The notes under the pieces: generated by a model
The model's database searches: none
What the model was told of the DNA's origin: nothing
What the model saw: only the letters and a program-made list of their open reading frames with translations
Assembly: GCA_022826805.1 (NCBI GenBank)
Contig: JAJDUH010000045.1
Coordinates: 83,562-147,561 of the forward strand
Source: Candidatus Poribacteria bacterium
Lineage (GTDB): Bacteria > Poribacteria > WGA-4E > WGA-3G
Direction: 5' to 3'
DNA: 64,000 bases
Made by a program: the position numbers and the translations under genes
Shown here: positions 1 through 64,000 of the stretch, piece after piece
How positions within the stretch are numbered: position 1 is the first letter of the stretch
How the letters are laid out: every line of letters starts with the position of its first letter

Positions 1-67
1 TACCTGAAAAACATTGTAGCAAATATCGAAAACAAAGCAAATCATTTTTTATAAGGATTTCATAATA

Positions 68-1225
68 ATGCACAAATTTCTGGCTCTAACGAGTCTTATC
101 GTGTTGTTAGGCACACACATCGGATGTGACAGGGTTCAAAAGATTGTTACACCGAAACACGAACAGAAAACCCTTAAGATCGGTTTCGTCGTTGCAGGTG
201 AACGTGCCACCTATCTCAATGGCGCAGAGATGGCTGTCACAGAAATTAACCAGCATGGTGGCCTTCTTGGGAAGCAGGTCACATTGATTGGACATATCAA
301 CAAAGAGGCGATACCGGAAGTTTCTGTCCAAATTACTGAAACCCTCATTGTTGAAGAACAAATTATCGCGCTTATTGGACCCAACCGTTCCTCCCACGCT
401 GTTGAGGTTGGTCCGATCGCACAGCGTCATGGCATCCCGATGGTTACCACAACCGCAACCAACCCCAATGTAACAAACGCTGGCGATTTCGTCTTCATGG
501 CATCCTTCACAGATAACTTCCAAGGTGCTGTGATGGCACAGTTCACGATAGAGGATCTCAATCTGACCACTGCCGCCCTCATTATACGAAAGGGCGATCT
601 CTACACAGAAGGTATCTCTGAATTCTTCGCACTCAATTTCAACAAACTCGGTGGCGAAATCGTCGCCAATGAATTTTACGAAGGTGATCTGTCAGATTTT
701 ACAGTGCAATTAACAAACATTGCAGCCGCGCAGCCCGATGCCCTCTTTATAGCTGGTTTCACCCTGGACGTTGCGCTCATAACGCAACAGGCGCGTGCAA
801 TACCGTTACAAAACGCCGATGGAAAACCAACAATCTTCCTTGGGGCAGATTCATGGGACAGCGAACTCCTGTACGACAACGAAGATGCCGAAGTAGAAGG
901 TAGTTTTTTTAGCGGGCATTTCTCACCAGAGACGAATGAACCGACAGCACACGCCTTTGTTGATGCTTACGAATCTATCTATGATTCGACACCTACCGGT
1001 GGTGTCGCAGTTAACTACGACGCCGTTAAATTGCTTTTTGAAGCAGTCGAGCGGGCAGGCAGCCTCGACCCCGATGAAATCCGTGAGCAACTCGCCGCCA
1101 CAGAAAACTACATCGGTGCAACAACTATCGCCAGTTATGACGAAAATCGCCATCCAACCAAAAGCGTGGTAATTTTTACTATCAAAGACGGCAAAAAGCT
1201 GTTTCATCAACAGATTGATCCTTAG
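68..1225 (+). CDS. Branched-chain amino acid ABC transporter substrate-binding lipoprotein (LivJ/LivK-like)
   Basis: Lipobox-like HIGC after a hydrophobic N-terminus; GAEMAVTEINQHGGLLGKQV, IIALIGP and YDAVKLL segments typical of Peripla_BP_6. Confidence 0.85.
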   Translation: MHKFLALTSLIVLLGTHIGCDRVQKIVTPKHEQKTLKIGFVVAGERATYLNGAEMAVTEINQHGGLLGKQVTLIGHINKEAIPEVSVQITETLIVEEQIIALIGPNRSSHAVEVGPIAQRHGIPMVTTTATNPNVTNAGDFVFMASFTDNFQGAVMAQFTIEDLNLTTAALIIRKGDLYTEGISEFFALNFNKLGGEIVANEFYEGDLSDFTVQLTNIAAAQPDALFIAGFTLDVALITQQARAIPLQNADGKPTIFLGADSWDSELLYDNEDAEVEGSFFSGHFSPETNEPTAHAFVDAYESIYDSTPTGGVAVNYDAVKLLFEAVERAGSLDPDEIREQLAATENYIGATTIASYDENRHPTKSVVIFTIKDGKKLFHQQIDP

Positions 1226-1271
1226 TAGGAGAGGTTTCTAACGCCGATCTTGTATACCACATGGAGAAAAC

Positions 1272-2276
1272 ATGAATAGACCACCAGAAGCCTTCGTTCA
1301 CGTAGATGAAGAACGACTTCTCAGCTTCTCTACCGCCTGCTTTGAGAAAGCAGGTATCACACACGAACACGCCGCCCTCATCAGTCGTCTACTCGTTAAT
1401 TCCGATTTACGAGGTGTCCGTAGTCACGGTACCCGAACGGTTAACGGATATTGCGCAGGCTTTGAAAACGGGAGCTTCAATCCCAACCCTGATATCCGTG
1501 TCATCCATGAAACGCCGACTGCCGTCGTACTTGATGGCAACGGCACACTCGGCTACCTTCCAATGGTCCGTGCCACGGAACACGCGATTACCAAAGCGAA
1601 AGCAGTGGGCATCGGAATGGGACTCGTTCGCTATATAGGACACTACGGCTCTGCCGGACACTATGCCCGTATATGTAATGAGGCAGATTGCATCGGCTTT
1701 TCAGTGCAAGGCTACCAGAATCAAGGCAATGCTGGGAACCAAGACCCGAAACCGCAACTCGGCTACTACGGCAACCCGCCCATCTGTTTCGCCATTCCTT
1801 CTGACGATGAACCGCCAGTCATCCTCGACGCAGCAACCTGTATCATGGCAGATTACCAACGCGGTCCTGATTTTGATGCCCTGCTTTCGGTCATTCCCGC
1901 AGCTTTCTTCAAGAGCATCGGATACACCGCTGTCGCGAGTCTGCTCGGTGGCGCACTGACCGGTTTCACTGAGCCACCGCCTGATGACACTGCAAAATGG
2001 AGTGGCGGCGGCATGGGCGGCATGGTGCTCGCTATAGACATCGAATCTGTCGTGCCATCTGCTGTTTTCCACGCAGAAGTCGACCGTATGGTCCGGGATG
2101 TCCGTGAGACTTACGAACCGATGCCGGGAACTGACAGAGCACTGCTACCGGGGGCGATTGAAACAGAACGCATAGAACAGCATCGCCGCTCGGGGATCCG
2201 CTATGGTGAAATGGAACAGGAATCCGCACGTGGCGTCAGTGAGCGATTAGGCGTGCCACTACCGTGGGATGAATAG
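1272..2276 (+). CDS. Ldh_2 family (malate/L-lactate/ureidoglycolate-type) oxidoreductase, paralog 1
   Basis: DLRGVRSHG, DGNGTLG, HYG, GNPPI and LPG motifs. Confidence 0.85.
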   Translation: MNRPPEAFVHVDEERLLSFSTACFEKAGITHEHAALISRLLVNSDLRGVRSHGTRTVNGYCAGFENGSFNPNPDIRVIHETPTAVVLDGNGTLGYLPMVRATEHAITKAKAVGIGMGLVRYIGHYGSAGHYARICNEADCIGFSVQGYQNQGNAGNQDPKPQLGYYGNPPICFAIPSDDEPPVILDAATCIMADYQRGPDFDALLSVIPAAFFKSIGYTAVASLLGGALTGFTEPPPDDTAKWSGGGMGGMVLAIDIESVVPSAVFHAEVDRMVRDVRETYEPMPGTDRALLPGAIETERIEQHRRSGIRYGEMEQESARGVSERLGVPLPWDE

Positions 2277-2306
2277 CCTCTTCACAACCAAGGATTAGGA
2301 AAAATC

Positions 2307-3308
2307 ATGAATAGACCACCAGAAACTTTTGTTTTAGTAAACGAAGAACGGCTTCTTAATTTCTCTACGGCTTGCTTTGAGAAAGCAGGTCTCACACACG
2401 ATCACGCCGCCCTCATCAGTCGCCTACTCGTTAATTCCGATTTACGAGGTGTCCGCAGTCACGGTACACGGACTGTTAATCGGTATTGTGCAGGTTTTGA
2501 AAACGGAAGTCTCAACCCACGCCCAAACATCCGCGCCATCCATGAAACGCCGACTACAGTTGTGCTTGATGGCAACGGTACGCTCGGCTACCTTCCAATG
2601 GTCCGTGCCACGGAACACGCCATCGCCAAAGCGAAAGAAATCGGCATCGGGATGGGACTCGTCCGTTATATCGGGCACTACGGCTCCGCGGGACACTATG
2701 CCCGTATGTGTAACGAAGCCGGATGCATTGGGTTTTCGGTACAGGGATCCCAGAATCACGGTAATGCCAGAAACCAAGATCCTAAACCCCAGATTGGTTA
2801 TTATGGTAATCCGCCTATCTGTTTTGCCATCCCTTCTGGTGACGAGCCACCGGTCGTGCTGGATGCCGCAACATGTATTATGGCAGATTACCAACGCGGC
2901 CCCGAATTCGATGCCCTGCTTTCAATGATACCGGCGGCTTTCTTCAAAAGTATCGGCTACACTGCTGTGGCACATCTGCTTGGCGGAGGACTGACCGGCT
3001 TCACCGAACCAGCACCCGAAGACACCGCAAAATGGAAACCTCCACAAGGCGGTATGGTCCTCGCAATAAATATTGAATCTGTTGTGCCACTTGATGTTTT
3101 TCACGCTGAAGTTGACCGTATGGTCCGGGATGTCCGCGAAACCTACGAACCGATGCCGGGAACTGACAGAGCACTGCTACCGGGGGCGATTGAAATGGAA
3201 CGCACAGAACAGCATCGCCGCTCGGGGATCCGCTATGGTGAAATGGAACAGGAATCCGCACGCGAAGTCAGTGAACGGTTAGGCGTGCCATTGCCATGGG
3301 ATGAATGA
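2307..3308 (+). CDS. Ldh_2 family oxidoreductase, paralog 2 (tandem duplicate)
   Basis: Same motifs; long stretches near-identical to 1272..2276. Confidence 0.85.
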   Translation: MNRPPETFVLVNEERLLNFSTACFEKAGLTHDHAALISRLLVNSDLRGVRSHGTRTVNRYCAGFENGSLNPRPNIRAIHETPTTVVLDGNGTLGYLPMVRATEHAIAKAKEIGIGMGLVRYIGHYGSAGHYARMCNEAGCIGFSVQGSQNHGNARNQDPKPQIGYYGNPPICFAIPSGDEPPVVLDAATCIMADYQRGPEFDALLSMIPAAFFKSIGYTAVAHLLGGGLTGFTEPAPEDTAKWKPPQGGMVLAINIESVVPLDVFHAEVDRMVRDVRETYEPMPGTDRALLPGAIEMERTEQHRRSGIRYGEMEQESAREVSERLGVPLPWDE

Positions 3309-3410
3309 TTTTCACACCGCCGTAGCGGAAAGGAAATCAAGAAAACAGATGAGATTTTTCTTGCCTTTTTTGGCAAAATGTTCCATAATTTTAGGAATTC
3401 TATTTAAATA

Positions 3411-3531
3411 TAGGACTTACGCAGTTCCGCTTAAAGTCCCCCTGATAAGGGGGATTTAGGGGGTTAAACACTCAAGGAACACCTTTTTTAATCAAATATA
3501 TCGCTTTTTTGCACATTTTGCGTAAGTCCTA
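3411..3531. mobile_element. MITE-like element with 13-bp terminal inverted repeats, containing a CCCCCTGATAAGGGGG palindrome
   Basis: TAGGACTTACGCA (3411-3423) ... TGCGTAAGTCCTA (3519-3531); homologous copy at 21148-21328. Confidence 0.7.
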
Positions 3532-3596
3532 TAAATGTTACAATATTGTCCAAACTTTAGGAGTCTTTAGTGAAAATAATTTAGGGAGTTTTTGAT

Positions 3597-6500
3597 ATGC
3601 AGAATAAGATTAAAACCAGCATTTTGTTTTACATGTTTACGTTGTTCCTGTGCCTCAATTGTTTTTTCGTGGAGAACACCGTCGCACAAGACAACGCTGA
3701 ATCCGCTGACGCACTCGCCAGTGCCAACTATACTTTTGAGACGATCGATGTTCCCGGGGTAGAGTTCTTACAGTTGAGTGCCAGTAGCGACTTTGGGGAT
3801 TACGCCGGCAGCACGCGGAGTGCTAATGGTGAAAAGATAGTTGCCTTTACGCTCATTGATGGCATTTTTACAACCTACGATTTCCCGGGTTCAAAGAACA
3901 CTTATTTCTTTGCGCTTGGTAATAATGGAGATGCTGCCGGACACTACGAGGATAGCGACGGTCTATTCCATGGGGTTGTCTTGAAAGATGGCGAGTTACA
4001 GCAATACGATTTCCCAGGTGCCGTCCAAACGGAACTATCGGGTATTAGTGACTCGACGGGCGCACTGACGGGTAATTTTATAGACGCTGCTGGTGTTCGC
4101 CGCGGATTCTCAGCAGACGAAATCATTGAGGCCCCTGGGGCAACGGAAACTTACGCCGATTTTGTGAATTCGAGCGGTGGTATGGTCGGTAGCTACGTAG
4201 ATGCTGAAGGCCTATTTCATCCTTATATCCGCACCCCGACCGGTCGGTTTGCATCTCTCGACCTTCCAAGCGCAGCAAATCTCGAATACTTTTTTGTGCA
4301 CGGCATCAACGATACAAGAGTTGTCGTTGCCCGAGCCAAACAGGTGGATGGTATCCCGGGCACCCTTGTCGGCACATTCCAAGAAGGGCTAAAGGAGTTG
4401 AAGGTTCCGGGCAGCGTTAGCACGGAGGGCTATAATATTAATCAGGACGGCTCTATCGTCGGACACTATGATTCAGCAGATGGGCGAAGGCACGGGTTCA
4501 TTGCCAGACCTATAACGGACACTGCTGCACCCATCAACGATCAACCCGTTGCCACACCTTCCGAACTCAACTATACATTTGAGAGCATTGACGTTCCAAG
4601 TGTAGATTTTTTAGCAGTGACGGCGAGTAGCGATTTTGAGGATTACGCAGGCTACACGCGGAGTGCTGATGGGGAAAAAGAGGCCGCCTTTACGCTCATT
4701 GACGGCATTTTTACAACCTATGATTTTCCCGACTCGCAAAAAACGCATTTTTATGCGCTCGGTAATAATGGACAGGCCGCCGGATACTACCAAGACAGCA
4801 ATGGCTTGTCCCACGGTATCGTCCTACAAGATGGCGAGTTGCGACAATACGATTTCCCAGGTGCTGTCGAAACGGAGATATACGGCATTAGTGATGCGAC
4901 GGGCGCGCTGACGGGTAATTTTATAGATGCTGCTGGCGTTCGCCGTGGATTCTCAGGAGACAAAATCGTTGAGGCGCCCGAGGCACTGGCAACTTATGCC
5001 GATTTTGTGAACGCCAGCGGTCGTATGGTGGGCAGCTACATAGACACTGAAGGCCTATATCATCCATACATGCGTCAACCAACCGGCAAGTTTATATCTC
5101 TTGACTTGCCAGGAGCAGGACAGTTTGAATACTTTTTTGTGCACGGTATCAACGACGTAGGGGTTCTTGTTAGCAGATCCAAAAGGATTGGTGGTGTCCC
5201 GCGCACCCATGTCGGCTCACTCCAGTACGGGCTACACGAATTTCAGTTCCCGGGCAGCGTCAGCACAGAAGGCTGGAATATTAATCAAGACGGCTCTGTC
5301 GTCGGACACTATACATCAGCGGATGGCAGAACACACGGATTTATCGCAAGGCCTGCAGAGGACACCACTCCACCAATCGACGATCCACCTGCTATCGCAC
5401 CCGCTAATGCCAGCTATACTTTTGAAACGATTGACGTTCCAGGTGTAGACTTTTTAGCGGTGACGGCAAGTAGCGACTTTGAGGACTACGCCGGCAACAC
5501 GCCAAGTGCGGATGGTGAAAAAATGGTTGGCTTTACACTCATTGATGGCGTTTTTACAACCTATGATTTCCCTGGGTCACAAGGCACTTATTTTTATGCG
5601 CTCGGTAATAATGGTGTCGCCGCCGGTCACTACCAGGATAGCGACGGTCTCTACCACGGCGTGCTCTTAGGAGAAGATGGAGAACTGCACCAATACGATT
5701 TTCCAGGTGCCGTCGAAACCCAAATCTTCGGTTATAGTGACGCCACTGGGAAACTAACAGGTAGTATGGTAGATGCTTCTGGCGTTCGCCGCGGATTCTC
5801 AGGGGAGACAATCGTTGAGTATCCCGGAGCATTGGAAACTTATGCCGATTTTGTAAGCGGATTAGGCAATATCGTGGGCAGCTACGTGGATGCTGCGGGC
5901 ACCTATCATGCATACCTGCGTGGCTCGGGGGGTAGTTTTGCAACGCTCGATCTTCCACTCGAAGGGGAGTTGGAATACTTTTTTCTCCACGGTCTCAACG
6001 ATGGACTGATTGCTGTTGGCAGAGGCAAAGCGGTGGGAGATGTCCCGCGCACTTATGTCGGCAACCCCCTCAACCTACAAGAATTGCGGGTTCCGGATAG
6101 TGCTGGCACGGAGGGTTGGAATATCAATCAAGACGGCTCTGTCGTTGGACACTATGACTCACCCGATGGACGCAGACACGGATTTATCGCCAAACCTATA
6201 GAGAGCACTGATCCAAGAACCAGCAATAGACGCATTGGCGCACCCGCCGGCTATACATTTGAGAGTATTGATGTTCCGGGTGTAGATTTTTTAGCAGTGA
6301 CGGCGAGTAGCGACTTTGAGGACTACGCCGGCAACACACAGAGTGCCGATGGTGAAAAAGAGGTCGCCTTTACGCTCATTGATGGCGTTTTTACAACCTA
6401 CGATTTCCCTGGGGCACAAGGCACGTATTTCTATGCGCTCGGTAATAATGGTGTCGCCGCCGGTCACTACAAGGATAGCGACGGTCTTTACCACGGTGTT

Positions 6501-7988
6501 GTCTTAGAAGATGGTGAGTTGCGACAATACGATTTTCCGGGTGCTGTTGAAACGTTTATATACGGTATCAGTGATGCGACAGGTGCTATGACAGGTCATA
6601 TAATAGATGCTTCTGGCGTTCGCCGCGGATTCTCTGGAGACACAATCGTTGAGGTCCCCGGAGCATCGGCAACTAATGCCGATTTTGTGAGTTGGACGGG
6701 CCACATCGTGGGCAGTTACACGGATTCTGCAGGTACATATCATGCCTACATGCTTGGTGTGACGGGTAGGTTTTTATATATCGACCTTCCAGAAGCCCTA
6801 AATCTGGAATACTTTTTTCTCCACGGTCTCAACGAGTCAAGAAGTGTCGTTGGCCGTGCGAAGGAGGTGGGTGATGTTTCGCGCACTTATGTCGGTAACC
6901 CGCTCAACCTACGCGAGTTGCAGTTTCCGGGCAGCATCAGTACGGAAGGCTGGAATATTAATCAAGACGGCTCTGTCGTCGGACACTATGATTCAGCTGA
7001 TGGACGCAGACACGGATTTATCGCAAGACCTACCTCACAAGTGGAAGCGGAAAATTATAGCAACACCTATAGTGTCACGTTGTCTAAAGGTTTGAACATG
7101 CTTTCTGTGCCATTGGCATCTCCAACACCCATGACTGCCAAGAGCCTTGTCGCCATGACAGGGGCAACAACCGTCATCAAGCTTGATGCGGTAAAACAGC
7201 ATTTCATCGCCTGGACGCCGGGGGCACCCAATGACGGTTTCCCAATTGAAGGTGGAAAAGGTTATATCGTCAATGTCCCACAATCCCGTAATTTCGCATT
7301 CGTCGGAGCACCCTGGACAAATCCAACCGAGGCTCCTGCAGCATCACCTGCCATTACCCCCTTGATAAGGGGGGACAGGGGAGTTACCCAAGAAGCGTGG
7401 GCATTCGTTGTCAGTGGGCATCTAAAAGGCAAACCCGCTTTTGACGGCTACGAGGTAACCGTCCGTAACCTAAGAACAAACAGCAGGATAACCGCTTCAG
7501 TGCAAGGGGATTACTTCGCTGCTGCAACTGCCGACTTAACGCGGCGGAGCGTCGTTCAAGTTGGAGACGTGGTTGAGTTACGCGTCATCGGTCCCGCTGG
7601 AAACGCTGAATCACAAACCCTCAGATTTGAAGTGACTCCTGAGCATCTATCAAACGCCGTTTTGTCCGTCAGGCTTGATAACATCGGCAAACCGACACAG
7701 AATCTGTTGATGCAGAACTACCCGAATCCATTTAACCCAGAGACATGGATTCCATATCAACTCTCGGAAGACAGTCCTGTATCCATATCTATTTACGATA
7801 CAACGGGTAGGTTAGTTCGCACACTTTCGCTCGGTTTCCAATCCGCAGGCTTCTACAATAATCGGAGTCGTGCTGCGTATTGGGATGGACGCAATGAACT
7901 CGGCGAACGCGTTGCCAGTGGTATCTATTTTTACCAGTTGACAACACCTGCCTTCCAGCAGACGCGGCGGCTCGTCATTTTGAAGTAA
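3597..7988 (+). CDS. Secreted repeat protein: 4 x ~280-aa HAF-like/beta-propeller modules plus C-terminal FlgD-Ig/T9SS-like sorting domain
   Basis: Signal peptide; four YTFE(T/S)IDVP...GWNINQDGSVVGHY..RHGFIA modules; tail NYPNPFNPETWIPYQL...YWDGRN..GERVASGIYFYQL. Confidence 0.75.
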   Translation: MQNKIKTSILFYMFTLFLCLNCFFVENTVAQDNAESADALASANYTFETIDVPGVEFLQLSASSDFGDYAGSTRSANGEKIVAFTLIDGIFTTYDFPGSKNTYFFALGNNGDAAGHYEDSDGLFHGVVLKDGELQQYDFPGAVQTELSGISDSTGALTGNFIDAAGVRRGFSADEIIEAPGATETYADFVNSSGGMVGSYVDAEGLFHPYIRTPTGRFASLDLPSAANLEYFFVHGINDTRVVVARAKQVDGIPGTLVGTFQEGLKELKVPGSVSTEGYNINQDGSIVGHYDSADGRRHGFIARPITDTAAPINDQPVATPSELNYTFESIDVPSVDFLAVTASSDFEDYAGYTRSADGEKEAAFTLIDGIFTTYDFPDSQKTHFYALGNNGQAAGYYQDSNGLSHGIVLQDGELRQYDFPGAVETEIYGISDATGALTGNFIDAAGVRRGFSGDKIVEAPEALATYADFVNASGRMVGSYIDTEGLYHPYMRQPTGKFISLDLPGAGQFEYFFVHGINDVGVLVSRSKRIGGVPRTHVGSLQYGLHEFQFPGSVSTEGWNINQDGSVVGHYTSADGRTHGFIARPAEDTTPPIDDPPAIAPANASYTFETIDVPGVDFLAVTASSDFEDYAGNTPSADGEKMVGFTLIDGVFTTYDFPGSQGTYFYALGNNGVAAGHYQDSDGLYHGVLLGEDGELHQYDFPGAVETQIFGYSDATGKLTGSMVDASGVRRGFSGETIVEYPGALETYADFVSGLGNIVGSYVDAAGTYHAYLRGSGGSFATLDLPLEGELEYFFLHGLNDGLIAVGRGKAVGDVPRTYVGNPLNLQELRVPDSAGTEGWNINQDGSVVGHYDSPDGRRHGFIAKPIESTDPRTSNRRIGAPAGYTFESIDVPGVDFLAVTASSDFEDYAGNTQSADGEKEVAFTLIDGVFTTYDFPGAQGTYFYALGNNGVAAGHYKDSDGLYHGVVLEDGELRQYDFPGAVETFIYGISDATGAMTGHIIDASGVRRGFSGDTIVEVPGASATNADFVSWTGHIVGSYTDSAGTYHAYMLGVTGRFLYIDLPEALNLEYFFLHGLNESRSVVGRAKEVGDVSRTYVGNPLNLRELQFPGSISTEGWNINQDGSVVGHYDSADGRRHGFIARPTSQVEAENYSNTYSVTLSKGLNMLSVPLASPTPMTAKSLVAMTGATTVIKLDAVKQHFIAWTPGAPNDGFPIEGGKGYIVNVPQSRNFAFVGAPWTNPTEAPAASPAITPLIRGDRGVTQEAWAFVVSGHLKGKPAFDGYEVTVRNLRTNSRITASVQGDYFAAATADLTRRSVVQVGDVVELRVIGPAGNAESQTLRFEVTPEHLSNAVLSVRLDNIGKPTQNLLMQNYPNPFNPETWIPYQLSEDSPVSISIYDTTGRLVRTLSLGFQSAGFYNNRSRAAYWDGRNELGERVASGIYFYQLTTPAFQQTRRLVILK

Positions 7989-8177
7989 GGACTATCCGTA
8001 TAGAACTTATGTCCTTCCCCTGATAGGTGTGGAATGTAATACAAGGAACGGATTTAGTCTCTCCCCAGACTAAATCCCTAACCGCACCTATCCTTTAGGA
8101 ACAGACGTAATACTCCAAACAACTTTCAATCCCGTAGGTTGGGTTGAACGACTCTGAGAACAGGAGAGGTTTTTATT

Positions 8178-10895
8178 ATGCCTACTCATACCAAAACTAA
8201 TTTTTTATGTTACACGTTTACGTTGCTTATATGCCTCAATTCCTTTTTCCTCAGCAATACCGAGGCACAAACCGATAATGAACCAACGCCTCCATCCCCT
8301 GGATTCACCTATACTTATGAGAGTATTGATGTTCCGGGTGTAGACTTTTTAGCGTTGACAGCGAGTAGCGACTTTGAGGATTACGCAGGCTACACACAGA
8401 GTGCGGATGGTGAAAAAATGGTCGGTTTTACACTCATAGACGGCGTTTTTACGACGTATGACTTCCCCGGTTCACAGAACACCTATTTCTATGCGCTTGG
8501 CAATAATGGGTTAGCTGCGGGACACTACGAAGATAGCGAGGGTCTTCATCATGGGGTCGTCTTAGAAGATGGTAAGTTACGGCAATATGATTTGCCGGGT
8601 GCTGTCGAAACGGAGATATACGGTTACAGTGATTCGAGGGAGGTCTTGACGGGTGGTTTTATAGATGCCTCTGGTGTTCGCCGTGGCTTCTCAGGGGATA
8701 TAATAATTGAGGTCCCCGAGGCAACAGCAACGTATGCCGACTTTGTGAATGCGGCAGGCTCTGTCACAGGAAGTTACATAGATGCTGACGGGCTATATCA
8801 TCCTTATGTGCGTACCTTGAATGGCACGTTTGTTTTTCATACCTATCTGGAGCCATCCAATCTCGAATATTCTTTTGTGCACGGGATCACTGATACAAGG
8901 ATTATCGTTACTCGCGCCAAAGCGGTGGGGGACCGCCCGCGCTCCTATGTCGGCACATCCCAGCACGGATTATCTGAATTGGAGTTTCCGGGCAGCGTTA
9001 GCACGGAGGGCTGGAATATCAATCAGGACGGCTCTGTCGTCGGTTACTACGACTCGGCAGATGGACGTAGACACGGGTTTATCGCAAAACCCACTGCGGA
9101 AACTGCTGCAAGATTCGAAGATATAGCTTATCTCCCAGTCCCTGAATTCAACTATATTTATGAGAGTATTGACGTTCCGGGCGTAGACTTTTTAGCGTTG
9201 GGTGCGAGTAGCGACTTTGAGGATTACGCCGGAAACACGCGGAGTGCGGATGGCGAAAAAATCGTCGGCTTTACACTCATTGATGGTGTTTTTACGACCT
9301 ACGATTTCCCGGGTGGACAGAACACTTATTTCTATGCGCTTGGCAATAATGGGGTAGCTGCGGGACACTACGAGGATAACGACGGTCTTTACCATGGGGT
9401 CATCTTAGAAAATGGCGAGTTACGGCAATACGATTTTCCAGGTGCCGTTGAAACAGAGATATACGGTTTTAGTGATGCAACGGGTGCCTTGACGGGTAAT
9501 TTTATAGGTGCTGATGGCGTTCGCCGTGGATTCTCAGGAGACAAAATCGTTGAGGCGCCCGAGGCAATAGCAACGTATGCCGATTTTGTGAATGCGGCAG
9601 GCTCTATCATCGGCAGCTTCGTAGATGCTGACGGGCTATATCACGCATTCGCACTTACCCCGACTGGCAGGTTTATAATTCTGGACTATCTGGAACCCTC
9701 CAATCTGGAATACTTTTTCTTGCACGGGATTAACGATGCAGAAGGCAGCGGTGTGTTTGTGATTGCCCGAGCCAAAGCGGCTGGGGACCGTCCGCGCTCT
9801 TATGTCGGCTCATACCTATATGGGCTACATGAGTTGGAGTTTCCAGGCAGCGTTAGCACGGAGGGCTGGAATATCAATCAGGACGGTTCTGTCGTCGGAC
9901 ACTATGACTCACCCGATGGGCGCAGACACGGTTTTATCGCAAAACTCTCTACCGCGGCAGAGCGCACGCATTTTAGCAACGCCTATACTGTCACGCTCTC
10001 GAAAGGGTTGAATATGCTGTCCGTGCCGTTGGCACCTTTGAGACCGATGACCGCGAAATCACTCGTTGCAATGACAGGCGCGACAACCGCCATCGCGTTC
10101 GACGCGCCAAACCAACAGTTCGTCGCATGGACACCAGACGCGCCGAATGATGGTTTCCCAATTGAGGGTGGACAAGGCTATATCGTCAATGTGCCAGAAA
10201 CCCGCAATTTCGCTTTCGTCGGCGCACCCTGGACAGATCCAACAGAAGAAACCGCTGCAGCTCCATCTGCCATTACTTCTTTACAGGGGGTTGCCCAAGA
10301 AGCATGGGCATTCGTTGTCAGTGGACACTTGGAAGGGAAAACAACGTTTGACGGCTACAAGGTAATCGTTCGGAACCTGCGAACAAATAGTACGATAACC
10401 GCTTCGGTGCAAGGGGATTACTTCGCTGCTGCAACCGCAGACTTAACGCGGCGGAGCGTCGTTCAAGTCGGAGATGTCGTTGAAGTACGCGTCATCGGTC
10501 CCGATGGAAACTTTGAATCACAAACGCTCAGATTTGAAGTGACACCTGAGCATCTATCAAACGCCGTTTTGTCTGTCAGACTTGATAACATCGGCAAACC
10601 GACACAGAATCTGTTGATGCAGAACTACCCGAATCCGTTTAACCCAGAAACATGGATTCCATATCAACTCTCTGAGGACAGCCCTGTATCAATATCCATT
10701 TATGATACAACCGGTAGGTTGATTCGCACACTTTCACTCGGTTTCCAATCCGCAGGCTTCTACAATAATCGGAGTCGTGCGGCGTATTGGGATGGACGCA
10801 ATGAACTCGGCGAACGCGTTGCGAGTGGCATCTATTTTTACCAATTGATGACACCCGCCTTCCAGCAGACACGGCGGATGCTCATTTTGAAATAG
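8178..10895 (+). CDS. Paralogous secreted repeat protein with 2 modules and the same C-terminal domain
   Basis: Two YESIDVPG modules; C-terminal region nearly identical to 3597..7988. Confidence 0.75.
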   Translation: MPTHTKTNFLCYTFTLLICLNSFFLSNTEAQTDNEPTPPSPGFTYTYESIDVPGVDFLALTASSDFEDYAGYTQSADGEKMVGFTLIDGVFTTYDFPGSQNTYFYALGNNGLAAGHYEDSEGLHHGVVLEDGKLRQYDLPGAVETEIYGYSDSREVLTGGFIDASGVRRGFSGDIIIEVPEATATYADFVNAAGSVTGSYIDADGLYHPYVRTLNGTFVFHTYLEPSNLEYSFVHGITDTRIIVTRAKAVGDRPRSYVGTSQHGLSELEFPGSVSTEGWNINQDGSVVGYYDSADGRRHGFIAKPTAETAARFEDIAYLPVPEFNYIYESIDVPGVDFLALGASSDFEDYAGNTRSADGEKIVGFTLIDGVFTTYDFPGGQNTYFYALGNNGVAAGHYEDNDGLYHGVILENGELRQYDFPGAVETEIYGFSDATGALTGNFIGADGVRRGFSGDKIVEAPEAIATYADFVNAAGSIIGSFVDADGLYHAFALTPTGRFIILDYLEPSNLEYFFLHGINDAEGSGVFVIARAKAAGDRPRSYVGSYLYGLHELEFPGSVSTEGWNINQDGSVVGHYDSPDGRRHGFIAKLSTAAERTHFSNAYTVTLSKGLNMLSVPLAPLRPMTAKSLVAMTGATTAIAFDAPNQQFVAWTPDAPNDGFPIEGGQGYIVNVPETRNFAFVGAPWTDPTEETAAAPSAITSLQGVAQEAWAFVVSGHLEGKTTFDGYKVIVRNLRTNSTITASVQGDYFAAATADLTRRSVVQVGDVVEVRVIGPDGNFESQTLRFEVTPEHLSNAVLSVRLDNIGKPTQNLLMQNYPNPFNPETWIPYQLSEDSPVSISIYDTTGRLIRTLSLGFQSAGFYNNRSRAAYWDGRNELGERVASGIYFYQLMTPAFQQTRRMLILK

Positions 10896-10902
10896 TACTC
10901 TT

Positions 10903-10928
10903 GTAGGGGCGGGATACCCCGCTCCTAC
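10903..10928. repeat. GTAG-type REP palindrome
   Basis: GTAGGGGCGGG ATAC CCCGCTCCTAC inverted repeat just after the stop codon. Confidence 0.65.
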
Positions 10929-10988
10929 TTCGTAAAAAATCCTTTCACTGATAGTTTCCGCGGCTACACCAAAAAACGAAGGATAACC

Positions 10989-12833
10989 ATGAATCACCAC
11001 ATAAAAACGAAACTGATTTTGTGTATTGGTCTAACCATCTGTTTCATAGGGTACACCGGGGCACAGGTCGAAAGCGAAACACCGATTGCAGATTATACCT
11101 TTGAGACGATTGAAGTGCCAGGTGTCGATTTTCTGGAGGTGGCTGCCAGTAACGATTTCGGGGATTACGCAGGGAACACTCGGAGCCCTGATGGTGAGAA
11201 AACCATCGGTTTCACATTGATAGACGGCGTTTTTACAACCTATGATTTTCCCGGGTCCCTGAATACCTTCTTCTATGCACTCGACAACGCTGGAAAAGCA
11301 GCCGGACACTACAAAGACACAGATGGACTTTACCACGGTGTCATCATGGAAGATGGGGAGCTCACGCAATACGATTTTCCCGGTGCTGCCCAAACCTTCA
11401 TCTACGGTCTTAGCGATGAAACAGGGGCACTGAGCGGCAATATTGTTGATGAAGCAGGCGTCAGCCGCGCCTTCTCAGGCGATATGCCAATTGCGTTCCC
11501 CGGAGCAGTAGCAACTTATGGCGACTTTGTCAACGCTGCAGGTGCTGTCGTCGGCAGCTACGTGGATGCCGATGGAATGCCGCATGGGTTCATACGTCAC
11601 CCCGATGGCAGTTTCACCACTATTGACCTTCCAAAAATGCCGAATCTTCAATTCCTATTTGTGAACACCATCACCGATGCTGGTGTTATCGGCTTCAGAG
11701 CCAAAGCTGTAGATGATGTTCTGCGGTCGTATATCCTCCTGCCAGATGGCACCCTCTATGAAGTGCAGCTCCCAGGCAGTGTTAGCACTGTCGTCCGAAA
11801 TGTTAATCAGGATGGAAGTATTATCGGTTATTACAACTTAGCAGACGGACGCAGGCTCGGCTTCGTCGGTAGACCGACACCACACCCCAATGGAGAAAAT
11901 TTCGGCAGTACTTTCTCTATGCACCTCTCTAAAGGTTTGAACATGTTGTCCGTGCCGTTGAAACCGACTGTCCACATGACAGCGCGTTCGCTCGCAGTAA
12001 AGACAGGCGCGACAACGGTCATCACGCTTGATTCTGCGAGCCAACAGTTTGTGGCATGGACCCCCAATGCCCCTGACGACGGCTTTCCAATCGAAGGGGC
12101 AAAAGGATATATCGCCAACCTACCAGAGACGCGCAACGTTGTCTTTACAGGCACAGGGTGGACGCATCAGATGCCAGTCGCTGCAGCACCGCTTGCCGTT
12201 ACCCCCTTGATAAGGGGGGACAGGGGGGTTTCCCAAAAAGCGTGGGCGTTCGTTGTTAGCGGGTATTTAGAAGGCGAGCATTATTATAACAATCATTACA
12301 TCAGAATCCAAAATCTCCGGACCAACACATCCACGAAAGCGCAGGTAAGGGGTAATTACTTCGCTGCTGCCACTGTTAATCTCAACTATCGGAGCGTCGT
12401 TGAACTCGGCGATACACTGGCGTTGACTGTAACCGATGCACACGGCAATATTGTCTCAGAAAAATTCAATTTTATCGTGAACCCGGTCAACCTTGCCAAT
12501 GCCGTTCTAAACGTGACACTTGAGGGCATCGGCACACCGAAACAGAGTTCACTCCTCCAGAACTATCCGAATCCCTTTAACCCTGAGACGTGGATTCCGT
12601 ACCGTCTTTCAGAAGCGGGTCCGGTTTCGTTATCTATTTACGACACAAAAGGCACCCTTATCCGAACGCTATCGCTTGGCAATCAGTCAGCGGGTTTCTA
12701 CCAGAATCGAGAGCGTGCTGCCTATTGGGACGGACGCAACGCCTTAGGTGAACCGGTAGCAAGTGGGGTCTATTTTTACCAGTTGGTAACGCCATCTTTC
12801 CAGCAGACACGGCGAATGCTCATTTTGAAATAG
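10989..12833 (+). CDS. Paralogous secreted repeat protein with 1 module and the same C-terminal domain
   Basis: One YTFETIEVPG module; NYPNPFNPETWIPY tail. Confidence 0.75.
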   Translation: MNHHIKTKLILCIGLTICFIGYTGAQVESETPIADYTFETIEVPGVDFLEVAASNDFGDYAGNTRSPDGEKTIGFTLIDGVFTTYDFPGSLNTFFYALDNAGKAAGHYKDTDGLYHGVIMEDGELTQYDFPGAAQTFIYGLSDETGALSGNIVDEAGVSRAFSGDMPIAFPGAVATYGDFVNAAGAVVGSYVDADGMPHGFIRHPDGSFTTIDLPKMPNLQFLFVNTITDAGVIGFRAKAVDDVLRSYILLPDGTLYEVQLPGSVSTVVRNVNQDGSIIGYYNLADGRRLGFVGRPTPHPNGENFGSTFSMHLSKGLNMLSVPLKPTVHMTARSLAVKTGATTVITLDSASQQFVAWTPNAPDDGFPIEGAKGYIANLPETRNVVFTGTGWTHQMPVAAAPLAVTPLIRGDRGVSQKAWAFVVSGYLEGEHYYNNHYIRIQNLRTNTSTKAQVRGNYFAAATVNLNYRSVVELGDTLALTVTDAHGNIVSEKFNFIVNPVNLANAVLNVTLEGIGTPKQSSLLQNYPNPFNPETWIPYRLSEAGPVSLSIYDTKGTLIRTLSLGNQSAGFYQNRERAAYWDGRNALGEPVASGVYFYQLVTPSFQQTRRMLILK

Positions 12834-12917
12834 GTAACACCTAAACATTGGCTGGACATACCGCTGGCGAGTTTTTTTAACCCCGCCTTTTAGGTTTGTT
12901 AAATACGCTTGTGAACA

Positions 12918-14033
12918 ATGCATTATCAATGCAACAAATGCAACAACACTTATCAAATCTCGCCTTTGCGCTATAAGTGTGACTGTGGGAGCCCACTGAA
13001 CCTCGTCTCGGATTCACACGTAACCCCGAACCCACAAGTTCCAGGGGCGATGTCGCTGTGGCGATACCGCGAGGCACTACCCATTGATGCAGAAACAGAG
13101 CTTGTCACCCTCGGCGAAGGTAGGACCCCTCTCATTCCACTTGAGACTGACACTCCTGAACATCTTTTAAAATTGGACTACCTCTGTCCGACAGGCTCTT
13201 ATAAGGATAGGGGTGCGTCTGTTCTGCTCACCCATCTTAAGGCACTTGGGGTCGATGCAGTTGTGGAAGATTCATCGGGCAACGCGGGTGCTGCAATTGC
13301 TGCATACAGCGCAAGAGCAGGTATCCAATGCACCATCTACTGTCCAGAATCTACTTCACAAGGGAAATTAAAACAGATTTCTGCTTACGGTGCCGAGTTG
13401 AAACTCGTACCCGGAAACCGCATGGCAACAACAGAAGCCGTGAAACTTGCCGCAGAGACCACATGCTACGCTTCCCACAATTGGCATCCCTTCTTCCTGG
13501 AAGGCACAAAGACCCTCGCTTATGAAATCGTTGAACAACTCGGATGGCGTGCCCCGACGCATGTCATCTGTCCGGTCGGATTCGGGAGTATCTATTTGGG
13601 ACTTTTTATAGGATTTCGCGAGCTACAAACACAAGGGATCATTGAAAACACACCCCGGCTCCTCGGTGTTCAGCCCGATGTTTGTTGCCCGATCTACAAT
13701 GCATACCTTGAAAATGCAACATCCATCTCAAGAATGAAACAAATGGGAGAGACACTTGCTGAGGGCATTACTGCCGAACTCCCCATCCGAAGCAACACGG
13801 TTTTGGAAGCACTCCGTTCCACAAATGGCGCATTCGCTACAGTCAACGCTGCGGACATTAAATCAGGCATAGAAACACTTGCAATCAAAGGGATATATGT
13901 TGAACCCACATCTGCCGTAGTCATTAAGGCATACCAGAAGTTTCAGCAGGAAAATATCATCCAAAAGGGTGATTTGACTGTCTCGATTCTTACAGGGATC
14001 GGTTTAAAAGCATCAAGTGCCCCGAAAGCGTAA
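12918..14033 (+). CDS. thrC: Threonine synthase-like PLP enzyme
   Basis: N-terminal CxxC..CxC, TLGEGRTPL, PTGSYKDRG (PLP lysine), SSGNAG, EPTSA. Confidence 0.8.
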   Translation: MHYQCNKCNNTYQISPLRYKCDCGSPLNLVSDSHVTPNPQVPGAMSLWRYREALPIDAETELVTLGEGRTPLIPLETDTPEHLLKLDYLCPTGSYKDRGASVLLTHLKALGVDAVVEDSSGNAGAAIAAYSARAGIQCTIYCPESTSQGKLKQISAYGAELKLVPGNRMATTEAVKLAAETTCYASHNWHPFFLEGTKTLAYEIVEQLGWRAPTHVICPVGFGSIYLGLFIGFRELQTQGIIENTPRLLGVQPDVCCPIYNAYLENATSISRMKQMGETLAEGITAELPIRSNTVLEALRSTNGAFATVNAADIKSGIETLAIKGIYVEPTSAVVIKAYQKFQQENIIQKGDLTVSILTGIGLKASSAPKA

Positions 14034-14270
14034 TTTAAGTTGACTTTTGAAATAGACGTTTGCTAAACTTAATAGAATGAACACTCCTTAAAAAAAGAAA
14101 ACTTGTGTAGGCAATGCGTATATTATCAATATCTTCAGCGTCAAAACTCCATGCTGAATCAACGGTATCAATGCCTATAGGCATTGCCCGAGCGTGGAGA
14201 TGTAGATGCTGTATTTGAATATTAAATCTAAAAAAAGGGACATTTGCGTAAAAGGTGTAGTATAATTGTA

Positions 14271-14360
14271 AGAGCACAGTTGGTAGAGAATAGCAGCCTC
14301 GTCGCAAGGCGAAGTCTCTACCACAACCGACTGCTATTGGGAACTCTGCTGGAGTCAACT
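14271..14360 (+). ncRNA. Candidate structured 5' leader (pseudoknot) upstream of tnpB
   Basis: TATAAT at 14261; TGGTAGAGA/TCTCTACCA 9-bp stem, crossing ATAGCAG/CTGCTAT stem, internal GCAA-tetraloop hairpin. Confidence 0.45.
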
Positions 14361-15575
14361 ATGCGAAATACCACACATAAACTTTTTCATGATAAGTCAT
14401 TGAAGCGTCTGCACAATGACCTAAATATCATAGGTATTGTCAGAAATCATTTCATTGCCTTGTCGATGCGATATTACCGTCGATACTGTAAAAGGCTTTC
14501 GTATTCTAAAATGTCGAAGCATTTAACGAAACTTAAGAGGCTTCCGAAGTATGCGTATTGGCGTATCCCCTACGCGTGGAGTGTTCAAAATATGCTCAAG
14601 CACTTGGCACGGAGTTTCAGAGAAATGCGAACGCTCAAAAGAGGACATCCACAGTTCAAGAAGTGTAAAAAACATAAAGGCATGGCGTTCTCTGGCGAAC
14701 AGGTTGTGATAGAACAAGTTTGCGAGAAACAAAAACATAAGAGAAATCATCCGACGTCTAAGGTTCGATTGAATGAACACTGGTATCATTTTGCGTTGCA
14801 CCGTAAGATACAAGGCGAAATCAAACAGGTTCAAGTTCATAGAGACGCACTCGGAGATATGTATATCACGTTCACTGAAGACTATAGCGAAGTTATACCT
14901 GAACCCAAGACGGGTAAAGCCGAAGGGTTTGACATGGGTATCAAAGACTTCCTGACTGGCAGTGACGGTCATAGATATACCTCTCCGATGTTCTACAAAC
15001 ACAATGCTAAAGAGTTAGCGAAAGCACAAAAGGCATATTCTCGTAAGGTCAAAGGCTCTAATAACCAAGAGCGTTCTCGTAAGCAAGTTGCTCGTATTCA
15101 TAAGAGAACTGCGAATCAAAGAGCAGACCACCATTGGAAACTTGCGATAGAGTTGTGCCGTAAGTTTGATATACTGTTCTTTGAAGACCTGAACCTTGAC
15201 GGAAACCTGAAACGTCTGTGGGGCAAACAGGTGTCTGACCTTGCCTTCGGTGAGTTTCTTGAAAAACTCAAGTGGCAATCGAAAAAACGGATCCGCTCGG
15301 TGCTGCAAATAGGGAAGTGGATACCTTCGACAAAAGCGTGTTGTGTTTGTGGGCATCATAATAAAAACCTAACCCTCGCAGATAGACGCTGGACGTGTCA
15401 AAGTTGTCATACCGATCTTGACCGTGACCAGAACGCTGCGATAAACATTCTTAGGGAGGGGGTAGCCTCCTTTGGGTTAGCAGCTGTAAGCCCTATAGTT
15501 GTGTCTAACATGATCGTAGGCATCTGTGTTGAAGCGTCCAGTCGGCTTCTGCATTCCACAAGTGCTTCTGCTTAA
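14361..15575 (+). CDS. tnpB: RNA-guided endonuclease TnpB
   Basis: RuvC-I GFDMG, RuvC-II FEDLN, Zn ribbon CCVCG..CQSC, RuvC-III DRDQNAAINI; ATG 14361 follows a GGAG RBS (ORF track start is 14244). Confidence 0.92.
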   Translation: MRNTTHKLFHDKSLKRLHNDLNIIGIVRNHFIALSMRYYRRYCKRLSYSKMSKHLTKLKRLPKYAYWRIPYAWSVQNMLKHLARSFREMRTLKRGHPQFKKCKKHKGMAFSGEQVVIEQVCEKQKHKRNHPTSKVRLNEHWYHFALHRKIQGEIKQVQVHRDALGDMYITFTEDYSEVIPEPKTGKAEGFDMGIKDFLTGSDGHRYTSPMFYKHNAKELAKAQKAYSRKVKGSNNQERSRKQVARIHKRTANQRADHHWKLAIELCRKFDILFFEDLNLDGNLKRLWGKQVSDLAFGEFLEKLKWQSKKRIRSVLQIGKWIPSTKACCVCGHHNKNLTLADRRWTCQSCHTDLDRDQNAAINILREGVASFGLAAVSPIVVSNMIVGICVEASSRLLHSTSASA

Positions 15576-15635
15576 CCATTGCAGAAGCCTCACCCTTTAG
15601 GGTGAGGTCTATCACAAAGGCTATGTATGGGAGAA
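15450..15635 (+). ncRNA. Putative TnpB omegaRNA/reRNA: scaffold overlapping the tnpB 3' end plus flank-derived guide; boundaries approximate
   Basis: Established TnpB architecture; terminal hairpin and TCAC end, then candidate guide AAAGGCTATGTATGGGAGAA. Confidence 0.5.
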
Positions 15636-16073
15636 AAAAGGCGTGAGAATCAGAAACGCGAATCCATTTTTACTGTACGTGATGCCGAATCTGCTGTCGT
15701 TACCTATACAATTCTACTGTTTATCTATATTGTGGGGATATGTGTTTATAAATGGATCACAGGTTGGAACGGCACCTTGGCTGTGCTGGTCGAGTTAGAT
15801 ACGAATTATCCGTGATTTAACCGCGCCGCGGTGGCGTGGATTATCTGTAAAGAAGGAGTTGATATTATGTTACGGCGTTATAACGAATGGCGTGTCGAAC
15901 ATGCACAAAACCTTGAAAAAGCCAAAGCTGCAGGCATTGCCGAAGGTAAAGCTGAACTATACCAAGAGATAATATCATGGAATGCACGTCGATTGGAAGC
16001 CGAGGCGAAGGGACTCCCATTCAACGAACCGATCCCAGGAAACGGCACCCCTCCCCCCTCCAAAGATGATTAA
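15627..16073 (+). pseudogene. Small membrane protein gene interrupted by TGA at 15813 (two in-frame fragments)
   Basis: 15627..15815 and 15831..16073 share a frame; TM segment in the first part, charged AEGKAE..WNARRLEAEAKG tail in the second. Confidence 0.5.
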
Positions 16074-16135
16074 GTCCTCCATACCGCAGCGGTTAATCGG
16101 TTCACCCTATTATTATTCCATCCGGGTAAAACACT

Positions 16136-17464
16136 ATGGGCACAGAAAATCGACCTGAGCTTATCAGGTTAATTACAGTGTGCGCGCTTATTCTGCTTTT
16201 TATTTTATTAATCGGGGCATTACGCGCACGAGAACATTCATTTTTCCGTATCGGTGCCATTAAGAGGGCAAATCAAGAGACACTCCCTGACACTGTCAAA
16301 CGGCGTGATAAACTGCAAAGCGATCGGTGGCCAGAAGGGTTTCGGCTCCTTCGCTACTGGTGGGTTGGCGGTTCAGCCGTTTATATCGCAGAGATGGATC
16401 GCACAGCGGCAGGTCTTCAATTTGATGTGGAACTCGCTAATAATAAAATCCTCGGACGCGAGACCATCACTGGTGCCACAAGACGACTCAGAAAAAAAGA
16501 GGACCCACCCCTCGCAGGTGTCAATGGGAGTTTCGGCATTCGAGAAGACAATCTCGGACGCGGTGGTATGATGTTTAATCTACACATCCAAAACGGTGAA
16601 CTGGTAAGTATTCCAATCCTGCTTGACAGATGGGGCTACTCGCCCCCATCTCCGTGGGGTGAAACCAGTTTCGGCGTAACCCCTGACGGTGATTTTCTTA
16701 TGGATGCGGTACAACTAAACGGTAAACTCCGTATTGAGAACGGTACCGCCGACCCGCTCTCAATCGACGCCGTTAATCAAATCTGTGACGCCTCGTGTCC
16801 TGTAGTTCTGTTTACGCCACGCTTTGGACGCACAACGCTAACCCGTCGATGCTATGAGTTCACACTTAGACAGATAAAACTCCCGCTCACCGGAAAATAT
16901 GAAAGCAGATTCGTTGTGACCGCGGTAAACCCGCGAGGTAATAGCACCATTCCGTCTGACGGTATCGTCCTTGCGATTGAACCACGACTCGCACGCGACT
17001 GGGAGAATAAAATTACCAAATCCACAGCAGGCACCTTGGAAATTGCGATCACACCTAAAAAGTGGCAACAGGTGCAGCAGGGCGTTGGCGGCAACCTACG
17101 GCTTGTCCGAGACGGCAAAGTTGAATCTGAACTTATTAACTTTGGAGAGTCGCGGGGAGGCAGCGCGTATAGGCATCGTAACGGTGCGCGTCGTCATCCG
17201 CGTAGTGCCTTAGGCTTCAACGACAAAAAACTGTTTCTTATCACTATTGACGGTAGACAACCCGGTTACAGTATGGGAATGACGCTCTATGAAATGGGAA
17301 CATTTTTCAGTGAACTCGGCATCAAACACGCTATCAACTTCGACGGTGGGAGTTCCTCAACACTCTGGGCATTGGGACGAGTTGCAAACAGCCCCGCACA
17401 CGGCTACGAGCGTCGTATCTTCAATATTGCCATGATTCGCGTCAGAGACGAAAATTCACAATGA
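16136..17464 (+). CDS. Phosphodiester glycosidase (NAGPA/DUF2233) family protein, membrane-anchored
   Basis: N-terminal TM; HPRSALG, DGRQ and NFDGGSS motifs. Confidence 0.8.
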   Translation: MGTENRPELIRLITVCALILLFILLIGALRAREHSFFRIGAIKRANQETLPDTVKRRDKLQSDRWPEGFRLLRYWWVGGSAVYIAEMDRTAAGLQFDVELANNKILGRETITGATRRLRKKEDPPLAGVNGSFGIREDNLGRGGMMFNLHIQNGELVSIPILLDRWGYSPPSPWGETSFGVTPDGDFLMDAVQLNGKLRIENGTADPLSIDAVNQICDASCPVVLFTPRFGRTTLTRRCYEFTLRQIKLPLTGKYESRFVVTAVNPRGNSTIPSDGIVLAIEPRLARDWENKITKSTAGTLEIAITPKKWQQVQQGVGGNLRLVRDGKVESELINFGESRGGSAYRHRNGARRHPRSALGFNDKKLFLITIDGRQPGYSMGMTLYEMGTFFSELGIKHAINFDGGSSSTLWALGRVANSPAHGYERRIFNIAMIRVRDENSQ

Positions 17465-17859
17465 AACCCCGACTACACCTTTTTGTTTTCATATTCTTAA
17501 TGCTGGCGTGTTCAAACAGAAACACACCGCGGGCAGTCAGCGAAGATTTCATTTATAACTATTACCAACACGCCGATCAAGAGGCAGCACTGCAACTCAG
17601 CCACGGTCTTGCCGCAGAAAAATTAGAAGACGAAATCGCACGCGTGCGTGAAGTCCGACAACCCGGAGAACAGATCGATGAGATGCCGAAAATCGAATAT
17701 GAACTCATCGGTAAAGAAGAAGCAACGACACACGCCTTATTCAACTACAAACTAACCATCAAAAACCGAAGCGGAACAACAACGCACACGCGAAATATCG
17801 TTATTAATACCGAAGAAATTGATGGACGATGGAAAGTCGTCAATTTTGATGAATATTAA
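17461..17859 (+). CDS. Hypothetical lipoprotein (NTF2-like)
   Basis: Lipobox LMLAC; C-terminal DGRWKV; 4-nt overlap with upstream gene. Confidence 0.6.
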   Translation: MKPRLHLFVFIFLMLACSNRNTPRAVSEDFIYNYYQHADQEAALQLSHGLAAEKLEDEIARVREVRQPGEQIDEMPKIEYELIGKEEATTHALFNYKLTIKNRSGTTTHTRNIVINTEEIDGRWKVVNFDEY

Positions 17860-17900
17860 AGTAGACAATTCTGGTAAAATACCTCTATGTCAAAAAAGAA

Positions 17901-18254
17901 ATGAGATCCATTTTCTGGATTGGAGACTCTAAGAAGAGGCTTTTAACATTTCCGTCCAGTGTGCGGCGCGAGATTGGTTTCGCATTAGAAAGAGCACAGG
18001 GAGGCTTAACACATCATCAAGCGAAACCCTTACGAGGGTTCTCGGGTGTATATGAGATTGTTAGCAATTATGCTCGGGATACCTATCGAGCAATTTACAT
18101 AGTCAATCTGGGGAAAATGATTTATGTGCTTCATTGCTTCCAGAAGAAATCGAAATTTAGGATAAAGACCCCAAAGAAAGAGATTGATTTAATCCGTAGC
18201 CGTTTGAATTCAGCAAAAGCACTTGTTCAAAAGGAGAACAAAAATGACGAATGA
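17901..18254 (+). CDS. RelE/HigB-like toxin (Gp49/DUF891 family)
   Basis: KPLRG..GVYEI..DTYRAIY..IYVLHCFQKKS..TPKKEIDLI. Confidence 0.85.
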   Translation: MRSIFWIGDSKKRLLTFPSSVRREIGFALERAQGGLTHHQAKPLRGFSGVYEIVSNYARDTYRAIYIVNLGKMIYVLHCFQKKSKFRIKTPKKEIDLIRSRLNSAKALVQKENKNDE

Positions 18255-18579
18255 AAAAATCGAATATGAAGTGGGAAGCGGCAATGTATTCAAGGATTTA
18301 GAAATTCCGAATCCAGAGGAATATCTCGCGAAAGCCCGCCTCGCTTTAATAATCTATGACATTATAACCGAAAAAAAACTTAAGCATGGCAAGGCAGCCA
18401 AGCAGCTTGGTATTAGTAAGCCTGAAGTCAAAGCACTTCTAAATGGTAGACTCGACGATTTTTCGATCGAACGTCTGTTTGCATTGCTCAGAAAATTGGA
18501 TCGAGATATTGAAATTGTCGTCCGCGCGAGACCTGCTGATACATCGCCTGCCGAGATTAGCATCTCGACTGCTGTCTGA
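18244..18579 (+). CDS. HigA-like XRE HTH antitoxin (HTH_37)
   Basis: GSGNVFKDL, AAKQLGISKPEV and FSIERL; overlaps toxin gene. Confidence 0.85.
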   Translation: MTNEKIEYEVGSGNVFKDLEIPNPEEYLAKARLALIIYDIITEKKLKHGKAAKQLGISKPEVKALLNGRLDDFSIERLFALLRKLDRDIEIVVRARPADTSPAEISISTAV

Positions 18580-18704
18580 AATATCCTGCACAACATATCT
18601 ACAAGACCCAGGCGCGAAGTTCCAAACAACGTTTAGGACGACTCCACGGAAATGAAAATCGTATTCCAGGCTCGTCTTACCGAACCGTAAGGAAAGTTTA
18701 AAAA

Positions 18705-19814
18705 ATGAAAACTGGAAAAGTCGCTGTCTTTACGCAGCCTCAAACACCGATGGAATTTCGTGAATATCCGATCCCATCTGTCACTTCGGACGACATACTT
18801 GTCCGAATCGACATGGCGAATATCTGCGGCTCTGATCTGCACTTTTGGCGTGGACACGGACCCAAAATCGAGGGTGGCATCCCTCAAGTCCTCGGACACG
18901 AAATGATAGGGACAATCGAAGCAATGGGGCGCAACGTTACAATGGATAGCACAGGGCAACCGTTGGCTGAAGGCGACCGTATCGCTTACTCCTACTACAA
19001 GCCGTGCCAACACTGCTGGATGTGCCTCAACGGAAAACCCGGGTGTCCCAACCGCTATCGAGATTGGCTCGGGGTTTCCAGCGAGCAGCCACCGCACTTC
19101 CACGGTGCTTACGGCGAATACTATTACATGAAACCCGGGCATTGGATTTTCAAGGTCCCCGACGAACTCCCAGATGCGCTTGTATCACCCATCAACTGTG
19201 CATTATCGGAAGTTATATACGGACTCAATCAGATCGGGATCACGCTCGGCGATACCGTAGTTATCCAAGGCGCAGGTGGACTCGGACTCTACGCAACAGC
19301 CATCGCAAAAGAAATGGGGGCAGGAAGAATCATCGTTTTTGACCGTCTGCCCGCACGTCTCGCGCTCGCCCAGGAATTTGGTGCTGATGAGACGCTCAAT
19401 GTTGACGAAGTGGACACGAAATCAAGGGTTGAATACGTACTCGATCAGACAGGAGGTATCGGTGCGGATCTCGTCGCTGAGTTTGTTGGATCCCCGCGTG
19501 TTTTGGCTGAAGGTATAGAAATGCTACGATGGGGCGGTCGTTACCTCTGGATCGGTAACATTAACCTCGGATTCCCGACAGAGATTGATCCAGGAAATAT
19601 TGTGCGCTGTAGTAAAGCAATCCGTGGGATTATCGTTTATGAACCGTGGGTTATTCCGCGGGCACTTGATCTCCTCATGCGTACACGCCACAAATACCCG
19701 TTCCACAAAATTATCTCCAATACCTTCCCGTTTAGTGATATTAACGAAGCCTTCTCTTACGCCGACAGCGGAGAAGCAATTCGCGTGGGATTGGAATTCA
19801 ATACGGCTCATTAA
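18705..19814 (+). CDS. Zn-dependent alcohol dehydrogenase (MDR family)
   Basis: CGSD, GHE, CxxCxxC..C structural Zn site, GAGGLG. Confidence 0.9.
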   Translation: MKTGKVAVFTQPQTPMEFREYPIPSVTSDDILVRIDMANICGSDLHFWRGHGPKIEGGIPQVLGHEMIGTIEAMGRNVTMDSTGQPLAEGDRIAYSYYKPCQHCWMCLNGKPGCPNRYRDWLGVSSEQPPHFHGAYGEYYYMKPGHWIFKVPDELPDALVSPINCALSEVIYGLNQIGITLGDTVVIQGAGGLGLYATAIAKEMGAGRIIVFDRLPARLALAQEFGADETLNVDEVDTKSRVEYVLDQTGGIGADLVAEFVGSPRVLAEGIEMLRWGGRYLWIGNINLGFPTEIDPGNIVRCSKAIRGIIVYEPWVIPRALDLLMRTRHKYPFHKIISNTFPFSDINEAFSYADSGEAIRVGLEFNTAH

Positions 19815-19829
19815 TTTCGTGCTTCAGAA

Positions 19830-20021
19830 ATGCGTAACTATCGAAAATTCAAGGACTATCATATTGAGCAGCTACGTGACCCGGAGGATGCCAAAATATA
19901 TCTTTCCGTCGCACTTGAGGATTATGAAAAAGACAAGAACATAGACGCGTTTTTACTCGCGGTCAGAGATATAATAGAAGCACAAAAAAACAATCACACA
20001 CAGCATGAGTCATCTGCATAA
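19830..20021 (+). CDS. Truncated or orphan addiction-module antidote (HI1420-like N-terminal part)
   Basis: EQLRDPEDAKIYLSVALE..AFLLAVRDI pattern; no HTH half and no adjacent toxin. Confidence 0.5.
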   Translation: MRNYRKFKDYHIEQLRDPEDAKIYLSVALEDYEKDKNIDAFLLAVRDIIEAQKNNHTQHESSA

Positions 20022-21147
20022 AACTGCGTCTTCTGTCTACATTCATATCCCGTTCTGCGCCACGAAGTGCTATTACTGCGCCTTCAATACATACACTTTT
20101 CACAAAGAACAGGCAAACGCATACCTACAGGCACTTCAAACGGAGATGGAACTGTATGCCCCGGAAACCGACCTACTACAAACCATCTTCATCGGCGGTG
20201 GCACCCCCTCTATCCTCTCTGCAAACGCTTTAGCACAACTATTTGCGGATATACACCAGAACTTCACGCTATCTCCAGACGCTGAAATCACTGTTGAGTG
20301 TAATCCTGGAACGGTTGATGCTGAAAAATTGAGTGTCATGCGGGATAACAGCGTGAACCGACTCAGTTTCGGTCTACAAGCGATGCAGGACGAAACCTTA
20401 AAGCAGTTGGGCAGAATCCACACCGTCTCGGAATTTCTACAGAGTTATCGCCTCACACGCAAACACGGCTTTGAGAACATTAATATTGATCTCATCTTCG
20501 CGCTTCCCGAGCAAAGCATGGCAGCGTGGCACCACACCTTAAATGCTGTAATTGCCCTTGAACCCGAACACATTTCAGCCTACAACCTTGTGATGGAGGA
20601 GGAAACCCCGTTTTATGAACAGTGGCAAGCCGGGGAACTCCCCCTCCCTTCCGAGGACACCGAAGCCGACATGTTCCAATACACAATTGAGACATTGACA
20701 GCACATGGATACACGCATTATGAAATTTGCAACTTTGCGAAACACAACCACTTTGCGAAACACAATCTCGTCTATTGGAACAATCAACCGTGTATCGGAC
20801 TCGGTGTAGGCGCGTGTGGGTACATCAATGGTAGGCGTTACGCTAACATCCGAGGCATTGCACCTTATATCAAAAAACTCTCCAAGCGTAGCAAACCCAT
20901 TGCCGATACCGAACACCTAACAGGGCATGCTGAAAAGGCAGAAACGCTTATGCTTGCGCTTCGTAAACGAGAAGGCATCTCCCTTGAAGTCTATCAAAAT
21001 CGCTTTGGTGAGGGAATTGAGGTGGCGTTTGGAGACATTCTCAACAAATGGAGCGATTCACGCCTGTTAGAACAGACGGATACACATCTGAGACTCACCG
21101 ATCGCGGGCTCCTTTTGGCTAACGAGGTCTTCATAGAGTTGATGTGA
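20005..21147 (+). CDS. hemW: Radical SAM heme chaperone HemW (HemN-like)
   Basis: YIHIPFCATKCYYC, GGGTPS, YEICNF, HNLVYW. Confidence 0.88.
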   Translation: MSHLHKTASSVYIHIPFCATKCYYCAFNTYTFHKEQANAYLQALQTEMELYAPETDLLQTIFIGGGTPSILSANALAQLFADIHQNFTLSPDAEITVECNPGTVDAEKLSVMRDNSVNRLSFGLQAMQDETLKQLGRIHTVSEFLQSYRLTRKHGFENINIDLIFALPEQSMAAWHHTLNAVIALEPEHISAYNLVMEEETPFYEQWQAGELPLPSEDTEADMFQYTIETLTAHGYTHYEICNFAKHNHFAKHNLVYWNNQPCIGLGVGACGYINGRRYANIRGIAPYIKKLSKRSKPIADTEHLTGHAEKAETLMLALRKREGISLEVYQNRFGEGIEVAFGDILNKWSDSRLLEQTDTHLRLTDRGLLLANEVFIELM

Positions 21148-21328
21148 TAGGACTTACGCATTTCCTCTTAAAGTCCCCCTACCCCCCTGATAAGGGCGGG
21201 GAAGCCCATACGGGCTTCATACCGTTGATTTGATATGGGGGGTTAGGGGATTTAGGGGGTTAAATAACTAAAATATCCACTTTTTTGGCGAAATATATTG
21301 CTTTTGGACACAATTTGCGTAAGCCCTG
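21148..21328. mobile_element. Second MITE-like copy, carrying an internal 34-bp hairpin insertion
   Basis: TAGGACTTACGCA...TGCGTAAGCCCTG, flanked by TGTGA on both sides; interior homologous to 3411-3531. Confidence 0.7.
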
Positions 21329-21387
21329 TGTGACTTAAAAGTAGCAGGCGGACGCTGTCTGCCGTTCACGCTTTGCCCCAAATTTGA

Positions 21388-21415
21388 TTGACTTATCCCG
21401 CAAACTTGCTATCAT
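21388..21415 (+). promoter_or_regulatory. Sigma70-like promoter, likely leaderless transcript
   Basis: TTGACT-N16-TATCAT; ATG 6 nt downstream with no SD. Confidence 0.5.
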
Positions 21416-21421
21416 ACCCAC

Positions 21422-24400
21422 ATGCCGAAACTCAATCTAAAACCCAATCACAAAGCGATTCGGGATTACTACGCCACGCTGCAGCAGTATCAACAACACG
21501 ACATCACACACGAAGGCGCCGTCAGTTCCCCTTTTGATACACTCTTGCAAACCTGCGCAAAACAGGTAAACGCCACACTTGTCCCCCAATGGACAATGCA
21601 GACCGCAGCAGGAACCCGTATCATCATTGACGGCGCAATCCTCGACGAATACGGTCTCCCCTTCGCCTATTGGGAAGCAAAAGATATAGATGACGACCTC
21701 GCCAAGTCGGTGCAAGAAAAACGTGAGGCAGGCTACCCACTCGACAACATCTGTTTCCAAACACCGCAGCATGCCATCTTATATCAGAACGGAGCAGAGG
21801 TTCTCAATGTAGACATCACCGACCCTGCCCACCTGATTGCGGTACTCCAATACCTATTCGCTTACGTCCCACCCGCACTCGACAACTGGCAGACCGCCGT
21901 CTCCGATTTCAGAGAACACGTACCCGACCTGGCAAGTAAACTAAAGGAACTCATCGAGCAACGCCACGAAACCGATCCAGCATTCAAGAAGGCGTTTGCC
22001 AACTTTTACGAAACCTGCCGTACCTCCATTAACCCCGACCTCTCACAAGATGCTGTCGAGGAGATGCTCATTCAGCACATCCTCACCGAACGCATTTTCC
22101 GCACCGTCTTTAACAACTCCGCTTTCACCCGCCGAAACATCATTGCACGCGAGATTGAAAACGTGGTTGATGCGCTTATCCGTCAGGCGTTCAGCCGCGA
22201 GGAGTTTCTCAAACCGTTAGATCGGTTCTATATCGCTATCGAGCAAGCCGCGATGCTCTGCCGAGACTTCGCCCAAAAACAGCACTTCCTCAACACGTTT
22301 TACGAGAAATTTTTCCAAGGGTTCTCTGAGGATGTAGCGGACACACACGGCATCGTCTATACACCGCAACCGATTGTCGATTTCATAGTGAAAAGCGTGG
22401 CGCATATCTTGGAAACCGAATTCGGTCGTTCGCTTTCGGATACCGGCGTACATATCATCGATCCGTTCGTCGGGACGGGCAATTTCATTGTCCGACTCAT
22501 GCAGGAGATCCAAGGCACGGCGTTAGAGGAGAAATACCGCCACGAGTTGCACTGTAACGAGGTAATGCTCCTGCCCTACTACATCGCCAGCTTGAACATC
22601 GAACAGGAATTCTTCCAACGCACGGGGACGTATCTACCCTTTGAAGGCATCGCACTTGCGGACACATTTGAGTTGCTTGAACAGGAGCAAGGCGAACTCT
22701 TTACGCGTGAAAACACCGAACGGGTAAAGAAACAGAAGGCAACGGATATGTTCGTCGTCATCGGCAATCCACCTTATAACATGGGACAGATTAATGAAAA
22801 CGACAATAACAAAAATCGCAAGTATGAGATAATGGACGATCGGGTTGCAGACACTTATGTAAAAGACTCCAAAGCCACGCTAAAAAATAAACTCTACGAT
22901 CCGTATGTAAAAGCGATTCGATGGGCATCTGACCGGATTGGAGAAGAAGGGGTTGTCGCCTTTGTGACGAATAACGGTTTTCTTGACCGCACCGCGTTTG
23001 ACGGCATGCGGAAACACCTCACAGAAGATTTTGATACGATTTACATTTTGGATCTGGGTGGAAACGTCCGTCAGAATCCGAAGTTGTCGGGAACAACACA
23101 TAACGTCTTCGGAATTCAGGTCGGGGTGAGCATCAATCTTTTCATTAAAAAAAGTGCCGAGAAGACAGATTCAAAACCCGCCGAAATCTTTTACGCGTGT
23201 GTTGATGAATTCTGGCGGAAAGAGGAAAAATATCACCACCTTGACTCAAAACAACATTACCGAAATATTGAATGGCAGCAGATAATACCTGACAGGCGAT
23301 ATACATGGCTCACGGAAGGACTTCATGCTGAGTTTGATACCTTCCTACCGATGGGAAGCAAAAAAACAAAAAATAGAAGGGATGGAAAGACTATTTTTAA
23401 CCTATATTCTCTGGGAGTTGCTACAAATAGAGATAGTTTGGTTTATTCTTTCGATCTGGATTTGCTCCAAGAGCGGGTTCACACATTCATTGAAATATAC
23501 AACACTACTGTTGACAAGAAGCGAAGGCACAACCCTAAAGTACCGGTTGAAAGCCTCATTGATACGACTGACCCATGTATCAAATGGACTCGTCAAGTTA
23601 AAGCATCACTCAAAAAACTGGAGCTAAGTAGTTATGAAAATGCTCATTTCCGGACGGCGTTGTATCGTCCGTTCTGTCAGAGACATCTCTACTTTGATAA
23701 CTTTTGGAACGAAGAGCGTTCTCAACAGTACCGAATTTTTCCAACATCTGAAACGGAATCCGAAAATCGAGTGATTTGTGTGCCGAGTAAGGGCGGACGA
23801 ACTAATTTTTGGTGCTATTTAACAAACGTAATCCCGAATTTGACAATAACTTCCGTAGATGGAACTCAATGCTTCCCCTTCTACACCTACGACGAGGACA
23901 GCACAAACCGACAAGAGAACATCACCGACTGGGGATTGACGGAATTCCGAACGCACTACAACGACGACACCATCACCAAGTGGGACATCTTTCACTATAC
24001 CTATGCCCTCTTGCACCACCCCATCTATCGCGAGAAATACGAGAAGAACCTCAAGCGCGACCTACCACATATCCCATTCGCCGAAGATTTTGGGGGGTTT
24101 GCCGCGGCAGGTGCGCAGCTGGCAGACCTCCACGTCAATTACGAATCCGTTCCAAAATATGATGGATTGAAATACATTGAAACGCCGGGGATGAGGGTAG
24201 ATTGGCGTGTTGAGAAGATGAGATTGTCCAAAGACAAGACGCAGTTAAAATACAACGACTTCCTGACGCTGGACGGCATCCCCGCGGAGGTTTATGATTA
24301 TCGGCTTGGTACCCGTTCTGCCTTGGAGTGGGTTGTGGATCAGTATCGTGTCAAAACCGACAAACGGAGCGGCATCGTCAACGACCCAAACCGTGAGACG

Positions 24401-24490
24401 GAACCGCGGTATATCGTAGACCTCATCGCCCGCGTCATCACCGTCAGTTCGGAGACGGTGGAGATTGTCAAAAATTTGCCTGCCTTGTAG
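21422..24490 (+). CDS. Single-chain restriction-modification enzyme (Type IIG / helicase-less ISP-like): nuclease, N6-adenine MTase and TRD
   Basis: N-terminal IDG..WEAK PD-(D/E)xK-like motif; GIVYTP, DPFVGTG (motif I), GNPPY (motif IV); C-terminal YRPF and YRLG..SALEW segments. Confidence 0.85.
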   Translation: MPKLNLKPNHKAIRDYYATLQQYQQHDITHEGAVSSPFDTLLQTCAKQVNATLVPQWTMQTAAGTRIIIDGAILDEYGLPFAYWEAKDIDDDLAKSVQEKREAGYPLDNICFQTPQHAILYQNGAEVLNVDITDPAHLIAVLQYLFAYVPPALDNWQTAVSDFREHVPDLASKLKELIEQRHETDPAFKKAFANFYETCRTSINPDLSQDAVEEMLIQHILTERIFRTVFNNSAFTRRNIIAREIENVVDALIRQAFSREEFLKPLDRFYIAIEQAAMLCRDFAQKQHFLNTFYEKFFQGFSEDVADTHGIVYTPQPIVDFIVKSVAHILETEFGRSLSDTGVHIIDPFVGTGNFIVRLMQEIQGTALEEKYRHELHCNEVMLLPYYIASLNIEQEFFQRTGTYLPFEGIALADTFELLEQEQGELFTRENTERVKKQKATDMFVVIGNPPYNMGQINENDNNKNRKYEIMDDRVADTYVKDSKATLKNKLYDPYVKAIRWASDRIGEEGVVAFVTNNGFLDRTAFDGMRKHLTEDFDTIYILDLGGNVRQNPKLSGTTHNVFGIQVGVSINLFIKKSAEKTDSKPAEIFYACVDEFWRKEEKYHHLDSKQHYRNIEWQQIIPDRRYTWLTEGLHAEFDTFLPMGSKKTKNRRDGKTIFNLYSLGVATNRDSLVYSFDLDLLQERVHTFIEIYNTTVDKKRRHNPKVPVESLIDTTDPCIKWTRQVKASLKKLELSSYENAHFRTALYRPFCQRHLYFDNFWNEERSQQYRIFPTSETESENRVICVPSKGGRTNFWCYLTNVIPNLTITSVDGTQCFPFYTYDEDSTNRQENITDWGLTEFRTHYNDDTITKWDIFHYTYALLHHPIYREKYEKNLKRDLPHIPFAEDFGGFAAAGAQLADLHVNYESVPKYDGLKYIETPGMRVDWRVEKMRLSKDKTQLKYNDFLTLDGIPAEVYDYRLGTRSALEWVVDQYRVKTDKRSGIVNDPNRETEPRYIVDLIARVITVSSETVEIVKNLPAL

Positions 24491-24697
24491 GAGCGAGTAT
24501 TTTTGCTTGGGTGTTTCCCTGCCCGCGATAAAGCATATCACACATTTTCTCCGTAGGAGCGAGCTTTGCTCGCGATATTGTATACTACATCTGTTTTCTG
24601 TAGGAGCGAGTGTTTTTGCTTGGGCGTTTCTTCATGCTCGCGAGCTTTTCCTTCTGTTCCTCGCGAGCTTTTCCTTGTGTTACCCGCGAGCTTCCTC
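24487..24697. repeat. Cluster of GTAGGAGCGAG REPs downstream of the RAYT, plus short CGCGAGCTT tandem units
   Basis: REPs start at 24487, 24553 and 24600. Confidence 0.8.
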
Positions 24698-25169
24698 ATT
24701 CCATCTCAAACTTACACCGCCAAAACGGATAATCCCTCGCAGCCTTTACCAATCCTGACCGCACTGGATTCTGATAACAATATCGAATAATGGTATTCAA
24801 TGATTCATCCTGCCGGATACCGTGTTCATGGTAAGCAGCCTGCCAAAGTGAACCGCTACGTTCCAAGTAAGCGTTAACCTGTTTCGCTGTATGGCTTTTG
24901 AAGGATTGTATAAGCCTCGACAATGTTTGTTTACCGCCGAGTTGGATAACAGCATGGATATGATCTGGCATCACAATCACACAAAACCATCTGAGTCGCT
25001 CTTTCGTTTCGAGCCAGTCAAAGGCTTGAAAAATGATGTCCGAAATTTTAGGAGTTGCGAGCAGAGGTTTTTTGTTAAGCGTGGCGAGCGTGAGGTAATA
25101 GTAGGTACCAGGTATTGAGTGTCTCCCTTTGCGGAGTTGCCGGTGTCCTCGGGTGGGCGTTTGTTTCAT
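24696..25169 (-). CDS. REP-associated tyrosine transposase (RAYT, Y1 HUH)
   Basis: YYLT, VMPDHIH (HUH), LWQ..YHEH and Y..QNPV motifs; flanked by inverted REPs. Confidence 0.88.
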   Translation of the reverse strand: MKQTPTRGHRQLRKGRHSIPGTYYYLTLATLNKKPLLATPKISDIIFQAFDWLETKERLRWFCVIVMPDHIHAVIQLGGKQTLSRLIQSFKSHTAKQVNAYLERSGSLWQAAYHEHGIRQDESLNTIIRYCYQNPVRSGLVKAARDYPFWRCKFEME

Positions 25170-25219
25170 TTCACATTCCTATAAGTATCGCGGATAGGGA
25201 TTGTTTTTTTATGTAGGGT

Positions 25220-25311
25220 ATCGCGAGCACAGCTCGCTCCTACAGAGGACAGCGGACGCAACATCGTCTATGATGACGTACTCCCTTATCGCGAGCACAG
25301 CTCGCTCCTAC
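25220..25311. repeat. Two inverted REPs upstream of the RAYT
   Basis: ATCGCGAGCACAGCTCGCTCCTAC at 25220-25243 and 25288-25311, close to the reverse complement of the 24553 REP. Confidence 0.85.
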
Positions 25312-25470
25312 AGAGGAGGCTACGGTTTCTATGATAACTGACAACTGATAACTGACCACTTAAAACTATAGCGCATTTGATGAGAATCCTCAAGGAAGAA
25401 CCGCGATCAGCAAAGTCAGAGCATTTTGATTTAGGTCAGATAAACTAAATCTCCCCCCAAAAAAATTGTT

Positions 25471-25499
25471 TTGACGCCTCACGCAAAATGTGGTAATCT
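25471..25499 (+). promoter_or_regulatory. Sigma70-like promoter for truA
   Basis: TTGACG-N17-TAATCT with extended -10 TG. Confidence 0.5.
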
Positions 25500-25563
25500 A
25501 TGCATAGCACATAGCGAACAGCGAATTGCCAATAGCGAATAACGAACGAACCCATAACCCCAA

Positions 25564-26322
25564 ATGCGAAATATCAAACTCGTGCTTGAATATGACGGAA
25601 CCCACTATCATGGATGGCAGACGCAACCGAACTTGCCAACAATCCAAGACACAATTGAGGAGGCGCTGGCACAGTTAACCAAAACCCCGATACAGATCAT
25701 CGGGGCAGGAAGAACCGATACAGGTGTCCATGCCGAGGGGCAGGTCGCTAACTTCGGGACGGATTCACAGATGCCCATTGTCGCATTCCAAAAAGGACTC
25801 AACGCTATTTTACCACGGGATATCGTCGTCTGTTCCGCAACAGAAGTGTCTCCAGAGTTTCATGCCCGTTTCAGTGCGACAAGTCGGCGATACCGGTATA
25901 CAATCTTGAACCGAGCATACCCGAGCGCACTTTCGCGACAGACGAGTTACTTCTTTCCAGCAGCAATTGACGTGCCACTGGCAAACACCCTCTGCCAAGT
26001 ACTAGTTGGCAAACACGATTTTTCCTCTTTCCAAAAGACAGGTAGCGATCGGAGCAATCCTATCTGTGAAATTTATGAGGGACACTGTTGGCAGAAAGAG
26101 CCTTATGTCTACTTTGAAATCGAAGCCGACGCGTTTCTGCGAGGGATGGTCCGCGCCCTCGTCGGCACTATCCTGAAATGTATCAAGGAAGACGATGCCG
26201 AAGCCGAGCTGCATCGCATTTTAGACACCAAAGACAGAGTCGCAGCAGGAACATCAGTACCTGCACACGGATTGTCACTCATTTGTGTTAAATATAACGA
26301 TGCACTACACCTTTTACAGTGA
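25564..26322 (+). CDS. truA: tRNA pseudouridine(38-40) synthase
   Basis: YDGT.YHGWQ, GRTDTGVHA, FHARF, FLRGMVR. Confidence 0.95.
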   Translation: MRNIKLVLEYDGTHYHGWQTQPNLPTIQDTIEEALAQLTKTPIQIIGAGRTDTGVHAEGQVANFGTDSQMPIVAFQKGLNAILPRDIVVCSATEVSPEFHARFSATSRRYRYTILNRAYPSALSRQTSYFFPAAIDVPLANTLCQVLVGKHDFSSFQKTGSDRSNPICEIYEGHCWQKEPYVYFEIEADAFLRGMVRALVGTILKCIKEDDAEAELHRILDTKDRVAAGTSVPAHGLSLICVKYNDALHLLQ

Positions 26323-26488
26323 GCAGTTACACTCATCGGTTATAGACAGTGGGTTAAGAGGGAACCTGTTGGTATACCCCAAGTATGCGTGAATTGTTAC
26401 AAACACACCTCTTAACTGACAACTGATAACTGACGACTCCTAAAACTGACGACTTCTAAAACCGACAACCACCCAAAAGGAGTTCTCT

Positions 26489-27502
26489 ATGAACTACGCC
26501 CAAGTCTTGAATGAATTGGAAACTTTGGTTAACGAAACCTTCGCGCTCTGGGAACACAACCGCGTAGGTTTCCAGTGGCGACATTATACATGGAACCACA
26601 CCATGCGTGTGCGTGCGCTGAGCATGGAACTCGGTAAACGGGAAGGTGGCGATGTGAAGCTCCTGGAAGTCGCTGGCACCCTGCACGACATCACCAAACG
26701 ATACGACGGCGTTATCTTGACCGACGACAACGGACAACGTATCCTCGACCATAATGGGTTCTGGCTAAATGAAACCCTCACCCCCGCCGGTCAGAACGTC
26801 GTTACAGAACTTTACAACAAGCATAACCTCCATGGCACAGTCCATCATGAATCCGGTGCAGTTATTACCGAGAACATATTGGGGATGTACGACTTTGAAC
26901 CCGATTTTGTACAAGCAGCGACAGCCGTTGTCCTCGCGCACCTAAAACCGATGAATCTTACAGCGGAAGATTTTAAACTGCTCTATAACAGGATCGAAAA
27001 CCAGGTCCTTTACGACGCTGACACCATGGATCCAAACGTCGGCTATACGGCTTTCTTCCGAAACATTCACATCCATTCCTATTTCGCCCTCCAACGCGGG
27101 AATTTTGACCTTGATGACTACGTACGGAACCTCCCGCGCTGGATTAATTCCAAGCAGGAATTCGTTGACAAACTCTTGACGGAATCCTCTCGTGAAGTTG
27201 CGCAAGCGCGACAGGATAGAAATCAGCATCTTTTCTTGCAAATGGTAGATGAATTAGATGATATGGAGATAAATCGTAAATACGGATTGCTGGGTGTGAT
27301 TGAGTACTTCGTCGGTGTAACCGAAGATCCTCACTTTCTGAATCAACTCGACCATCTGCAAAACGAGTGGCTTCCACAACGGCGGCAATGGCTAGCTGAA
27401 GAGGAAACCGAGGCATCCACACGCGACCGCGCACAAGGCGCAATCGATCGGGTTGATGATTTCCTGACCCTACTGACCCGCGAAAGCAACGGAGAGCTTT
27501 AA
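26489..27502 (+). CDS. HD-domain metal-dependent phosphohydrolase
   Basis: H..RV...LHD, HH and YDAD motifs. Confidence 0.75.
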   Translation: MNYAQVLNELETLVNETFALWEHNRVGFQWRHYTWNHTMRVRALSMELGKREGGDVKLLEVAGTLHDITKRYDGVILTDDNGQRILDHNGFWLNETLTPAGQNVVTELYNKHNLHGTVHHESGAVITENILGMYDFEPDFVQAATAVVLAHLKPMNLTAEDFKLLYNRIENQVLYDADTMDPNVGYTAFFRNIHIHSYFALQRGNFDLDDYVRNLPRWINSKQEFVDKLLTESSREVAQARQDRNQHLFLQMVDELDDMEINRKYGLLGVIEYFVGVTEDPHFLNQLDHLQNEWLPQRRQWLAEEETEASTRDRAQGAIDRVDDFLTLLTRESNGEL

Positions 27503-27529
27503 GGTGCAGCTTATCAAGAAGGAGCTTTT

Positions 27530-28393
27530 ATGAATACCCCAACGACAGGCGAACAGACAGACGTCATCCAACTCCCGTATTCACCTGAACTCTATAGCTT
27601 TGACACGGCTGCCAAGGGGATTTCTGGTGGATTTCCAGCCGTAACCGAGGCAGACATCGAATACTTTCACCGATACGGTTATCTGGTCATCAACGACGCT
27701 TTTAGTCCTGCCGAAGTCAAAGATGCCTTGGCAGGCATGACGCATCTCATGGATGGCAAGTGTCCGGATTTTCGGGCGATTCAATTTGAACCGAAACTCG
27801 GCAAGAAGAAGAACGATCTGGAAGGCGAAGAACGTCGCAAGGCTATCAGAAAAGTCTTTGGGTTTGTAGACTACGAACCCCGCCTAAATGCGATGGCAAC
27901 CCACCCAGGTCTCCTCAGTGTACTCGAACAGGTTATAGAGGACACACCCGTACTGTTTCAAGATATGGGGCTCGTTAAACCGCCGCGCCATGGATCGGAA
28001 AAACCGTGGCATCAAGATTGTGCTTACTTCAATCTCGCCGAGGGAACAACAGTCGTCGGTGTATGGATTGCCTTAGACGAAGCTACACCTGAAAATGGAT
28101 GCTTGCACATTATACCCGGGTCGCATATCGAGGGACCGATGATCCATTTCAAACGGCGGGATTGGCAGATTTGCGATACGGATGTGCCGGTAGCACGCGA
28201 TACGATGGTGCCGCTTAAGCCGGGTGGTTGCCTTTTCTGGCACGGATTGACGCACCACGGGAGTCCGGTTAACCAATCCGATCAAGGGCGCAGAGCACTT
28301 CAATTCCACTACGTACCAGCAAGCTGTGAAGAAGTTACAACGCAAGAACGCATGGCTGTTTACGGGAGCGAAGGGAAAGAAGTAGATTGTTAA
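27530..28393 (+). CDS. Phytanoyl-CoA dioxygenase (PhyH) family 2OG-Fe(II) oxygenase
   Basis: WHQD, WIALD..ENGCL..PGSH, HGS..N.S..R. Confidence 0.9.
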   Translation: MNTPTTGEQTDVIQLPYSPELYSFDTAAKGISGGFPAVTEADIEYFHRYGYLVINDAFSPAEVKDALAGMTHLMDGKCPDFRAIQFEPKLGKKKNDLEGEERRKAIRKVFGFVDYEPRLNAMATHPGLLSVLEQVIEDTPVLFQDMGLVKPPRHGSEKPWHQDCAYFNLAEGTTVVGVWIALDEATPENGCLHIIPGSHIEGPMIHFKRRDWQICDTDVPVARDTMVPLKPGGCLFWHGLTHHGSPVNQSDQGRRALQFHYVPASCEEVTTQERMAVYGSEGKEVDC

Positions 28394-28538
28394 TAGCCAT
28401 CGGCAATCAGGGCGTTCCGCTTCGCTCCACTCTCAGCAGTCAGTAGAGCGTGTGGCAGTTACGTTCGTCTTGAATGCCACAAACATCTCTTTACCGATTG
28501 CTGAAAGCGCAGCGACCTGACGGCTGATAGCCATCCCG

Positions 28539-29591
28539 CTATTTCGTCTGTTCTGGGAACGGGGCACGGATGTCGTAACGTCCCTCTTCAAATACCGGTA
28601 ACTTGCCACCTTCAACCAACAGGTCAAGTGGGTTCGGGCGCGTTGTTAAGGGGAAGGTTACCACGTTCTGAATGCGCAACGATTCGTAAATCGCCATCAG
28701 GATTTCTATCGTGCAAAGCCCATGTTTGCCAGCATTGCGGTGTTCGTCAACATCACCATCGATCCAAGCCAGCATTTCATCATACTGATTCGGTTCGCTC
28801 TGACGTGGCTCGATGGTCTGCCATCCAGCGGCTTTGCTGTTAAGCAATTCAATAGTATCGTTATCCCCACGACGGAGTTGTCCATCATCTCCATAGACGA
28901 CATCGCCTCGGAGGACGGGTTCTGGTAAATCACTTTCGTAGATGCCCCGGATACCGCCTTCAAAGCAGATTTCTGCCATACACAAGTCCTCAGTCCGAAC
29001 CCGACGTTCCCAGCGATCCGTTCGGCGTGCGACCTGTCCAATGAGCCATAACGGATCTGGATCACCGAGAATATACCGCATTTCGTCAATTTCGTGTGTG
29101 CCTCGGTTCAGCAGTCCATGCCCATCGCGACGGAGCATTGCCTGTGGTTGACCGATTGCGCCTTCTTGGATAAGCCGACGTGCTTCACAGTTTTGGGAAC
29201 TAAAACGGCGTTGGTGACCGACTACTAATTTCACGCCGTGCTTGTCACAGACCTCCATCATGTCCTGCGCGTCACCGACAGAAGCCGCCATCGGTTTTTC
29301 GGTAATCACACCGAGCACCCCGCTTTCAGCAGCAGCGATAGTCGGCTCGGCACGGACGCTTTGCCAAGTCGTGATGCTAACGATATCCAAATCTTCTGTG
29401 TCGCACATCTCTCTGAAATCAGTATAGTGCGTTGGGAGCGCGAATTCCTCAGCAAATCTTGCCGCAGAATCTGCGCTGATGTCTGAAGCCGTAACAACTT
29501 CCGCGCGACCTGTACTCGTCCAATTATTGGCATGGGAACGTCCCATACCACCGCATCCTATAATTCCAATACGATATGTTTTGTCTGCCAT
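28539..29591 (-). CDS. Gfo/Idh/MocA oxidoreductase
   Basis: IGIIGCGGMG, EKPMA, GHQRR; start reassigned to MADKTY because the ORF-track extension runs through a REP. Confidence 0.88.
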   Translation of the reverse strand: MADKTYRIGIIGCGGMGRSHANNWTSTGRAEVVTASDISADSAARFAEEFALPTHYTDFREMCDTEDLDIVSITTWQSVRAEPTIAAAESGVLGVITEKPMAASVGDAQDMMEVCDKHGVKLVVGHQRRFSSQNCEARRLIQEGAIGQPQAMLRRDGHGLLNRGTHEIDEMRYILGDPDPLWLIGQVARRTDRWERRVRTEDLCMAEICFEGGIRGIYESDLPEPVLRGDVVYGDDGQLRRGDNDTIELLNSKAAGWQTIEPRQSEPNQYDEMLAWIDGDVDEHRNAGKHGLCTIEILMAIYESLRIQNVVTFPLTTRPNPLDLLVEGGKLPVFEEGRYDIRAPFPEQTK

Positions 29592-29621
29592 CTGTTTACC
29601 TCTTTGCAAACGCCCTTCTTT

Positions 29622-29698
29622 GTAGGAGCGAGTGTTTTTGCGAATCAACGGTATGAATGCCGTGTGGCATTCCCCGGGGCGTTTCTTCACGCTCGCGA
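29622..29698. repeat. Composite REP with nested insertions
   Basis: GTAGGAGCGAGTGTTTTTGC-G-[34-bp hairpin element]-GGGCGTTTCTTCACGCTCGCGA. Confidence 0.75.
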
Positions 29699-29996
29699 CT
29701 GTCCGAGACAAATACGTAAAAAAACGCGAAAACTAAATAGCCCTGCGCTACATGGAACATAAGTTTTACAAGAATGACATACTATCAGAAATTATGAGTC
29801 AAGACAAGCGAATTCTTTAACCCACAACCCATAACCACAAAAACATGTGGTTATTTTGACACAACCCTTTCAAGCGAGAACCCTTGTATTTACTATAGTT
29901 TGTAACAAATACATAATTGGCATCGTTTATGCAATAGGGATAGTAAAACCTTTACATTCCTGCGACGAAGATTTGTGAAGGAACAAGGAGAAGGAA

Positions 29997-31262
29997 ATGG
30001 AAAGATTAATTGTCAAGGGCGGAACCCAACTTAAAGGAACTATTCCAGTCAGCGGATGCAAAAACGCCGTTCTCCCTATCGCAGTTGCAGCTGCTATTCT
30101 CGGCGACGGAGTTAGCGTACTCCACAATGTACCGAATCTAACAGATGTCAATACGCTCTGTGCTGTACTGGAAGGACTTGGTGCAACAACAAAACTAAAA
30201 AACGCAACACTTTACATTGAACCCATAAGCCACTTGGAGTACGAAGCACCTTACGAACTTGTGCGAAAGATGCGAGCGTCGATTTATGTCTTAGGTCCAC
30301 TTGTAGCGAAATTGGGTAAAGCAAAGGTATCATTTCCAGGAGGCTGTGCGATCGGACCGCGACCGATCGACCTGCATATTCGCGGCTTGGAGCATTTAGG
30401 GGCAGACGTAACTGTACAACAAGGGTATATTTACGCCCAAGCGGAACGTTTAACCGGTACAGAGATGTATCTCATGGGACAATACGGACCAAGCGTGGGC
30501 GCGACAGCAAACATTATGATGGCTGCAACCTTGGCACAAGGCACTACGGTTATCCGGGGCGCCGCACGTGAACCCCATATCTCCGATCTCGCTCATTTCC
30601 TGAATGCAATGGGAGCAGATATAGAAGGTATTGGCACCTCCGTCTTGACGATTCACGGCGTCAAACACCTACACGGGACTGAACATTCCGTTATCTCCGA
30701 TGATGTTGAAGCAGGCACTTTCATGGTCGCTGGTGCCATTACAAGAGGTGATGTTTACGTCGAAGGTATCACCGAACAACAACTGCCCACCGTCTCTGAA
30801 AAACTCGTTGAGGCAGGCATCACGTTGGATTGGGATGACAAGGGTGTACGTGTCACGACACCACGTGAGATTAGAGGGATTGATGTCACCACAGCACCAT
30901 TCCCCGGGTTCCCTACAGATATGCAGGCGCAAATCATGGGGCTACTCTCTCTTGCCACTGGTACCAGCGTTATCGCTGAGAACGTTCACACAGATCGCTT
31001 CATCCATGCAGCAGAACTGAATCGGATGGGGGCAAATATCATGCTCGATGGTAGCAAGGCTGTGATTACGGGTGTCCCCAGTCTCAGTGGTGCCCCTGTA
31101 ATGGCTTCGGATTTGCGCGCTGGTGCGGTTCTCGTCGCAGCTGGAATGGCAGCATCAGGTGAAACCGTCGTATCGCGTGTTTATCACATTGATCGTGGGT
31201 ACGAATCCATCGAGGAAAAACTGAATGCCATCGGCGCAAATATTACAAGAGTCAACGACTAA
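29997..31262 (+). CDS. murA: UDP-N-acetylglucosamine 1-carboxyvinyltransferase
   Basis: KNA, MRAS, PGGCAIGPRPIDLH, PGFPTDMQ, DLRAG, HIDRGY. Confidence 0.97.
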   Translation: MERLIVKGGTQLKGTIPVSGCKNAVLPIAVAAAILGDGVSVLHNVPNLTDVNTLCAVLEGLGATTKLKNATLYIEPISHLEYEAPYELVRKMRASIYVLGPLVAKLGKAKVSFPGGCAIGPRPIDLHIRGLEHLGADVTVQQGYIYAQAERLTGTEMYLMGQYGPSVGATANIMMAATLAQGTTVIRGAAREPHISDLAHFLNAMGADIEGIGTSVLTIHGVKHLHGTEHSVISDDVEAGTFMVAGAITRGDVYVEGITEQQLPTVSEKLVEAGITLDWDDKGVRVTTPREIRGIDVTTAPFPGFPTDMQAQIMGLLSLATGTSVIAENVHTDRFIHAAELNRMGANIMLDGSKAVITGVPSLSGAPVMASDLRAGAVLVAAGMAASGETVVSRVYHIDRGYESIEEKLNAIGANITRVND

Positions 31263-31291
31263 AATGAAAATGTGGAACCTGGTTTTTCCAA

Positions 31292-32614
31292 ATGGAAAGG
31301 AATGGCTATTCACGCATGTTGCGAATTGTTGAAACCCACACACCAGAGGCTGATACCTTTCTCTCAAAGTTGAAGGCGCGGGGTAGACTAACAGATGAAA
31401 GCATCTTAAAAACAGTCCGCCGCACTTTGAAAGATGTGCAAGCGGAAGGCGACAAAGCCGTCGTCCGATATACACGCAAACTCGATGCACCGCGGATTTC
31501 GGCAAAGGAACTAAAGGTATCACGAGAAGAAATTGGGGAAGCGTATTTAGAGGTCCCATCCGAATTCATAGATGCAATTACGCATGCCAGAACAAACATC
31601 GAAAAATTTCACCAGAAACAGTTACGGACCTCATGGTTGTCAACGGAGCCCAACGGTGTAATGCTTGGACATCTAATTCGTCCGCTAAAGCGCATCGGTG
31701 TCCATGTGCCAGCGATCAGCCAACTTCTCGTCTCTTCACTCCTCATGAACGTCATCCCTGCTACTGTTGCCGGCGTTGAAGAAATAGCTACCTGTATCCC
31801 GCCCATGCGAAATCGGTCGATTAACCCTTATATGCTGGTAGCTGCCTCGGAATGTGGTATTCGAGAAATTTACAAATGTGGTGGCGCACAAGCCGTCGCA
31901 GCGATGGCGTACGGTACGGACACCATCCCCGCTGTTGATAAAATCGTCGGACCTGGCAATCTGTACGTACAGTTTGCGAAAAAAGAGGTTTACGGACATG
32001 TTGATATAGATAAATTAGCGGGTCCAAGCGAAATCCTTGTCATCGCTGACAACACAGCAGACCCGGATTACGTCGCTGCAGATCTGATTTCACAAGCCGA
32101 ACACAAAGCCGATTCCGCTGCGATCCTCGTCACCCCCTCATTTGGGTTCGCTGAACAGGTCAAAACGGCTATTGAGGTACAAGGCGAATCCTTACCTCGT
32201 TACGACGAACTTACACAGTCTTTTGAAAACTGGGGGGTAGCGTTTATCACTTCGGACTTAGCGGAGGCATTCGTTTTTGCCAACGAAATCGCACCAGAAC
32301 ACCTTGAACTTCACATTGAAAACCCATTTGAATGGCTGGGAAACGTTCAAAATGCGGGGGCTGTCCTTATAGGGCCCTATTCACCAGAAGCTGTTGGGGA
32401 TTACATCGCGGGACCGAACCATGTTTTACCAACCGGGACGGCTGCGCGCTATGCCTCTCCACTCAGCGTTGACGACTTCCTGAAGAAGACCAGTCTCATC
32501 TCTTATACCAAGACGGCTTTAGAGAAAGTTACACCAGCAGTTGTCAAACTGGCTGAGGTAGAAGGACTTGAAGGGCATGCCGCTGCCATGAAAATCCGTT
32601 TTGAAGAAGATTAG
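31292..32614 (+). CDS. hisD: Histidinol dehydrogenase (start may be 31316)
   Basis: GGAQA, KIVGPGN, AGPSE, SQAEH, APEHL, GDY.AGPNHVLPT. Confidence 0.96.
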   Translation: MERNGYSRMLRIVETHTPEADTFLSKLKARGRLTDESILKTVRRTLKDVQAEGDKAVVRYTRKLDAPRISAKELKVSREEIGEAYLEVPSEFIDAITHARTNIEKFHQKQLRTSWLSTEPNGVMLGHLIRPLKRIGVHVPAISQLLVSSLLMNVIPATVAGVEEIATCIPPMRNRSINPYMLVAASECGIREIYKCGGAQAVAAMAYGTDTIPAVDKIVGPGNLYVQFAKKEVYGHVDIDKLAGPSEILVIADNTADPDYVAADLISQAEHKADSAAILVTPSFGFAEQVKTAIEVQGESLPRYDELTQSFENWGVAFITSDLAEAFVFANEIAPEHLELHIENPFEWLGNVQNAGAVLIGPYSPEAVGDYIAGPNHVLPTGTAARYASPLSVDDFLKKTSLISYTKTALEKVTPAVVKLAEVEGLEGHAAAMKIRFEED

Positions 32615-32734
32615 GTATCCCGTTATCTATCAGCCATTACCCAGACAGCGAGTTCCCCGCTGATAAGGAGGGTTGAGTGCTGCTGGAGAGTGCCTCCTTA
32701 ATTCTAAGATCCATCATAACAGGAAACATATTAG

Positions 32735-33442
32735 ATGCTTTTCATTCCACTAAGCCTACTGTTCCACCTGTCTGAACCTGACATACCCACTGAAAAGCCC
32801 CCATTATCCCCCGTTGCAACGTTCTCAATCGTCGGTTATGACCCAGAAATCCGTGCGTTTGGCATCGCCGTGCAATCCAAATTTTTCGCCGTTGGCTCAG
32901 TTGTGCCGTGGGCAGAAGCCGGCGTCGGTGCGATCGCAACCCAATCTTATGCAAACACGACTTACGGACCCCACGGTCTGAAGCTGCTCAAGAGCGGACT
33001 TTCCGCAGAACAAACTTTAGCGCGTCTTGTCGCCGATGATCCAGGACGTGCAACCCGACAAGTCGGTATCGTGGATGCCAAAGGCAATGTCGCTAACTTC
33101 ACGGGTGATGAATGTAACGCCTGGGCAGGCGCCGTCTCAGGTAAAAATTACACGGCTCAAGGCAATATCTTAGCGGGTGAAGAAGTTGTTAAAGCGATGA
33201 GCAAAGCGTTTGAGGAAACGGAAGGTGAACTCGCAGACAAATTAATGGCAGCACTTTTTGCCGGACAAGAGGCAGGAGGGGATACGCGGGGACAACAGTC
33301 GGCTGCCTTGCTTGTTGTTCAAGCGCATAGCGGCTATGGCGGTTTCAACGACCGATATATCGATCTGCGTGTGGATGATGCCGAGAAACCCATTGAAGAA
33401 CTTCAGCGATTATTGGAGATGCACAAGCAATTGGTGCCTTGA
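32735..33442 (+). CDS. DUF1028 family Ntn-hydrolase-like protein
   Basis: TFSIV, GAIATQ, QGNIL, GGD.RG.QSA, DLRVD. Confidence 0.85.
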   Translation: MLFIPLSLLFHLSEPDIPTEKPPLSPVATFSIVGYDPEIRAFGIAVQSKFFAVGSVVPWAEAGVGAIATQSYANTTYGPHGLKLLKSGLSAEQTLARLVADDPGRATRQVGIVDAKGNVANFTGDECNAWAGAVSGKNYTAQGNILAGEEVVKAMSKAFEETEGELADKLMAALFAGQEAGGDTRGQQSAALLVVQAHSGYGGFNDRYIDLRVDDAEKPIEELQRLLEMHKQLVP

Positions 33443-33468
33443 TAGGAACAGTCTCAGGTCAATTTGTA

Positions 33469-33873
33469 TCAATCATCTAACATAAGTGGTGGACGTTTAA
33501 AACGGGAACGAATTTGATTGGCTGCAGACAATACGACTGGCACGCGAACAAGACGACGCTCTAACCGTCGCTTTCCAGGAAAGTCGCTGATAATCAATCC
33601 GGCTAAAATCGTCAAAATACCTTGCCCTGGTACGCCCGGCAGAGACAGAAGTATGCCTATAACAACAAGCAGTCCGCCGAACAGATTTTTAAGGAAAGAT
33701 AAACAGACACGGATAACAGGATTCTTGATACGGCGGATCCGTTCTTCCGTCTTGAAATAGTCTGCAGGCAACGACATAAGTAACATTGTGGTCCCAGCGA
33801 GGCTTGCAATGAAACTCACCACAGAGAAAATAGCAAATAAAACCCAATGTTCTAAAAACCAATTGCTAAGCAT
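33469..33873 (-). CDS. PGPGW-like small membrane protein
   Basis: TM segments; LPADYF, PGVPGQG and DFPGK motifs; start taken at MLSNW. Confidence 0.65.
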   Translation of the reverse strand: MLSNWFLEHWVLFAIFSVVSFIASLAGTTMLLMSLPADYFKTEERIRRIKNPVIRVCLSFLKNLFGGLLVVIGILLSLPGVPGQGILTILAGLIISDFPGKRRLERRLVRVPVVLSAANQIRSRFKRPPLMLDD

Positions 33874-33924
33874 ATGCCAGTAAACCTCTAAGTCAATAAA
33901 CGACAAGAAAGTTCTCCAAGTCCA

Positions 33925-34698
33925 TTAGCGGCGCGCAACAGCCCCACCATCAATCGTCATAATATCGCCACTGATATAAGCAGCGTCATCTGAAGCAAGA
34001 AATAACACTGCACCAATATAATCCCATACCGTTGCCCCGCGTTCAAGCGGAGGTAAATCTGCAGAAGCAGGTGGTAAATCGGGGAGGGTGTCATCATCAG
34101 GCAGATTTTGTGAAGCATTCATACCCGTCGGCGCCCCCCCACCGGGTGCTACCGCGTTCACAGTGATACCGTGAGGACGGAGTTCCAACGCCAAGCTTCG
34201 CGTAAGTCGATTCAGTGCCGCTTTGCTTACACAATAACTGAGAACCCCGACGTGCGACTCCTCAGCATAGATAGATGTGTTGTTAATAATACGTCCACGT
34301 ATCCCCTGACCTATCATTACTTTAGCGACTGCTTGTGCGCATAACAGACACCCTTTTACATTAACCGCCATCACCTTATCAAACTGCTCTGGTGTGACCT
34401 CAAACAACGGTTGTCTACCCAGAATTCCTGCGTTATTGAATAGAATATCGATCCGTTTAAAGGCATCCACCGCTGTATCTACAGCGTGCTGAACCTGTGC
34501 AGGCACAGTGACATCCAAAGGCACAGCAATAGCATTTCCACCGTTAGCGCGCACTTCGGCAGCAACAGCATCAGCCCTTCTACCACCAGCGACGACTACA
34601 GCTCCACCTTCACGTGCAAACGCCAAACACGCCGCTCTCCCGATACCCAATGGTCCGCCTCCACCCGTCACAAATGCTACTTTGTTTTCAAAACGCAT
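33925..34698 (-). CDS. Short-chain dehydrogenase/reductase
   Basis: TGGG..GIG, NNAG, YxxxK (YCVSK), VNAVAPG. Confidence 0.92.
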   Translation of the reverse strand: MRFENKVAFVTGGGGPLGIGRAACLAFAREGGAVVVAGGRRADAVAAEVRANGGNAIAVPLDVTVPAQVQHAVDTAVDAFKRIDILFNNAGILGRQPLFEVTPEQFDKVMAVNVKGCLLCAQAVAKVMIGQGIRGRIINNTSIYAEESHVGVLSYCVSKAALNRLTRSLALELRPHGITVNAVAPGGGAPTGMNASQNLPDDDTLPDLPPASADLPPLERGATVWDYIGAVLFLASDDAAYISGDIMTIDGGAVARR

Positions 34699-34975
34699 CC
34701 GATTTTCCTTTTTAGATTACTTCCTGTTTTCGGTTCTTCTGCATTACAACTATTCTATCATAACGTTCTTTAACTTTGCAAAGTTTCACATGACTTAGTT
34801 TTGGGTTTTCAGTTATCCAAAAATTATAACTTACAATATCTTAGATAACATCAGGACTTTTTTAATTTTTTAATTTAGCGCCTGATTACAGAATACCGTC
34901 AACTCGTTAAGAATCGGGACGCGGAGATCCCTCCTACAGGAAACCAGAGCGGTAGTGTAGTCTATAAATTTTACC

Positions 34976-35004
34976 TTGACAAAGCTTGGTAAATCAACTA
35001 TTAT
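34976..35004 (+). promoter_or_regulatory. Sigma70-like promoter
   Basis: TTGACA-N17-TATTAT. Confidence 0.5.
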
Positions 35005-35081
35005 AACTAATAATCGTAGTGCAACACGTCAAATATCTAAGCATAACTTATCCCTTCATAAAAAAGAAAAGGATTCTTATA

Positions 35082-36614
35082 ATGGAACCGACCCAAAAAC
35101 CTATTCGTTGGTGGCCCCTTTTAGTTATTGTTTCTCTTGCCATTTTAGGGATTATAATAACGTGGGTTTTGGATGCTGGTCATCGCCAAGACAAGATTTT
35201 CCTGACATCTGCGATAGTTATTCTTAGCGCTTTTTTGGGATTTTTATGGTTGTTATGCTTTTCTCGGTTGAAATGGCGAAGTAAGTTAATTTCTCTTGCT
35301 GTAGCCGCCGCCGTTCTCTTTATGGCTGCGAACCTATTTCAGTTCAAAGGATTCAGCGGAGATGTCGCTCCAATTTTTGAATGGCGATGGCAAGAGGAAC
35401 CCATAACTTTCCAACCCGACACCAGTAGCCTATCTGACACCCAAGGACACACAACAGACTATCCACAATACCTTGGAGAGCGTCGAAACGGTGTCGTAAC
35501 CAGTATCAAGCTTAATCTTGACTGGCAGACGCACCCACCGGAGTTAGTATGGCGGAGACCTGTCGGAGCAGGTTGGTCCGGCTTTGCAATCGTTGGGGAT
35601 GCAGCAATCACGCAGGAACAGGAAGACGACTGGGAAAAAGTTGTCTGTTACGACTTACACACCGGTGAGGTACGCTGGAGCCATCAAGATCGAGCACGCT
35701 ACGACACACATCCGGCGGGACTCGGCCCGCGTGCAACACCAACAATTTCAGGCAACAGGGTTTATACCGTCGGTTCAACTGGGATCCTCAACTGTCTGGA
35801 CTTTGAAACAGGCGAGCAGCTCTGGACAACCCATATCTTTGAAGAGAACAAAGCCGATCCACCGCCTTGGGGTGTTAGTATTTCACCGCTCGTTTTCGAT
35901 GAACTTGTTATCGTTAGTGCCGGGGGTGCAGTCGCATACTACAAAGAAACAGGCGACATCGCTTGGACAGGTTACCGAACACAAAGCGGTTATAGCTCAC
36001 CACTCCTTACAACTTTAGCAGGCACCGAACAAGTCGTTCTCTTTAACCAAGGGTTAATCACCGCTCATGAACCTTTAACCGGAAAGCTTTTCTGGAAGCA
36101 GCCCTGGGTGAAAAGCTATGCAGAATGTGTTTCCCAACCCCTCCCACTTCCCAATGACCAACTTCTTGCCTCAACTGGGTATGGTGCCGGTGCCAAGTTA
36201 TTTCAAATTTCTCGTAACCATGCGGGTGAATTCAATGTTGTTACCATTTGGGAAACCATATATCTGAAAGCGAAATTTACGAACATCATTTATTACGAAA
36301 ACTATCTATACGGGCTTGACGACGGTATCTTCGCTTGTATAAACCCTGTTGACGGAACACGTCAATGGAAACGCGGTAGATATGGACACGGACAAACGCT
36401 GTTGATTTCGGATGTCTTGCTTGTACTTACTGAGTCTGGCGAGGTTGTTCTTATAGAACCAGACCCAGAAAACCATAGAGAACTCGCACGCTTCACGGCG
36501 TTGAAGGGTAAAACATGGAATACGCCAGCACTGGCTGGTGCCTATTTACTCGTACGGAACGACCAAGAGGCGGCGTGCTACCAATTGCCCATCCGGGACA
36601 CTAACGACCAATAA
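35082..36614 (+). CDS. Membrane-anchored PQQ-like beta-propeller protein
   Basis: Three N-terminal TMs; repeated TGE.RW/LW motifs, GPRATP, GYSSP. Confidence 0.8.
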   Translation: MEPTQKPIRWWPLLVIVSLAILGIIITWVLDAGHRQDKIFLTSAIVILSAFLGFLWLLCFSRLKWRSKLISLAVAAAVLFMAANLFQFKGFSGDVAPIFEWRWQEEPITFQPDTSSLSDTQGHTTDYPQYLGERRNGVVTSIKLNLDWQTHPPELVWRRPVGAGWSGFAIVGDAAITQEQEDDWEKVVCYDLHTGEVRWSHQDRARYDTHPAGLGPRATPTISGNRVYTVGSTGILNCLDFETGEQLWTTHIFEENKADPPPWGVSISPLVFDELVIVSAGGAVAYYKETGDIAWTGYRTQSGYSSPLLTTLAGTEQVVLFNQGLITAHEPLTGKLFWKQPWVKSYAECVSQPLPLPNDQLLASTGYGAGAKLFQISRNHAGEFNVVTIWETIYLKAKFTNIIYYENYLYGLDDGIFACINPVDGTRQWKRGRYGHGQTLLISDVLLVLTESGEVVLIEPDPENHRELARFTALKGKTWNTPALAGAYLLVRNDQEAACYQLPIRDTNDQ

Positions 36615-36694
36615 ATCGAGGATCGCTACATTACAACTTCAATCTACGCTCGCATCTGCTGAGAATAGAAGATCAGAAAGGAAAGGACGGTAGC

Positions 36695-37618
36695 ATGTTC
36701 GGATGCATACGAAAGTTCAGAATACTATTCATTTGTTGTAGCATCGGGTTATTGCTTCCGATATTTACACTGTCGGCGGTAACATCTCGGAACAGTCAAA
36801 GTTCGATCGATTCACCTCTGGAAGCTAATTTTGAAAGACACATCAAGCGCCAGCGGAATCGCCGAATTTTGTCTACAACTGACCGAACAAGCTTCGTCGT
36901 CTACGATATTTCCAAAAATACAAAGTTGGTGTCCATTAATGAAAATCGGCAAATGATGGCAGCATCTCTCATTAAGAATTTCGTTATGCTCGCTTATTTC
37001 CATGAAGTCCGATATGGTCGTAAAACACACACTTCGGTAAACAAGGGACACCTGCGCGCGATGATTCAATGGAGTTCAAATCCATCGACGAACTATTTTA
37101 TCCGACTGCTTGGGGGACCAGCACGTGTGAACCGGATACTCCAAGCCAACTATCCGTATTTTAAACAGACTCGGATCGTTGAATACATCCCTCAAGGCGG
37201 ACGAACCTATAAAAATATGACCTCCGCCCGCGACCTCAGTATGTTTTGTCTACAACTGTGGAAGGGGAGACTTCCTTACTCCGATAAGATGAAGTACTAC
37301 CTCAAACTCAAAAATGGGGACTATATATTTAAACACACATACATCCCTTCATCAGTTGCGGTTTACAACAAAACGGGAACAGTTTATGGATTGGTCGGCG
37401 ATGGTGGCATCTTAGTTCTCCGCGATCCACAAGGCAAACCGAGACCTTACGTTTTTGTTGGAATGATCGAAGACAGGACCAAAACAAATCGGAAAAATCG
37501 GTGGCAATCCTTCAGTACATGGAGAAATCGGCGCACCTATATTTTGCGAAGACTCTCTGAACAGGCTTACAAATACATCTATGAAAAGCAATACGGCGGC
37601 AAGTTAGCACGCCGCTAA
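36695..37618 (+). CDS. Class A beta-lactamase-like serine hydrolase (Beta-lactamase2)
   Basis: SxxK (ASLIK), SxN (SSN), KTG; signal peptide. Confidence 0.8.
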   Translation: MFGCIRKFRILFICCSIGLLLPIFTLSAVTSRNSQSSIDSPLEANFERHIKRQRNRRILSTTDRTSFVVYDISKNTKLVSINENRQMMAASLIKNFVMLAYFHEVRYGRKTHTSVNKGHLRAMIQWSSNPSTNYFIRLLGGPARVNRILQANYPYFKQTRIVEYIPQGGRTYKNMTSARDLSMFCLQLWKGRLPYSDKMKYYLKLKNGDYIFKHTYIPSSVAVYNKTGTVYGLVGDGGILVLRDPQGKPRPYVFVGMIEDRTKTNRKNRWQSFSTWRNRRTYILRRLSEQAYKYIYEKQYGGKLARR

Positions 37619-37637
37619 CTTCCATAAGGGTAACCCT

Positions 37638-38294
37638 ATGCAACGCATCGTTGATATTGGCAGACGTATCGAACTCATACCAATGGATCCGCACTTTCAC
37701 GACATCACCATCGGATTGTATCAACAACAATCGGTCAATGCTATTATTGGAAAAGCGACCCCTGTCTTTCTGGTGCATACCTACAGCCACATTGCAGGTG
37801 CTGCCGAAAGAATTGAGAACGTGCGACAAGCGATGCAGACGCTCGGAGGAATGCTGAAAACACCTGAAGGTTTACTCTATTTTCCGTGTGGAAGTGCCCA
37901 TCAACTCGGGTGTCGTCGCGTCTTTTTAGAAGCCTGTAAACTCGCCTCACACACCGACGCTGAACCTCGACCTTTAAACATACTGGATAAGAAATCACGA
38001 CTTACTATCACCGTGGATTCGATCGGAGATGGGGGCTATCGGGTTACAGCAGATGGCGAAGGAAGACGCGCTGCAAGGCGAGTTTCAGCGATTGCAGGGG
38101 GCTTAATGAAATTGGGCGAAATGGAGAGCGTTGAAACCGATGGCGGCGATACTGTCGCTTTCGATTGCGGATATACACACGATGCCCTCGTTGGACTCCT
38201 ACTTACCCGTGCGCCAAACGTCAGAATTACTTTACGAGAAGAAGAAATGAGTGCCACCCGCGGTGTGCTTTCCGCCCCAAGTCAACAGCTCTAA
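37638..38294 (+). CDS. Hypothetical protein
   Basis: 218-aa ORF in operon context. Confidence 0.6.
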   Translation: MQRIVDIGRRIELIPMDPHFHDITIGLYQQQSVNAIIGKATPVFLVHTYSHIAGAAERIENVRQAMQTLGGMLKTPEGLLYFPCGSAHQLGCRRVFLEACKLASHTDAEPRPLNILDKKSRLTITVDSIGDGGYRVTADGEGRRAARRVSAIAGGLMKLGEMESVETDGGDTVAFDCGYTHDALVGLLLTRAPNVRITLREEEMSATRGVLSAPSQQL

Positions 38295-38436
38295 CATTGA
38301 AAGCTTAATCGCAATAGAGATTGTCTATTTCGCGCTCTGTTTTTTCCGATAATATCTCGCTAAGTCAGGGTTCAGAGATACCTCCTACAACGCCAGCAGA
38401 AAAACTTAATACCCTTAAAAGAGCCGAATTTGAAAA

Positions 38437-38949
38437 ATGAAAGTCGTAATCGGTTTTGACTCAGGATTAGCAAACTGTGGATATGGTGTCGTCGCTCGCG
38501 GCGGTAGCGGGTTCTCCTGTTTAACACATGGCAACATCCGAACAGACGCAAAGACCCCTCACCCAGACCGACTTTTGAAAATCTATCAACACGTCACGGA
38601 ACTGATAACCGAATGGAAGCCATCCAAGATTAGTATCGAATCGGTTTACTGGAATCGGAACCAAAAAAGCTGCTTACCTACTGCAGAGGTAATCGGCATT
38701 TTGCAACTTGCCGCCGTTCAAAAAAATATTGAAGTTGTTATGCTGTCACCTCAATCTGTCAAATCCGCCGTCACTGGAGTTTCCAATGCCTCCAAAACAC
38801 AAGTCATGAAAATGACGCAAAAGCTTCTGGGTATGAAACAGCCTGTTAAACCCAGTCATGCTGCAGACGCTTTAGGATGTGCCATCGCAGCACTGTTGAG
38901 CAGAAACACCCCATCATTACATGATATGGTGAATTCAAAAAACAAATAA
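38437..38949 (+). CDS. ruvC: Holliday junction resolvase RuvC
   Basis: IGFDSG..CGYGV, IE, VK..VTG..NA.K.QV, HAADAL. Confidence 0.9.
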   Translation: MKVVIGFDSGLANCGYGVVARGGSGFSCLTHGNIRTDAKTPHPDRLLKIYQHVTELITEWKPSKISIESVYWNRNQKSCLPTAEVIGILQLAAVQKNIEVVMLSPQSVKSAVTGVSNASKTQVMKMTQKLLGMKQPVKPSHAADALGCAIAALLSRNTPSLHDMVNSKNK

Positions 38950-38979
38950 ACACGCTCCAGCAGACAAGGTTTCCAAATT

Positions 38980-39008
38980 CCCCCCTGATAAGGGGGGTTA
39001 GGGGGGTT
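38980..39008. repeat. CCCCCTGATAAGGGGG-type palindromic repeat
   Basis: Same family as 3438, 21182, 7357 and 12202. Confidence 0.7.
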
Positions 39009-39134
39009 GAGTGTGCATCTATAATGTCTAATTAATTCTAAACTTTACGATAAATAAAACTTCAGAGATTTTAAAATTCGTGGTAAACTTGGGTAAATAA
39101 ACGTTTTTCAAACCAATAGAATCGAGGGCAAAAA

Positions 39135-40175
39135 GTGGAAAATCAAACCCCCAAATCAATGAGCAGTCGCGAACGTGTACTCGCCGCGCTTCACAATGAA
39201 CCTACTGACCGCACCCCGGTTTGTAATCCTACATCCGTTGCAACTGTTGAGCTGATGGACCTCGTCGATGCGCCCTTCCCACAAGCGAATCGAGAACCGG
39301 AACTCATGGCGCGCCTCGCTGCGACAGGATACACTGAACTCGGATTTGACACTATCATGCCAGTCTTCACGATTATCCAAGAATCAAGTGCACTCGGATG
39401 CCAGATTCAGTGGGAACAGAAAGACAACTGGCCGACCGTTCGGATGCGTGAACCGATTTGGGAAGACGTTGACGACATCACGATTCCGGACGATTTTTTG
39501 ACGCACCCGGATACCCAATGTGTACTTGAAGCGATTAAAATCCTGAAGAAGGAATACGGGGATGAAGTCGCTGTAATTGGGAAAACGATGGGACCTTGGT
39601 CGCTCGGCTATCACTGTTTCGGGGTCGAACCTTTTCTGTTGTTGTCCCTTGACGATCCCGGTAAAACGAAACTCGCTCTTGATCGGATGAAGGAAGCCAC
39701 CGTACAATTTGGTGTAGCACAGATCGAAGCGGGGGCAGATGCACTCACGCTTCCAGATCACGCTACAGGCGATTTGGTGAGTGGGGAATACTACGAACGT
39801 TACCTTCGGGATCTTCACATTGAATTTGTTGAGCGTATCCCTATCCCTTTGATTCTTCATATCTGTGGACGCACGATTGATAGGATGGAGTACATCGCGC
39901 AAACCGGTATGGCTGCCTTCCATTACGACTCCAAAAATGAGCCGCAGGAATCCATGGACATCGTGCAAAAACGCATTGCCCTTGTCGGAAACATTAACAA
40001 CCCTGAAACGCTGTTTGCCAAAGAACCAGAGCATGTTAAAGCGGAAGTTACGAAAAATCTTGACGCAGGCATTCCACTGATTGGACCGGAGTGCGCGATC
40101 CCCCTACAAACAACCATCGAAAACCTTCAAGCGATCCCTGAAGCTGTCCGAGAATGGCACCGCGCGAACGCATAA
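39135..40175 (+). CDS. MtaA/CmuA-family methylcobamide methyltransferase (URO-D superfamily)
   Basis: SSRERV, HICG Zn motif, GNI, PEC. Confidence 0.8.
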   Translation: MENQTPKSMSSRERVLAALHNEPTDRTPVCNPTSVATVELMDLVDAPFPQANREPELMARLAATGYTELGFDTIMPVFTIIQESSALGCQIQWEQKDNWPTVRMREPIWEDVDDITIPDDFLTHPDTQCVLEAIKILKKEYGDEVAVIGKTMGPWSLGYHCFGVEPFLLLSLDDPGKTKLALDRMKEATVQFGVAQIEAGADALTLPDHATGDLVSGEYYERYLRDLHIEFVERIPIPLILHICGRTIDRMEYIAQTGMAAFHYDSKNEPQESMDIVQKRIALVGNINNPETLFAKEPEHVKAEVTKNLDAGIPLIGPECAIPLQTTIENLQAIPEAVREWHRANA

Positions 40176-40195
40176 TCACCCATGTGGAAAAACTT

Positions 40196-40804
40196 ATGAG
40201 ACAATTGATCTGTTTTTTGCTAATAGCAACGTTGACACTGACGTTCCTAACCTTCGGGCATACACAAAATGTGGACTTTGATCCGCTGAGTGCTTCTGAC
40301 GTCAACACTGATGGCGTTGTCAATATTCTCGACCTAACCTTCATCGCCTCCCGTTTTAGTGAAAACCTCACCATAGACCAACATCCGAACCCAGATGTTA
40401 ACGGGGACGGGACTGTGAATATCCTCGACTTAACACTGGTCGCAAGTTATTTAGGCAAAAGATCTGGGATTCCTTTTGAGGTCACGGACGCGAATTTTGA
40501 TGAGATCGTTTTGGGTTCTGAGCCGCCTATTGTTGTAGAATTTAAAGACGATACCTGAATATTTTGCATACGTATGCGACCGGTGGTCGCAGAGGTAGCA
40601 TTGGAATATCGCGAGAACTTCAGTTTCGTCAAGCTGGATGTGCGCACCCAACGGGAGAAAACGGCTGAATACCAAATTCGGGGAACGCCCACTTATATTG
40701 TATTTAAAGATGGCGCAGCTATAGGCGGATTTGCTGGGGCAATGCCTAAGGCTGAATTGGTACAGCGAATTCTTGAAATCTTAGGAACTGAAGAAAACGA
40801 GTAG
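40196..40804 (+). CDS. Putative exported selenoprotein: signal peptide, dockerin-like domain, thioredoxin with UxxC (TGA 40556-40558 read as Sec)
   Basis: ORFs 40154..40558 and 40574..40804 are in frame; join reads VVEFKDDT-TGA-IFCIRMRP; DVNTDGVVNILDL and DVNGDGTVNILDL; cis-Pro GTPT. Confidence 0.85.
40575..40591 (+). promoter_or_regulatory. Candidate bacterial SECIS hairpin 1
   Basis: TGCGACC-GGT-GGTCGCA begins after a 16-nt spacer from the TGA. Confidence 0.55.
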
Positions 40805-40841
40805 CGTGTTGATCACAAACTGATACACAAGAGGATAACAC

Positions 40842-42677
40842 ATGAAAAAAATAATTTGCTTATTGCTAACGCTAAGTCTGACCCTACTACTCATGCCAGC
40901 AAGCTACGCTCAAGATACAAATCTTGACCTTCTGAGGGCATCGGATGTAAATGGTGATGGCGTGGTAAATATCCTTGATCTGACGCTTATTGCCTCGCGT
41001 TTCGGAGCAATACCCACCGAAAACCAGCGTTTAAATCCAGATGTAAACGCCGACGGCTTTGTCAACATCCTTGATTTGACACTCGTTGCCGGGCATTTGG
41101 GCAAAACCGTCCGTCCACCCGTTTCATTCGTTAGCGCAAATCCAGGAATCGATTCGCAGCTTGATGTGAACGCGACGATTACCTTGACCTTTGACGATAC
41201 ACCTGATGACGTTACCGCGAACACAGGGATTGTCATAATCACTGATGAGACTGTGACAATCACGGGGGCCTTCGATCCGGGTTCTCTCGCTTTGACGGTT
41301 ACCTGGGCAGATGGCACACAAACACTTAACTATACCATCAGGCAACCAGCGGCATTCGTTAGTGTCGATCCCGCAATCGGTTCGCAGCTTGAGACAGACA
41401 ATACTATTACGTTGACCTTTGATAATGCACCAGAGGACGTCACTGTGAGTACGGGTACTGCTACAATTACCGATAAGACCGTGGTAATCACAGGTCCATT
41501 TGATCCAGGTCTTCTCGTCTTGACCATCACTTGGAAGGATGGAACGCAAACGCTCAATTATACCGTCAGACAACCGGTGGCGTTTGTTAGAGCGAAACCA
41601 GCAGCTGGTGCAACGCTCACCATTGATGCCCCTATTACGCTGACCTTTGATAATGCACCAGAGGACGTCACTGTGAGTACGGGTACTGCTACAATTACCG
41701 ATAAGACCGTGGTAATCACAGGTCCATTTGACCCAGGTCTTCTCGCCTTGACTATCACTTGGAAAGACGGAACGCAAACGCTCAACTATACCGTCAGACA
41801 ACCGGTGGCATTCGTTAGGGCAAATCCAACAAGTGGTGCGGAACTTGATGTAGGCGATACCATTACCCTTACCTTTGATAACCGCCCAAACAATGTTACA
41901 GTGAGCACTGGAAATGTTAGAATCACTGGCAGGAATGTGAGAATTACAGGTCCCTTTGATCCGGGTTCCCTCTCACTGACTATCACTTGGGCGGATGGGA
42001 GCAAAAGACTCAATTATACTGTCCGGACACCAGACACCGAAGCACCTCGAATTACGGGGAGAACCGTCAGCGACGGTGACAAAGACGTTGATCCCGATAC
42101 GATTAACACCAGAGCACGCATCGAAGTTGAGTTCAGCGAAGAGGTAACCGGCAATATTGTTCTACGAACTGAAGCAGGTGTCAATGCCGGTTGGCGTGGA
42201 CAAGTTGAAGGCAAGAAAGCCACCCTTGAACTGGTCAGAGGTAGAGAACTTGATAACGCGACCACCTACGTTATTGCTGGGAAAGTTAGCGATGCCGCTG
42301 GTAACGAAACCGATCTCAAGATTACCTTCACGACTGAGAGCAAGACCTCTGGTGTCCCCTTTGCGGTTACCGATGCGACTTTTAATTCGCTCGTTCTCCA
42401 ATCAGAAGTACCTGTCGTGGTCGAGTTTTGGAAAGATGGGTGACCATTCTGTCGAAGAATGGTGACAGTTGTCGCCGAAGCTGCCTCAGAGAAGCGAGAC
42501 ACATTTGCCGTCGCGAAAATGAATATTGCCCAGAGTCGGCAAACGCATCAAAAATATCGGGTTATAGGACATCCAACTTATATCGTGTTCCAAGATGGAA
42601 AGGTTGTCGGTCGTTTTGGAGGCGTGATCCCGAAACAGCAGCTGGTTAATAATATTCTTAATGCGATAAATAATTGA
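40842..42677 (+). CDS. Putative exported selenoprotein: signal peptide, dockerin-like domain, 4 x 76-aa Ig-like repeats, Big_5-like domain, thioredoxin with UxxC (TGA 42441-42443)
   Basis: ORFs 40842..42443 and 42459..42677 are in frame; join reads VVEFWKDG-TGA-PFCRRMV; cis-Pro GHPT. Confidence 0.85.
42461..42476 (+). promoter_or_regulatory. Candidate bacterial SECIS hairpin 2
   Basis: GGTGAC-AGTT-GTCGCC (one G-U pair) begins after a 17-nt spacer from the TGA. Confidence 0.5.
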
Positions 42678-42701
42678 TGACAGATCATTATTCGCGAGGT
42701 A

Positions 42702-42767
42702 TTGTACCGCAAACTGTTAGTTTGCGAAGGCTGCGCGAAGACCACAGTCTAACAGATTGTGGTACAA
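42702..42767. repeat. Imperfect inverted-repeat doublet (REPIN-like)
   Basis: TTGTACCGCAAACTGTTAG ... CTAACAGATTGTGGTACAA. Confidence 0.55.
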
Positions 42768-42803
42768 ATGCGCTGTTAAGTCTCACACTGATTACTGACA
42801 TTA

Positions 42804-42836
42804 AGCGGCGAGGTTTTCCAACCTCGCCGTTTTTTT
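42804..42836 (+). terminator. Intrinsic terminator after the selenoprotein pair
   Basis: CGGCGAGGTT-TTCC-AACCTCGCCG followed by T7. Confidence 0.75.
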
Positions 42837-42874
42837 GTCAAAATTACCTAAGTTGCACAATTTAACAGATTATG

Positions 42875-44815
42875 CTACAACTCATCTCGATGGTAAAACC
42901 ACCACTCTAAAAGTAAAATACCAAACGCAAGGAGTGCTGGAAAACGCCATATCTCCTGTGCTATCGGTTGTAGACCTGTTTCAAGCGATGCCGATTTTTC
43001 TTCCGCTTCTATCGTCGTAGCATGTGGAAGTGCGGATTCTGCAGCATCAAGCAGATTAACCGTGAAGCGTTCTAATTCTCTACCATCATCGGCGAAGAGT
43101 GTGTAGACACCCACCTGATCTGTCTGGGTGAATATCGAATCATCCAATCTGACCACTGTTTCATCCGGTTTTCGCACGTGAAGTGGTGTATCTGTGTTTT
43201 TTACTGCGACTATCACCTGTTCTCCCGTCCGAAAAGCGTGCCGAGTCCGCTCTTCTTGCGACACAATGGGTTGAAGCGTAGCGGTTCCTGCTTCCAACCA
43301 CGCCAAACACTGATAAATAAACAGCGGTCCCGCTGGTATTGTCATTGCAAAGGAAGAGATCTCTGGATTAAATGCGTCAAACTCGAAAACAAGGAATCGG
43401 GTGTCCGCTTCAGCACCGAACCAGATTAATGAACCCTTCTCCGTTTCAACAAGAGAATGTCCCCAGAGTGGTAAGTTCCGATATGTAGATTCACGCACCT
43501 GCAAACCTTGTAGGGATACACCTGCCATGAGTGGGTGCGCATCATCTGTTTTGACAACGCGCGCAGGTCCGTTACTGGTTTCTATAGAAGAAGCCTCTCC
43601 TTGCATGAAGGGTAGATTGTCGTCCGGATTGATAAAGATTAGATGCGTTTTGGCGCCAATCTCAGAAAAATTACCGAAAGCCTCGCGTCCGCTGAAGGTG
43701 CCACCATCGAAAATCGCTATATCAGCATCACCAGTTCCGTGATAATCCGCTGGTGGAACTATATCTAACACCACATGTCTTCCGTATGTGCGCAACAGAT
43801 CAGGCAATAAAGATTTCCGATTGTCACTGACGAGTAAGATTCGCAAAGGTGAGAGGCCTGATAAGATCACTGAAGCAGTGTTATCAAGCGGAAAATCGTC
43901 CTCTATCCCAAGATGGACACTGATAACCTTTCCTTCTAAACCGCTCGGATTGCCTGAAAACAGAACCGACTTGGTTTCTGCTGGCGGAATAGATATCACC
44001 CTGTCATCGAGTGGCGCGCTTTCCACCCGCAATTGAACGTTGAATTCTCTGGCGGTATCTGTGAAATTTTGGATACGAACCAGCACCTCGTACCAGTCTT
44101 CTATACTGTCAACGCTAAGTAGAACGATACCGATATTCTCAGCATCTCCGCCTATTGCAACCTTATGGAGCGGCAGGGATATATCCGGTAGCTTTTCAAA
44201 AGTATCGCTGATAAAGAAAACACTATCCTGCGGTGCGTCTGCATAGCGGGTTACAGCATCAAAAACAGGACGGAGATTGCGTGGTGCGTGGGTTGGAGGA
44301 ATATTTTCTATGGCACTCAGAAGTTGTGTGGTATCAGTTGTAAACGCTTGTTGGATATAGGAGTCCGCCCCTTCCCAGTAACGGGTGGGATGGCTTCGGC
44401 TTTCGGCTTGCGTCACCATGAGCATAATCCCGCCGCCTGCGGAAATTTGCTCAACCTGCGCCTGTGCCGCCTGCTTTGCGAGTGCAAGACGCGTTTGCCC
44501 CATCTCTTCCGACAACATACTCGCAGAGTTGTCAACTATAATGACCGCCTTTCCGGGCATGAATCCAGGTCTGCGCAGGACAGGACGTGCCACACTGAGC
44601 GTAAGGAGTAACAGAAAAAGCACCTGTAAGAGTGGAAGGAGTAGGTTCCGAAGCCGTTGGAACGGGACATTGGCTCTCCGGTCTTCGTCAGCAGATAGCC
44701 AATGCATAATGCTCGGAACGAGGTAGTTGTAGCGGCGCAACTTCAGGAAATGAAGTAGCACTATGATTGGAATTATACCTAACAGATAAAACGCGGCAGG
44801 ATTCAGAAATAGCAT
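42875..44815 (-). CDS. BatA/VWA-domain membrane protein
   Basis: FLNP N-terminus, LHFLK, ARP, MIDAS DNSASM, C-terminal LLLEWW TM. Confidence 0.85.
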   Translation of the reverse strand: MLFLNPAAFYLLGIIPIIVLLHFLKLRRYNYLVPSIMHWLSADEDRRANVPFQRLRNLLLPLLQVLFLLLLTLSVARPVLRRPGFMPGKAVIIVDNSASMLSEEMGQTRLALAKQAAQAQVEQISAGGGIMLMVTQAESRSHPTRYWEGADSYIQQAFTTDTTQLLSAIENIPPTHAPRNLRPVFDAVTRYADAPQDSVFFISDTFEKLPDISLPLHKVAIGGDAENIGIVLLSVDSIEDWYEVLVRIQNFTDTAREFNVQLRVESAPLDDRVISIPPAETKSVLFSGNPSGLEGKVISVHLGIEDDFPLDNTASVILSGLSPLRILLVSDNRKSLLPDLLRTYGRHVVLDIVPPADYHGTGDADIAIFDGGTFSGREAFGNFSEIGAKTHLIFINPDDNLPFMQGEASSIETSNGPARVVKTDDAHPLMAGVSLQGLQVRESTYRNLPLWGHSLVETEKGSLIWFGAEADTRFLVFEFDAFNPEISSFAMTIPAGPLFIYQCLAWLEAGTATLQPIVSQEERTRHAFRTGEQVIVAVKNTDTPLHVRKPDETVVRLDDSIFTQTDQVGVYTLFADDGRELERFTVNLLDAAESALPHATTIEAEEKSASLETGLQPIAQEIWRFPALLAFGILLLEWWFYHRDEL

Positions 44816-44917
44816 TATAGTCCTCGGTTATCAGTTTTCAGCTAAAAGACATTTGTGGAAGCGAAATGATATGCAACCGCCACACACCGACAACCGACAA
44901 CTGATAACTGACAACCA

Positions 44918-45307
44918 CTACTCCTCTTTTTCCTTCAGGCTCTCCAGCACTTCATCGGCATCCTGTCTACCGACCTCACCGTAATTTTGTAAATGATCAC
45001 ACGCTGCTCGGACTTTGTCGAGTTCGTCCAGTTCCAGATAGATACTCGCTAAATTTTTGTGCATCTCTCGAAACACGCCGGGCCAATTCCGTTCGCCTTC
45101 TTTATCAACAATGCGCGTTGCATTCGTAATCGCAGTGTTGACAACCTCGTCTAATACGGCTTTCTCCTCGACTGAGAAACGGAAATTTTCCTGTTGCCGT
45201 TTCTCGTTGTAGGCTTTTAAGTCGCTAATCGCCTTATCGCATTGATTGTATGTTTTTTCTATACTCAAAGCACCTTCAAAAATTTTTGATAAAAATCCTA
45301 ATTTCAT
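44918..45307 (-). CDS. Hypothetical helical (TPR-like) protein
   Basis: 129-aa ORF with GGAG RBS. Confidence 0.55.
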   Translation of the reverse strand: MKLGFLSKIFEGALSIEKTYNQCDKAISDLKAYNEKRQQENFRFSVEEKAVLDEVVNTAITNATRIVDKEGERNWPGVFREMHKNLASIYLELDELDKVRAACDHLQNYGEVGRQDADEVLESLKEKEE

Positions 45308-45324
45308 TGTATCTCCTGAATCAG

Positions 45325-45356
45325 TGAAGGTGCGGTGAACAAGAACCGCACCTTCA
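45325..45356. terminator. Inverted repeat (terminator- or REP-like)
   Basis: TGAAGGTGCGGT ... ACCGCACCTTCA. Confidence 0.5.
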
Positions 45357-45363
45357 GGTTGTT

Positions 45364-46146
45364 TTAGAAACTGCCTTTTAGTTCACCCCATGTCACTGCC
45401 AACTTCTCTTTGGCTTCAACAGCAAGTACGACCGGCAGGCTCAGTTCCATTGATGCCTTAATCTCTTCTTCAGTTAATGCTGCGGCGTATATGACGACCT
45501 CATCAATAATAGCGTCTTCCACTTTGTGGAGGTTTGGATTTTCACCTGCCCCAATGTAGATTGCTGCCTCTTTGAACTTGGGCCACTTGAAGTTTTCCGG
45601 CTGCTCACCGATAAATTCTCCGTTGACGTAGATCTTTCCGTCTTTGCCATCGGCAACTAACACGTAGTGGTACCACTCTTTCAATTCAAATTTGTAATTG
45701 CCAAGGCTTTTATCAGCATGATGTCCGGCATCCCAAAATGGGTTGAAATTCGGGTTCACCATGGTACGGAATTCACAACATCCACCAGCGGCGGCTTCTA
45801 TAGAGATAATCCCATCATACGAGGCATGTTGATTCAGGAAAAACCACGCTTCCATCGTGATCTCGGTCTTTTCACCGATCGGAACGATAAAATCATTCTG
45901 ATCCATCTGGACGACTCCACCGTTTAACTGTATTCCTTTATTAAACGCACCGTCAACAAGGGAACCTTTTCCAACCAATTCTGCATCGTTGCCGTTTCCG
46001 GTATCATCTTTAACTGTATTGCCATTGAGCTTGTCAAATGAGTAATAGACGAGGATGTCCTCTTCCTCAAAAGCATGAGAGAGACTCACAGCAAATATAC
46101 AAATTGCTGAAAGCACTACAAGGATAAGATTTTTACGCATTTTCAC
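45364..46146 (-). CDS. Secreted LamG/concanavalin-like domain protein with AVE..KLA.TWG.LK tail
   Basis: Signal peptide; YYSFD, D.TGNGN, T.EAW, WYH, YVNG, IDEV.IY. Confidence 0.85.
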   Translation of the reverse strand: MKMRKNLILVVLSAICIFAVSLSHAFEEEDILVYYSFDKLNGNTVKDDTGNGNDAELVGKGSLVDGAFNKGIQLNGGVVQMDQNDFIVPIGEKTEITMEAWFFLNQHASYDGIISIEAAAGGCCEFRTMVNPNFNPFWDAGHHADKSLGNYKFELKEWYHYVLVADGKDGKIYVNGEFIGEQPENFKWPKFKEAAIYIGAGENPNLHKVEDAIIDEVVIYAAALTEEEIKASMELSLPVVLAVEAKEKLAVTWGELKGSF

Positions 46147-46302
46147 AACCCTCCAAAACGTTTTAACAGAATTTTAACACAAAAAAGGAACAGCGTCAAT
46201 GCATTATACATCAGTCTTGGAAATGTAGCAATTAGAATGGTTATCAGTGTAGGGTTATTCAATTTTACATATTTATTTTGTGTATGTGACTATTATTCCA
46301 CT

Positions 46303-46347
46303 GTAGGAGTGAGTGTTTTTGCTTGGGTGTTTCTTCATGCTCGCGAT
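46303..46347. repeat. Composite GTAG REP
   Basis: GTAGGAGTGAGTGTTTTTGCTTGGGTGTTTCTTCATGCTCGCGAT, close to the 24600 copy. Confidence 0.75.
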
Positions 46348-46480
46348 ATTGCGTAAAAACATTAACTTCTATCAACGAAAACTGAGATCGGAATCGAAAA
46401 CTGAATAGACCTGCTGTCAACTGTCGATTGTCTGAATCAGAAATTTAGGATTTTCAGAATTATTGACATTTGATATTAGT

Positions 46481-46891
46481 TCAGGATAAAGTTTCTTTCT
46501 CTTCAAGGCTTGTGAATAACGCAACGTACGCTTCCGGCAAGGCAAGTTCCAATTTCGACGCTTCATCAATGCCAAACCATCCGATTCGTGAATGCTCCTC
46601 TGGCTGTAGACGCGTTGGTTCGCCTATCCAATTTGTTACCACAAATATGTGATAGGTTTCGCCATTATTGGGATCAAGCAGCGTTTTAATCTTTTCAAAC
46701 ATAGTAGGCGTAACACCGATTTCTTCTTCCAACTCCCTGATGAGCGTCTGTTCCGGCGTTTCCCCCGTTTCACAGTGTCCACCGATTATGTCCCAAACGT
46801 TGGGATAAGAACGCCGGTGCTTAGACCTTTTACCGAGTAAGATTTTTCCATTATTGAACAAGATTCCGAGTGCGCAAATTTTTAATTCCAT
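46481..46891 (-). CDS. NUDIX hydrolase
   Basis: Nudix box GGHCETGETPEQTLIRELEEEIG. Confidence 0.9.
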   Translation of the reverse strand: MELKICALGILFNNGKILLGKRSKHRRSYPNVWDIIGGHCETGETPEQTLIRELEEEIGVTPTMFEKIKTLLDPNNGETYHIFVVTNWIGEPTRLQPEEHSRIGWFGIDEASKLELALPEAYVALFTSLEEKETLS

Positions 46892-47006
46892 ATTTTTCCT
46901 CATACAAGCAGACAAACAATCAATTGCCCTACTACAACGAGCATTGGCGATCAGCAGTCAGAAGTCGGGATTACAAATCCCTCCTACAGGCAGACGGAAA
47001 ATGCCC

Positions 47007-47035
47007 TTGCGAGTTAGGACAATAACTGGTACAAT
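47007..47035 (+). promoter_or_regulatory. Sigma70-like promoter, leaderless uppP
   Basis: TTGCGA-N17-TACAAT; ATG 6 nt downstream. Confidence 0.5.
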
Positions 47036-47041
47036 GACACT

Positions 47042-47920
47042 ATGACTTTTCTTGAAGCAATCCTCCTTGGCATATTACAAGGCTTAACCGAATTCCTACC
47101 CGTTAGCAGCTCCGGACATCTCGTCTTAGCCCAGCAATTCCTTGGCTTGAAGGAACCCCTCGTCTTTTTTGATGTTATGCTTCACGTTGGGACATTAGCG
47201 GCTGTGTTGGTCGCATATCGTGATGCAATAGGACGATTGGCGATCGCAGGACTCTCTTCCCTTGGAGATTCCCAATTGTGGCGGCGTCCAAGGACAACAT
47301 TTAACGCCTCCCCTGAACTCAAGTTTATCTATCTGATACTCCTCGGCTCTATTCCGACAGGCGTTATTGCAGTGCTGTTCAAGACCCAACTCGAATCCTT
47401 TTTCGAGGAAACGCGTCTTGTGAGCGTTATGCTAATCCTCACCGGTGCTATCCTCCAACTCCCCCGGCTCCGCAAACGTGTAGGTTGGGTGTTTTTGCTT
47501 GGGTGTTTCCGCAAACCCAGAGAAACCCAACTGAATAGTCCAACGGGACAACTGAAAGCCTGGCATGCACCGCTCATCGGAATCGCTCAAGGTTGCGCCA
47601 TTACCCCCGGTATCTCCCGCTCAGGAACAACAATCTCGTTAGCACTGTTCTTAGAAATTCCTGCAAAAACGGCGGCGGAATACTCCTTTTTACTCTCCAT
47701 TCCTGCTATACTCGGTGCGGTTGCACTGAAAGTCCGAGATGTCGGAGACACGACGATACCACTCTATATCGTGGGCGGCGGAATGCTCGCCTCATTTATT
47801 GTCGGTTACATCGCATTGCGGTTTCTGTTGGTCGTGCTGAACCGAGGCAAATTCTCTCTCTTTTCGTACTACTGTATCGCTTTAGGCGTCATTTCCCTCT
47901 TAATCGCCTTAATCCAGTAA
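47042..47920 (+). CDS. uppP: Undecaprenyl-diphosphate phosphatase with an in-frame REP insertion
   Basis: QGLTEFLPVSSSGH, PGISRSG, YSFLLSIP. Confidence 0.95.
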   Translation: MTFLEAILLGILQGLTEFLPVSSSGHLVLAQQFLGLKEPLVFFDVMLHVGTLAAVLVAYRDAIGRLAIAGLSSLGDSQLWRRPRTTFNASPELKFIYLILLGSIPTGVIAVLFKTQLESFFEETRLVSVMLILTGAILQLPRLRKRVGWVFLLGCFRKPRETQLNSPTGQLKAWHAPLIGIAQGCAITPGISRSGTTISLALFLEIPAKTAAEYSFLLSIPAILGAVALKVRDVGDTTIPLYIVGGGMLASFIVGYIALRFLLVVLNRGKFSLFSYYCIALGVISLLIALIQ

Positions 47921-48564
47921 GTAACGACACCGCCGAAAACCCTTTTATTATAGTGACGCACCTCCGGCACCACACCGATACTATTTAAGAGGTCGCTCAT
48001 CTTCCTATCGCTTTGCAGTGTGTTTCGGATCCATTTTTTCCCGGTGCATCTATAGATTAGGGTCGCCAGGTACATCTGTAGCGGTTTCAGTCTGAAGCGT
48101 TTGAGATAGCGGAGTGGAAACCCGAAGCCGTGCCCGGAGATAGCCAGGGTGCCACCCGGTCTGAGAACGCGGGCAAGCTCAACTAAAGCGGCTCTATCGT
48201 CAGGCACATGCGGCATAACGAGGAAACAGGTCACGAGATCAAAGGTTTCATCTGCAAACGGTAAGGTAGGGAGCGCAGCACGCATCAGAATAGGAACTTC
48301 GGATGGCTGTTCATTTAACTTTTCGATCTGGGAACGTCCAAACACCAAGAAAGTCGAGTCTACATCAATACCGATAAGGAGTTCGGGAACATCAGCAGCA
48401 AGCGCGACGAGAAGATTTCCAGGTCCACAACCGACATCTAATACTCTCTTGCCGGTGGCGTCAATTTGCAATGTATCCAGTTGCCTTCGCGTTGTCCCGC
48501 GTGCCAATTCGCGATATGCGTTCTGAATGTAGGCGGTGTGCCATTTGGTTAATCTATCTTTCAT
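47869..48564 (-). CDS. Class I SAM-dependent methyltransferase
   Basis: VLDVGCGPG, LPFADETFDLV, RVLRPGG. Confidence 0.88.
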   Translation of the reverse strand: MKDRLTKWHTAYIQNAYRELARGTTRRQLDTLQIDATGKRVLDVGCGPGNLLVALAADVPELLIGIDVDSTFLVFGRSQIEKLNEQPSEVPILMRAALPTLPFADETFDLVTCFLVMPHVPDDRAALVELARVLRPGGTLAISGHGFGFPLRYLKRFRLKPLQMYLATLIYRCTGKKWIRNTLQSDRKMSDLLNSIGVVPEVRHYNKRVFGGVVTYWIKAIKREMTPKAIQ

Positions 48565-49459
48565 TTGACCGGGATAAAGATGTCACCCACCTGCTGAGCC
48601 GCTGGGGTATCGTTGTTAGTTCCGCACGGAAGAGCATCAGTCCAGCGTTATCGGTAATTGGAACAGCGTTCAGTTGATATGGCGGCGTGTCTAAGGTGTT
48701 CCACCCTATCTCGGTTGTCCGAGCCGAGCGGAACCCACCCGCTTTCACAATCTGAACCTCGCGCTCGGTATAATCACCGTTCGGATAACTGAAATGCAAA
48801 CATTCAACGCCTAAAAGACTTTCTAAATCCGATTTGCTGCCAAGAATTTCTTGCTCACATTCTGCTTCCGTGCAGCGCGTCAGGATCGGATGGAATCGGG
48901 TATGCGGTTGAAAGTCAACGCGCTCTGCCATCTCTCTCATTTCTGCTACGTTGAACGCCTGTCTATCTGGGTAGGTCTTTTCGGGTTCAAAGTCAACCGT
49001 TCTTTTGAGACGCGTCAACCGTTCGGCATTTGAGAGTCTTTTCAGTCTTTCTTTCTCTTTCTTGGATTGTCCATCTATCTTGAACCAGAAATGACGGTGT
49101 GTGCTAACGATCTGCGTGCAGACATAGAGTGTCGGACGGATCTGGTACTGCTTGAAAATCGGTAAGAGTTTAAAATTACCGGCGTGTCCATCGTCGATTG
49201 TAATCACCACACTTTTCGGTGGGATCTGTGAGAAATCCTTTCGGTGGACCGCTGAGACCAACGTATCCAGTGAAACAATTGTGCAATGGCGCGAGAGGTA
49301 GGCGATATGCTTCGCGAAAGCCGTCGGTTTAGGGTCGTGATACATGAGGATAGCAATCCGATCTCTGCAGATCAATTCCCGAATGAGAAATGGCATACCT
49401 GATAAACAGACAAAGGTTGCTACCAGATTCTTAAGAAAATTACGCATCAATTGAACCAT
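48554..49459 (-). CDS. Polysaccharide deacetylase (CE4/NodB)
   Basis: ILMYH, ITIDDG, HT..H, FSYPNG. Confidence 0.88.
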   Translation of the reverse strand: MVQLMRNFLKNLVATFVCLSGMPFLIRELICRDRIAILMYHDPKPTAFAKHIAYLSRHCTIVSLDTLVSAVHRKDFSQIPPKSVVITIDDGHAGNFKLLPIFKQYQIRPTLYVCTQIVSTHRHFWFKIDGQSKKEKERLKRLSNAERLTRLKRTVDFEPEKTYPDRQAFNVAEMREMAERVDFQPHTRFHPILTRCTEAECEQEILGSKSDLESLLGVECLHFSYPNGDYTEREVQIVKAGGFRSARTTEIGWNTLDTPPYQLNAVPITDNAGLMLFRAELTTIPQRLSRWVTSLSRSNER

Positions 49460-49471
49460 GCCCTGTTGTTT

Positions 49472-50566
49472 CTACAAAAATTGCTGATAAATATCTTCCA
49501 ATTTCCGCATAGATTCGGCATTATCAAACTTTCGTTGAATCGCCACACGTGCGTTTCTACCCAACGTCTTCGCAAAGTCAGGTTGCGTTAGCACCCAATA
49601 GAGTGATGCAGCTAACTCTTCTGGATCTTTTGGTGAGACCCGAACGCCGTTCTCTCCATTCTCAATCAAATCAGCGATACCACCAACATCCGAGGCAATA
49701 CAGGGTAACCCGACACCCATTGCTTCGATTAGCGCATTCGGTGAACTCTCGTGCAGCGAAGGTAACGCAAAGACATCCGCTGACAAGAGGACAGAAAAGA
49801 CATCTTCACAGAAACCCGGGAACTTAATCTGCTCCGAAAGACCGTGCTTTTCTGTGAGCGCGCGGAGTTCTGTCTCTAATTCCCCGTCTCCGAGAAATAT
49901 GCAGGACCATGCAATATCCTCTGGTTTAATGAAACTCAACGCTTCAATCAGATAACGATGTCCTTTTTCAGGTGCGAAACGTCCGACGCTTACGATTAAC
50001 TTCTCTTGGGTATCATCTGGCGGGCGCTGTTGCCATGCTTCGGTGGGTAATTCTAACAAATTTGGAATGCTGACAATCCGTTTGTCTGGGTATTGTTGGC
50101 AGAGTTGGTTTTGAATCTGTGCCGAATTAGTTAAGAGAACATCGGCAGTATTATAAACAAACTTTTCTGTGAGCCAGAGCCGAAATTTACCGTATCTCGC
50201 ATGGTAATCGCCGCGTTGTGAGGCTACGAACGGTAACTTACGCCAGAGACCGCATTTGCGAGAGACACCGCAGAGGAAATTAGAATACCACAACCAACTA
50301 TGCACAATGTCGGGTTTCACTGAATTGACAACACCACCGAGTGCAAACGCTTTTTCTAACAATCTCATGCGGCTGCCTTCGCCTGTGAGGGTGGCGACAT
50401 CTCGGACGCAGGGCATCGCAGCAAGTTCTGTTACACGTTCGCCTTCGGTGCGGCTTAGCACGACATATACCTCGTACTGCTCAGGTGGCAACCGATCAAT
50501 TGTTTTGAGCAGTTGGGATTCGGCACCGTCTTTTGTCATAGAGTCAATGACATAAAGAATCCGCAT
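49472..50566 (-). CDS. GT4 glycosyltransferase
   Basis: GAE, VGRF..EKG, PS..E..PNALIEAM, SDVGG. Confidence 0.9.
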   Translation of the reverse strand: MRILYVIDSMTKDGAESQLLKTIDRLPPEQYEVYVVLSRTEGERVTELAAMPCVRDVATLTGEGSRMRLLEKAFALGGVVNSVKPDIVHSWLWYSNFLCGVSRKCGLWRKLPFVASQRGDYHARYGKFRLWLTEKFVYNTADVLLTNSAQIQNQLCQQYPDKRIVSIPNLLELPTEAWQQRPPDDTQEKLIVSVGRFAPEKGHRYLIEALSFIKPEDIAWSCIFLGDGELETELRALTEKHGLSEQIKFPGFCEDVFSVLLSADVFALPSLHESSPNALIEAMGVGLPCIASDVGGIADLIENGENGVRVSPKDPEELAASLYWVLTQPDFAKTLGRNARVAIQRKFDNAESMRKLEDIYQQFL

Positions 50567-50674
50567 AATGGCTATCGATTATTGGCTATTGGGAATCTTC
50601 AGTTCCGGGATTGTTGGTTTATCAACGTCTGTAATCACCACAACGCTTTGCTGACCGCTGACGGCTGAGAGCCA

Positions 50675-52192
50675 CTACCAATAAGTGTAGAGCAGAACCT
50701 CCATAACGATGAGTTGTACAGTGAGTATGCCGCCGACCCAATAGAGATCAGATATTGGACGCGTCTCAAGATGTTTGGCAACGGGAATCACGAAAAACGG
50801 CACCATCAAGATCCAGATGCGCTCAACTTCCATCGTAAACAGAGTAGAGAATGTGAAAAAGAGGAGGGTTATCAGAAAACCGATGACGAAGGCGTCCAAT
50901 TTTTCATGTTGCAGTATCCAAGGAACACGTCTCGCATAAGTGTCCTGTTCAGAGAGGAGGGCGTCCCGTCGCCATTCCGCTATTGTTGATACGACCTGCC
51001 GGAGCCAGATGGTTGTTATTGGAAGCCCTACGCCGATGAGGAAGGCAAATAGGTTGGCAAAACTCAGGTGGAGATAACGCCCAACGCTTTCATAGCCGGT
51101 CCCCATTCCCATCTCATCCTTTTCGATAGATGCCACGAGTGCCTCAATTGGACGAAATCCGGTCAATATAAAGAGCAATAGGTAGAATCCGATGAACCCC
51201 ACCCCCGAAAACAGCAAAACTTTCAGATACTGGACAAACTTTTTTCGTTCCAGTAGTGGCACAATACACAGAAAAACGCCAACAATTACCGTTGAATACG
51301 TCATGAACATCCCAAGTGCCAGTGAAAGCCCCATCAGCAAACTATAGGGACGGAAACTGTACCACACTTGGTTGGGTCCAGCTTCCCGTGCGCGTGCCTC
51401 ATAAAAGAGGTAGATACTCAAGATTGGAAAGACACTGAAAGGCCCGTCCATCGATGTCCCGGTGAACATTACGAAGTTAGGGGTGATAAGGAACAGGAGG
51501 AGCGAGTACCGAGCAACTTTTTCACCGTAGAGGCGTTCGCCGAGACGATAGAGCGGAACCACTGTGAGCGCAGTGAAGAGGATTGAAATCAACGATGCCG
51601 ATACAAGATTGTAACCGATGATTTTGCTAAAAATCCATAAGAAAAGCACACCCCCTGGCGGATGGGTGCGTGTGTGTCCTGAAAGCCTTTCAAACAGTTC
51701 CGGTTTGCTATAATCCCGTAGAAAGGTGCGAAGTCCGAATTCATCAACCCGCGGCACATCACCGTAATACTCCAATGAAGTTCGTGTATACGGCTCCAAG
51801 AGCGCCAAAACGCGTTTTTCCTCACCTTCTTCTTCATATTCGCGGTATCCATCAATCAGTGCAACACTAACAGTAATCGCGAGAAAACAGACAAACGCTA
51901 TCCAGATGAGCCGTTTCCCAGATGCCCCTGAAATCAGGAACTTATGGCAGAGATACAGAAAACCGACACACACCAGAAGGGCGGGCAATATCCACAAACT
52001 CAGAGCGAAACTCGGTTCGGCATATAGTGGGACAATGTGCGTTTTAAACCGTACCGCACCGAGATTGAGAACCGTCTCGCGCATGATGTAGAACAGGAAG
52101 AAGTGATATGCCACGAAAAATAGCGCGAGGAGTCCGATCTGGACAGGAATCAATCGAAGCGGTTTCTGGTCGTTCTGCCGAAGATTTTCCAT
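50675..52192 (-). CDS. Multi-TM GT-C-like (PMT_2/ArnT-like) glycosyltransferase
   Basis: About 12 TM segments, THPPG loop, EVERIW. Confidence 0.6.
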   Translation of the reverse strand: MENLRQNDQKPLRLIPVQIGLLALFFVAYHFFLFYIMRETVLNLGAVRFKTHIVPLYAEPSFALSLWILPALLVCVGFLYLCHKFLISGASGKRLIWIAFVCFLAITVSVALIDGYREYEEEGEEKRVLALLEPYTRTSLEYYGDVPRVDEFGLRTFLRDYSKPELFERLSGHTRTHPPGGVLFLWIFSKIIGYNLVSASLISILFTALTVVPLYRLGERLYGEKVARYSLLLFLITPNFVMFTGTSMDGPFSVFPILSIYLFYEARAREAGPNQVWYSFRPYSLLMGLSLALGMFMTYSTVIVGVFLCIVPLLERKKFVQYLKVLLFSGVGFIGFYLLLFILTGFRPIEALVASIEKDEMGMGTGYESVGRYLHLSFANLFAFLIGVGLPITTIWLRQVVSTIAEWRRDALLSEQDTYARRVPWILQHEKLDAFVIGFLITLLFFTFSTLFTMEVERIWILMVPFFVIPVAKHLETRPISDLYWVGGILTVQLIVMEVLLYTYW

Positions 52193-52198
52193 TTTTCC

Positions 52199-53323
52199 CT
52201 ACGAAGATGTATCCTTTTGAGTTGCCTGCAATTGCTGTGCGGCTTCTAATAACGCGTTTGCTAAAAATTCTGGGTTGACTTCATCCCTTCCACGGAAAGT
52301 CCGCACGCGTTCGCCACGCACCTTCAGAACTGCGAGTTCCTTTCCGCCTAAGTGGATTCCCACTTCTGCGTTGCGCGTCTCACCGGGACCGTTAACCTCG
52401 CACCCCATCACAGCTACCGGAATTTTTATACCGTGTTTTTCTAAAAGCGCCTCAGCAACGGTAACAATGTTCTCATAATCGGCAGCAGGATCTCCACGAC
52501 CACAAAACGGGCAAGAGACAACATCCAACATATCCGCTGCCATACCGAGCGCACGCAGTAGTTCTTTCGCTGTTAAGACTTCTTCAACAGGATCGCCTGT
52601 AATTGAGATTCGGACGGTATCTCCAATTCCATCTTGCAAAAGTGTACCGATGCCGAGCGTCGATTTGACGTGTGCACGCCGCGGGGTTCCCGCTTCCGTC
52701 ACGCCGAGATGTAATGGATAGGGTACTTTCGCTGAAAGTTGACGATTCGCCGCTATCATCCGAAGTGGATCACTCGACTTAACGGATATCGCAATGTCTG
52801 TGAAGTCGTGATCCTCACAGATATTGATGTGTCGCATGGCACTCTCTACTAACGCCTCAGCCGTGGGGGACGGATATTTCTCCAACAAATCCCTTTCGAG
52901 CGATCCCTCGTTGACGCCGATGCGAATCGGGATATTTGCTGCCTTTGCTGCAGACAGCACCTCAGAGATGCGTTCCTCGTTACCGATGTTCCCTGGATTG
53001 ATACGGACTTTAGCCACGCCTGCATCTACCGCAGCGAGTGCGTATCGGTAATTGAAATGGATATCCGAAACAATCGGCACTGATGCACGTCGGACAATCG
53101 CACTGAGTGCCTTGGCGTCCGGCGCTTCAGGGACGGCAACGCGAACAATCTGTGCCCCCGCCTCAGCGCATCTTTCTACCTGCGCTAATGTGGCATCTAC
53201 GTCACGGGTTAGCGTTGTGGTCATCGTCTGGATAGAGATAGGATTGCCGTCGCCGATCGGGATATTCCCTACCATGATTTTGCGTGTAGGACGCCTGTTG
53301 TTAATCTGTATGAGTTCTTTCAT
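52199..53323 (-). CDS. ispG: (E)-4-hydroxy-3-methylbut-2-enyl-diphosphate synthase
   Basis: IQTMT, DIHF, RINPGN, RIGVN.GSL, HLGVTEAG, SCP.CGR, MGC.VNGPGE. Confidence 0.96.
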   Translation of the reverse strand: MKELIQINNRRPTRKIMVGNIPIGDGNPISIQTMTTTLTRDVDATLAQVERCAEAGAQIVRVAVPEAPDAKALSAIVRRASVPIVSDIHFNYRYALAAVDAGVAKVRINPGNIGNEERISEVLSAAKAANIPIRIGVNEGSLERDLLEKYPSPTAEALVESAMRHINICEDHDFTDIAISVKSSDPLRMIAANRQLSAKVPYPLHLGVTEAGTPRRAHVKSTLGIGTLLQDGIGDTVRISITGDPVEEVLTAKELLRALGMAADMLDVVSCPFCGRGDPAADYENIVTVAEALLEKHGIKIPVAVMGCEVNGPGETRNAEVGIHLGGKELAVLKVRGERVRTFRGRDEVNPEFLANALLEAAQQLQATQKDTSS

Positions 53324-53346
53324 AATGGCTACTGGTTATCAAGGAC

Positions 53347-53446
53347 GTAGGTTGGGTTGAACGGTAAATTATTACAACGCATGTCAAAAGAGCACTTTCA
53401 AGTTCCTTATGACCCTCAAAGCACCCAAAAACGAGTGAAACCCAAC
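53347..53446. repeat. GTAGGTTGGGTT...GAAACCCAAC REP with a long internal spacer
   Basis: Same arms as the 57992 and 58103 copies. Confidence 0.6.
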
Positions 53447-53611
53447 GCATTTTGATTGCATTTTTATCATTAATAGGATTTCGTAAATTGAACAAAGAAA
53501 AGGTATATTTTGCTGGAAAATCGTTATTTTGTTGTATTTAACCACTTTCATCCCTTTATAAAAAAGATATTGGTCCTGTTATTTATGATTTAACTCCTTT
53601 TAATCACAAAT

Positions 53612-54694
53612 TTACAAGATTTGTTTTAAAGCAGTTATAAATCTTTCGTTTTCTTTTTTTGTGCCAATGGTTACACGGACAGCATTTGGATAGCCGTATC
53701 CAGCGATTGGTCGGACGATAATCCCTTTTTGGAGTAAGGCATCGGCAACGTCTGCACCTAACTGTTCGAGATGAAGCATAATGAAATTGCCTTCGGTTGG
53801 TGCGTAACGCAGTCCCATGTCATCAAACGCTTCGTAGAGGAAAGCTTTTCCCGCGGTGTTACTCGCTTGGCTCTTTTTGACGTGGTCGGTGTCCTTCAGT
53901 GCTGCACGCGCCGCTGCCTGTCCTACTAAACTACAATTGAAGGGTTGCCGGACGCGATTTAGCGTCTCAATCAACGCAGGCGGTGCGATACCGTAGCCGA
54001 TGCGGAGTCCAGCAAGTCCATAGATCTTGGAAAATGTCCGAGTAATGATAAAATTCCGCCCCTCTAAGACATACGGCAGTGTCTGTGGGTAGTCCGAACG
54101 GAGCACATATTCATAGTATGCCTCATCAAAAACGACAAGGACATCGTCCGGCACCCGTTCCATGAAAGCAGCCGTTTCATCGGCAGGAACCATCGTTCCC
54201 GTCGGGTTGTTCGGGTTAGCAATGAAGATAACTTTTGTCCTATCGGTGATTGCTGCTCCCATAGCGGATAGGTCGTGTGTATCGTTCTGCATTGGCACGA
54301 CAACAGCTGTTGCACTACACAACTTCGTTACAAGACTATAGACGACAAATGCCCCGGCTGCATAGATTACCTCATCATCAGGAGCGACATACGCCTCAGC
54401 GATGAGTTGTAGTACATCATTTGAACCGTTTCCTAAAATCAGTTGTTCAGTCGAAATCCCCAGATGTTGCGCGAGATCGCTTTTTAGATAGAAGGCATTA
54501 CCGTCGGGATAGAGATGTACCTGCCTCGCACTCTCAGCAATCGCCTGCACCGCTAATGGTGATGGACCCAACGGATTTTCGTTGGATGCCAGTTTGATAA
54601 TATCAGTGATGCCCAACTCGCGCTGGACCTCTTCAATCGGTTTGCCACCTTGATAGGGTTGAATTGTGTCGATGCTGGGTTTCGGTTTGAGCAT
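53612..54694 (-). CDS. hisC: Histidinol-phosphate aminotransferase
   Basis: KLASNENP, YPD, NPNNPTG, DEAY, RTFSKIYGLAGLRIGY. Confidence 0.95.
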   Translation of the reverse strand: MLKPKPSIDTIQPYQGGKPIEEVQRELGITDIIKLASNENPLGPSPLAVQAIAESARQVHLYPDGNAFYLKSDLAQHLGISTEQLILGNGSNDVLQLIAEAYVAPDDEVIYAAGAFVVYSLVTKLCSATAVVVPMQNDTHDLSAMGAAITDRTKVIFIANPNNPTGTMVPADETAAFMERVPDDVLVVFDEAYYEYVLRSDYPQTLPYVLEGRNFIITRTFSKIYGLAGLRIGYGIAPPALIETLNRVRQPFNCSLVGQAAARAALKDTDHVKKSQASNTAGKAFLYEAFDDMGLRYAPTEGNFIMLHLEQLGADVADALLQKGIIVRPIAGYGYPNAVRVTIGTKKENERFITALKQIL

Positions 54695-54808
54695 AATGCC
54701 TTTTATTTCTCTTCACTTGCGAGTGCGTCTAAATACAATATGTATTATAACACACCGTTTATTTTTTCAAAAGGTTTTTTCGCGGGTTATTGCTCACCAC
54801 TGTTGCAC

Positions 54809-54836
54809 TTGACAAAAAAGTGATTTCCGTTAAAAT
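54809..54836 (+). promoter_or_regulatory. Sigma70-like promoter
   Basis: TTGACA-N16-TAAAAT. Confidence 0.5.
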
Positions 54837-54896
54837 GATGGAAAACTCTATTTTCTGTTCACTAACTCACGCATCAGCGCGTGTGAAAGGAAAATC

Positions 54897-55523
54897 ATGA
54901 CACAAACACCTCCAGAATCAGCAGTCATCCTTTTTGACGGCACAGATCTTAGTGGTTGGACGAGCCAAGATGGCAGCGCCCCGAGTTGGAAAGTCGAAGA
55001 CGATGCAATGCTTGTCGTACCACGCACCGGCGATGTCATAAGCAAAGAAACCTTCACAGATCATTTCGTCCATGTTGAATTCAGATGCCCCGATATGCCC
55101 GAAGCGACTGGACAGGCAAAAGGCAACAGCGGTGTATTCCTTCAAGGTAGGTATGAAGTCCAAGTATTGGACTCCTACGGCATTTCAGTTCCTGGAATGG
55201 GCGACTGCGGCGCAATTTACAATCAGTTCGCACCGCTGGTCAATGCCTGTAAACCGCCCCTTGAATGGCAGACTTACGATATCGTCTTCCGGGCACCCCG
55301 TTTCAACGACGCAGGTGAAATGACTGAAGGTCCACGCATAACAGTCATCCAAAACGGTTTAGTAATTATCAATAATGCGCAGATTGCTGGCACAACAGTT
55401 GGAAGTGTAGATTCAGAACTTGCTCAGCCGGGTCCACTCCGTTTGCAGGATCACGGCAATGATGTTCGGTATCGGAACATCTGGGCGGTCCCACTTCCGC
55501 TTGAAGGCTCGGATAAGTATTAA
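54897..55523 (+). CDS. DUF1080 (3-keto-disaccharide hydrolase) family protein
   Basis: LFDG.DL.GW, GNSGV, YEVQVLD, LQDH, YRNIW. Confidence 0.88.
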   Translation: MTQTPPESAVILFDGTDLSGWTSQDGSAPSWKVEDDAMLVVPRTGDVISKETFTDHFVHVEFRCPDMPEATGQAKGNSGVFLQGRYEVQVLDSYGISVPGMGDCGAIYNQFAPLVNACKPPLEWQTYDIVFRAPRFNDAGEMTEGPRITVIQNGLVIINNAQIAGTTVGSVDSELAQPGPLRLQDHGNDVRYRNIWAVPLPLEGSDKY

Positions 55524-55557
55524 AAGGTTATTGGTTGTTCGTTATCGGTTGTCAGTT

Positions 55558-55745
55558 AAGAGGCGGATTTGTAACAACTCACAACTCCTTCGAATCCTCC
55601 AAGAAAGCGTGAATTGTTACAGAAAAACCTTCTAACCGACAACTGAAAACTGAAAGAGGCGGGTTTGTAACAACTCACAACTTCTTCAAGTCCTCCAAGA
55701 AAGCGTGAATTGTTACAAAAAAACCTTCTAACCGACAACTGATAA
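55558..55745. repeat. Tandem 96-bp hairpin-forming repeat with ACTGA(T/C/A)A heptamer arms
   Basis: Units start at 55558 and 55654; related unit at about 26355-26430. Confidence 0.8.
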
Positions 55746-55773
55746 CTGATAACTAATAATAAAGAGGAATTTT

Positions 55774-56727
55774 ATGGAAACCAATCAAGCTTTACCTACG
55801 ATTCCAAGGCGGCGATTGGGCCGCACGGAATTGAGTATTCCGGTCGTTCCGTTCGGCACGCAGGGGTTCGGAAACAATTTCGGCTTCGTATCAGATGAAG
55901 ACGCTGTAGCACTCGTTAAACACGCAGTCTCTATCGGGGTTAACCACTTCGATTGCGCTCGCTGTTATGGGGACTCGATGCGGAAACTCGGATTGGCACT
56001 AAAGGAGATTCCGCGCGAGGATGTTATCATTACCGGCAGACTCTGTTGCCACTCCGCTGCAAAATGGGGCGGCTATGGAGAGGGTAGACCCGACTATTCC
56101 GCTGAACGCGCGATCGCTGACCTTGAAAACCAACTTGAACTCCTCGGTATAGATTATTTCGACGGTATGCTCATCCACGACCCCGGCGAAATCGATCCGA
56201 CCCTTGAGAAGGGTGGCACGCTCGACGGCTTGCTTCAGTGCAAAGCACGCGGACTCGTACGGTTCCTCGGCTACGGCATGCGTCCCCACGACTTCCATCT
56301 CAAAGCGATGGCAACCGGGGATGTCGATCTTATCTTGTGTTTCAACGATTACAACCTCGTCCGGCAGAACGCCGCTGACGACATCCTCCCTTACGCCGCT
56401 GAACACGACATCGGGGTGATGAACGGCTGGTCGATCCTGCGGGGTATCCTCACAGGTGTCGATATCGACGCTGAGATCGCAAGGGGCCGGTGGAAAAAAG
56501 AAGGTGATGTTGCAGCGGCATACCCAATTTGGCAATGGTGCGTTGAAGAAGGTGTCAATTTGCTTCAACTTGCCCTCCAGTTCTGTCTGAAAGAAGAACG
56601 GATTCAGGGCAACAACATCGGGAGTCTGAACGTCGAGCAGCTTGAGGCAAACCTCATAGCCGCCAGTACACCGCTACCCGATGAGGTATGGGAGAAATAC
56701 GAGGCACGCTTCGGATCAAACAATTAG
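55774..56727 (+). CDS. Aldo/keto reductase
   Basis: RRLGRT, GVNHFDCA..YG, LGIDYFD..LIH. Confidence 0.85.
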   Translation: METNQALPTIPRRRLGRTELSIPVVPFGTQGFGNNFGFVSDEDAVALVKHAVSIGVNHFDCARCYGDSMRKLGLALKEIPREDVIITGRLCCHSAAKWGGYGEGRPDYSAERAIADLENQLELLGIDYFDGMLIHDPGEIDPTLEKGGTLDGLLQCKARGLVRFLGYGMRPHDFHLKAMATGDVDLILCFNDYNLVRQNAADDILPYAAEHDIGVMNGWSILRGILTGVDIDAEIARGRWKKEGDVAAAYPIWQWCVEEGVNLLQLALQFCLKEERIQGNNIGSLNVEQLEANLIAASTPLPDEVWEKYEARFGSNN

Positions 56728-56862
56728 CCATTAGTCTCCCCAACAAAAGTAGGCGCGGTTTGTAACCGCGCCAAGCAATATCCCAGACAAGTATTTAAGT
56801 TCGTAGTAGGTCGATTTATCGCCCGTTCGACGCGCAATGAATTGTGCTACTACAAACAATAC

Positions 56863-57954
56863 TTATGCCTCACTCTCCATTAACTTACCCAGAAACTTAT
56901 GCGTCGCACGCGGGAGCGGATAATCACCTAATGCCTCAACCGCAATCCATTTCGCATCACGCGGCCCGTTTAACACGACCTCACCCGATTGATAATCGCA
57001 CGTAAAAACATCTACCACGATCCTAAAATGCGTAAAGGCGTGCCGGACACGCGTCAGATACCGCACATTCGTGACAGAGAGATTGACAACTTCAACGATA
57101 TTACGGACACACGCTGCCTCAGCGATTTCCCCTTCAGCAATCCTCCCACCTGGGAACTCCCAAAGCCCACCGAGCAGCCCCTCAAACTGCCGCTGCGTGA
57201 TTAATACCTCACCTTCTCTGTAGATAACCCCTACTGCGATATGATGTTCCGGCACAGGTTTCGTCTCGCGTCGCTGTGGAAATTCGTCTTGACGTGCCGT
57301 CTGAAATGCTTCACAGAACGTGTTCACAGGACAAATAAGGCAGGTCGGTGATTGCGGACGACAGACAGTTGCCCCCAACTCCATCAGCGCCTGATTGAAA
57401 AGTCCCGGAGCCGTCGAATCCAAGAGTTCATCGGCTCGCTCCTGAAATAGTCTCGCCGACTTGGCATCGTTAACCGGGGCGTCCATCAGGAACAGGCGCG
57501 CCAGCACGCGCTTGATATTCCCGTCTACAGCGGCGTAAGGTTCATTAAAGGCGATGCTTTGTACGGCAGCCGCACTATAGTCCCCGACACCCGGTAATTT
57601 CCGAAATGTCGCATAGTCCCTTGGTACCACTCCATCGAGTTCGTTCACGATAACCTGGGCGGCTTTGTGGAGGTTGCGTGCCCTGGCGTAATATCCTAAG
57701 CCTTCCCAGACCTTTAGCACATCTTGTAGTGGGGCGGCTGCCAAGTGCCGAACATCTGGAAACCGTGCGATAAATCTATTATAGTAGCCCACAACCTTCT
57801 TGACTTGTGTCTGTTGGAGCATTACCTCGGAGACCCAGATATAATATGGGTTATCGGTGTTGCGCCACGGCATATCGCGCTGGTAGTTTTTGAACCAGTC
57901 TAACAAGGTATCTCGAAAGTCTTGGAAGTGTTGAGGTAATGGCTTTTTATGCAT
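56863..57954 (-). CDS. mutY: A/G-specific adenine glycosylase
   Basis: WVSEVMLQQT, WEGLGYY.RARNL, LPGVG, VDGN, Fe-S C..C..C..C, NUDIX-like C-terminal domain. Confidence 0.96.
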   Translation of the reverse strand: MHKKPLPQHFQDFRDTLLDWFKNYQRDMPWRNTDNPYYIWVSEVMLQQTQVKKVVGYYNRFIARFPDVRHLAAAPLQDVLKVWEGLGYYARARNLHKAAQVIVNELDGVVPRDYATFRKLPGVGDYSAAAVQSIAFNEPYAAVDGNIKRVLARLFLMDAPVNDAKSARLFQERADELLDSTAPGLFNQALMELGATVCRPQSPTCLICPVNTFCEAFQTARQDEFPQRRETKPVPEHHIAVGVIYREGEVLITQRQFEGLLGGLWEFPGGRIAEGEIAEAACVRNIVEVVNLSVTNVRYLTRVRHAFTHFRIVVDVFTCDYQSGEVVLNGPRDAKWIAVEALGDYPLPRATHKFLGKLMESEA

Positions 57955-57988
57955 AGCATTTTCTCGCTGGCGAGGTTTCCTGATAGCA

Positions 57989-58210
57989 GTAGTAGGTTGG
58001 GTTGAACGAAGTGAAACCCAACACCTAACCGCAAATAGCAGATCACAAATCTATAGCAATTCGAAACCCGACACTATGAATAGCCTGTATCGGTTCATAG
58101 TAGTAGGTTGGGTTGAACGAAGTGAAACCCAACACCTAACCACCAACAGCAAATCACAAATCTATAGCAATTCGAAACCCGACACTATGAATAGCCTGTA
58201 TCGGTTCATA
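57989..58210. repeat. 111-bp tandem duplication (REP plus 3' end of the FGE gene)
   Basis: Units 57989-58099 and 58100-58210 are nearly identical. Confidence 0.9.
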
Positions 58211-58873
58211 CGCAGCACGGTTAGCACACCGAGCAGCAAACTCGCCACGCGCGATCCATGAACCCCCGCGAATCACTCGCCGACGTCCTTCACTCGCGCC
58301 CAACGGATTCTCCACAGGCGAGTATTTGTAGGTCTCTATATGAAACCAGTCGCTGCACCAGTCATAAGCATTTCCCGCCATATCGTAGCACCCATAAGGA
58401 CTCACACCTGACGGATAACTCCCGACAGGCATCAACCGCCTATTCCCCGATTCGGATGTGTTTGCTCTGTTCGCATCCCACGCGTCTCCCCAAGGATATT
58501 CGCGAGCATCTGTGCCGCGAGCGGCTTTCTCCCATTCCGCCTCACTGGGTAAGCGATACGCACCGTTTTCAAGTGAATTGAGCCACGCCAAGAAGTGCAT
58601 CGCATCGTCCCAACTTATCCCGACGACCGGAAAATCAGGAGCGTTGAGGTGTTCTTCCCTCCAGAACAGCGGGTGTGGATGCCCCGTCTCCTCTACAAAC
58701 TGTGCGTATTGGGCATTTGTAATCTGGTACGTGCCGATAGCGTAAGCATCAAGCAGGACATTCCGTTGCGGTTCCTCTGGATCCGTTTTGCGGAGTCCGG
58801 TCGGAATCGTCCCCATGATGAATTCACCAGCGGGAATATGGATGAGAGGATAATTGATTGCTTCAATGTGCAT
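58154..58873 (-). CDS. Formylglycine-generating enzyme (FGE-sulfatase/SUMF1) domain protein
   Basis: F.MG, PVV.ISW.DA, RLPSEAEWEKAARG, DMAGN..W, RGGSW, GFR. Confidence 0.9.
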   Translation of the reverse strand: MHIEAINYPLIHIPAGEFIMGTIPTGLRKTDPEEPQRNVLLDAYAIGTYQITNAQYAQFVEETGHPHPLFWREEHLNAPDFPVVGISWDDAMHFLAWLNSLENGAYRLPSEAEWEKAARGTDAREYPWGDAWDANRANTSESGNRRLMPVGSYPSGVSPYGCYDMAGNAYDWCSDWFHIETYKYSPVENPLGASEGRRRVIRGGSWIARGEFAARCANRAAYEPIQAIHSVGFRIAIDL

Positions 58874-59305
58874 GTTAGATTGTCGGTTCTCTAATGTAGC
58901 ATAGGAAACCGTTAGCCTGTGCCTTATTAGTATAGCACATCTCCGTTCTCATTGCAATCTGTCGGTGGGGTATTTTGTCGTCGGTTTTCGGTACGATTCA
59001 CGGAGGCTTCACGGAGAATTTTACCAGCATAGGTGTCACGCGGGTTCGTGACATCGAATAAACCCATTCTCCGTGAAAACACAGATGTGAATATATTTTT
59101 AACCTATTCTGTAATTTTCTGTTGTAAGAAATAATTCCAGTTAGCAGTTGTAGGATAATATGTAGTGTCCACTGTCTGAATCAGGATTTTTAGGATTAGA
59201 GGATTTGCAGGATTGTGAACTGACGAAGATGTAAATGTCTGGTCAGAGGTTTAGCGTGGAAGGCTGAAAGCAGAAACACGTTCATTAAGGGGATTTGAAT
59301 TTCGA

Positions 59306-60481
59306 CTATCCAAACTCTTTATCCAACTCCTCCTGACTCATCTCCTGTACAAATTCAGGTGTAATTTCCAGGTCTTTTCCGTCTTCAAAAACCTCCTTTT
59401 CAAACGCTCTTATCAGGGCATTACGACACCGTTTATTCATGTTTCTCGGTGTTCCGCGTTGTAAGTTAGACATGAGTGCCCTGAGTGCCTCCTCTGTAAA
59501 GGGGAAATAAGGTGTTTTGGGTTCTTCTTGGGTTCTGTAGTGAGAGAGAAGCTCACGAACATATTGGAGCATCTTTTCTTGATCTCTCACTTCATGAAAG
59601 AAAATCTGTCGGGTAATCCGATCAGTAAGATAACCTCCGAGAATCAGTTCAATTTCCTCATATGCCTCCGGCGAAGTAAGCGTGAAATTCATGAAAAGTG
59701 TGAAGAAATAGGGAAGTCGATCGACCAATTCACGCAACCCTTGGCTGAAAGGACGGTACTGCGGAGGTGTAAAATAGATGAAATTCTCCATTTCATCTAT
59801 CCATAGGCAAAACCGATTGTGCTCGGCTACGTCAGTGGAGTCAGATAATCCAATAAGACAACGAAAAACGCCTGCCAATATCCGAAAGTAATCTTGTGTT
59901 TTCTCAATATTCCGATTTAAGCCAAGTTTTCGCAATTCAGTAGTTGTGCATTTGCGAAAGAAGTACGCACTTAGCGGCGAGCTAGCCCCCGGAGAAATTG
60001 GCGAAGCCTCAAATAATTTAAGCAGCGCGTTCGCGAAATCACCACTTACCACTGTTTGACGCAGATTTTGCTCAACCATCTCACGTCCAACAGATTCCAC
60101 GTTTTTTTGCACCGCTTTCCCTATTCGCTCAAGTCGAATCTGTTCCATGACATCCAGATAAAAATCTCGGGCAGGATTCCGAGTTTCAGTAGGTGTCTGA
60201 ACTCTGAGAACTTCTACATCCCGCACGCTCGGTGATGTCTCAGGAATATTTTCGTCAGAACTAAAGAAAAGTGAAGCATGTGTTTTGCCTCCACCAATAG
60301 AACCTGGGCATAATACCACTTGCGTTGGTGCGGATGCTTTGGCTTCTTGAAATACACTATTAAATTCATCTTTGAGTCCATCCATACCTGCCCAAATTGC
60401 CTGTTTAGGGTCAGCAGGAGGATTAACCATAAAGGGGTTTTCTCGTAAACCAACTATATTCCAATTCATCGAGAATTTCAT
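59306..60481 (-). CDS. P-loop/AAA+ ATPase of unknown system
   Basis: GLRENPF, Walker A GSIGGGKT, Walker B LWIDEME, PFTEEAL..GTPR. Confidence 0.75.
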   Translation of the reverse strand: MKFSMNWNIVGLRENPFMVNPPADPKQAIWAGMDGLKDEFNSVFQEAKASAPTQVVLCPGSIGGGKTHASLFFSSDENIPETSPSVRDVEVLRVQTPTETRNPARDFYLDVMEQIRLERIGKAVQKNVESVGREMVEQNLRQTVVSGDFANALLKLFEASPISPGASSPLSAYFFRKCTTTELRKLGLNRNIEKTQDYFRILAGVFRCLIGLSDSTDVAEHNRFCLWIDEMENFIYFTPPQYRPFSQGLRELVDRLPYFFTLFMNFTLTSPEAYEEIELILGGYLTDRITRQIFFHEVRDQEKMLQYVRELLSHYRTQEEPKTPYFPFTEEALRALMSNLQRGTPRNMNKRCRNALIRAFEKEVFEDGKDLEITPEFVQEMSQEELDKEFG

Positions 60482-61161
60482 AGTCCACCTCTAAACTTTT
60501 TCGTCCGTGGTAATGCCTTGAGCATAATATGTAACTGCTCGAGATAACGGCTATACGTACGTAAACGCTTCGTCATTTCCCTTTTTGTCTCCTCATTTGT
60601 TTTGTCTTCTGTTTCTTCCTCCGTTTCTTTCTCAGCCGCCATGTTAGTGTTTACATTTCGTAAAGCCGAACTAGCCTGTGCATACGGCCATTTTGGAAAC
60701 ATGACGAGATAGATATGCAGCAGCAATTCCAATGAAGTCCAAGTTTTTGTCGTTTTGAAGCGACTCTCGTACCACTTAATCAAATTTTGGTGTGCTTTCA
60801 TATCATCCGTCAACATGATAACTTGTCCGGTGTATCGTCTCCGTCCCAGATAAAGTGCGAGCGCGCAGTTGAAACGTTCACCACGATTGCGATTTGGGTC
60901 GTCGGTTGGCGAAAATCGGTTAAAAATCATGTTCTCGTAATCTTGCTCATGAGGAAAATATCGTCTTGCTCGACGCACGAATTGTAACATCGGTTTGTCA
61001 TAATTCCCTAATTTACTCCTGTGTCGCCTTACTTCGTGTGGAATCTCTCGTGAGACTTGCACATGGAAAAGCTGATTTAAAATATCAATAATATGGGTTT
61101 GCCCTACATAAACCTCATGTATGTTTATGAGTGAAGATGTATCAGGAATCAGAATATCCAT
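60478..61161 (-). CDS. PIN-like domain protein (putative nuclease)
   Basis: ILIPDTSSLI, E, GE and LTDD acidic pattern; 4-nt overlap with the ATPase gene. Confidence 0.55.
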   Translation of the reverse strand: MDILIPDTSSLINIHEVYVGQTHIIDILNQLFHVQVSREIPHEVRRHRSKLGNYDKPMLQFVRRARRYFPHEQDYENMIFNRFSPTDDPNRNRGERFNCALALYLGRRRYTGQVIMLTDDMKAHQNLIKWYESRFKTTKTWTSLELLLHIYLVMFPKWPYAQASSALRNVNTNMAAEKETEEETEDKTNEETKREMTKRLRTYSRYLEQLHIMLKALPRTKKFRGGL

Positions 61162-61176
61162 AAATCTTGGGTTAAG

Positions 61177-62250
61177 TTAGAAAAAAATAAGATAGGATTC
61201 ATTCTCTCGGTGGGAAAATCGGACTGCATATCGTGCATTAGACTCTTTAGAGAACGCATTTAGATCTGCATGAAGTTCCTCAAGGTTCACCGCGATTCCC
61301 TTATCCGTTGTGAGAAGGAGTGCCATATAAATAAGTGCTGGATATAAAGAAATTTTCGGGGTAGGTGTACTCCGGAGCGTTTTAAAAACTTGAAAAATGA
61401 GTTTGTAAAGCAGTTCTTTTCTCTCTAACTTCTGTATTTCTGTCCATTGTTGATCAATCGTGCCCATAAGCACCTGCCCAGCAATGCCAAAGAATTTCTT
61501 CCGCAACCACACTGGGCTTGTGTGAAATGTCGGAAGATACCGGGAAAACCGGGTACCCATCTCTGTTAATCGAGACTGTCTCTTTCCAGCATTCTCAACT
61601 GAGACCAAGCCGAGGTCTGCCAACCAATGAATTCGCGGTGGCACGATATTTTCAATAGAACGTTTTGATTCTTCCTTCCAATGTGCCACGCGGTTTCGGA
61701 CTGCCAAGATGTCACGTGCAACATGTTCTTCCGCTGTCAACATACGGGTCTGCAATTGCTGAAGATAAAACGTAGGAAAAGCATTTTGCAAATCAGAAAG
61801 GGATTGAGAACCACCTTCAACTAACATTTGAATAACTGTGAAAAGCCGATCACTGTCTTTCACCAAAAGCCAATACAGATATGCACAACGTTCCGCGTTA
61901 GTCAGTTCAAACGGATTTTGATCGGGTGCTTGGTGGAGAAAGGGCAGCAATGTTTTCCCAAACCGCGTAACACGGCACGCGCCAGCGATTCGTCCTATAA
62001 GCCCCAACGAAACAGCGAAATTCGTATAGCGTCTCGGAGCAGCTTGCCTGCGTGTTGCTTTAATAAATCCTTGCGGATTTATGTAATTCTCAAAATTTTG
62101 CTTGTGATTAAGACTCCATTTTTCAAGTTGAGTATAGAGCACAGATTCACTTAGCGTTTTATGCTCAAGCAACCGTAGAATTGCAGAGACATAACCGAGG
62201 CGGCGAACAAGCGTATTAATCTCTGTGATCCCAACTTCGTATTTAGGCAT
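61177..62250 (-). CDS. Hypothetical protein with two winged-helix-like segments
   Basis: YTNFAVSLGLI...VTRFG and WLADLGLV...LTEMG patterns. Confidence 0.5.
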   Translation of the reverse strand: MPKYEVGITEINTLVRRLGYVSAILRLLEHKTLSESVLYTQLEKWSLNHKQNFENYINPQGFIKATRRQAAPRRYTNFAVSLGLIGRIAGACRVTRFGKTLLPFLHQAPDQNPFELTNAERCAYLYWLLVKDSDRLFTVIQMLVEGGSQSLSDLQNAFPTFYLQQLQTRMLTAEEHVARDILAVRNRVAHWKEESKRSIENIVPPRIHWLADLGLVSVENAGKRQSRLTEMGTRFSRYLPTFHTSPVWLRKKFFGIAGQVLMGTIDQQWTEIQKLERKELLYKLIFQVFKTLRSTPTPKISLYPALIYMALLLTTDKGIAVNLEELHADLNAFSKESNARYAVRFSHRENESYLIFF

Positions 62251-62483
62251 TTGGCAATCTACCTACTGAGGGTAATACTAGGAAACTTAAAAAAATGTGA
62301 CACATCGCTTAGCGGAGTTACCTACACTCACGGTATTACAGAAGTAAGAAAACCCTATTAACCCTATGCTACTGCGACTAACAATATAATAATACCAAAT
62401 TTTTGAAAAAATGTCAAAAAAATGTGCTTAATTTTGACAATCAGCATTGATTTTTTTTTGAAATATAACGTATAATATGTTAT

Positions 62484-63446
62484 ATGGGGAATTTTTTAAT
62501 TGCTGATCATACAAAGCCACTAAAGTTGACAAGTCCCTCTTTCTCAGGACACCAAACTTTTCCTTTTCGGTATACATGGCTGAAAAAAGGGGTCGATGCT
62601 GTAGCAGATCCGACCTTTTCATTTTCATCGGAAGATGCTTCTGTTACCTTAGGAGTAGGAAAAAACATGGTAAGCTCTATTCGGCACTGGTGTAGTGTGG
62701 CAAGACTCATCAAAACAGATAACGGCCAACGCGATAGACTTGTTCCTACCGAGTTCGGCAAAATCATTTTCAATAATAAAGACGGATTTGATCCGTACCT
62801 TGAGGACCCTGCTACATTATGGTTGATTCATTGGCAGATAGCAACCAACATCAATCAGGCAACCACGTGGTATTGGGCGTTTAACATTTTAAGGGAAAAT
62901 CGCTTCGCACTGGACACATTCAAAAAGGAATTGTACGAGTGGGCCCGGCGGGCGTATGAGGATGGACAGCAAATGGGAAAAAAATTAAGAACTTTCTCTG
63001 ACAATACATTGCAACGGGATGTCAATTGCTTTATTCGAACCTACTGTCAATCACGACACAACCATGGTGTCGTTGAGGAAAGTTTTGACTGCCCCATAGC
63101 TGAATTAAATTTAATCTTTGAATTGCCAGATGACAACGAGTATGAATTTCAACGAGGCGAAAAAGAATATCTACCGGGCGAAGTTATTGCAGCAACGATA
63201 GATGCCTTTTGGACTCTTCGTTTTCCAAAAAGGGATACCTTACCATTTTCAGAACTCATGTACGCCCCCTTAAGTCCAGGACGAATCTTCAGATTAGACG
63301 AAGATACAATGACCACATATCTCGAAGACCTTTTACAACTTACGGACAGCGCATTAGAATATGACGAAAGCGAAGGTTTAAAACAGGTCTATCGACGACA
63401 GAGTGATTTAGATCCTACGGGACTTCTAAAGAGGTATTATGGATAG
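62484..63446 (+). CDS. DUF4007 family protein (SspB-like)
   Basis: FSGHQTFPFRYTWLKKG, LGVGKNMV.SIR.W, DPYLED..TLWLIHW. Confidence 0.85.
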   Translation: MGNFLIADHTKPLKLTSPSFSGHQTFPFRYTWLKKGVDAVADPTFSFSSEDASVTLGVGKNMVSSIRHWCSVARLIKTDNGQRDRLVPTEFGKIIFNNKDGFDPYLEDPATLWLIHWQIATNINQATTWYWAFNILRENRFALDTFKKELYEWARRAYEDGQQMGKKLRTFSDNTLQRDVNCFIRTYCQSRHNHGVVEESFDCPIAELNLIFELPDDNEYEFQRGEKEYLPGEVIAATIDAFWTLRFPKRDTLPFSELMYAPLSPGRIFRLDEDTMTTYLEDLLQLTDSALEYDESEGLKQVYRRQSDLDPTGLLKRYYG

Positions 63447-64000
63447 TGCCCAATTGTCAGATGTTTTTAAAGTTAAAGGGCGTTTCCAACGTTCTGTTCA
63501 TCTGGAACGCGACTTCTACACGGAAAACGCGTTAGAGGGTTACATTGTGACCGTTAAAGTACGAGAGACCCTCACTCGCCTTATCGCTGCGCAGGAGAAT
63601 GATGCAACATCAAAAGCGTGGTCACTCACGGGTCCCTACGGTTCTGGAAAATCAGCGTTCGCGCTTTTCGCTGCGAAGCTGCTCGGGGATCCGAAGGCCT
63701 CCACAACCCAACACGCTCTGGAATTACTTAAAGACAGCGATGTTACATTATATGAGCGTTTTCAGAGTATAAATGGGAACAAGATAAAGGCTTCAATTGG
63801 TTTCTGTCCGGTGCTCATCTCTGGCGAGCGCGCACCGATTACACGCTCGCTCCTGCGAGGATTAGAACATGGGCTTAAAACCTTCGGTATAACCTCACGG
63901 CACTCGCTCCGGAAAGACATTCAAAAACTCTTGAAAACAGAGGCAAACGGCAATCTCCTGCAGGCAACTGAAATCACTGATCTTTTTAAATCCGCAACAC
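63439..64000 (+). CDS. Large ATPase (SspC/BrxC-like), truncated by the window end; absent from the ORF track
   Basis: Hand translation MDSAQLSDVFKVKGRFQRSVHLERD...AWSLTGPYGSGKS (Walker A); overlaps the DUF4007 stop. Confidence 0.8.
   Translation, partial: MDSAQLSDVFKVKGRFQRSVHLERDFYTENALEGYIVTVKVRETLTRLIAAQENDATSKAWSLTGPYGSGKSAFALFAAKLLGDPKASTTQHALELLKDSDVTLYERFQSINGNKIKASIGFCPVLISGERAPITRSLLRGLEHGLKTFGITSRHSLRKDIQKLLKTEANGNLLQATEITDLFKSAT

Follow-up and report, generated by a model that had tools for sequence, protein, structure and literature searches.

Which function can be attributed to three small, tightly packed genes that match no PADLOC, Pfam, NCBIfam or PHROG model above cut-offs and stand back to back with the genes of a DNA phosphorothioate (PT) modification system? 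This question is raised by a stretch of 64,000 nucleotides from Candidatus Poribacteria bacterium (contig JAJDUH010000045.1, positions 83,562 to 147,561), called here the window. The known effector modules of PT-based defence number three or four (SspE, SspFGH, DndFGH and PbeABCD). A first-pass annotation of the window had labelled the three genes as a winged-helix (wHTH) protein, a PIN nuclease and an ATPase, and had proposed an unrecognised defence module, either PT-dependent or stand-alone.

A three-gene block divergent from sspB

The features of the locus, in window coordinates, are the following.

Gene A: 61177..62250, minus strand, 357 aa; opens the trio; predicted multi-winged-helix DNA-binding subunit without family assignment
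Gene B: 60478..61161, minus strand, 227 aa; predicted PIN-like nuclease core spanning about residues 1-165, then a helical tail rich in charge
Gene C: 59306..60481, minus strand, 391 aa; ORC/Cdc6/TniB/ExeA/BrxD-type AAA+ ATPase
Divergent intergenic region: 62251..62483, no strand, 233 bp, GC 0.305; back-to-back promoter-like sites for the trio and sspB
sspB (DUF4007): 62484..63446, plus strand; Pfam DUF4007 E 3.5e-83, PADLOC SspB 1.4e-93
sspC, N-terminal 187 aa: 63439..64000, plus strand; PADLOC SspC 1.2e-42, continuing past the window end

The three minus-strand reading frames are coupled exactly as the first-pass annotation had described, with a gap of 15 bp between A and B (61162-61176) and an overlap of 4 nt between B and C (60478-60481). 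The DUF4007 gene with which they were said to share the divergent region is sspB, and the reading frame that follows it is sspC. In syntenic Poribacteria loci, SspC has a length of about 1165 aa, with SspD encoded next. The trio had also been described as AT-richer than its surroundings, and the GC content of 59306-64000 (0.428) is indeed lower than the minimum of all other 4.7-kb intervals in the 64 kb (0.450). A dense defence-island context was not seen in this window, where the other, downstream flank of the trio consists of housekeeping genes (FGE-sulfatase and MutY).

In the divergent region, a minus-strand promoter-like site at 62417..62389 (TTGACA-17-TATTAT, with an upstream TG; 11/12 matches) faces away from a plus-strand site at 62447-62476 (TTGATT-18-TATAAT; 10/12 matches). 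The promoter block of the trio is the best-conserved part of this region among six Poribacteria loci, and the count of promoter-like sites over the whole scanned stretch is not above that of shuffled sequences (9 versus 7.6). No Rfam family was found at the trio locus. The three proteins gave nothing above cut-offs in Pfam, PADLOC, NCBIfam and PHROGs, and no significant biological match in sequence and profile searches of the PDB. The PDB matches to the SUWA/WA20 designed proteins (E 8e-4) and to annexin repeats (E 2.8e-5) were taken as helical or low-complexity artefacts.

Conservation of the trio and linkage to phosphorothioation genes

Forty related loci were found with a seven-sequence alignment, and this set is therefore biased to relatives that keep two peptide patterns. 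They span more than 10 phyla (Poribacteria, Cyanobacteriota, Acidobacteriota, Chloroflexota, Pseudomonadota, Thermodesulfobacteriota, Bacteroidota, Chlorobiota, Nitrospirota, Myxococcota and others), and the order A-B-C was detected by profile search in 31 of them. Spacers within the trio lie mostly between -59 and +34 nt, the B/C overlap of -4 nt being present in 11 loci.

PT genes, either sspBCD, dndC(DE), or SspFGH together with SspA, occur in the fetched flank of 25 of the 31 complete trios, in several arrangements. The sspB/C/D genes are divergent from the trio in loci L001-3 and L005-7, and a co-directional series sspB-sspC-sspD-A-B-C is found in L021, L022, L029, L032, L033, L034, L036, L038 and L039, with the sspD reading frame, as called, overlapping that of A in L032, L034, L036 and L039. 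Likewise, dndC(DE) is divergent from the trio in L014-17, and in L026 dndC and A share 4 nt. Five of the six complete trios that have no PT genes lie on contigs with less than 4 kb of flank on one side. The full-flank trio of L010 has none within 8-10 kb, and dndCDE (L037) is located about 690 kb away in the same genome. The conserved gene order, together with this adjacency and with the overlapping genes, argues in favor of the candidate defence module. Two versions of it, PT-dependent and stand-alone, had been left side by side, and of these it is the PT-coupled one to which the linkage points.

The trio adjoins an intact SspFGH in two loci (L011 and L033) and a decaying copy in another (L030), and is therefore not simply an alternative to SspFGH. 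Two loci (L020 and L028) contain B and C without A, and L020, L025, L028 and L040 adjoin NACHT/STAND, ZorD-like or AbiL-like genes. On the ATPase tree, the partner switched between Ssp and Dnd at least twice and taxa are mixed, a pattern that would be as in horizontally moving defence genes. Turnover of the defence type is visible, with the deletion of B in L004, a remnant in L018, the decay of L030 and, in L003, an IS that separates sspB from A. The chromosomal neighbours of the block, FGE-sulfatase and MutY, are constant among the Poribacteria. PADLOC was applied to 88 neighbours from 27 loci, a sample in which other nearby effectors could be missed; of BREX components, it returned only a fragment resembling BrxP (L019) and BrxP as a secondary match of SspD and DndC, and none of PglZ, PglX or BrxL.

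Sequence features of the three proteins

Protein C is the best characterized of the three. Its family comprises 346 clusters at 50% identity (E<=1e-3), and in 71 relatives the Walker A (GSIGGGKT) and Walker B (LWIDEME) motifs are conserved. Residues W30, G63, G65, K66, W227, E232 and R288 are invariant in these sequences, an N-terminal motif 'L..NPF..PP..WAG' can be recognized, and the C-terminal lid bears a conserved arginine that we take to be sensor-2-like (the conserved arginines are R288 and R346). Pfam matches among the 71 members were to AAA_22 (34/71), TniB (14/71), BrxC_BrxD (6/71) and ORC-CDC6-like (5/71); the window's own C matches TniB only (E 0.0013, below the cut-off), and a weak TnsC match was also obtained (E 0.07). 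PADLOC produced weak matches only, to DolB (21/71), BrxD (9/71, best E 2.7e-4) and NsnC (1/71, E 0.0036), and no SspF match among these members. On this basis, C is assigned by sequence to the ORC/Cdc6/TniB/BrxD-like AAA+ ATPases, with intact Walker A and B.

This family extends to haloarchaea, in which full-length relatives of C are annotated as 'BREX system ATP-binding domain-containing protein' (full-length HMM matches at E 1e-34 to 2e-40, hhalign 99.8%, and 20% identity from one end to the other). In three haloarchaeal plasmids they are encoded directly behind a DpdA-like transglycosylase and beside preQ0 synthesis genes. These operons serve 7-deazaguanine DNA modification. They have no homologue of A or B; besides the transglycosylase, the ATPase is partnered there by a protein of about 295 aa unrelated to either. 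The three plasmids were reached by tblastn from the C of L029 only. The window's C had no match by this search in 72,556 plasmids, and on plasmids the result was equally negative when C came from L019, L032 or L026 and when A or B of L029 served as query; among 50,697 phages, the window's C had no match either.

Protein B is probably a PIN-like nuclease with its acidic residues kept. Its nearest Atlas clusters are named 'PIN domain-containing protein' (0.93), DUF3368 (0.92) and PIN_13 (0.91), and its profile aligns to the PIN domain of RRP44 (E 0.14) across the E43 and LTDD motifs. Among 22 relatives, Pfam PIN_4 was matched by five (best E 0.0054) and PIN by one (E 0.0015), all below curated cut-offs. 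Residues D7, E43, G94, E95 and W141 are invariant in these relatives and T118 and D119 are kept in at least 90% of them, so that the conserved acids are D7, E43 and D119 with the invariant E95, and no clear fourth Asp. No fused longer form of B was found, which by the nature of the search is weak evidence.

Protein A is the least recognizable. Its 137 homologues are all named 'hypothetical' and none has a Pfam domain; R16, L38, G61, Y75, D132, W209 and R348 are invariant. In the Atlas, it scored 0.89 to clusters of FokI recognition domains. Two separate segments each match the Sso10a winged helix at sub-threshold values (E 0.37 and 0.15) and match one another by hhalign (E 0.004), and a third segment had no winged-helix match in the profile search. 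On this weak evidence, a multi-winged-helix architecture is suggested for A, in which two or more units resembling winged helices would lie at about residues 72-105 and 200-240. The domain labels of the first-pass annotation therefore stand to different degrees: the ATPase is secured by the motifs kept in 71 relatives, the PIN domain is probable, and the wHTH has weak leads only.

Comparison with known systems

SspFGH is, like the trio, a three-gene cassette beside sspBCD with a Walker A ATPase, and the location of the trio, 233 bp from sspB, is the one expected of it. SspFGH is assumed to damage non-PT DNA. None of the three proteins matched the PADLOC models of SspF, SspG or SspH at E<=1, whereas genuine SspF, SspG and SspH from the plasmids NC_008758.1 and NZ_AP017562.1, taken as controls, matched them at E 1e-203 or better. 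BLASTP and phmmer comparisons with SspFGH gave nothing below E 0.04, and hhalign probabilities were 20% for C and SspF (P-loop core only), 0.4% for B and SspG and 0.0% for A and SspH. These comparisons, which reveal nothing beyond a generic P-loop, rule out the trio as SspFGH and uphold the claim that it matches no known Ssp effector. The architecture is also different: SspF, SspG and SspH measure about 600-630, 500-510 and 1620-1810 aa (Table S2 of PMC8092258 and annotated plasmids) against 357, 227 and 391 aa for A, B and C, the ATPase is encoded first in SspFGH and last in the trio, and SspH has an FtsK/HerA-like ATPase. According to PMC8092258, SspFGH includes a subunit with an FtsK-like C-terminal region.

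SspE, DndFGH and PbeABCD are likewise encoded beside genes for PT modification, and are believed to tell DNA molecules apart by PT status. The trio gave no PADLOC match at E<=1 to them either, the models of SspE, DndF/G/H and PbeA/B/D being assumed to be present in the collection; the models of PbeC, DndC, DndD and DndE matched neighbour genes. We know of no SspE, DndFGH or PbeABCD effector that has a PIN nuclease together with a small ORC-like AAA+ ATPase.

A parallel may be offered by the modification machinery itself. SspB and SspC are described as a triple-wHTH DNA binder and a AAA+ ATPase from the Orc/Cdc6 clade (Krishnan et al. 2024, PMC10853773), and the same logic may hold in the trio, which would combine a multi-wHTH protein and an ORC/Cdc6-like ATPase with a nuclease in place of the sulfur-inserting SspD. 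SspB and SspC have no significant homology to A or C. The comparisons lend no support to A as an SspB paralogue (hhalign probability 6%, limited to one local helix-wing match) or to C as a short SspC (hhalign 41% with the SspC N-terminus, over Walker B only; 391 versus about 1165 aa).

The haloarchaeal ATPases with the BREX annotation belong to the same family as C and are also found beside DNA-modification genes, but the BrxD matches of the C family are weak and no PglX, PglZ or BrxL was seen beside the trio. Two other defence systems share part of its composition. HEC-03, an ABC ATPase with a VapC-like PIN protein whose phage defence was demonstrated experimentally (bioRxiv 10.1101/2024.01.29.577857), also has an ATPase and a separate PIN protein, but its ATPase is of the ABC type and C is of the AAA+ type. 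Menshen NsnABC, in which the sensor binds DNA, an ATPase serves as transducer and the effector is PIN-like, is akin to the trio in its logic but has an ABC-type ATPase, an inactive PIN and a ParB/DUF262 sensor. No PADLOC match to HEC-03 or Nsn models was obtained with the trio, the NsnC match of a single C member excepted.

A candidate PT-coupled effector and its alternatives

The reading to which we give a slightly better than even chance sees in the three genes an effector ('restriction') module, as yet unnamed, that is coupled to DNA phosphorothioate modification. A would bind DNA by its winged-helix units and read the modification site or the PT status; C would bind or hydrolyse ATP as a loader or switch on the A-bound DNA; and this step would license B, a PIN-type metal-dependent nuclease, to cut when the DNA is devoid of the host PT mark. 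DNA marked by SspBCD, or by DndCDE in other lineages, would be treated as self and spared. The target of B may be the invading DNA, or RNA in an abortive-infection response, with a slight lean to DNA because A and C look like DNA-handling proteins. PIN domains are mostly RNases, and 'restriction of DNA' may therefore be wrong. The formation of a complex, the sensing logic, the substrate and an anti-phage activity are what we infer from the genes. The retention of catalytic residues (Walker A and B with R288 and R346 in C; D7, E43 and D119 in B) is consistent with an active module. PT was obtained in E. coli from iscS-sspBCD alone (Wang et al. 2021, PMC8092258), and the trio is therefore not needed for modification as such. 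By the count given in the same source, 2,211 of 2,678 sspBCD loci are without SspE and SspFGH, and undiscovered restriction partners were suggested (PMC8092258).

The trio could instead be an accessory or regulator of modification, A and C serving to target, load or limit the PT machinery and B to process ends or nicks, which we consider unlikely. DndB limits PT, and the place divergently upstream of dndC is usually occupied by dndB. This is the place taken by the trio in L014-17, and no DndB match was found among the scanned neighbours of L014 and L016. Fusion into one operon with sspD or dndC by overlapping genes (L026, L032, L034, L036, L039) would suit an accessory, as would the complete SspFGH effector already alongside the trio in L011 and L033. 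The same applies to the haloarchaeal relatives of C that follow a DNA-modifying transglycosylase, for which a role in modification or targeting fits at least as well as restriction. Such a regulator is nevertheless dispensed with by most sspBCD and dnd loci, which lack the trio, and by iscS-sspBCD, which alone makes PT (PMC8092258). Ssp and Dnd already have their ATPases (SspC, DndD) and DNA binders (SspB, DndE), and a PIN nuclease that is conserved and apparently active would be unexpected here. The trio accompanies two PT machineries that differ in mechanism, and this is easier to reconcile with a protein set that reads the mark than with a component of one machinery or the other.

It is also quite unlikely that the trio defends on its own, leaving the PT mark unused, and is found near PT genes only because both gather in defence islands. 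The trio of L010 and those loci that adjoin NACHT/STAND, ZorD-like or AbiL-like genes instead (L020, L025, L028, L040) point in this direction, and DndFGH has been argued to be commonly decoupled from DndABCDE (Krishnan et al. 2024, PMC10853773). The adjacency of PT genes to 25 of 31 complete trios speaks against it, reading frames that overlap sspD or dndC are a tighter bond than co-location in an island, and even the genome of L010 carries dndCDE. A module of the mobile-element or toxin-antitoxin type that has no part in defence, either a TniB-like ATPase paired to a target selector or a PIN toxin accompanied by its partners, appears very improbable. It would draw on the weak TniB and TnsC matches of C, on the low GC of the block and on the PIN fold, which is more common among toxins than any other. 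In the window, the flanks of the trio contain neither a transposase or integrase nor a tRNA or terminal repeats; only short chance repeats were seen, and there is no small antitoxin-like gene. The constant neighbours of the Poribacteria blocks and the lack of any plasmid or phage match for the window's C also disagree with such a module.

Beyond the PT-coupled effector, a broader proposal can be made tentatively: the trio may be the founding example of a widespread, unnamed class of epigenetic-mark readers, a portable sensor asking 'is this DNA marked?'. Conceivably, a small BrxD-like AAA+ ATPase and a fast-evolving multi-wHTH partner would perform this reading jointly. The sensor might plug into modification systems of different chemistry, namely Ssp with its single-strand PT, Dnd with its double-strand PT and, where the ATPase alone is concerned, 7-deazaguanine, and would be equipped here with a PIN nuclease.

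Significance

To our knowledge, no PT-linked abortive-infection effector has been described so far, and if B cuts RNA, the trio would be the first one. With a size of about 3 kb, and following Ssp and Dnd genes in more than 10 phyla, it is a candidate for one missing PT partner. Through the trio, a family of BrxD-like ATPases is also connected with two kinds of DNA modification, and this could shed light on the role of the BrxD-type ATPases. If the tentative mark-reader proposal is true, the trio would cover some of the approximately 84% of sspBCD loci that are without SspE and SspFGH in the survey of Wang et al. 2021 (PMC8092258).

Organization of the locus

The module consists of three open reading frames, at the following positions of the window:

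59306-60481 (-), gene C, 391 aa
60478-61161 (-), gene B, 227 aa
61177-62250 (-), gene A, 357 aa

A gap of 15 bp separates A from B, B shares 4 nt with C, and a strongly AT-rich spacer (233 bp, GC 0.305) lies between A and a divergent ORF encoding DUF4007/SspB (Pfam E 3.5e-83; PADLOC SspB 1.4e-93), a protein of DNA phosphorothioation (PT). It is followed by sspC (PADLOC SspC 1.2e-42), whose first 187 residues are inside the window and the rest beyond its end. The first-pass annotation had described this same layout, outer coordinates and spacings included, and had rightly called it AT-richer: the GC content of 59306-64000 is 0.428, whereas no other 4.7-kb window across the 64 kb falls under 0.450. 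Inside the spacer, back to back, stand the region's two best promoter-like sites; the one facing the trio is the spacer's most conserved stretch among the six Poribacteria loci compared. The leader of A (62251-62388), about 110-140 nt from this site to the start of A, holds blocks kept in six Poribacteria loci, such as GTAGTAGCG and CCCTC.AAATG; it gave no family match in an Rfam search and may constitute a regulatory leader or operator.

Close homologues are proteins from Candidatus Poribacteria MAGs, which identifies the organism as a poribacterium. An FGE-sulfatase-like gene, mutY, then more housekeeping and sugar-related genes are found 3' of C. The window contains no dense defence island; farther off lie a Type ISP-like restriction-modification gene, a Gp49/HTH_37 pair, a TnpB and an IS200 transposase, listed here with two large ORFs:

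3597-7988 (+), 1463 aa, and 8178-10895 (+), 905 aa, no Pfam match at E<=1e-8
14244-15575 (+), TnpB-like ORF, OrfB_IS605 and Cas12f1-like TNB domain, TnpA not adjacent
17901-18579 (+), Gp49-like (HigB/RelE-type) toxin and HTH_37 antitoxin genes that overlap, likely a toxin-antitoxin pair
21422-24490 (+), Type ISP-like ORF, 1022 aa, ISP_coupler, N6_Mtase and Type_ISP_C (E 7.7e-98)
24696-25169 (-), IS200-like Y1 transposase, adjoining the preceding ORF

Domain search found no nuclease or helicase portion in the Type ISP-like ORF, which would be either a truncated enzyme or one working purely as a methyltransferase.

Predicted functions of the three proteins

None of the three proteins rises above the curated cut-offs of Pfam, NCBIfam, PADLOC or PHROGs. 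Among the labels initially proposed (wHTH-PIN-ATPase), the ATPase stands, the PIN domain is probable and the wHTH of A comes down to weak matches. Protein C is predicted to be an ORC/Cdc6/TniB/BrxD-like AAA+ ATPase, on the strength of its conserved motifs and of the matches of its family (346 clusters at 50% identity). Conservation across the 71 aligned members covers arginines R288 and R346 as well as Walker A (GxxGxGKT) and Walker B (LWIDExE); the members match AAA_22 (34/71), TniB (14), AAA_16 (8), BrxC_BrxD (6), KAP_NTPase (5) and ORC-CDC6-like (5) and, always weakly, the PADLOC models DolB (21/71), BrxD (9) and IetA.

Protein B is probably PIN-like, short of proof, because several indications converge: residues D7, E43, G94-E95 and W141 are invariant in 22 relatives and T118-D119 (LTDD motif) nearly so; its ESM Atlas neighbours (scores 0.91-0.93) belong to clusters named 'PIN domain-containing protein', DUF3368 and PIN_13; sub-threshold Pfam matches occur among the 22 members (PIN_4 in five, PIN in one); and its core profile aligns to the RRP44 PIN domain at E 0.14, spanning the E43 and LTDD motifs.

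All 137 homologues of A are named 'hypothetical'. Weak but recurring indications suggest that it contains winged helices: an Atlas similarity of 0.89 to FokI recognition-domain clusters, a local hhalign match (probability 6%) of residues ~203-250 to the SspB helix-wing, and two distinct segments that each match the Sso10a winged helix (E 0.37 and 0.15) and one another (E 0.004). Profile search of the final third of A returned no match.

Comparison with SspFGH

The trio had been reported as unmatched to SspFGH, a known effector of SspBCD, and PADLOC, BLASTP, phmmer and hhalign all agree. Two loci from Table S2 of Wang et al. 2021 (PMC8092258), in which sspF, sspG and sspH match lengths are ~1.8, 1.5 and 5 kb, served as controls: Polaromonas pPNAP02 and a Pseudanabaena plasmid. 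Their proteins (SspF 610-630 aa, SspG 508-517 aa, SspH 1621-1811 aa) are picked up by PADLOC SspF/G/H with E values no higher than 1e-203; these models are therefore present and working, and they match neither the trio nor any of 71 C relatives. BLASTP and phmmer found nothing between the trio and the control proteins.

hhalign probabilities, using 4-sequence SspF/G/H alignments
C vs SspF: 20%, P-loop core only
B vs SspG: 0.4%
A vs SspG: 0.2%
A vs SspH: 0.0%

The ATPase gene comes first in SspFGH, whereas it comes last in the trio. Absent PADLOC matches, sequence and profile comparisons, and gene order thus rule out that the trio is SspFGH. Separately, the SspH C-terminal ATPase of both control loci matches PADLOC mad8 (E 1e-22 to 1e-23), a model that also matches 3 of the 71 C-family members, and the SspG C-terminus matches mad7 in the control L042 only (E 2.4e-5), which suggests that SspFGH and the MADS system have parts in common.

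Conservation of the cassette and linkage to PT genes

Species-representative genomes, scanned once with a C alignment of 7 sequences, yielded 40 loci from more than 10 phyla, a sample biased by its reliance on two peptide patterns. Profile searches of six-frame translations detected a complete A-B-C order in 31 of them. Other states were:

L004, B deleted
L018, 9831-10606, fused remnant, A fragment joined to the C-terminal half of C
L020 and L028, B and C only
L030, decaying, frameshifted SspFGH and partial B
L031 and L035, cassette cut by contig ends
L037, lone C paralogue
L040, C interrupted

In L003, an IS (DDE_Tnp_1, 6526-7704, -) sits between sspB and A; this locus, with L004, L018 and L030, shows apparent signs of module turnover.

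The co-occurrence with sspBCD that the first-pass annotation wanted checked is observed: within the fetched flank, PT genes (sspBCD, dndC(DE), or SspFGH with SspA) accompany 25 of 31 complete cassettes. Six Poribacteria loci carry a divergent sspB-sspC-sspD, and a co-directional sspB-sspC-sspD-A-B-C is found in nine loci (Acidobacteriota, Bacteroidota, Nitrospirota, Myxococcota), with overlapping sspD and A ORFs, as called, in four of these. Two loci (L013, L019) have sspB directly downstream of the trio. dndC(DE) adjoins it in L014-17 (PADLOC DndC E 1.9e-196 in L014 and 2.3e-201 in L016; calls by likeness only in L015 and L017), and dndC overlaps A by 4 nt in L026. The orders SspF-G-H-A-B-C-SspA and sspBCD-x-A-B-C-SspFGH are seen in L011 and L033, respectively. 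Between sspD and A, L033 (Blastocatellia) encodes a 384-aa protein (6730-7884, +) with a nucleoside 2-deoxyribosyltransferase-like C-terminal domain. Six complete cassettes have no PT genes, and for five of them one flank on the contig is shorter than 4 kb; L010, the only full-flank case, belongs to a genome that carries dndCDE and a lone C paralogue (L037) ~690 kb away.

In the maximum-likelihood tree of C, Dnd-linked Poribacteria form a single clade (support 100/99), L026 falls elsewhere, taxa are intermixed, and the Ssp label changes 7 times versus 13.3 in shuffles (0/500 as low). Since close kin sharing labels inflate such clustering, the tree is read only as showing at least two switches of PT partner, plus horizontal transfer.

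Defence-like genes (Mrr-NACHT, STAND, ZorD-like, HNH) are also frequent among the remaining neighbours. A GHKL-like protein of ~800 aa, absent from the window, recurs beside the sspBCD-trio cluster in six Ssp-linked loci of four phyla; it matches GHKL/HATPase_c_3 weakly (E ~3e-5) and nothing in PADLOC, and may be an additional associated defence gene:

L012, 524-2941 (-)
L029, 11097-13565 (-)
L032, 11181-13583 (+)
L036, 11199-13508 (+, split)
L038, 11180-13636 (+)
L039, 11107-13584 (-)

Haloarchaeal relatives of C

A search with the C protein of L029 reaches three haloarchaeal plasmids, where the relatives carry the annotation 'BREX system ATP-binding domain-containing protein'. All belong to the C family over their full length (HMM E 1e-34 to 2e-40, hhalign 99.8%) and are 20% identical end to end to the C of the window, N-terminal NPF motif included. 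In all three, the operon encodes a tRNA-guanine-transglycosylase-like protein (344 aa), a ~295-aa protein and, last, the ATPase, and adjoins the preQ0 biosynthesis genes queC/folE/queE/queD:

L043, 6041-9110, NZ_CP073372.1
L044, 6023-9107, NZ_CP095485.1
L045, 6021-9113, NZ_CP100464.1

The operon's gene content suggests an archaeal module for 7-deazaguanine DNA modification that employs a C-family ATPase. Comparison of the ~295-aa protein with A, B and SspB shows no relation.

Interpretation

The trio had been proposed as a candidate defence module, PT-dependent or stand-alone. Linkage favours the PT-coupled possibility, even though the window shows no dense island, and we lean towards a PT-coupled effector module, the reading best supported by PT linkage, operon fusion, conserved catalytic motifs and the turnover pattern. 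The presence of C relatives in haloarchaeal operons, the coexistence of the trio with intact SspFGH and its placement divergent from dndC would instead fit an accessory or regulator of modification, which we regard as doubtful. Loci L010, L020, L025, L028 and L040 speak for a stand-alone system merely co-located in islands, a view more doubtful still, and a mobile-element or toxin-antitoxin module is unlikely. In such a PT-coupled effector, DNA would be read by A, C would be a switch or loader powered by ATP, and the nuclease, on DNA or RNA, would be B. This agrees with the 2,211 of 2,678 sspBCD loci counted without SspE and SspFGH (Wang et al. 2021, PMC8092258), and is also consistent with the precedent of HEC-03, a defence system made of an ATPase and a PIN protein (bioRxiv 10.1101/2024.01.29.577857).

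Krishnan et al. 2024 (PMC10853773) list PIN among the nucleases of Dnd neighbourhoods and, for other systems, describe multi-wHTH proteins that act together with Orc/Cdc6 ATPases. No description of the trio was found in literature on SspFGH, SspABCD, sspBCD, and phosphorothioation with PIN; a 2026 BREX survey (PMC12839542), whose text contains the terms BrxD, PIN, phosphorothioat-, SspB, triple-wHTH and DndC, may already list it. Unless it does, the trio may represent a new variant within known PT-based modification-restriction. Since C-family ATPases are found in both PT and 7-deazaguanine contexts, this family recurrently accompanies DNA-modification systems that differ in their chemistry.
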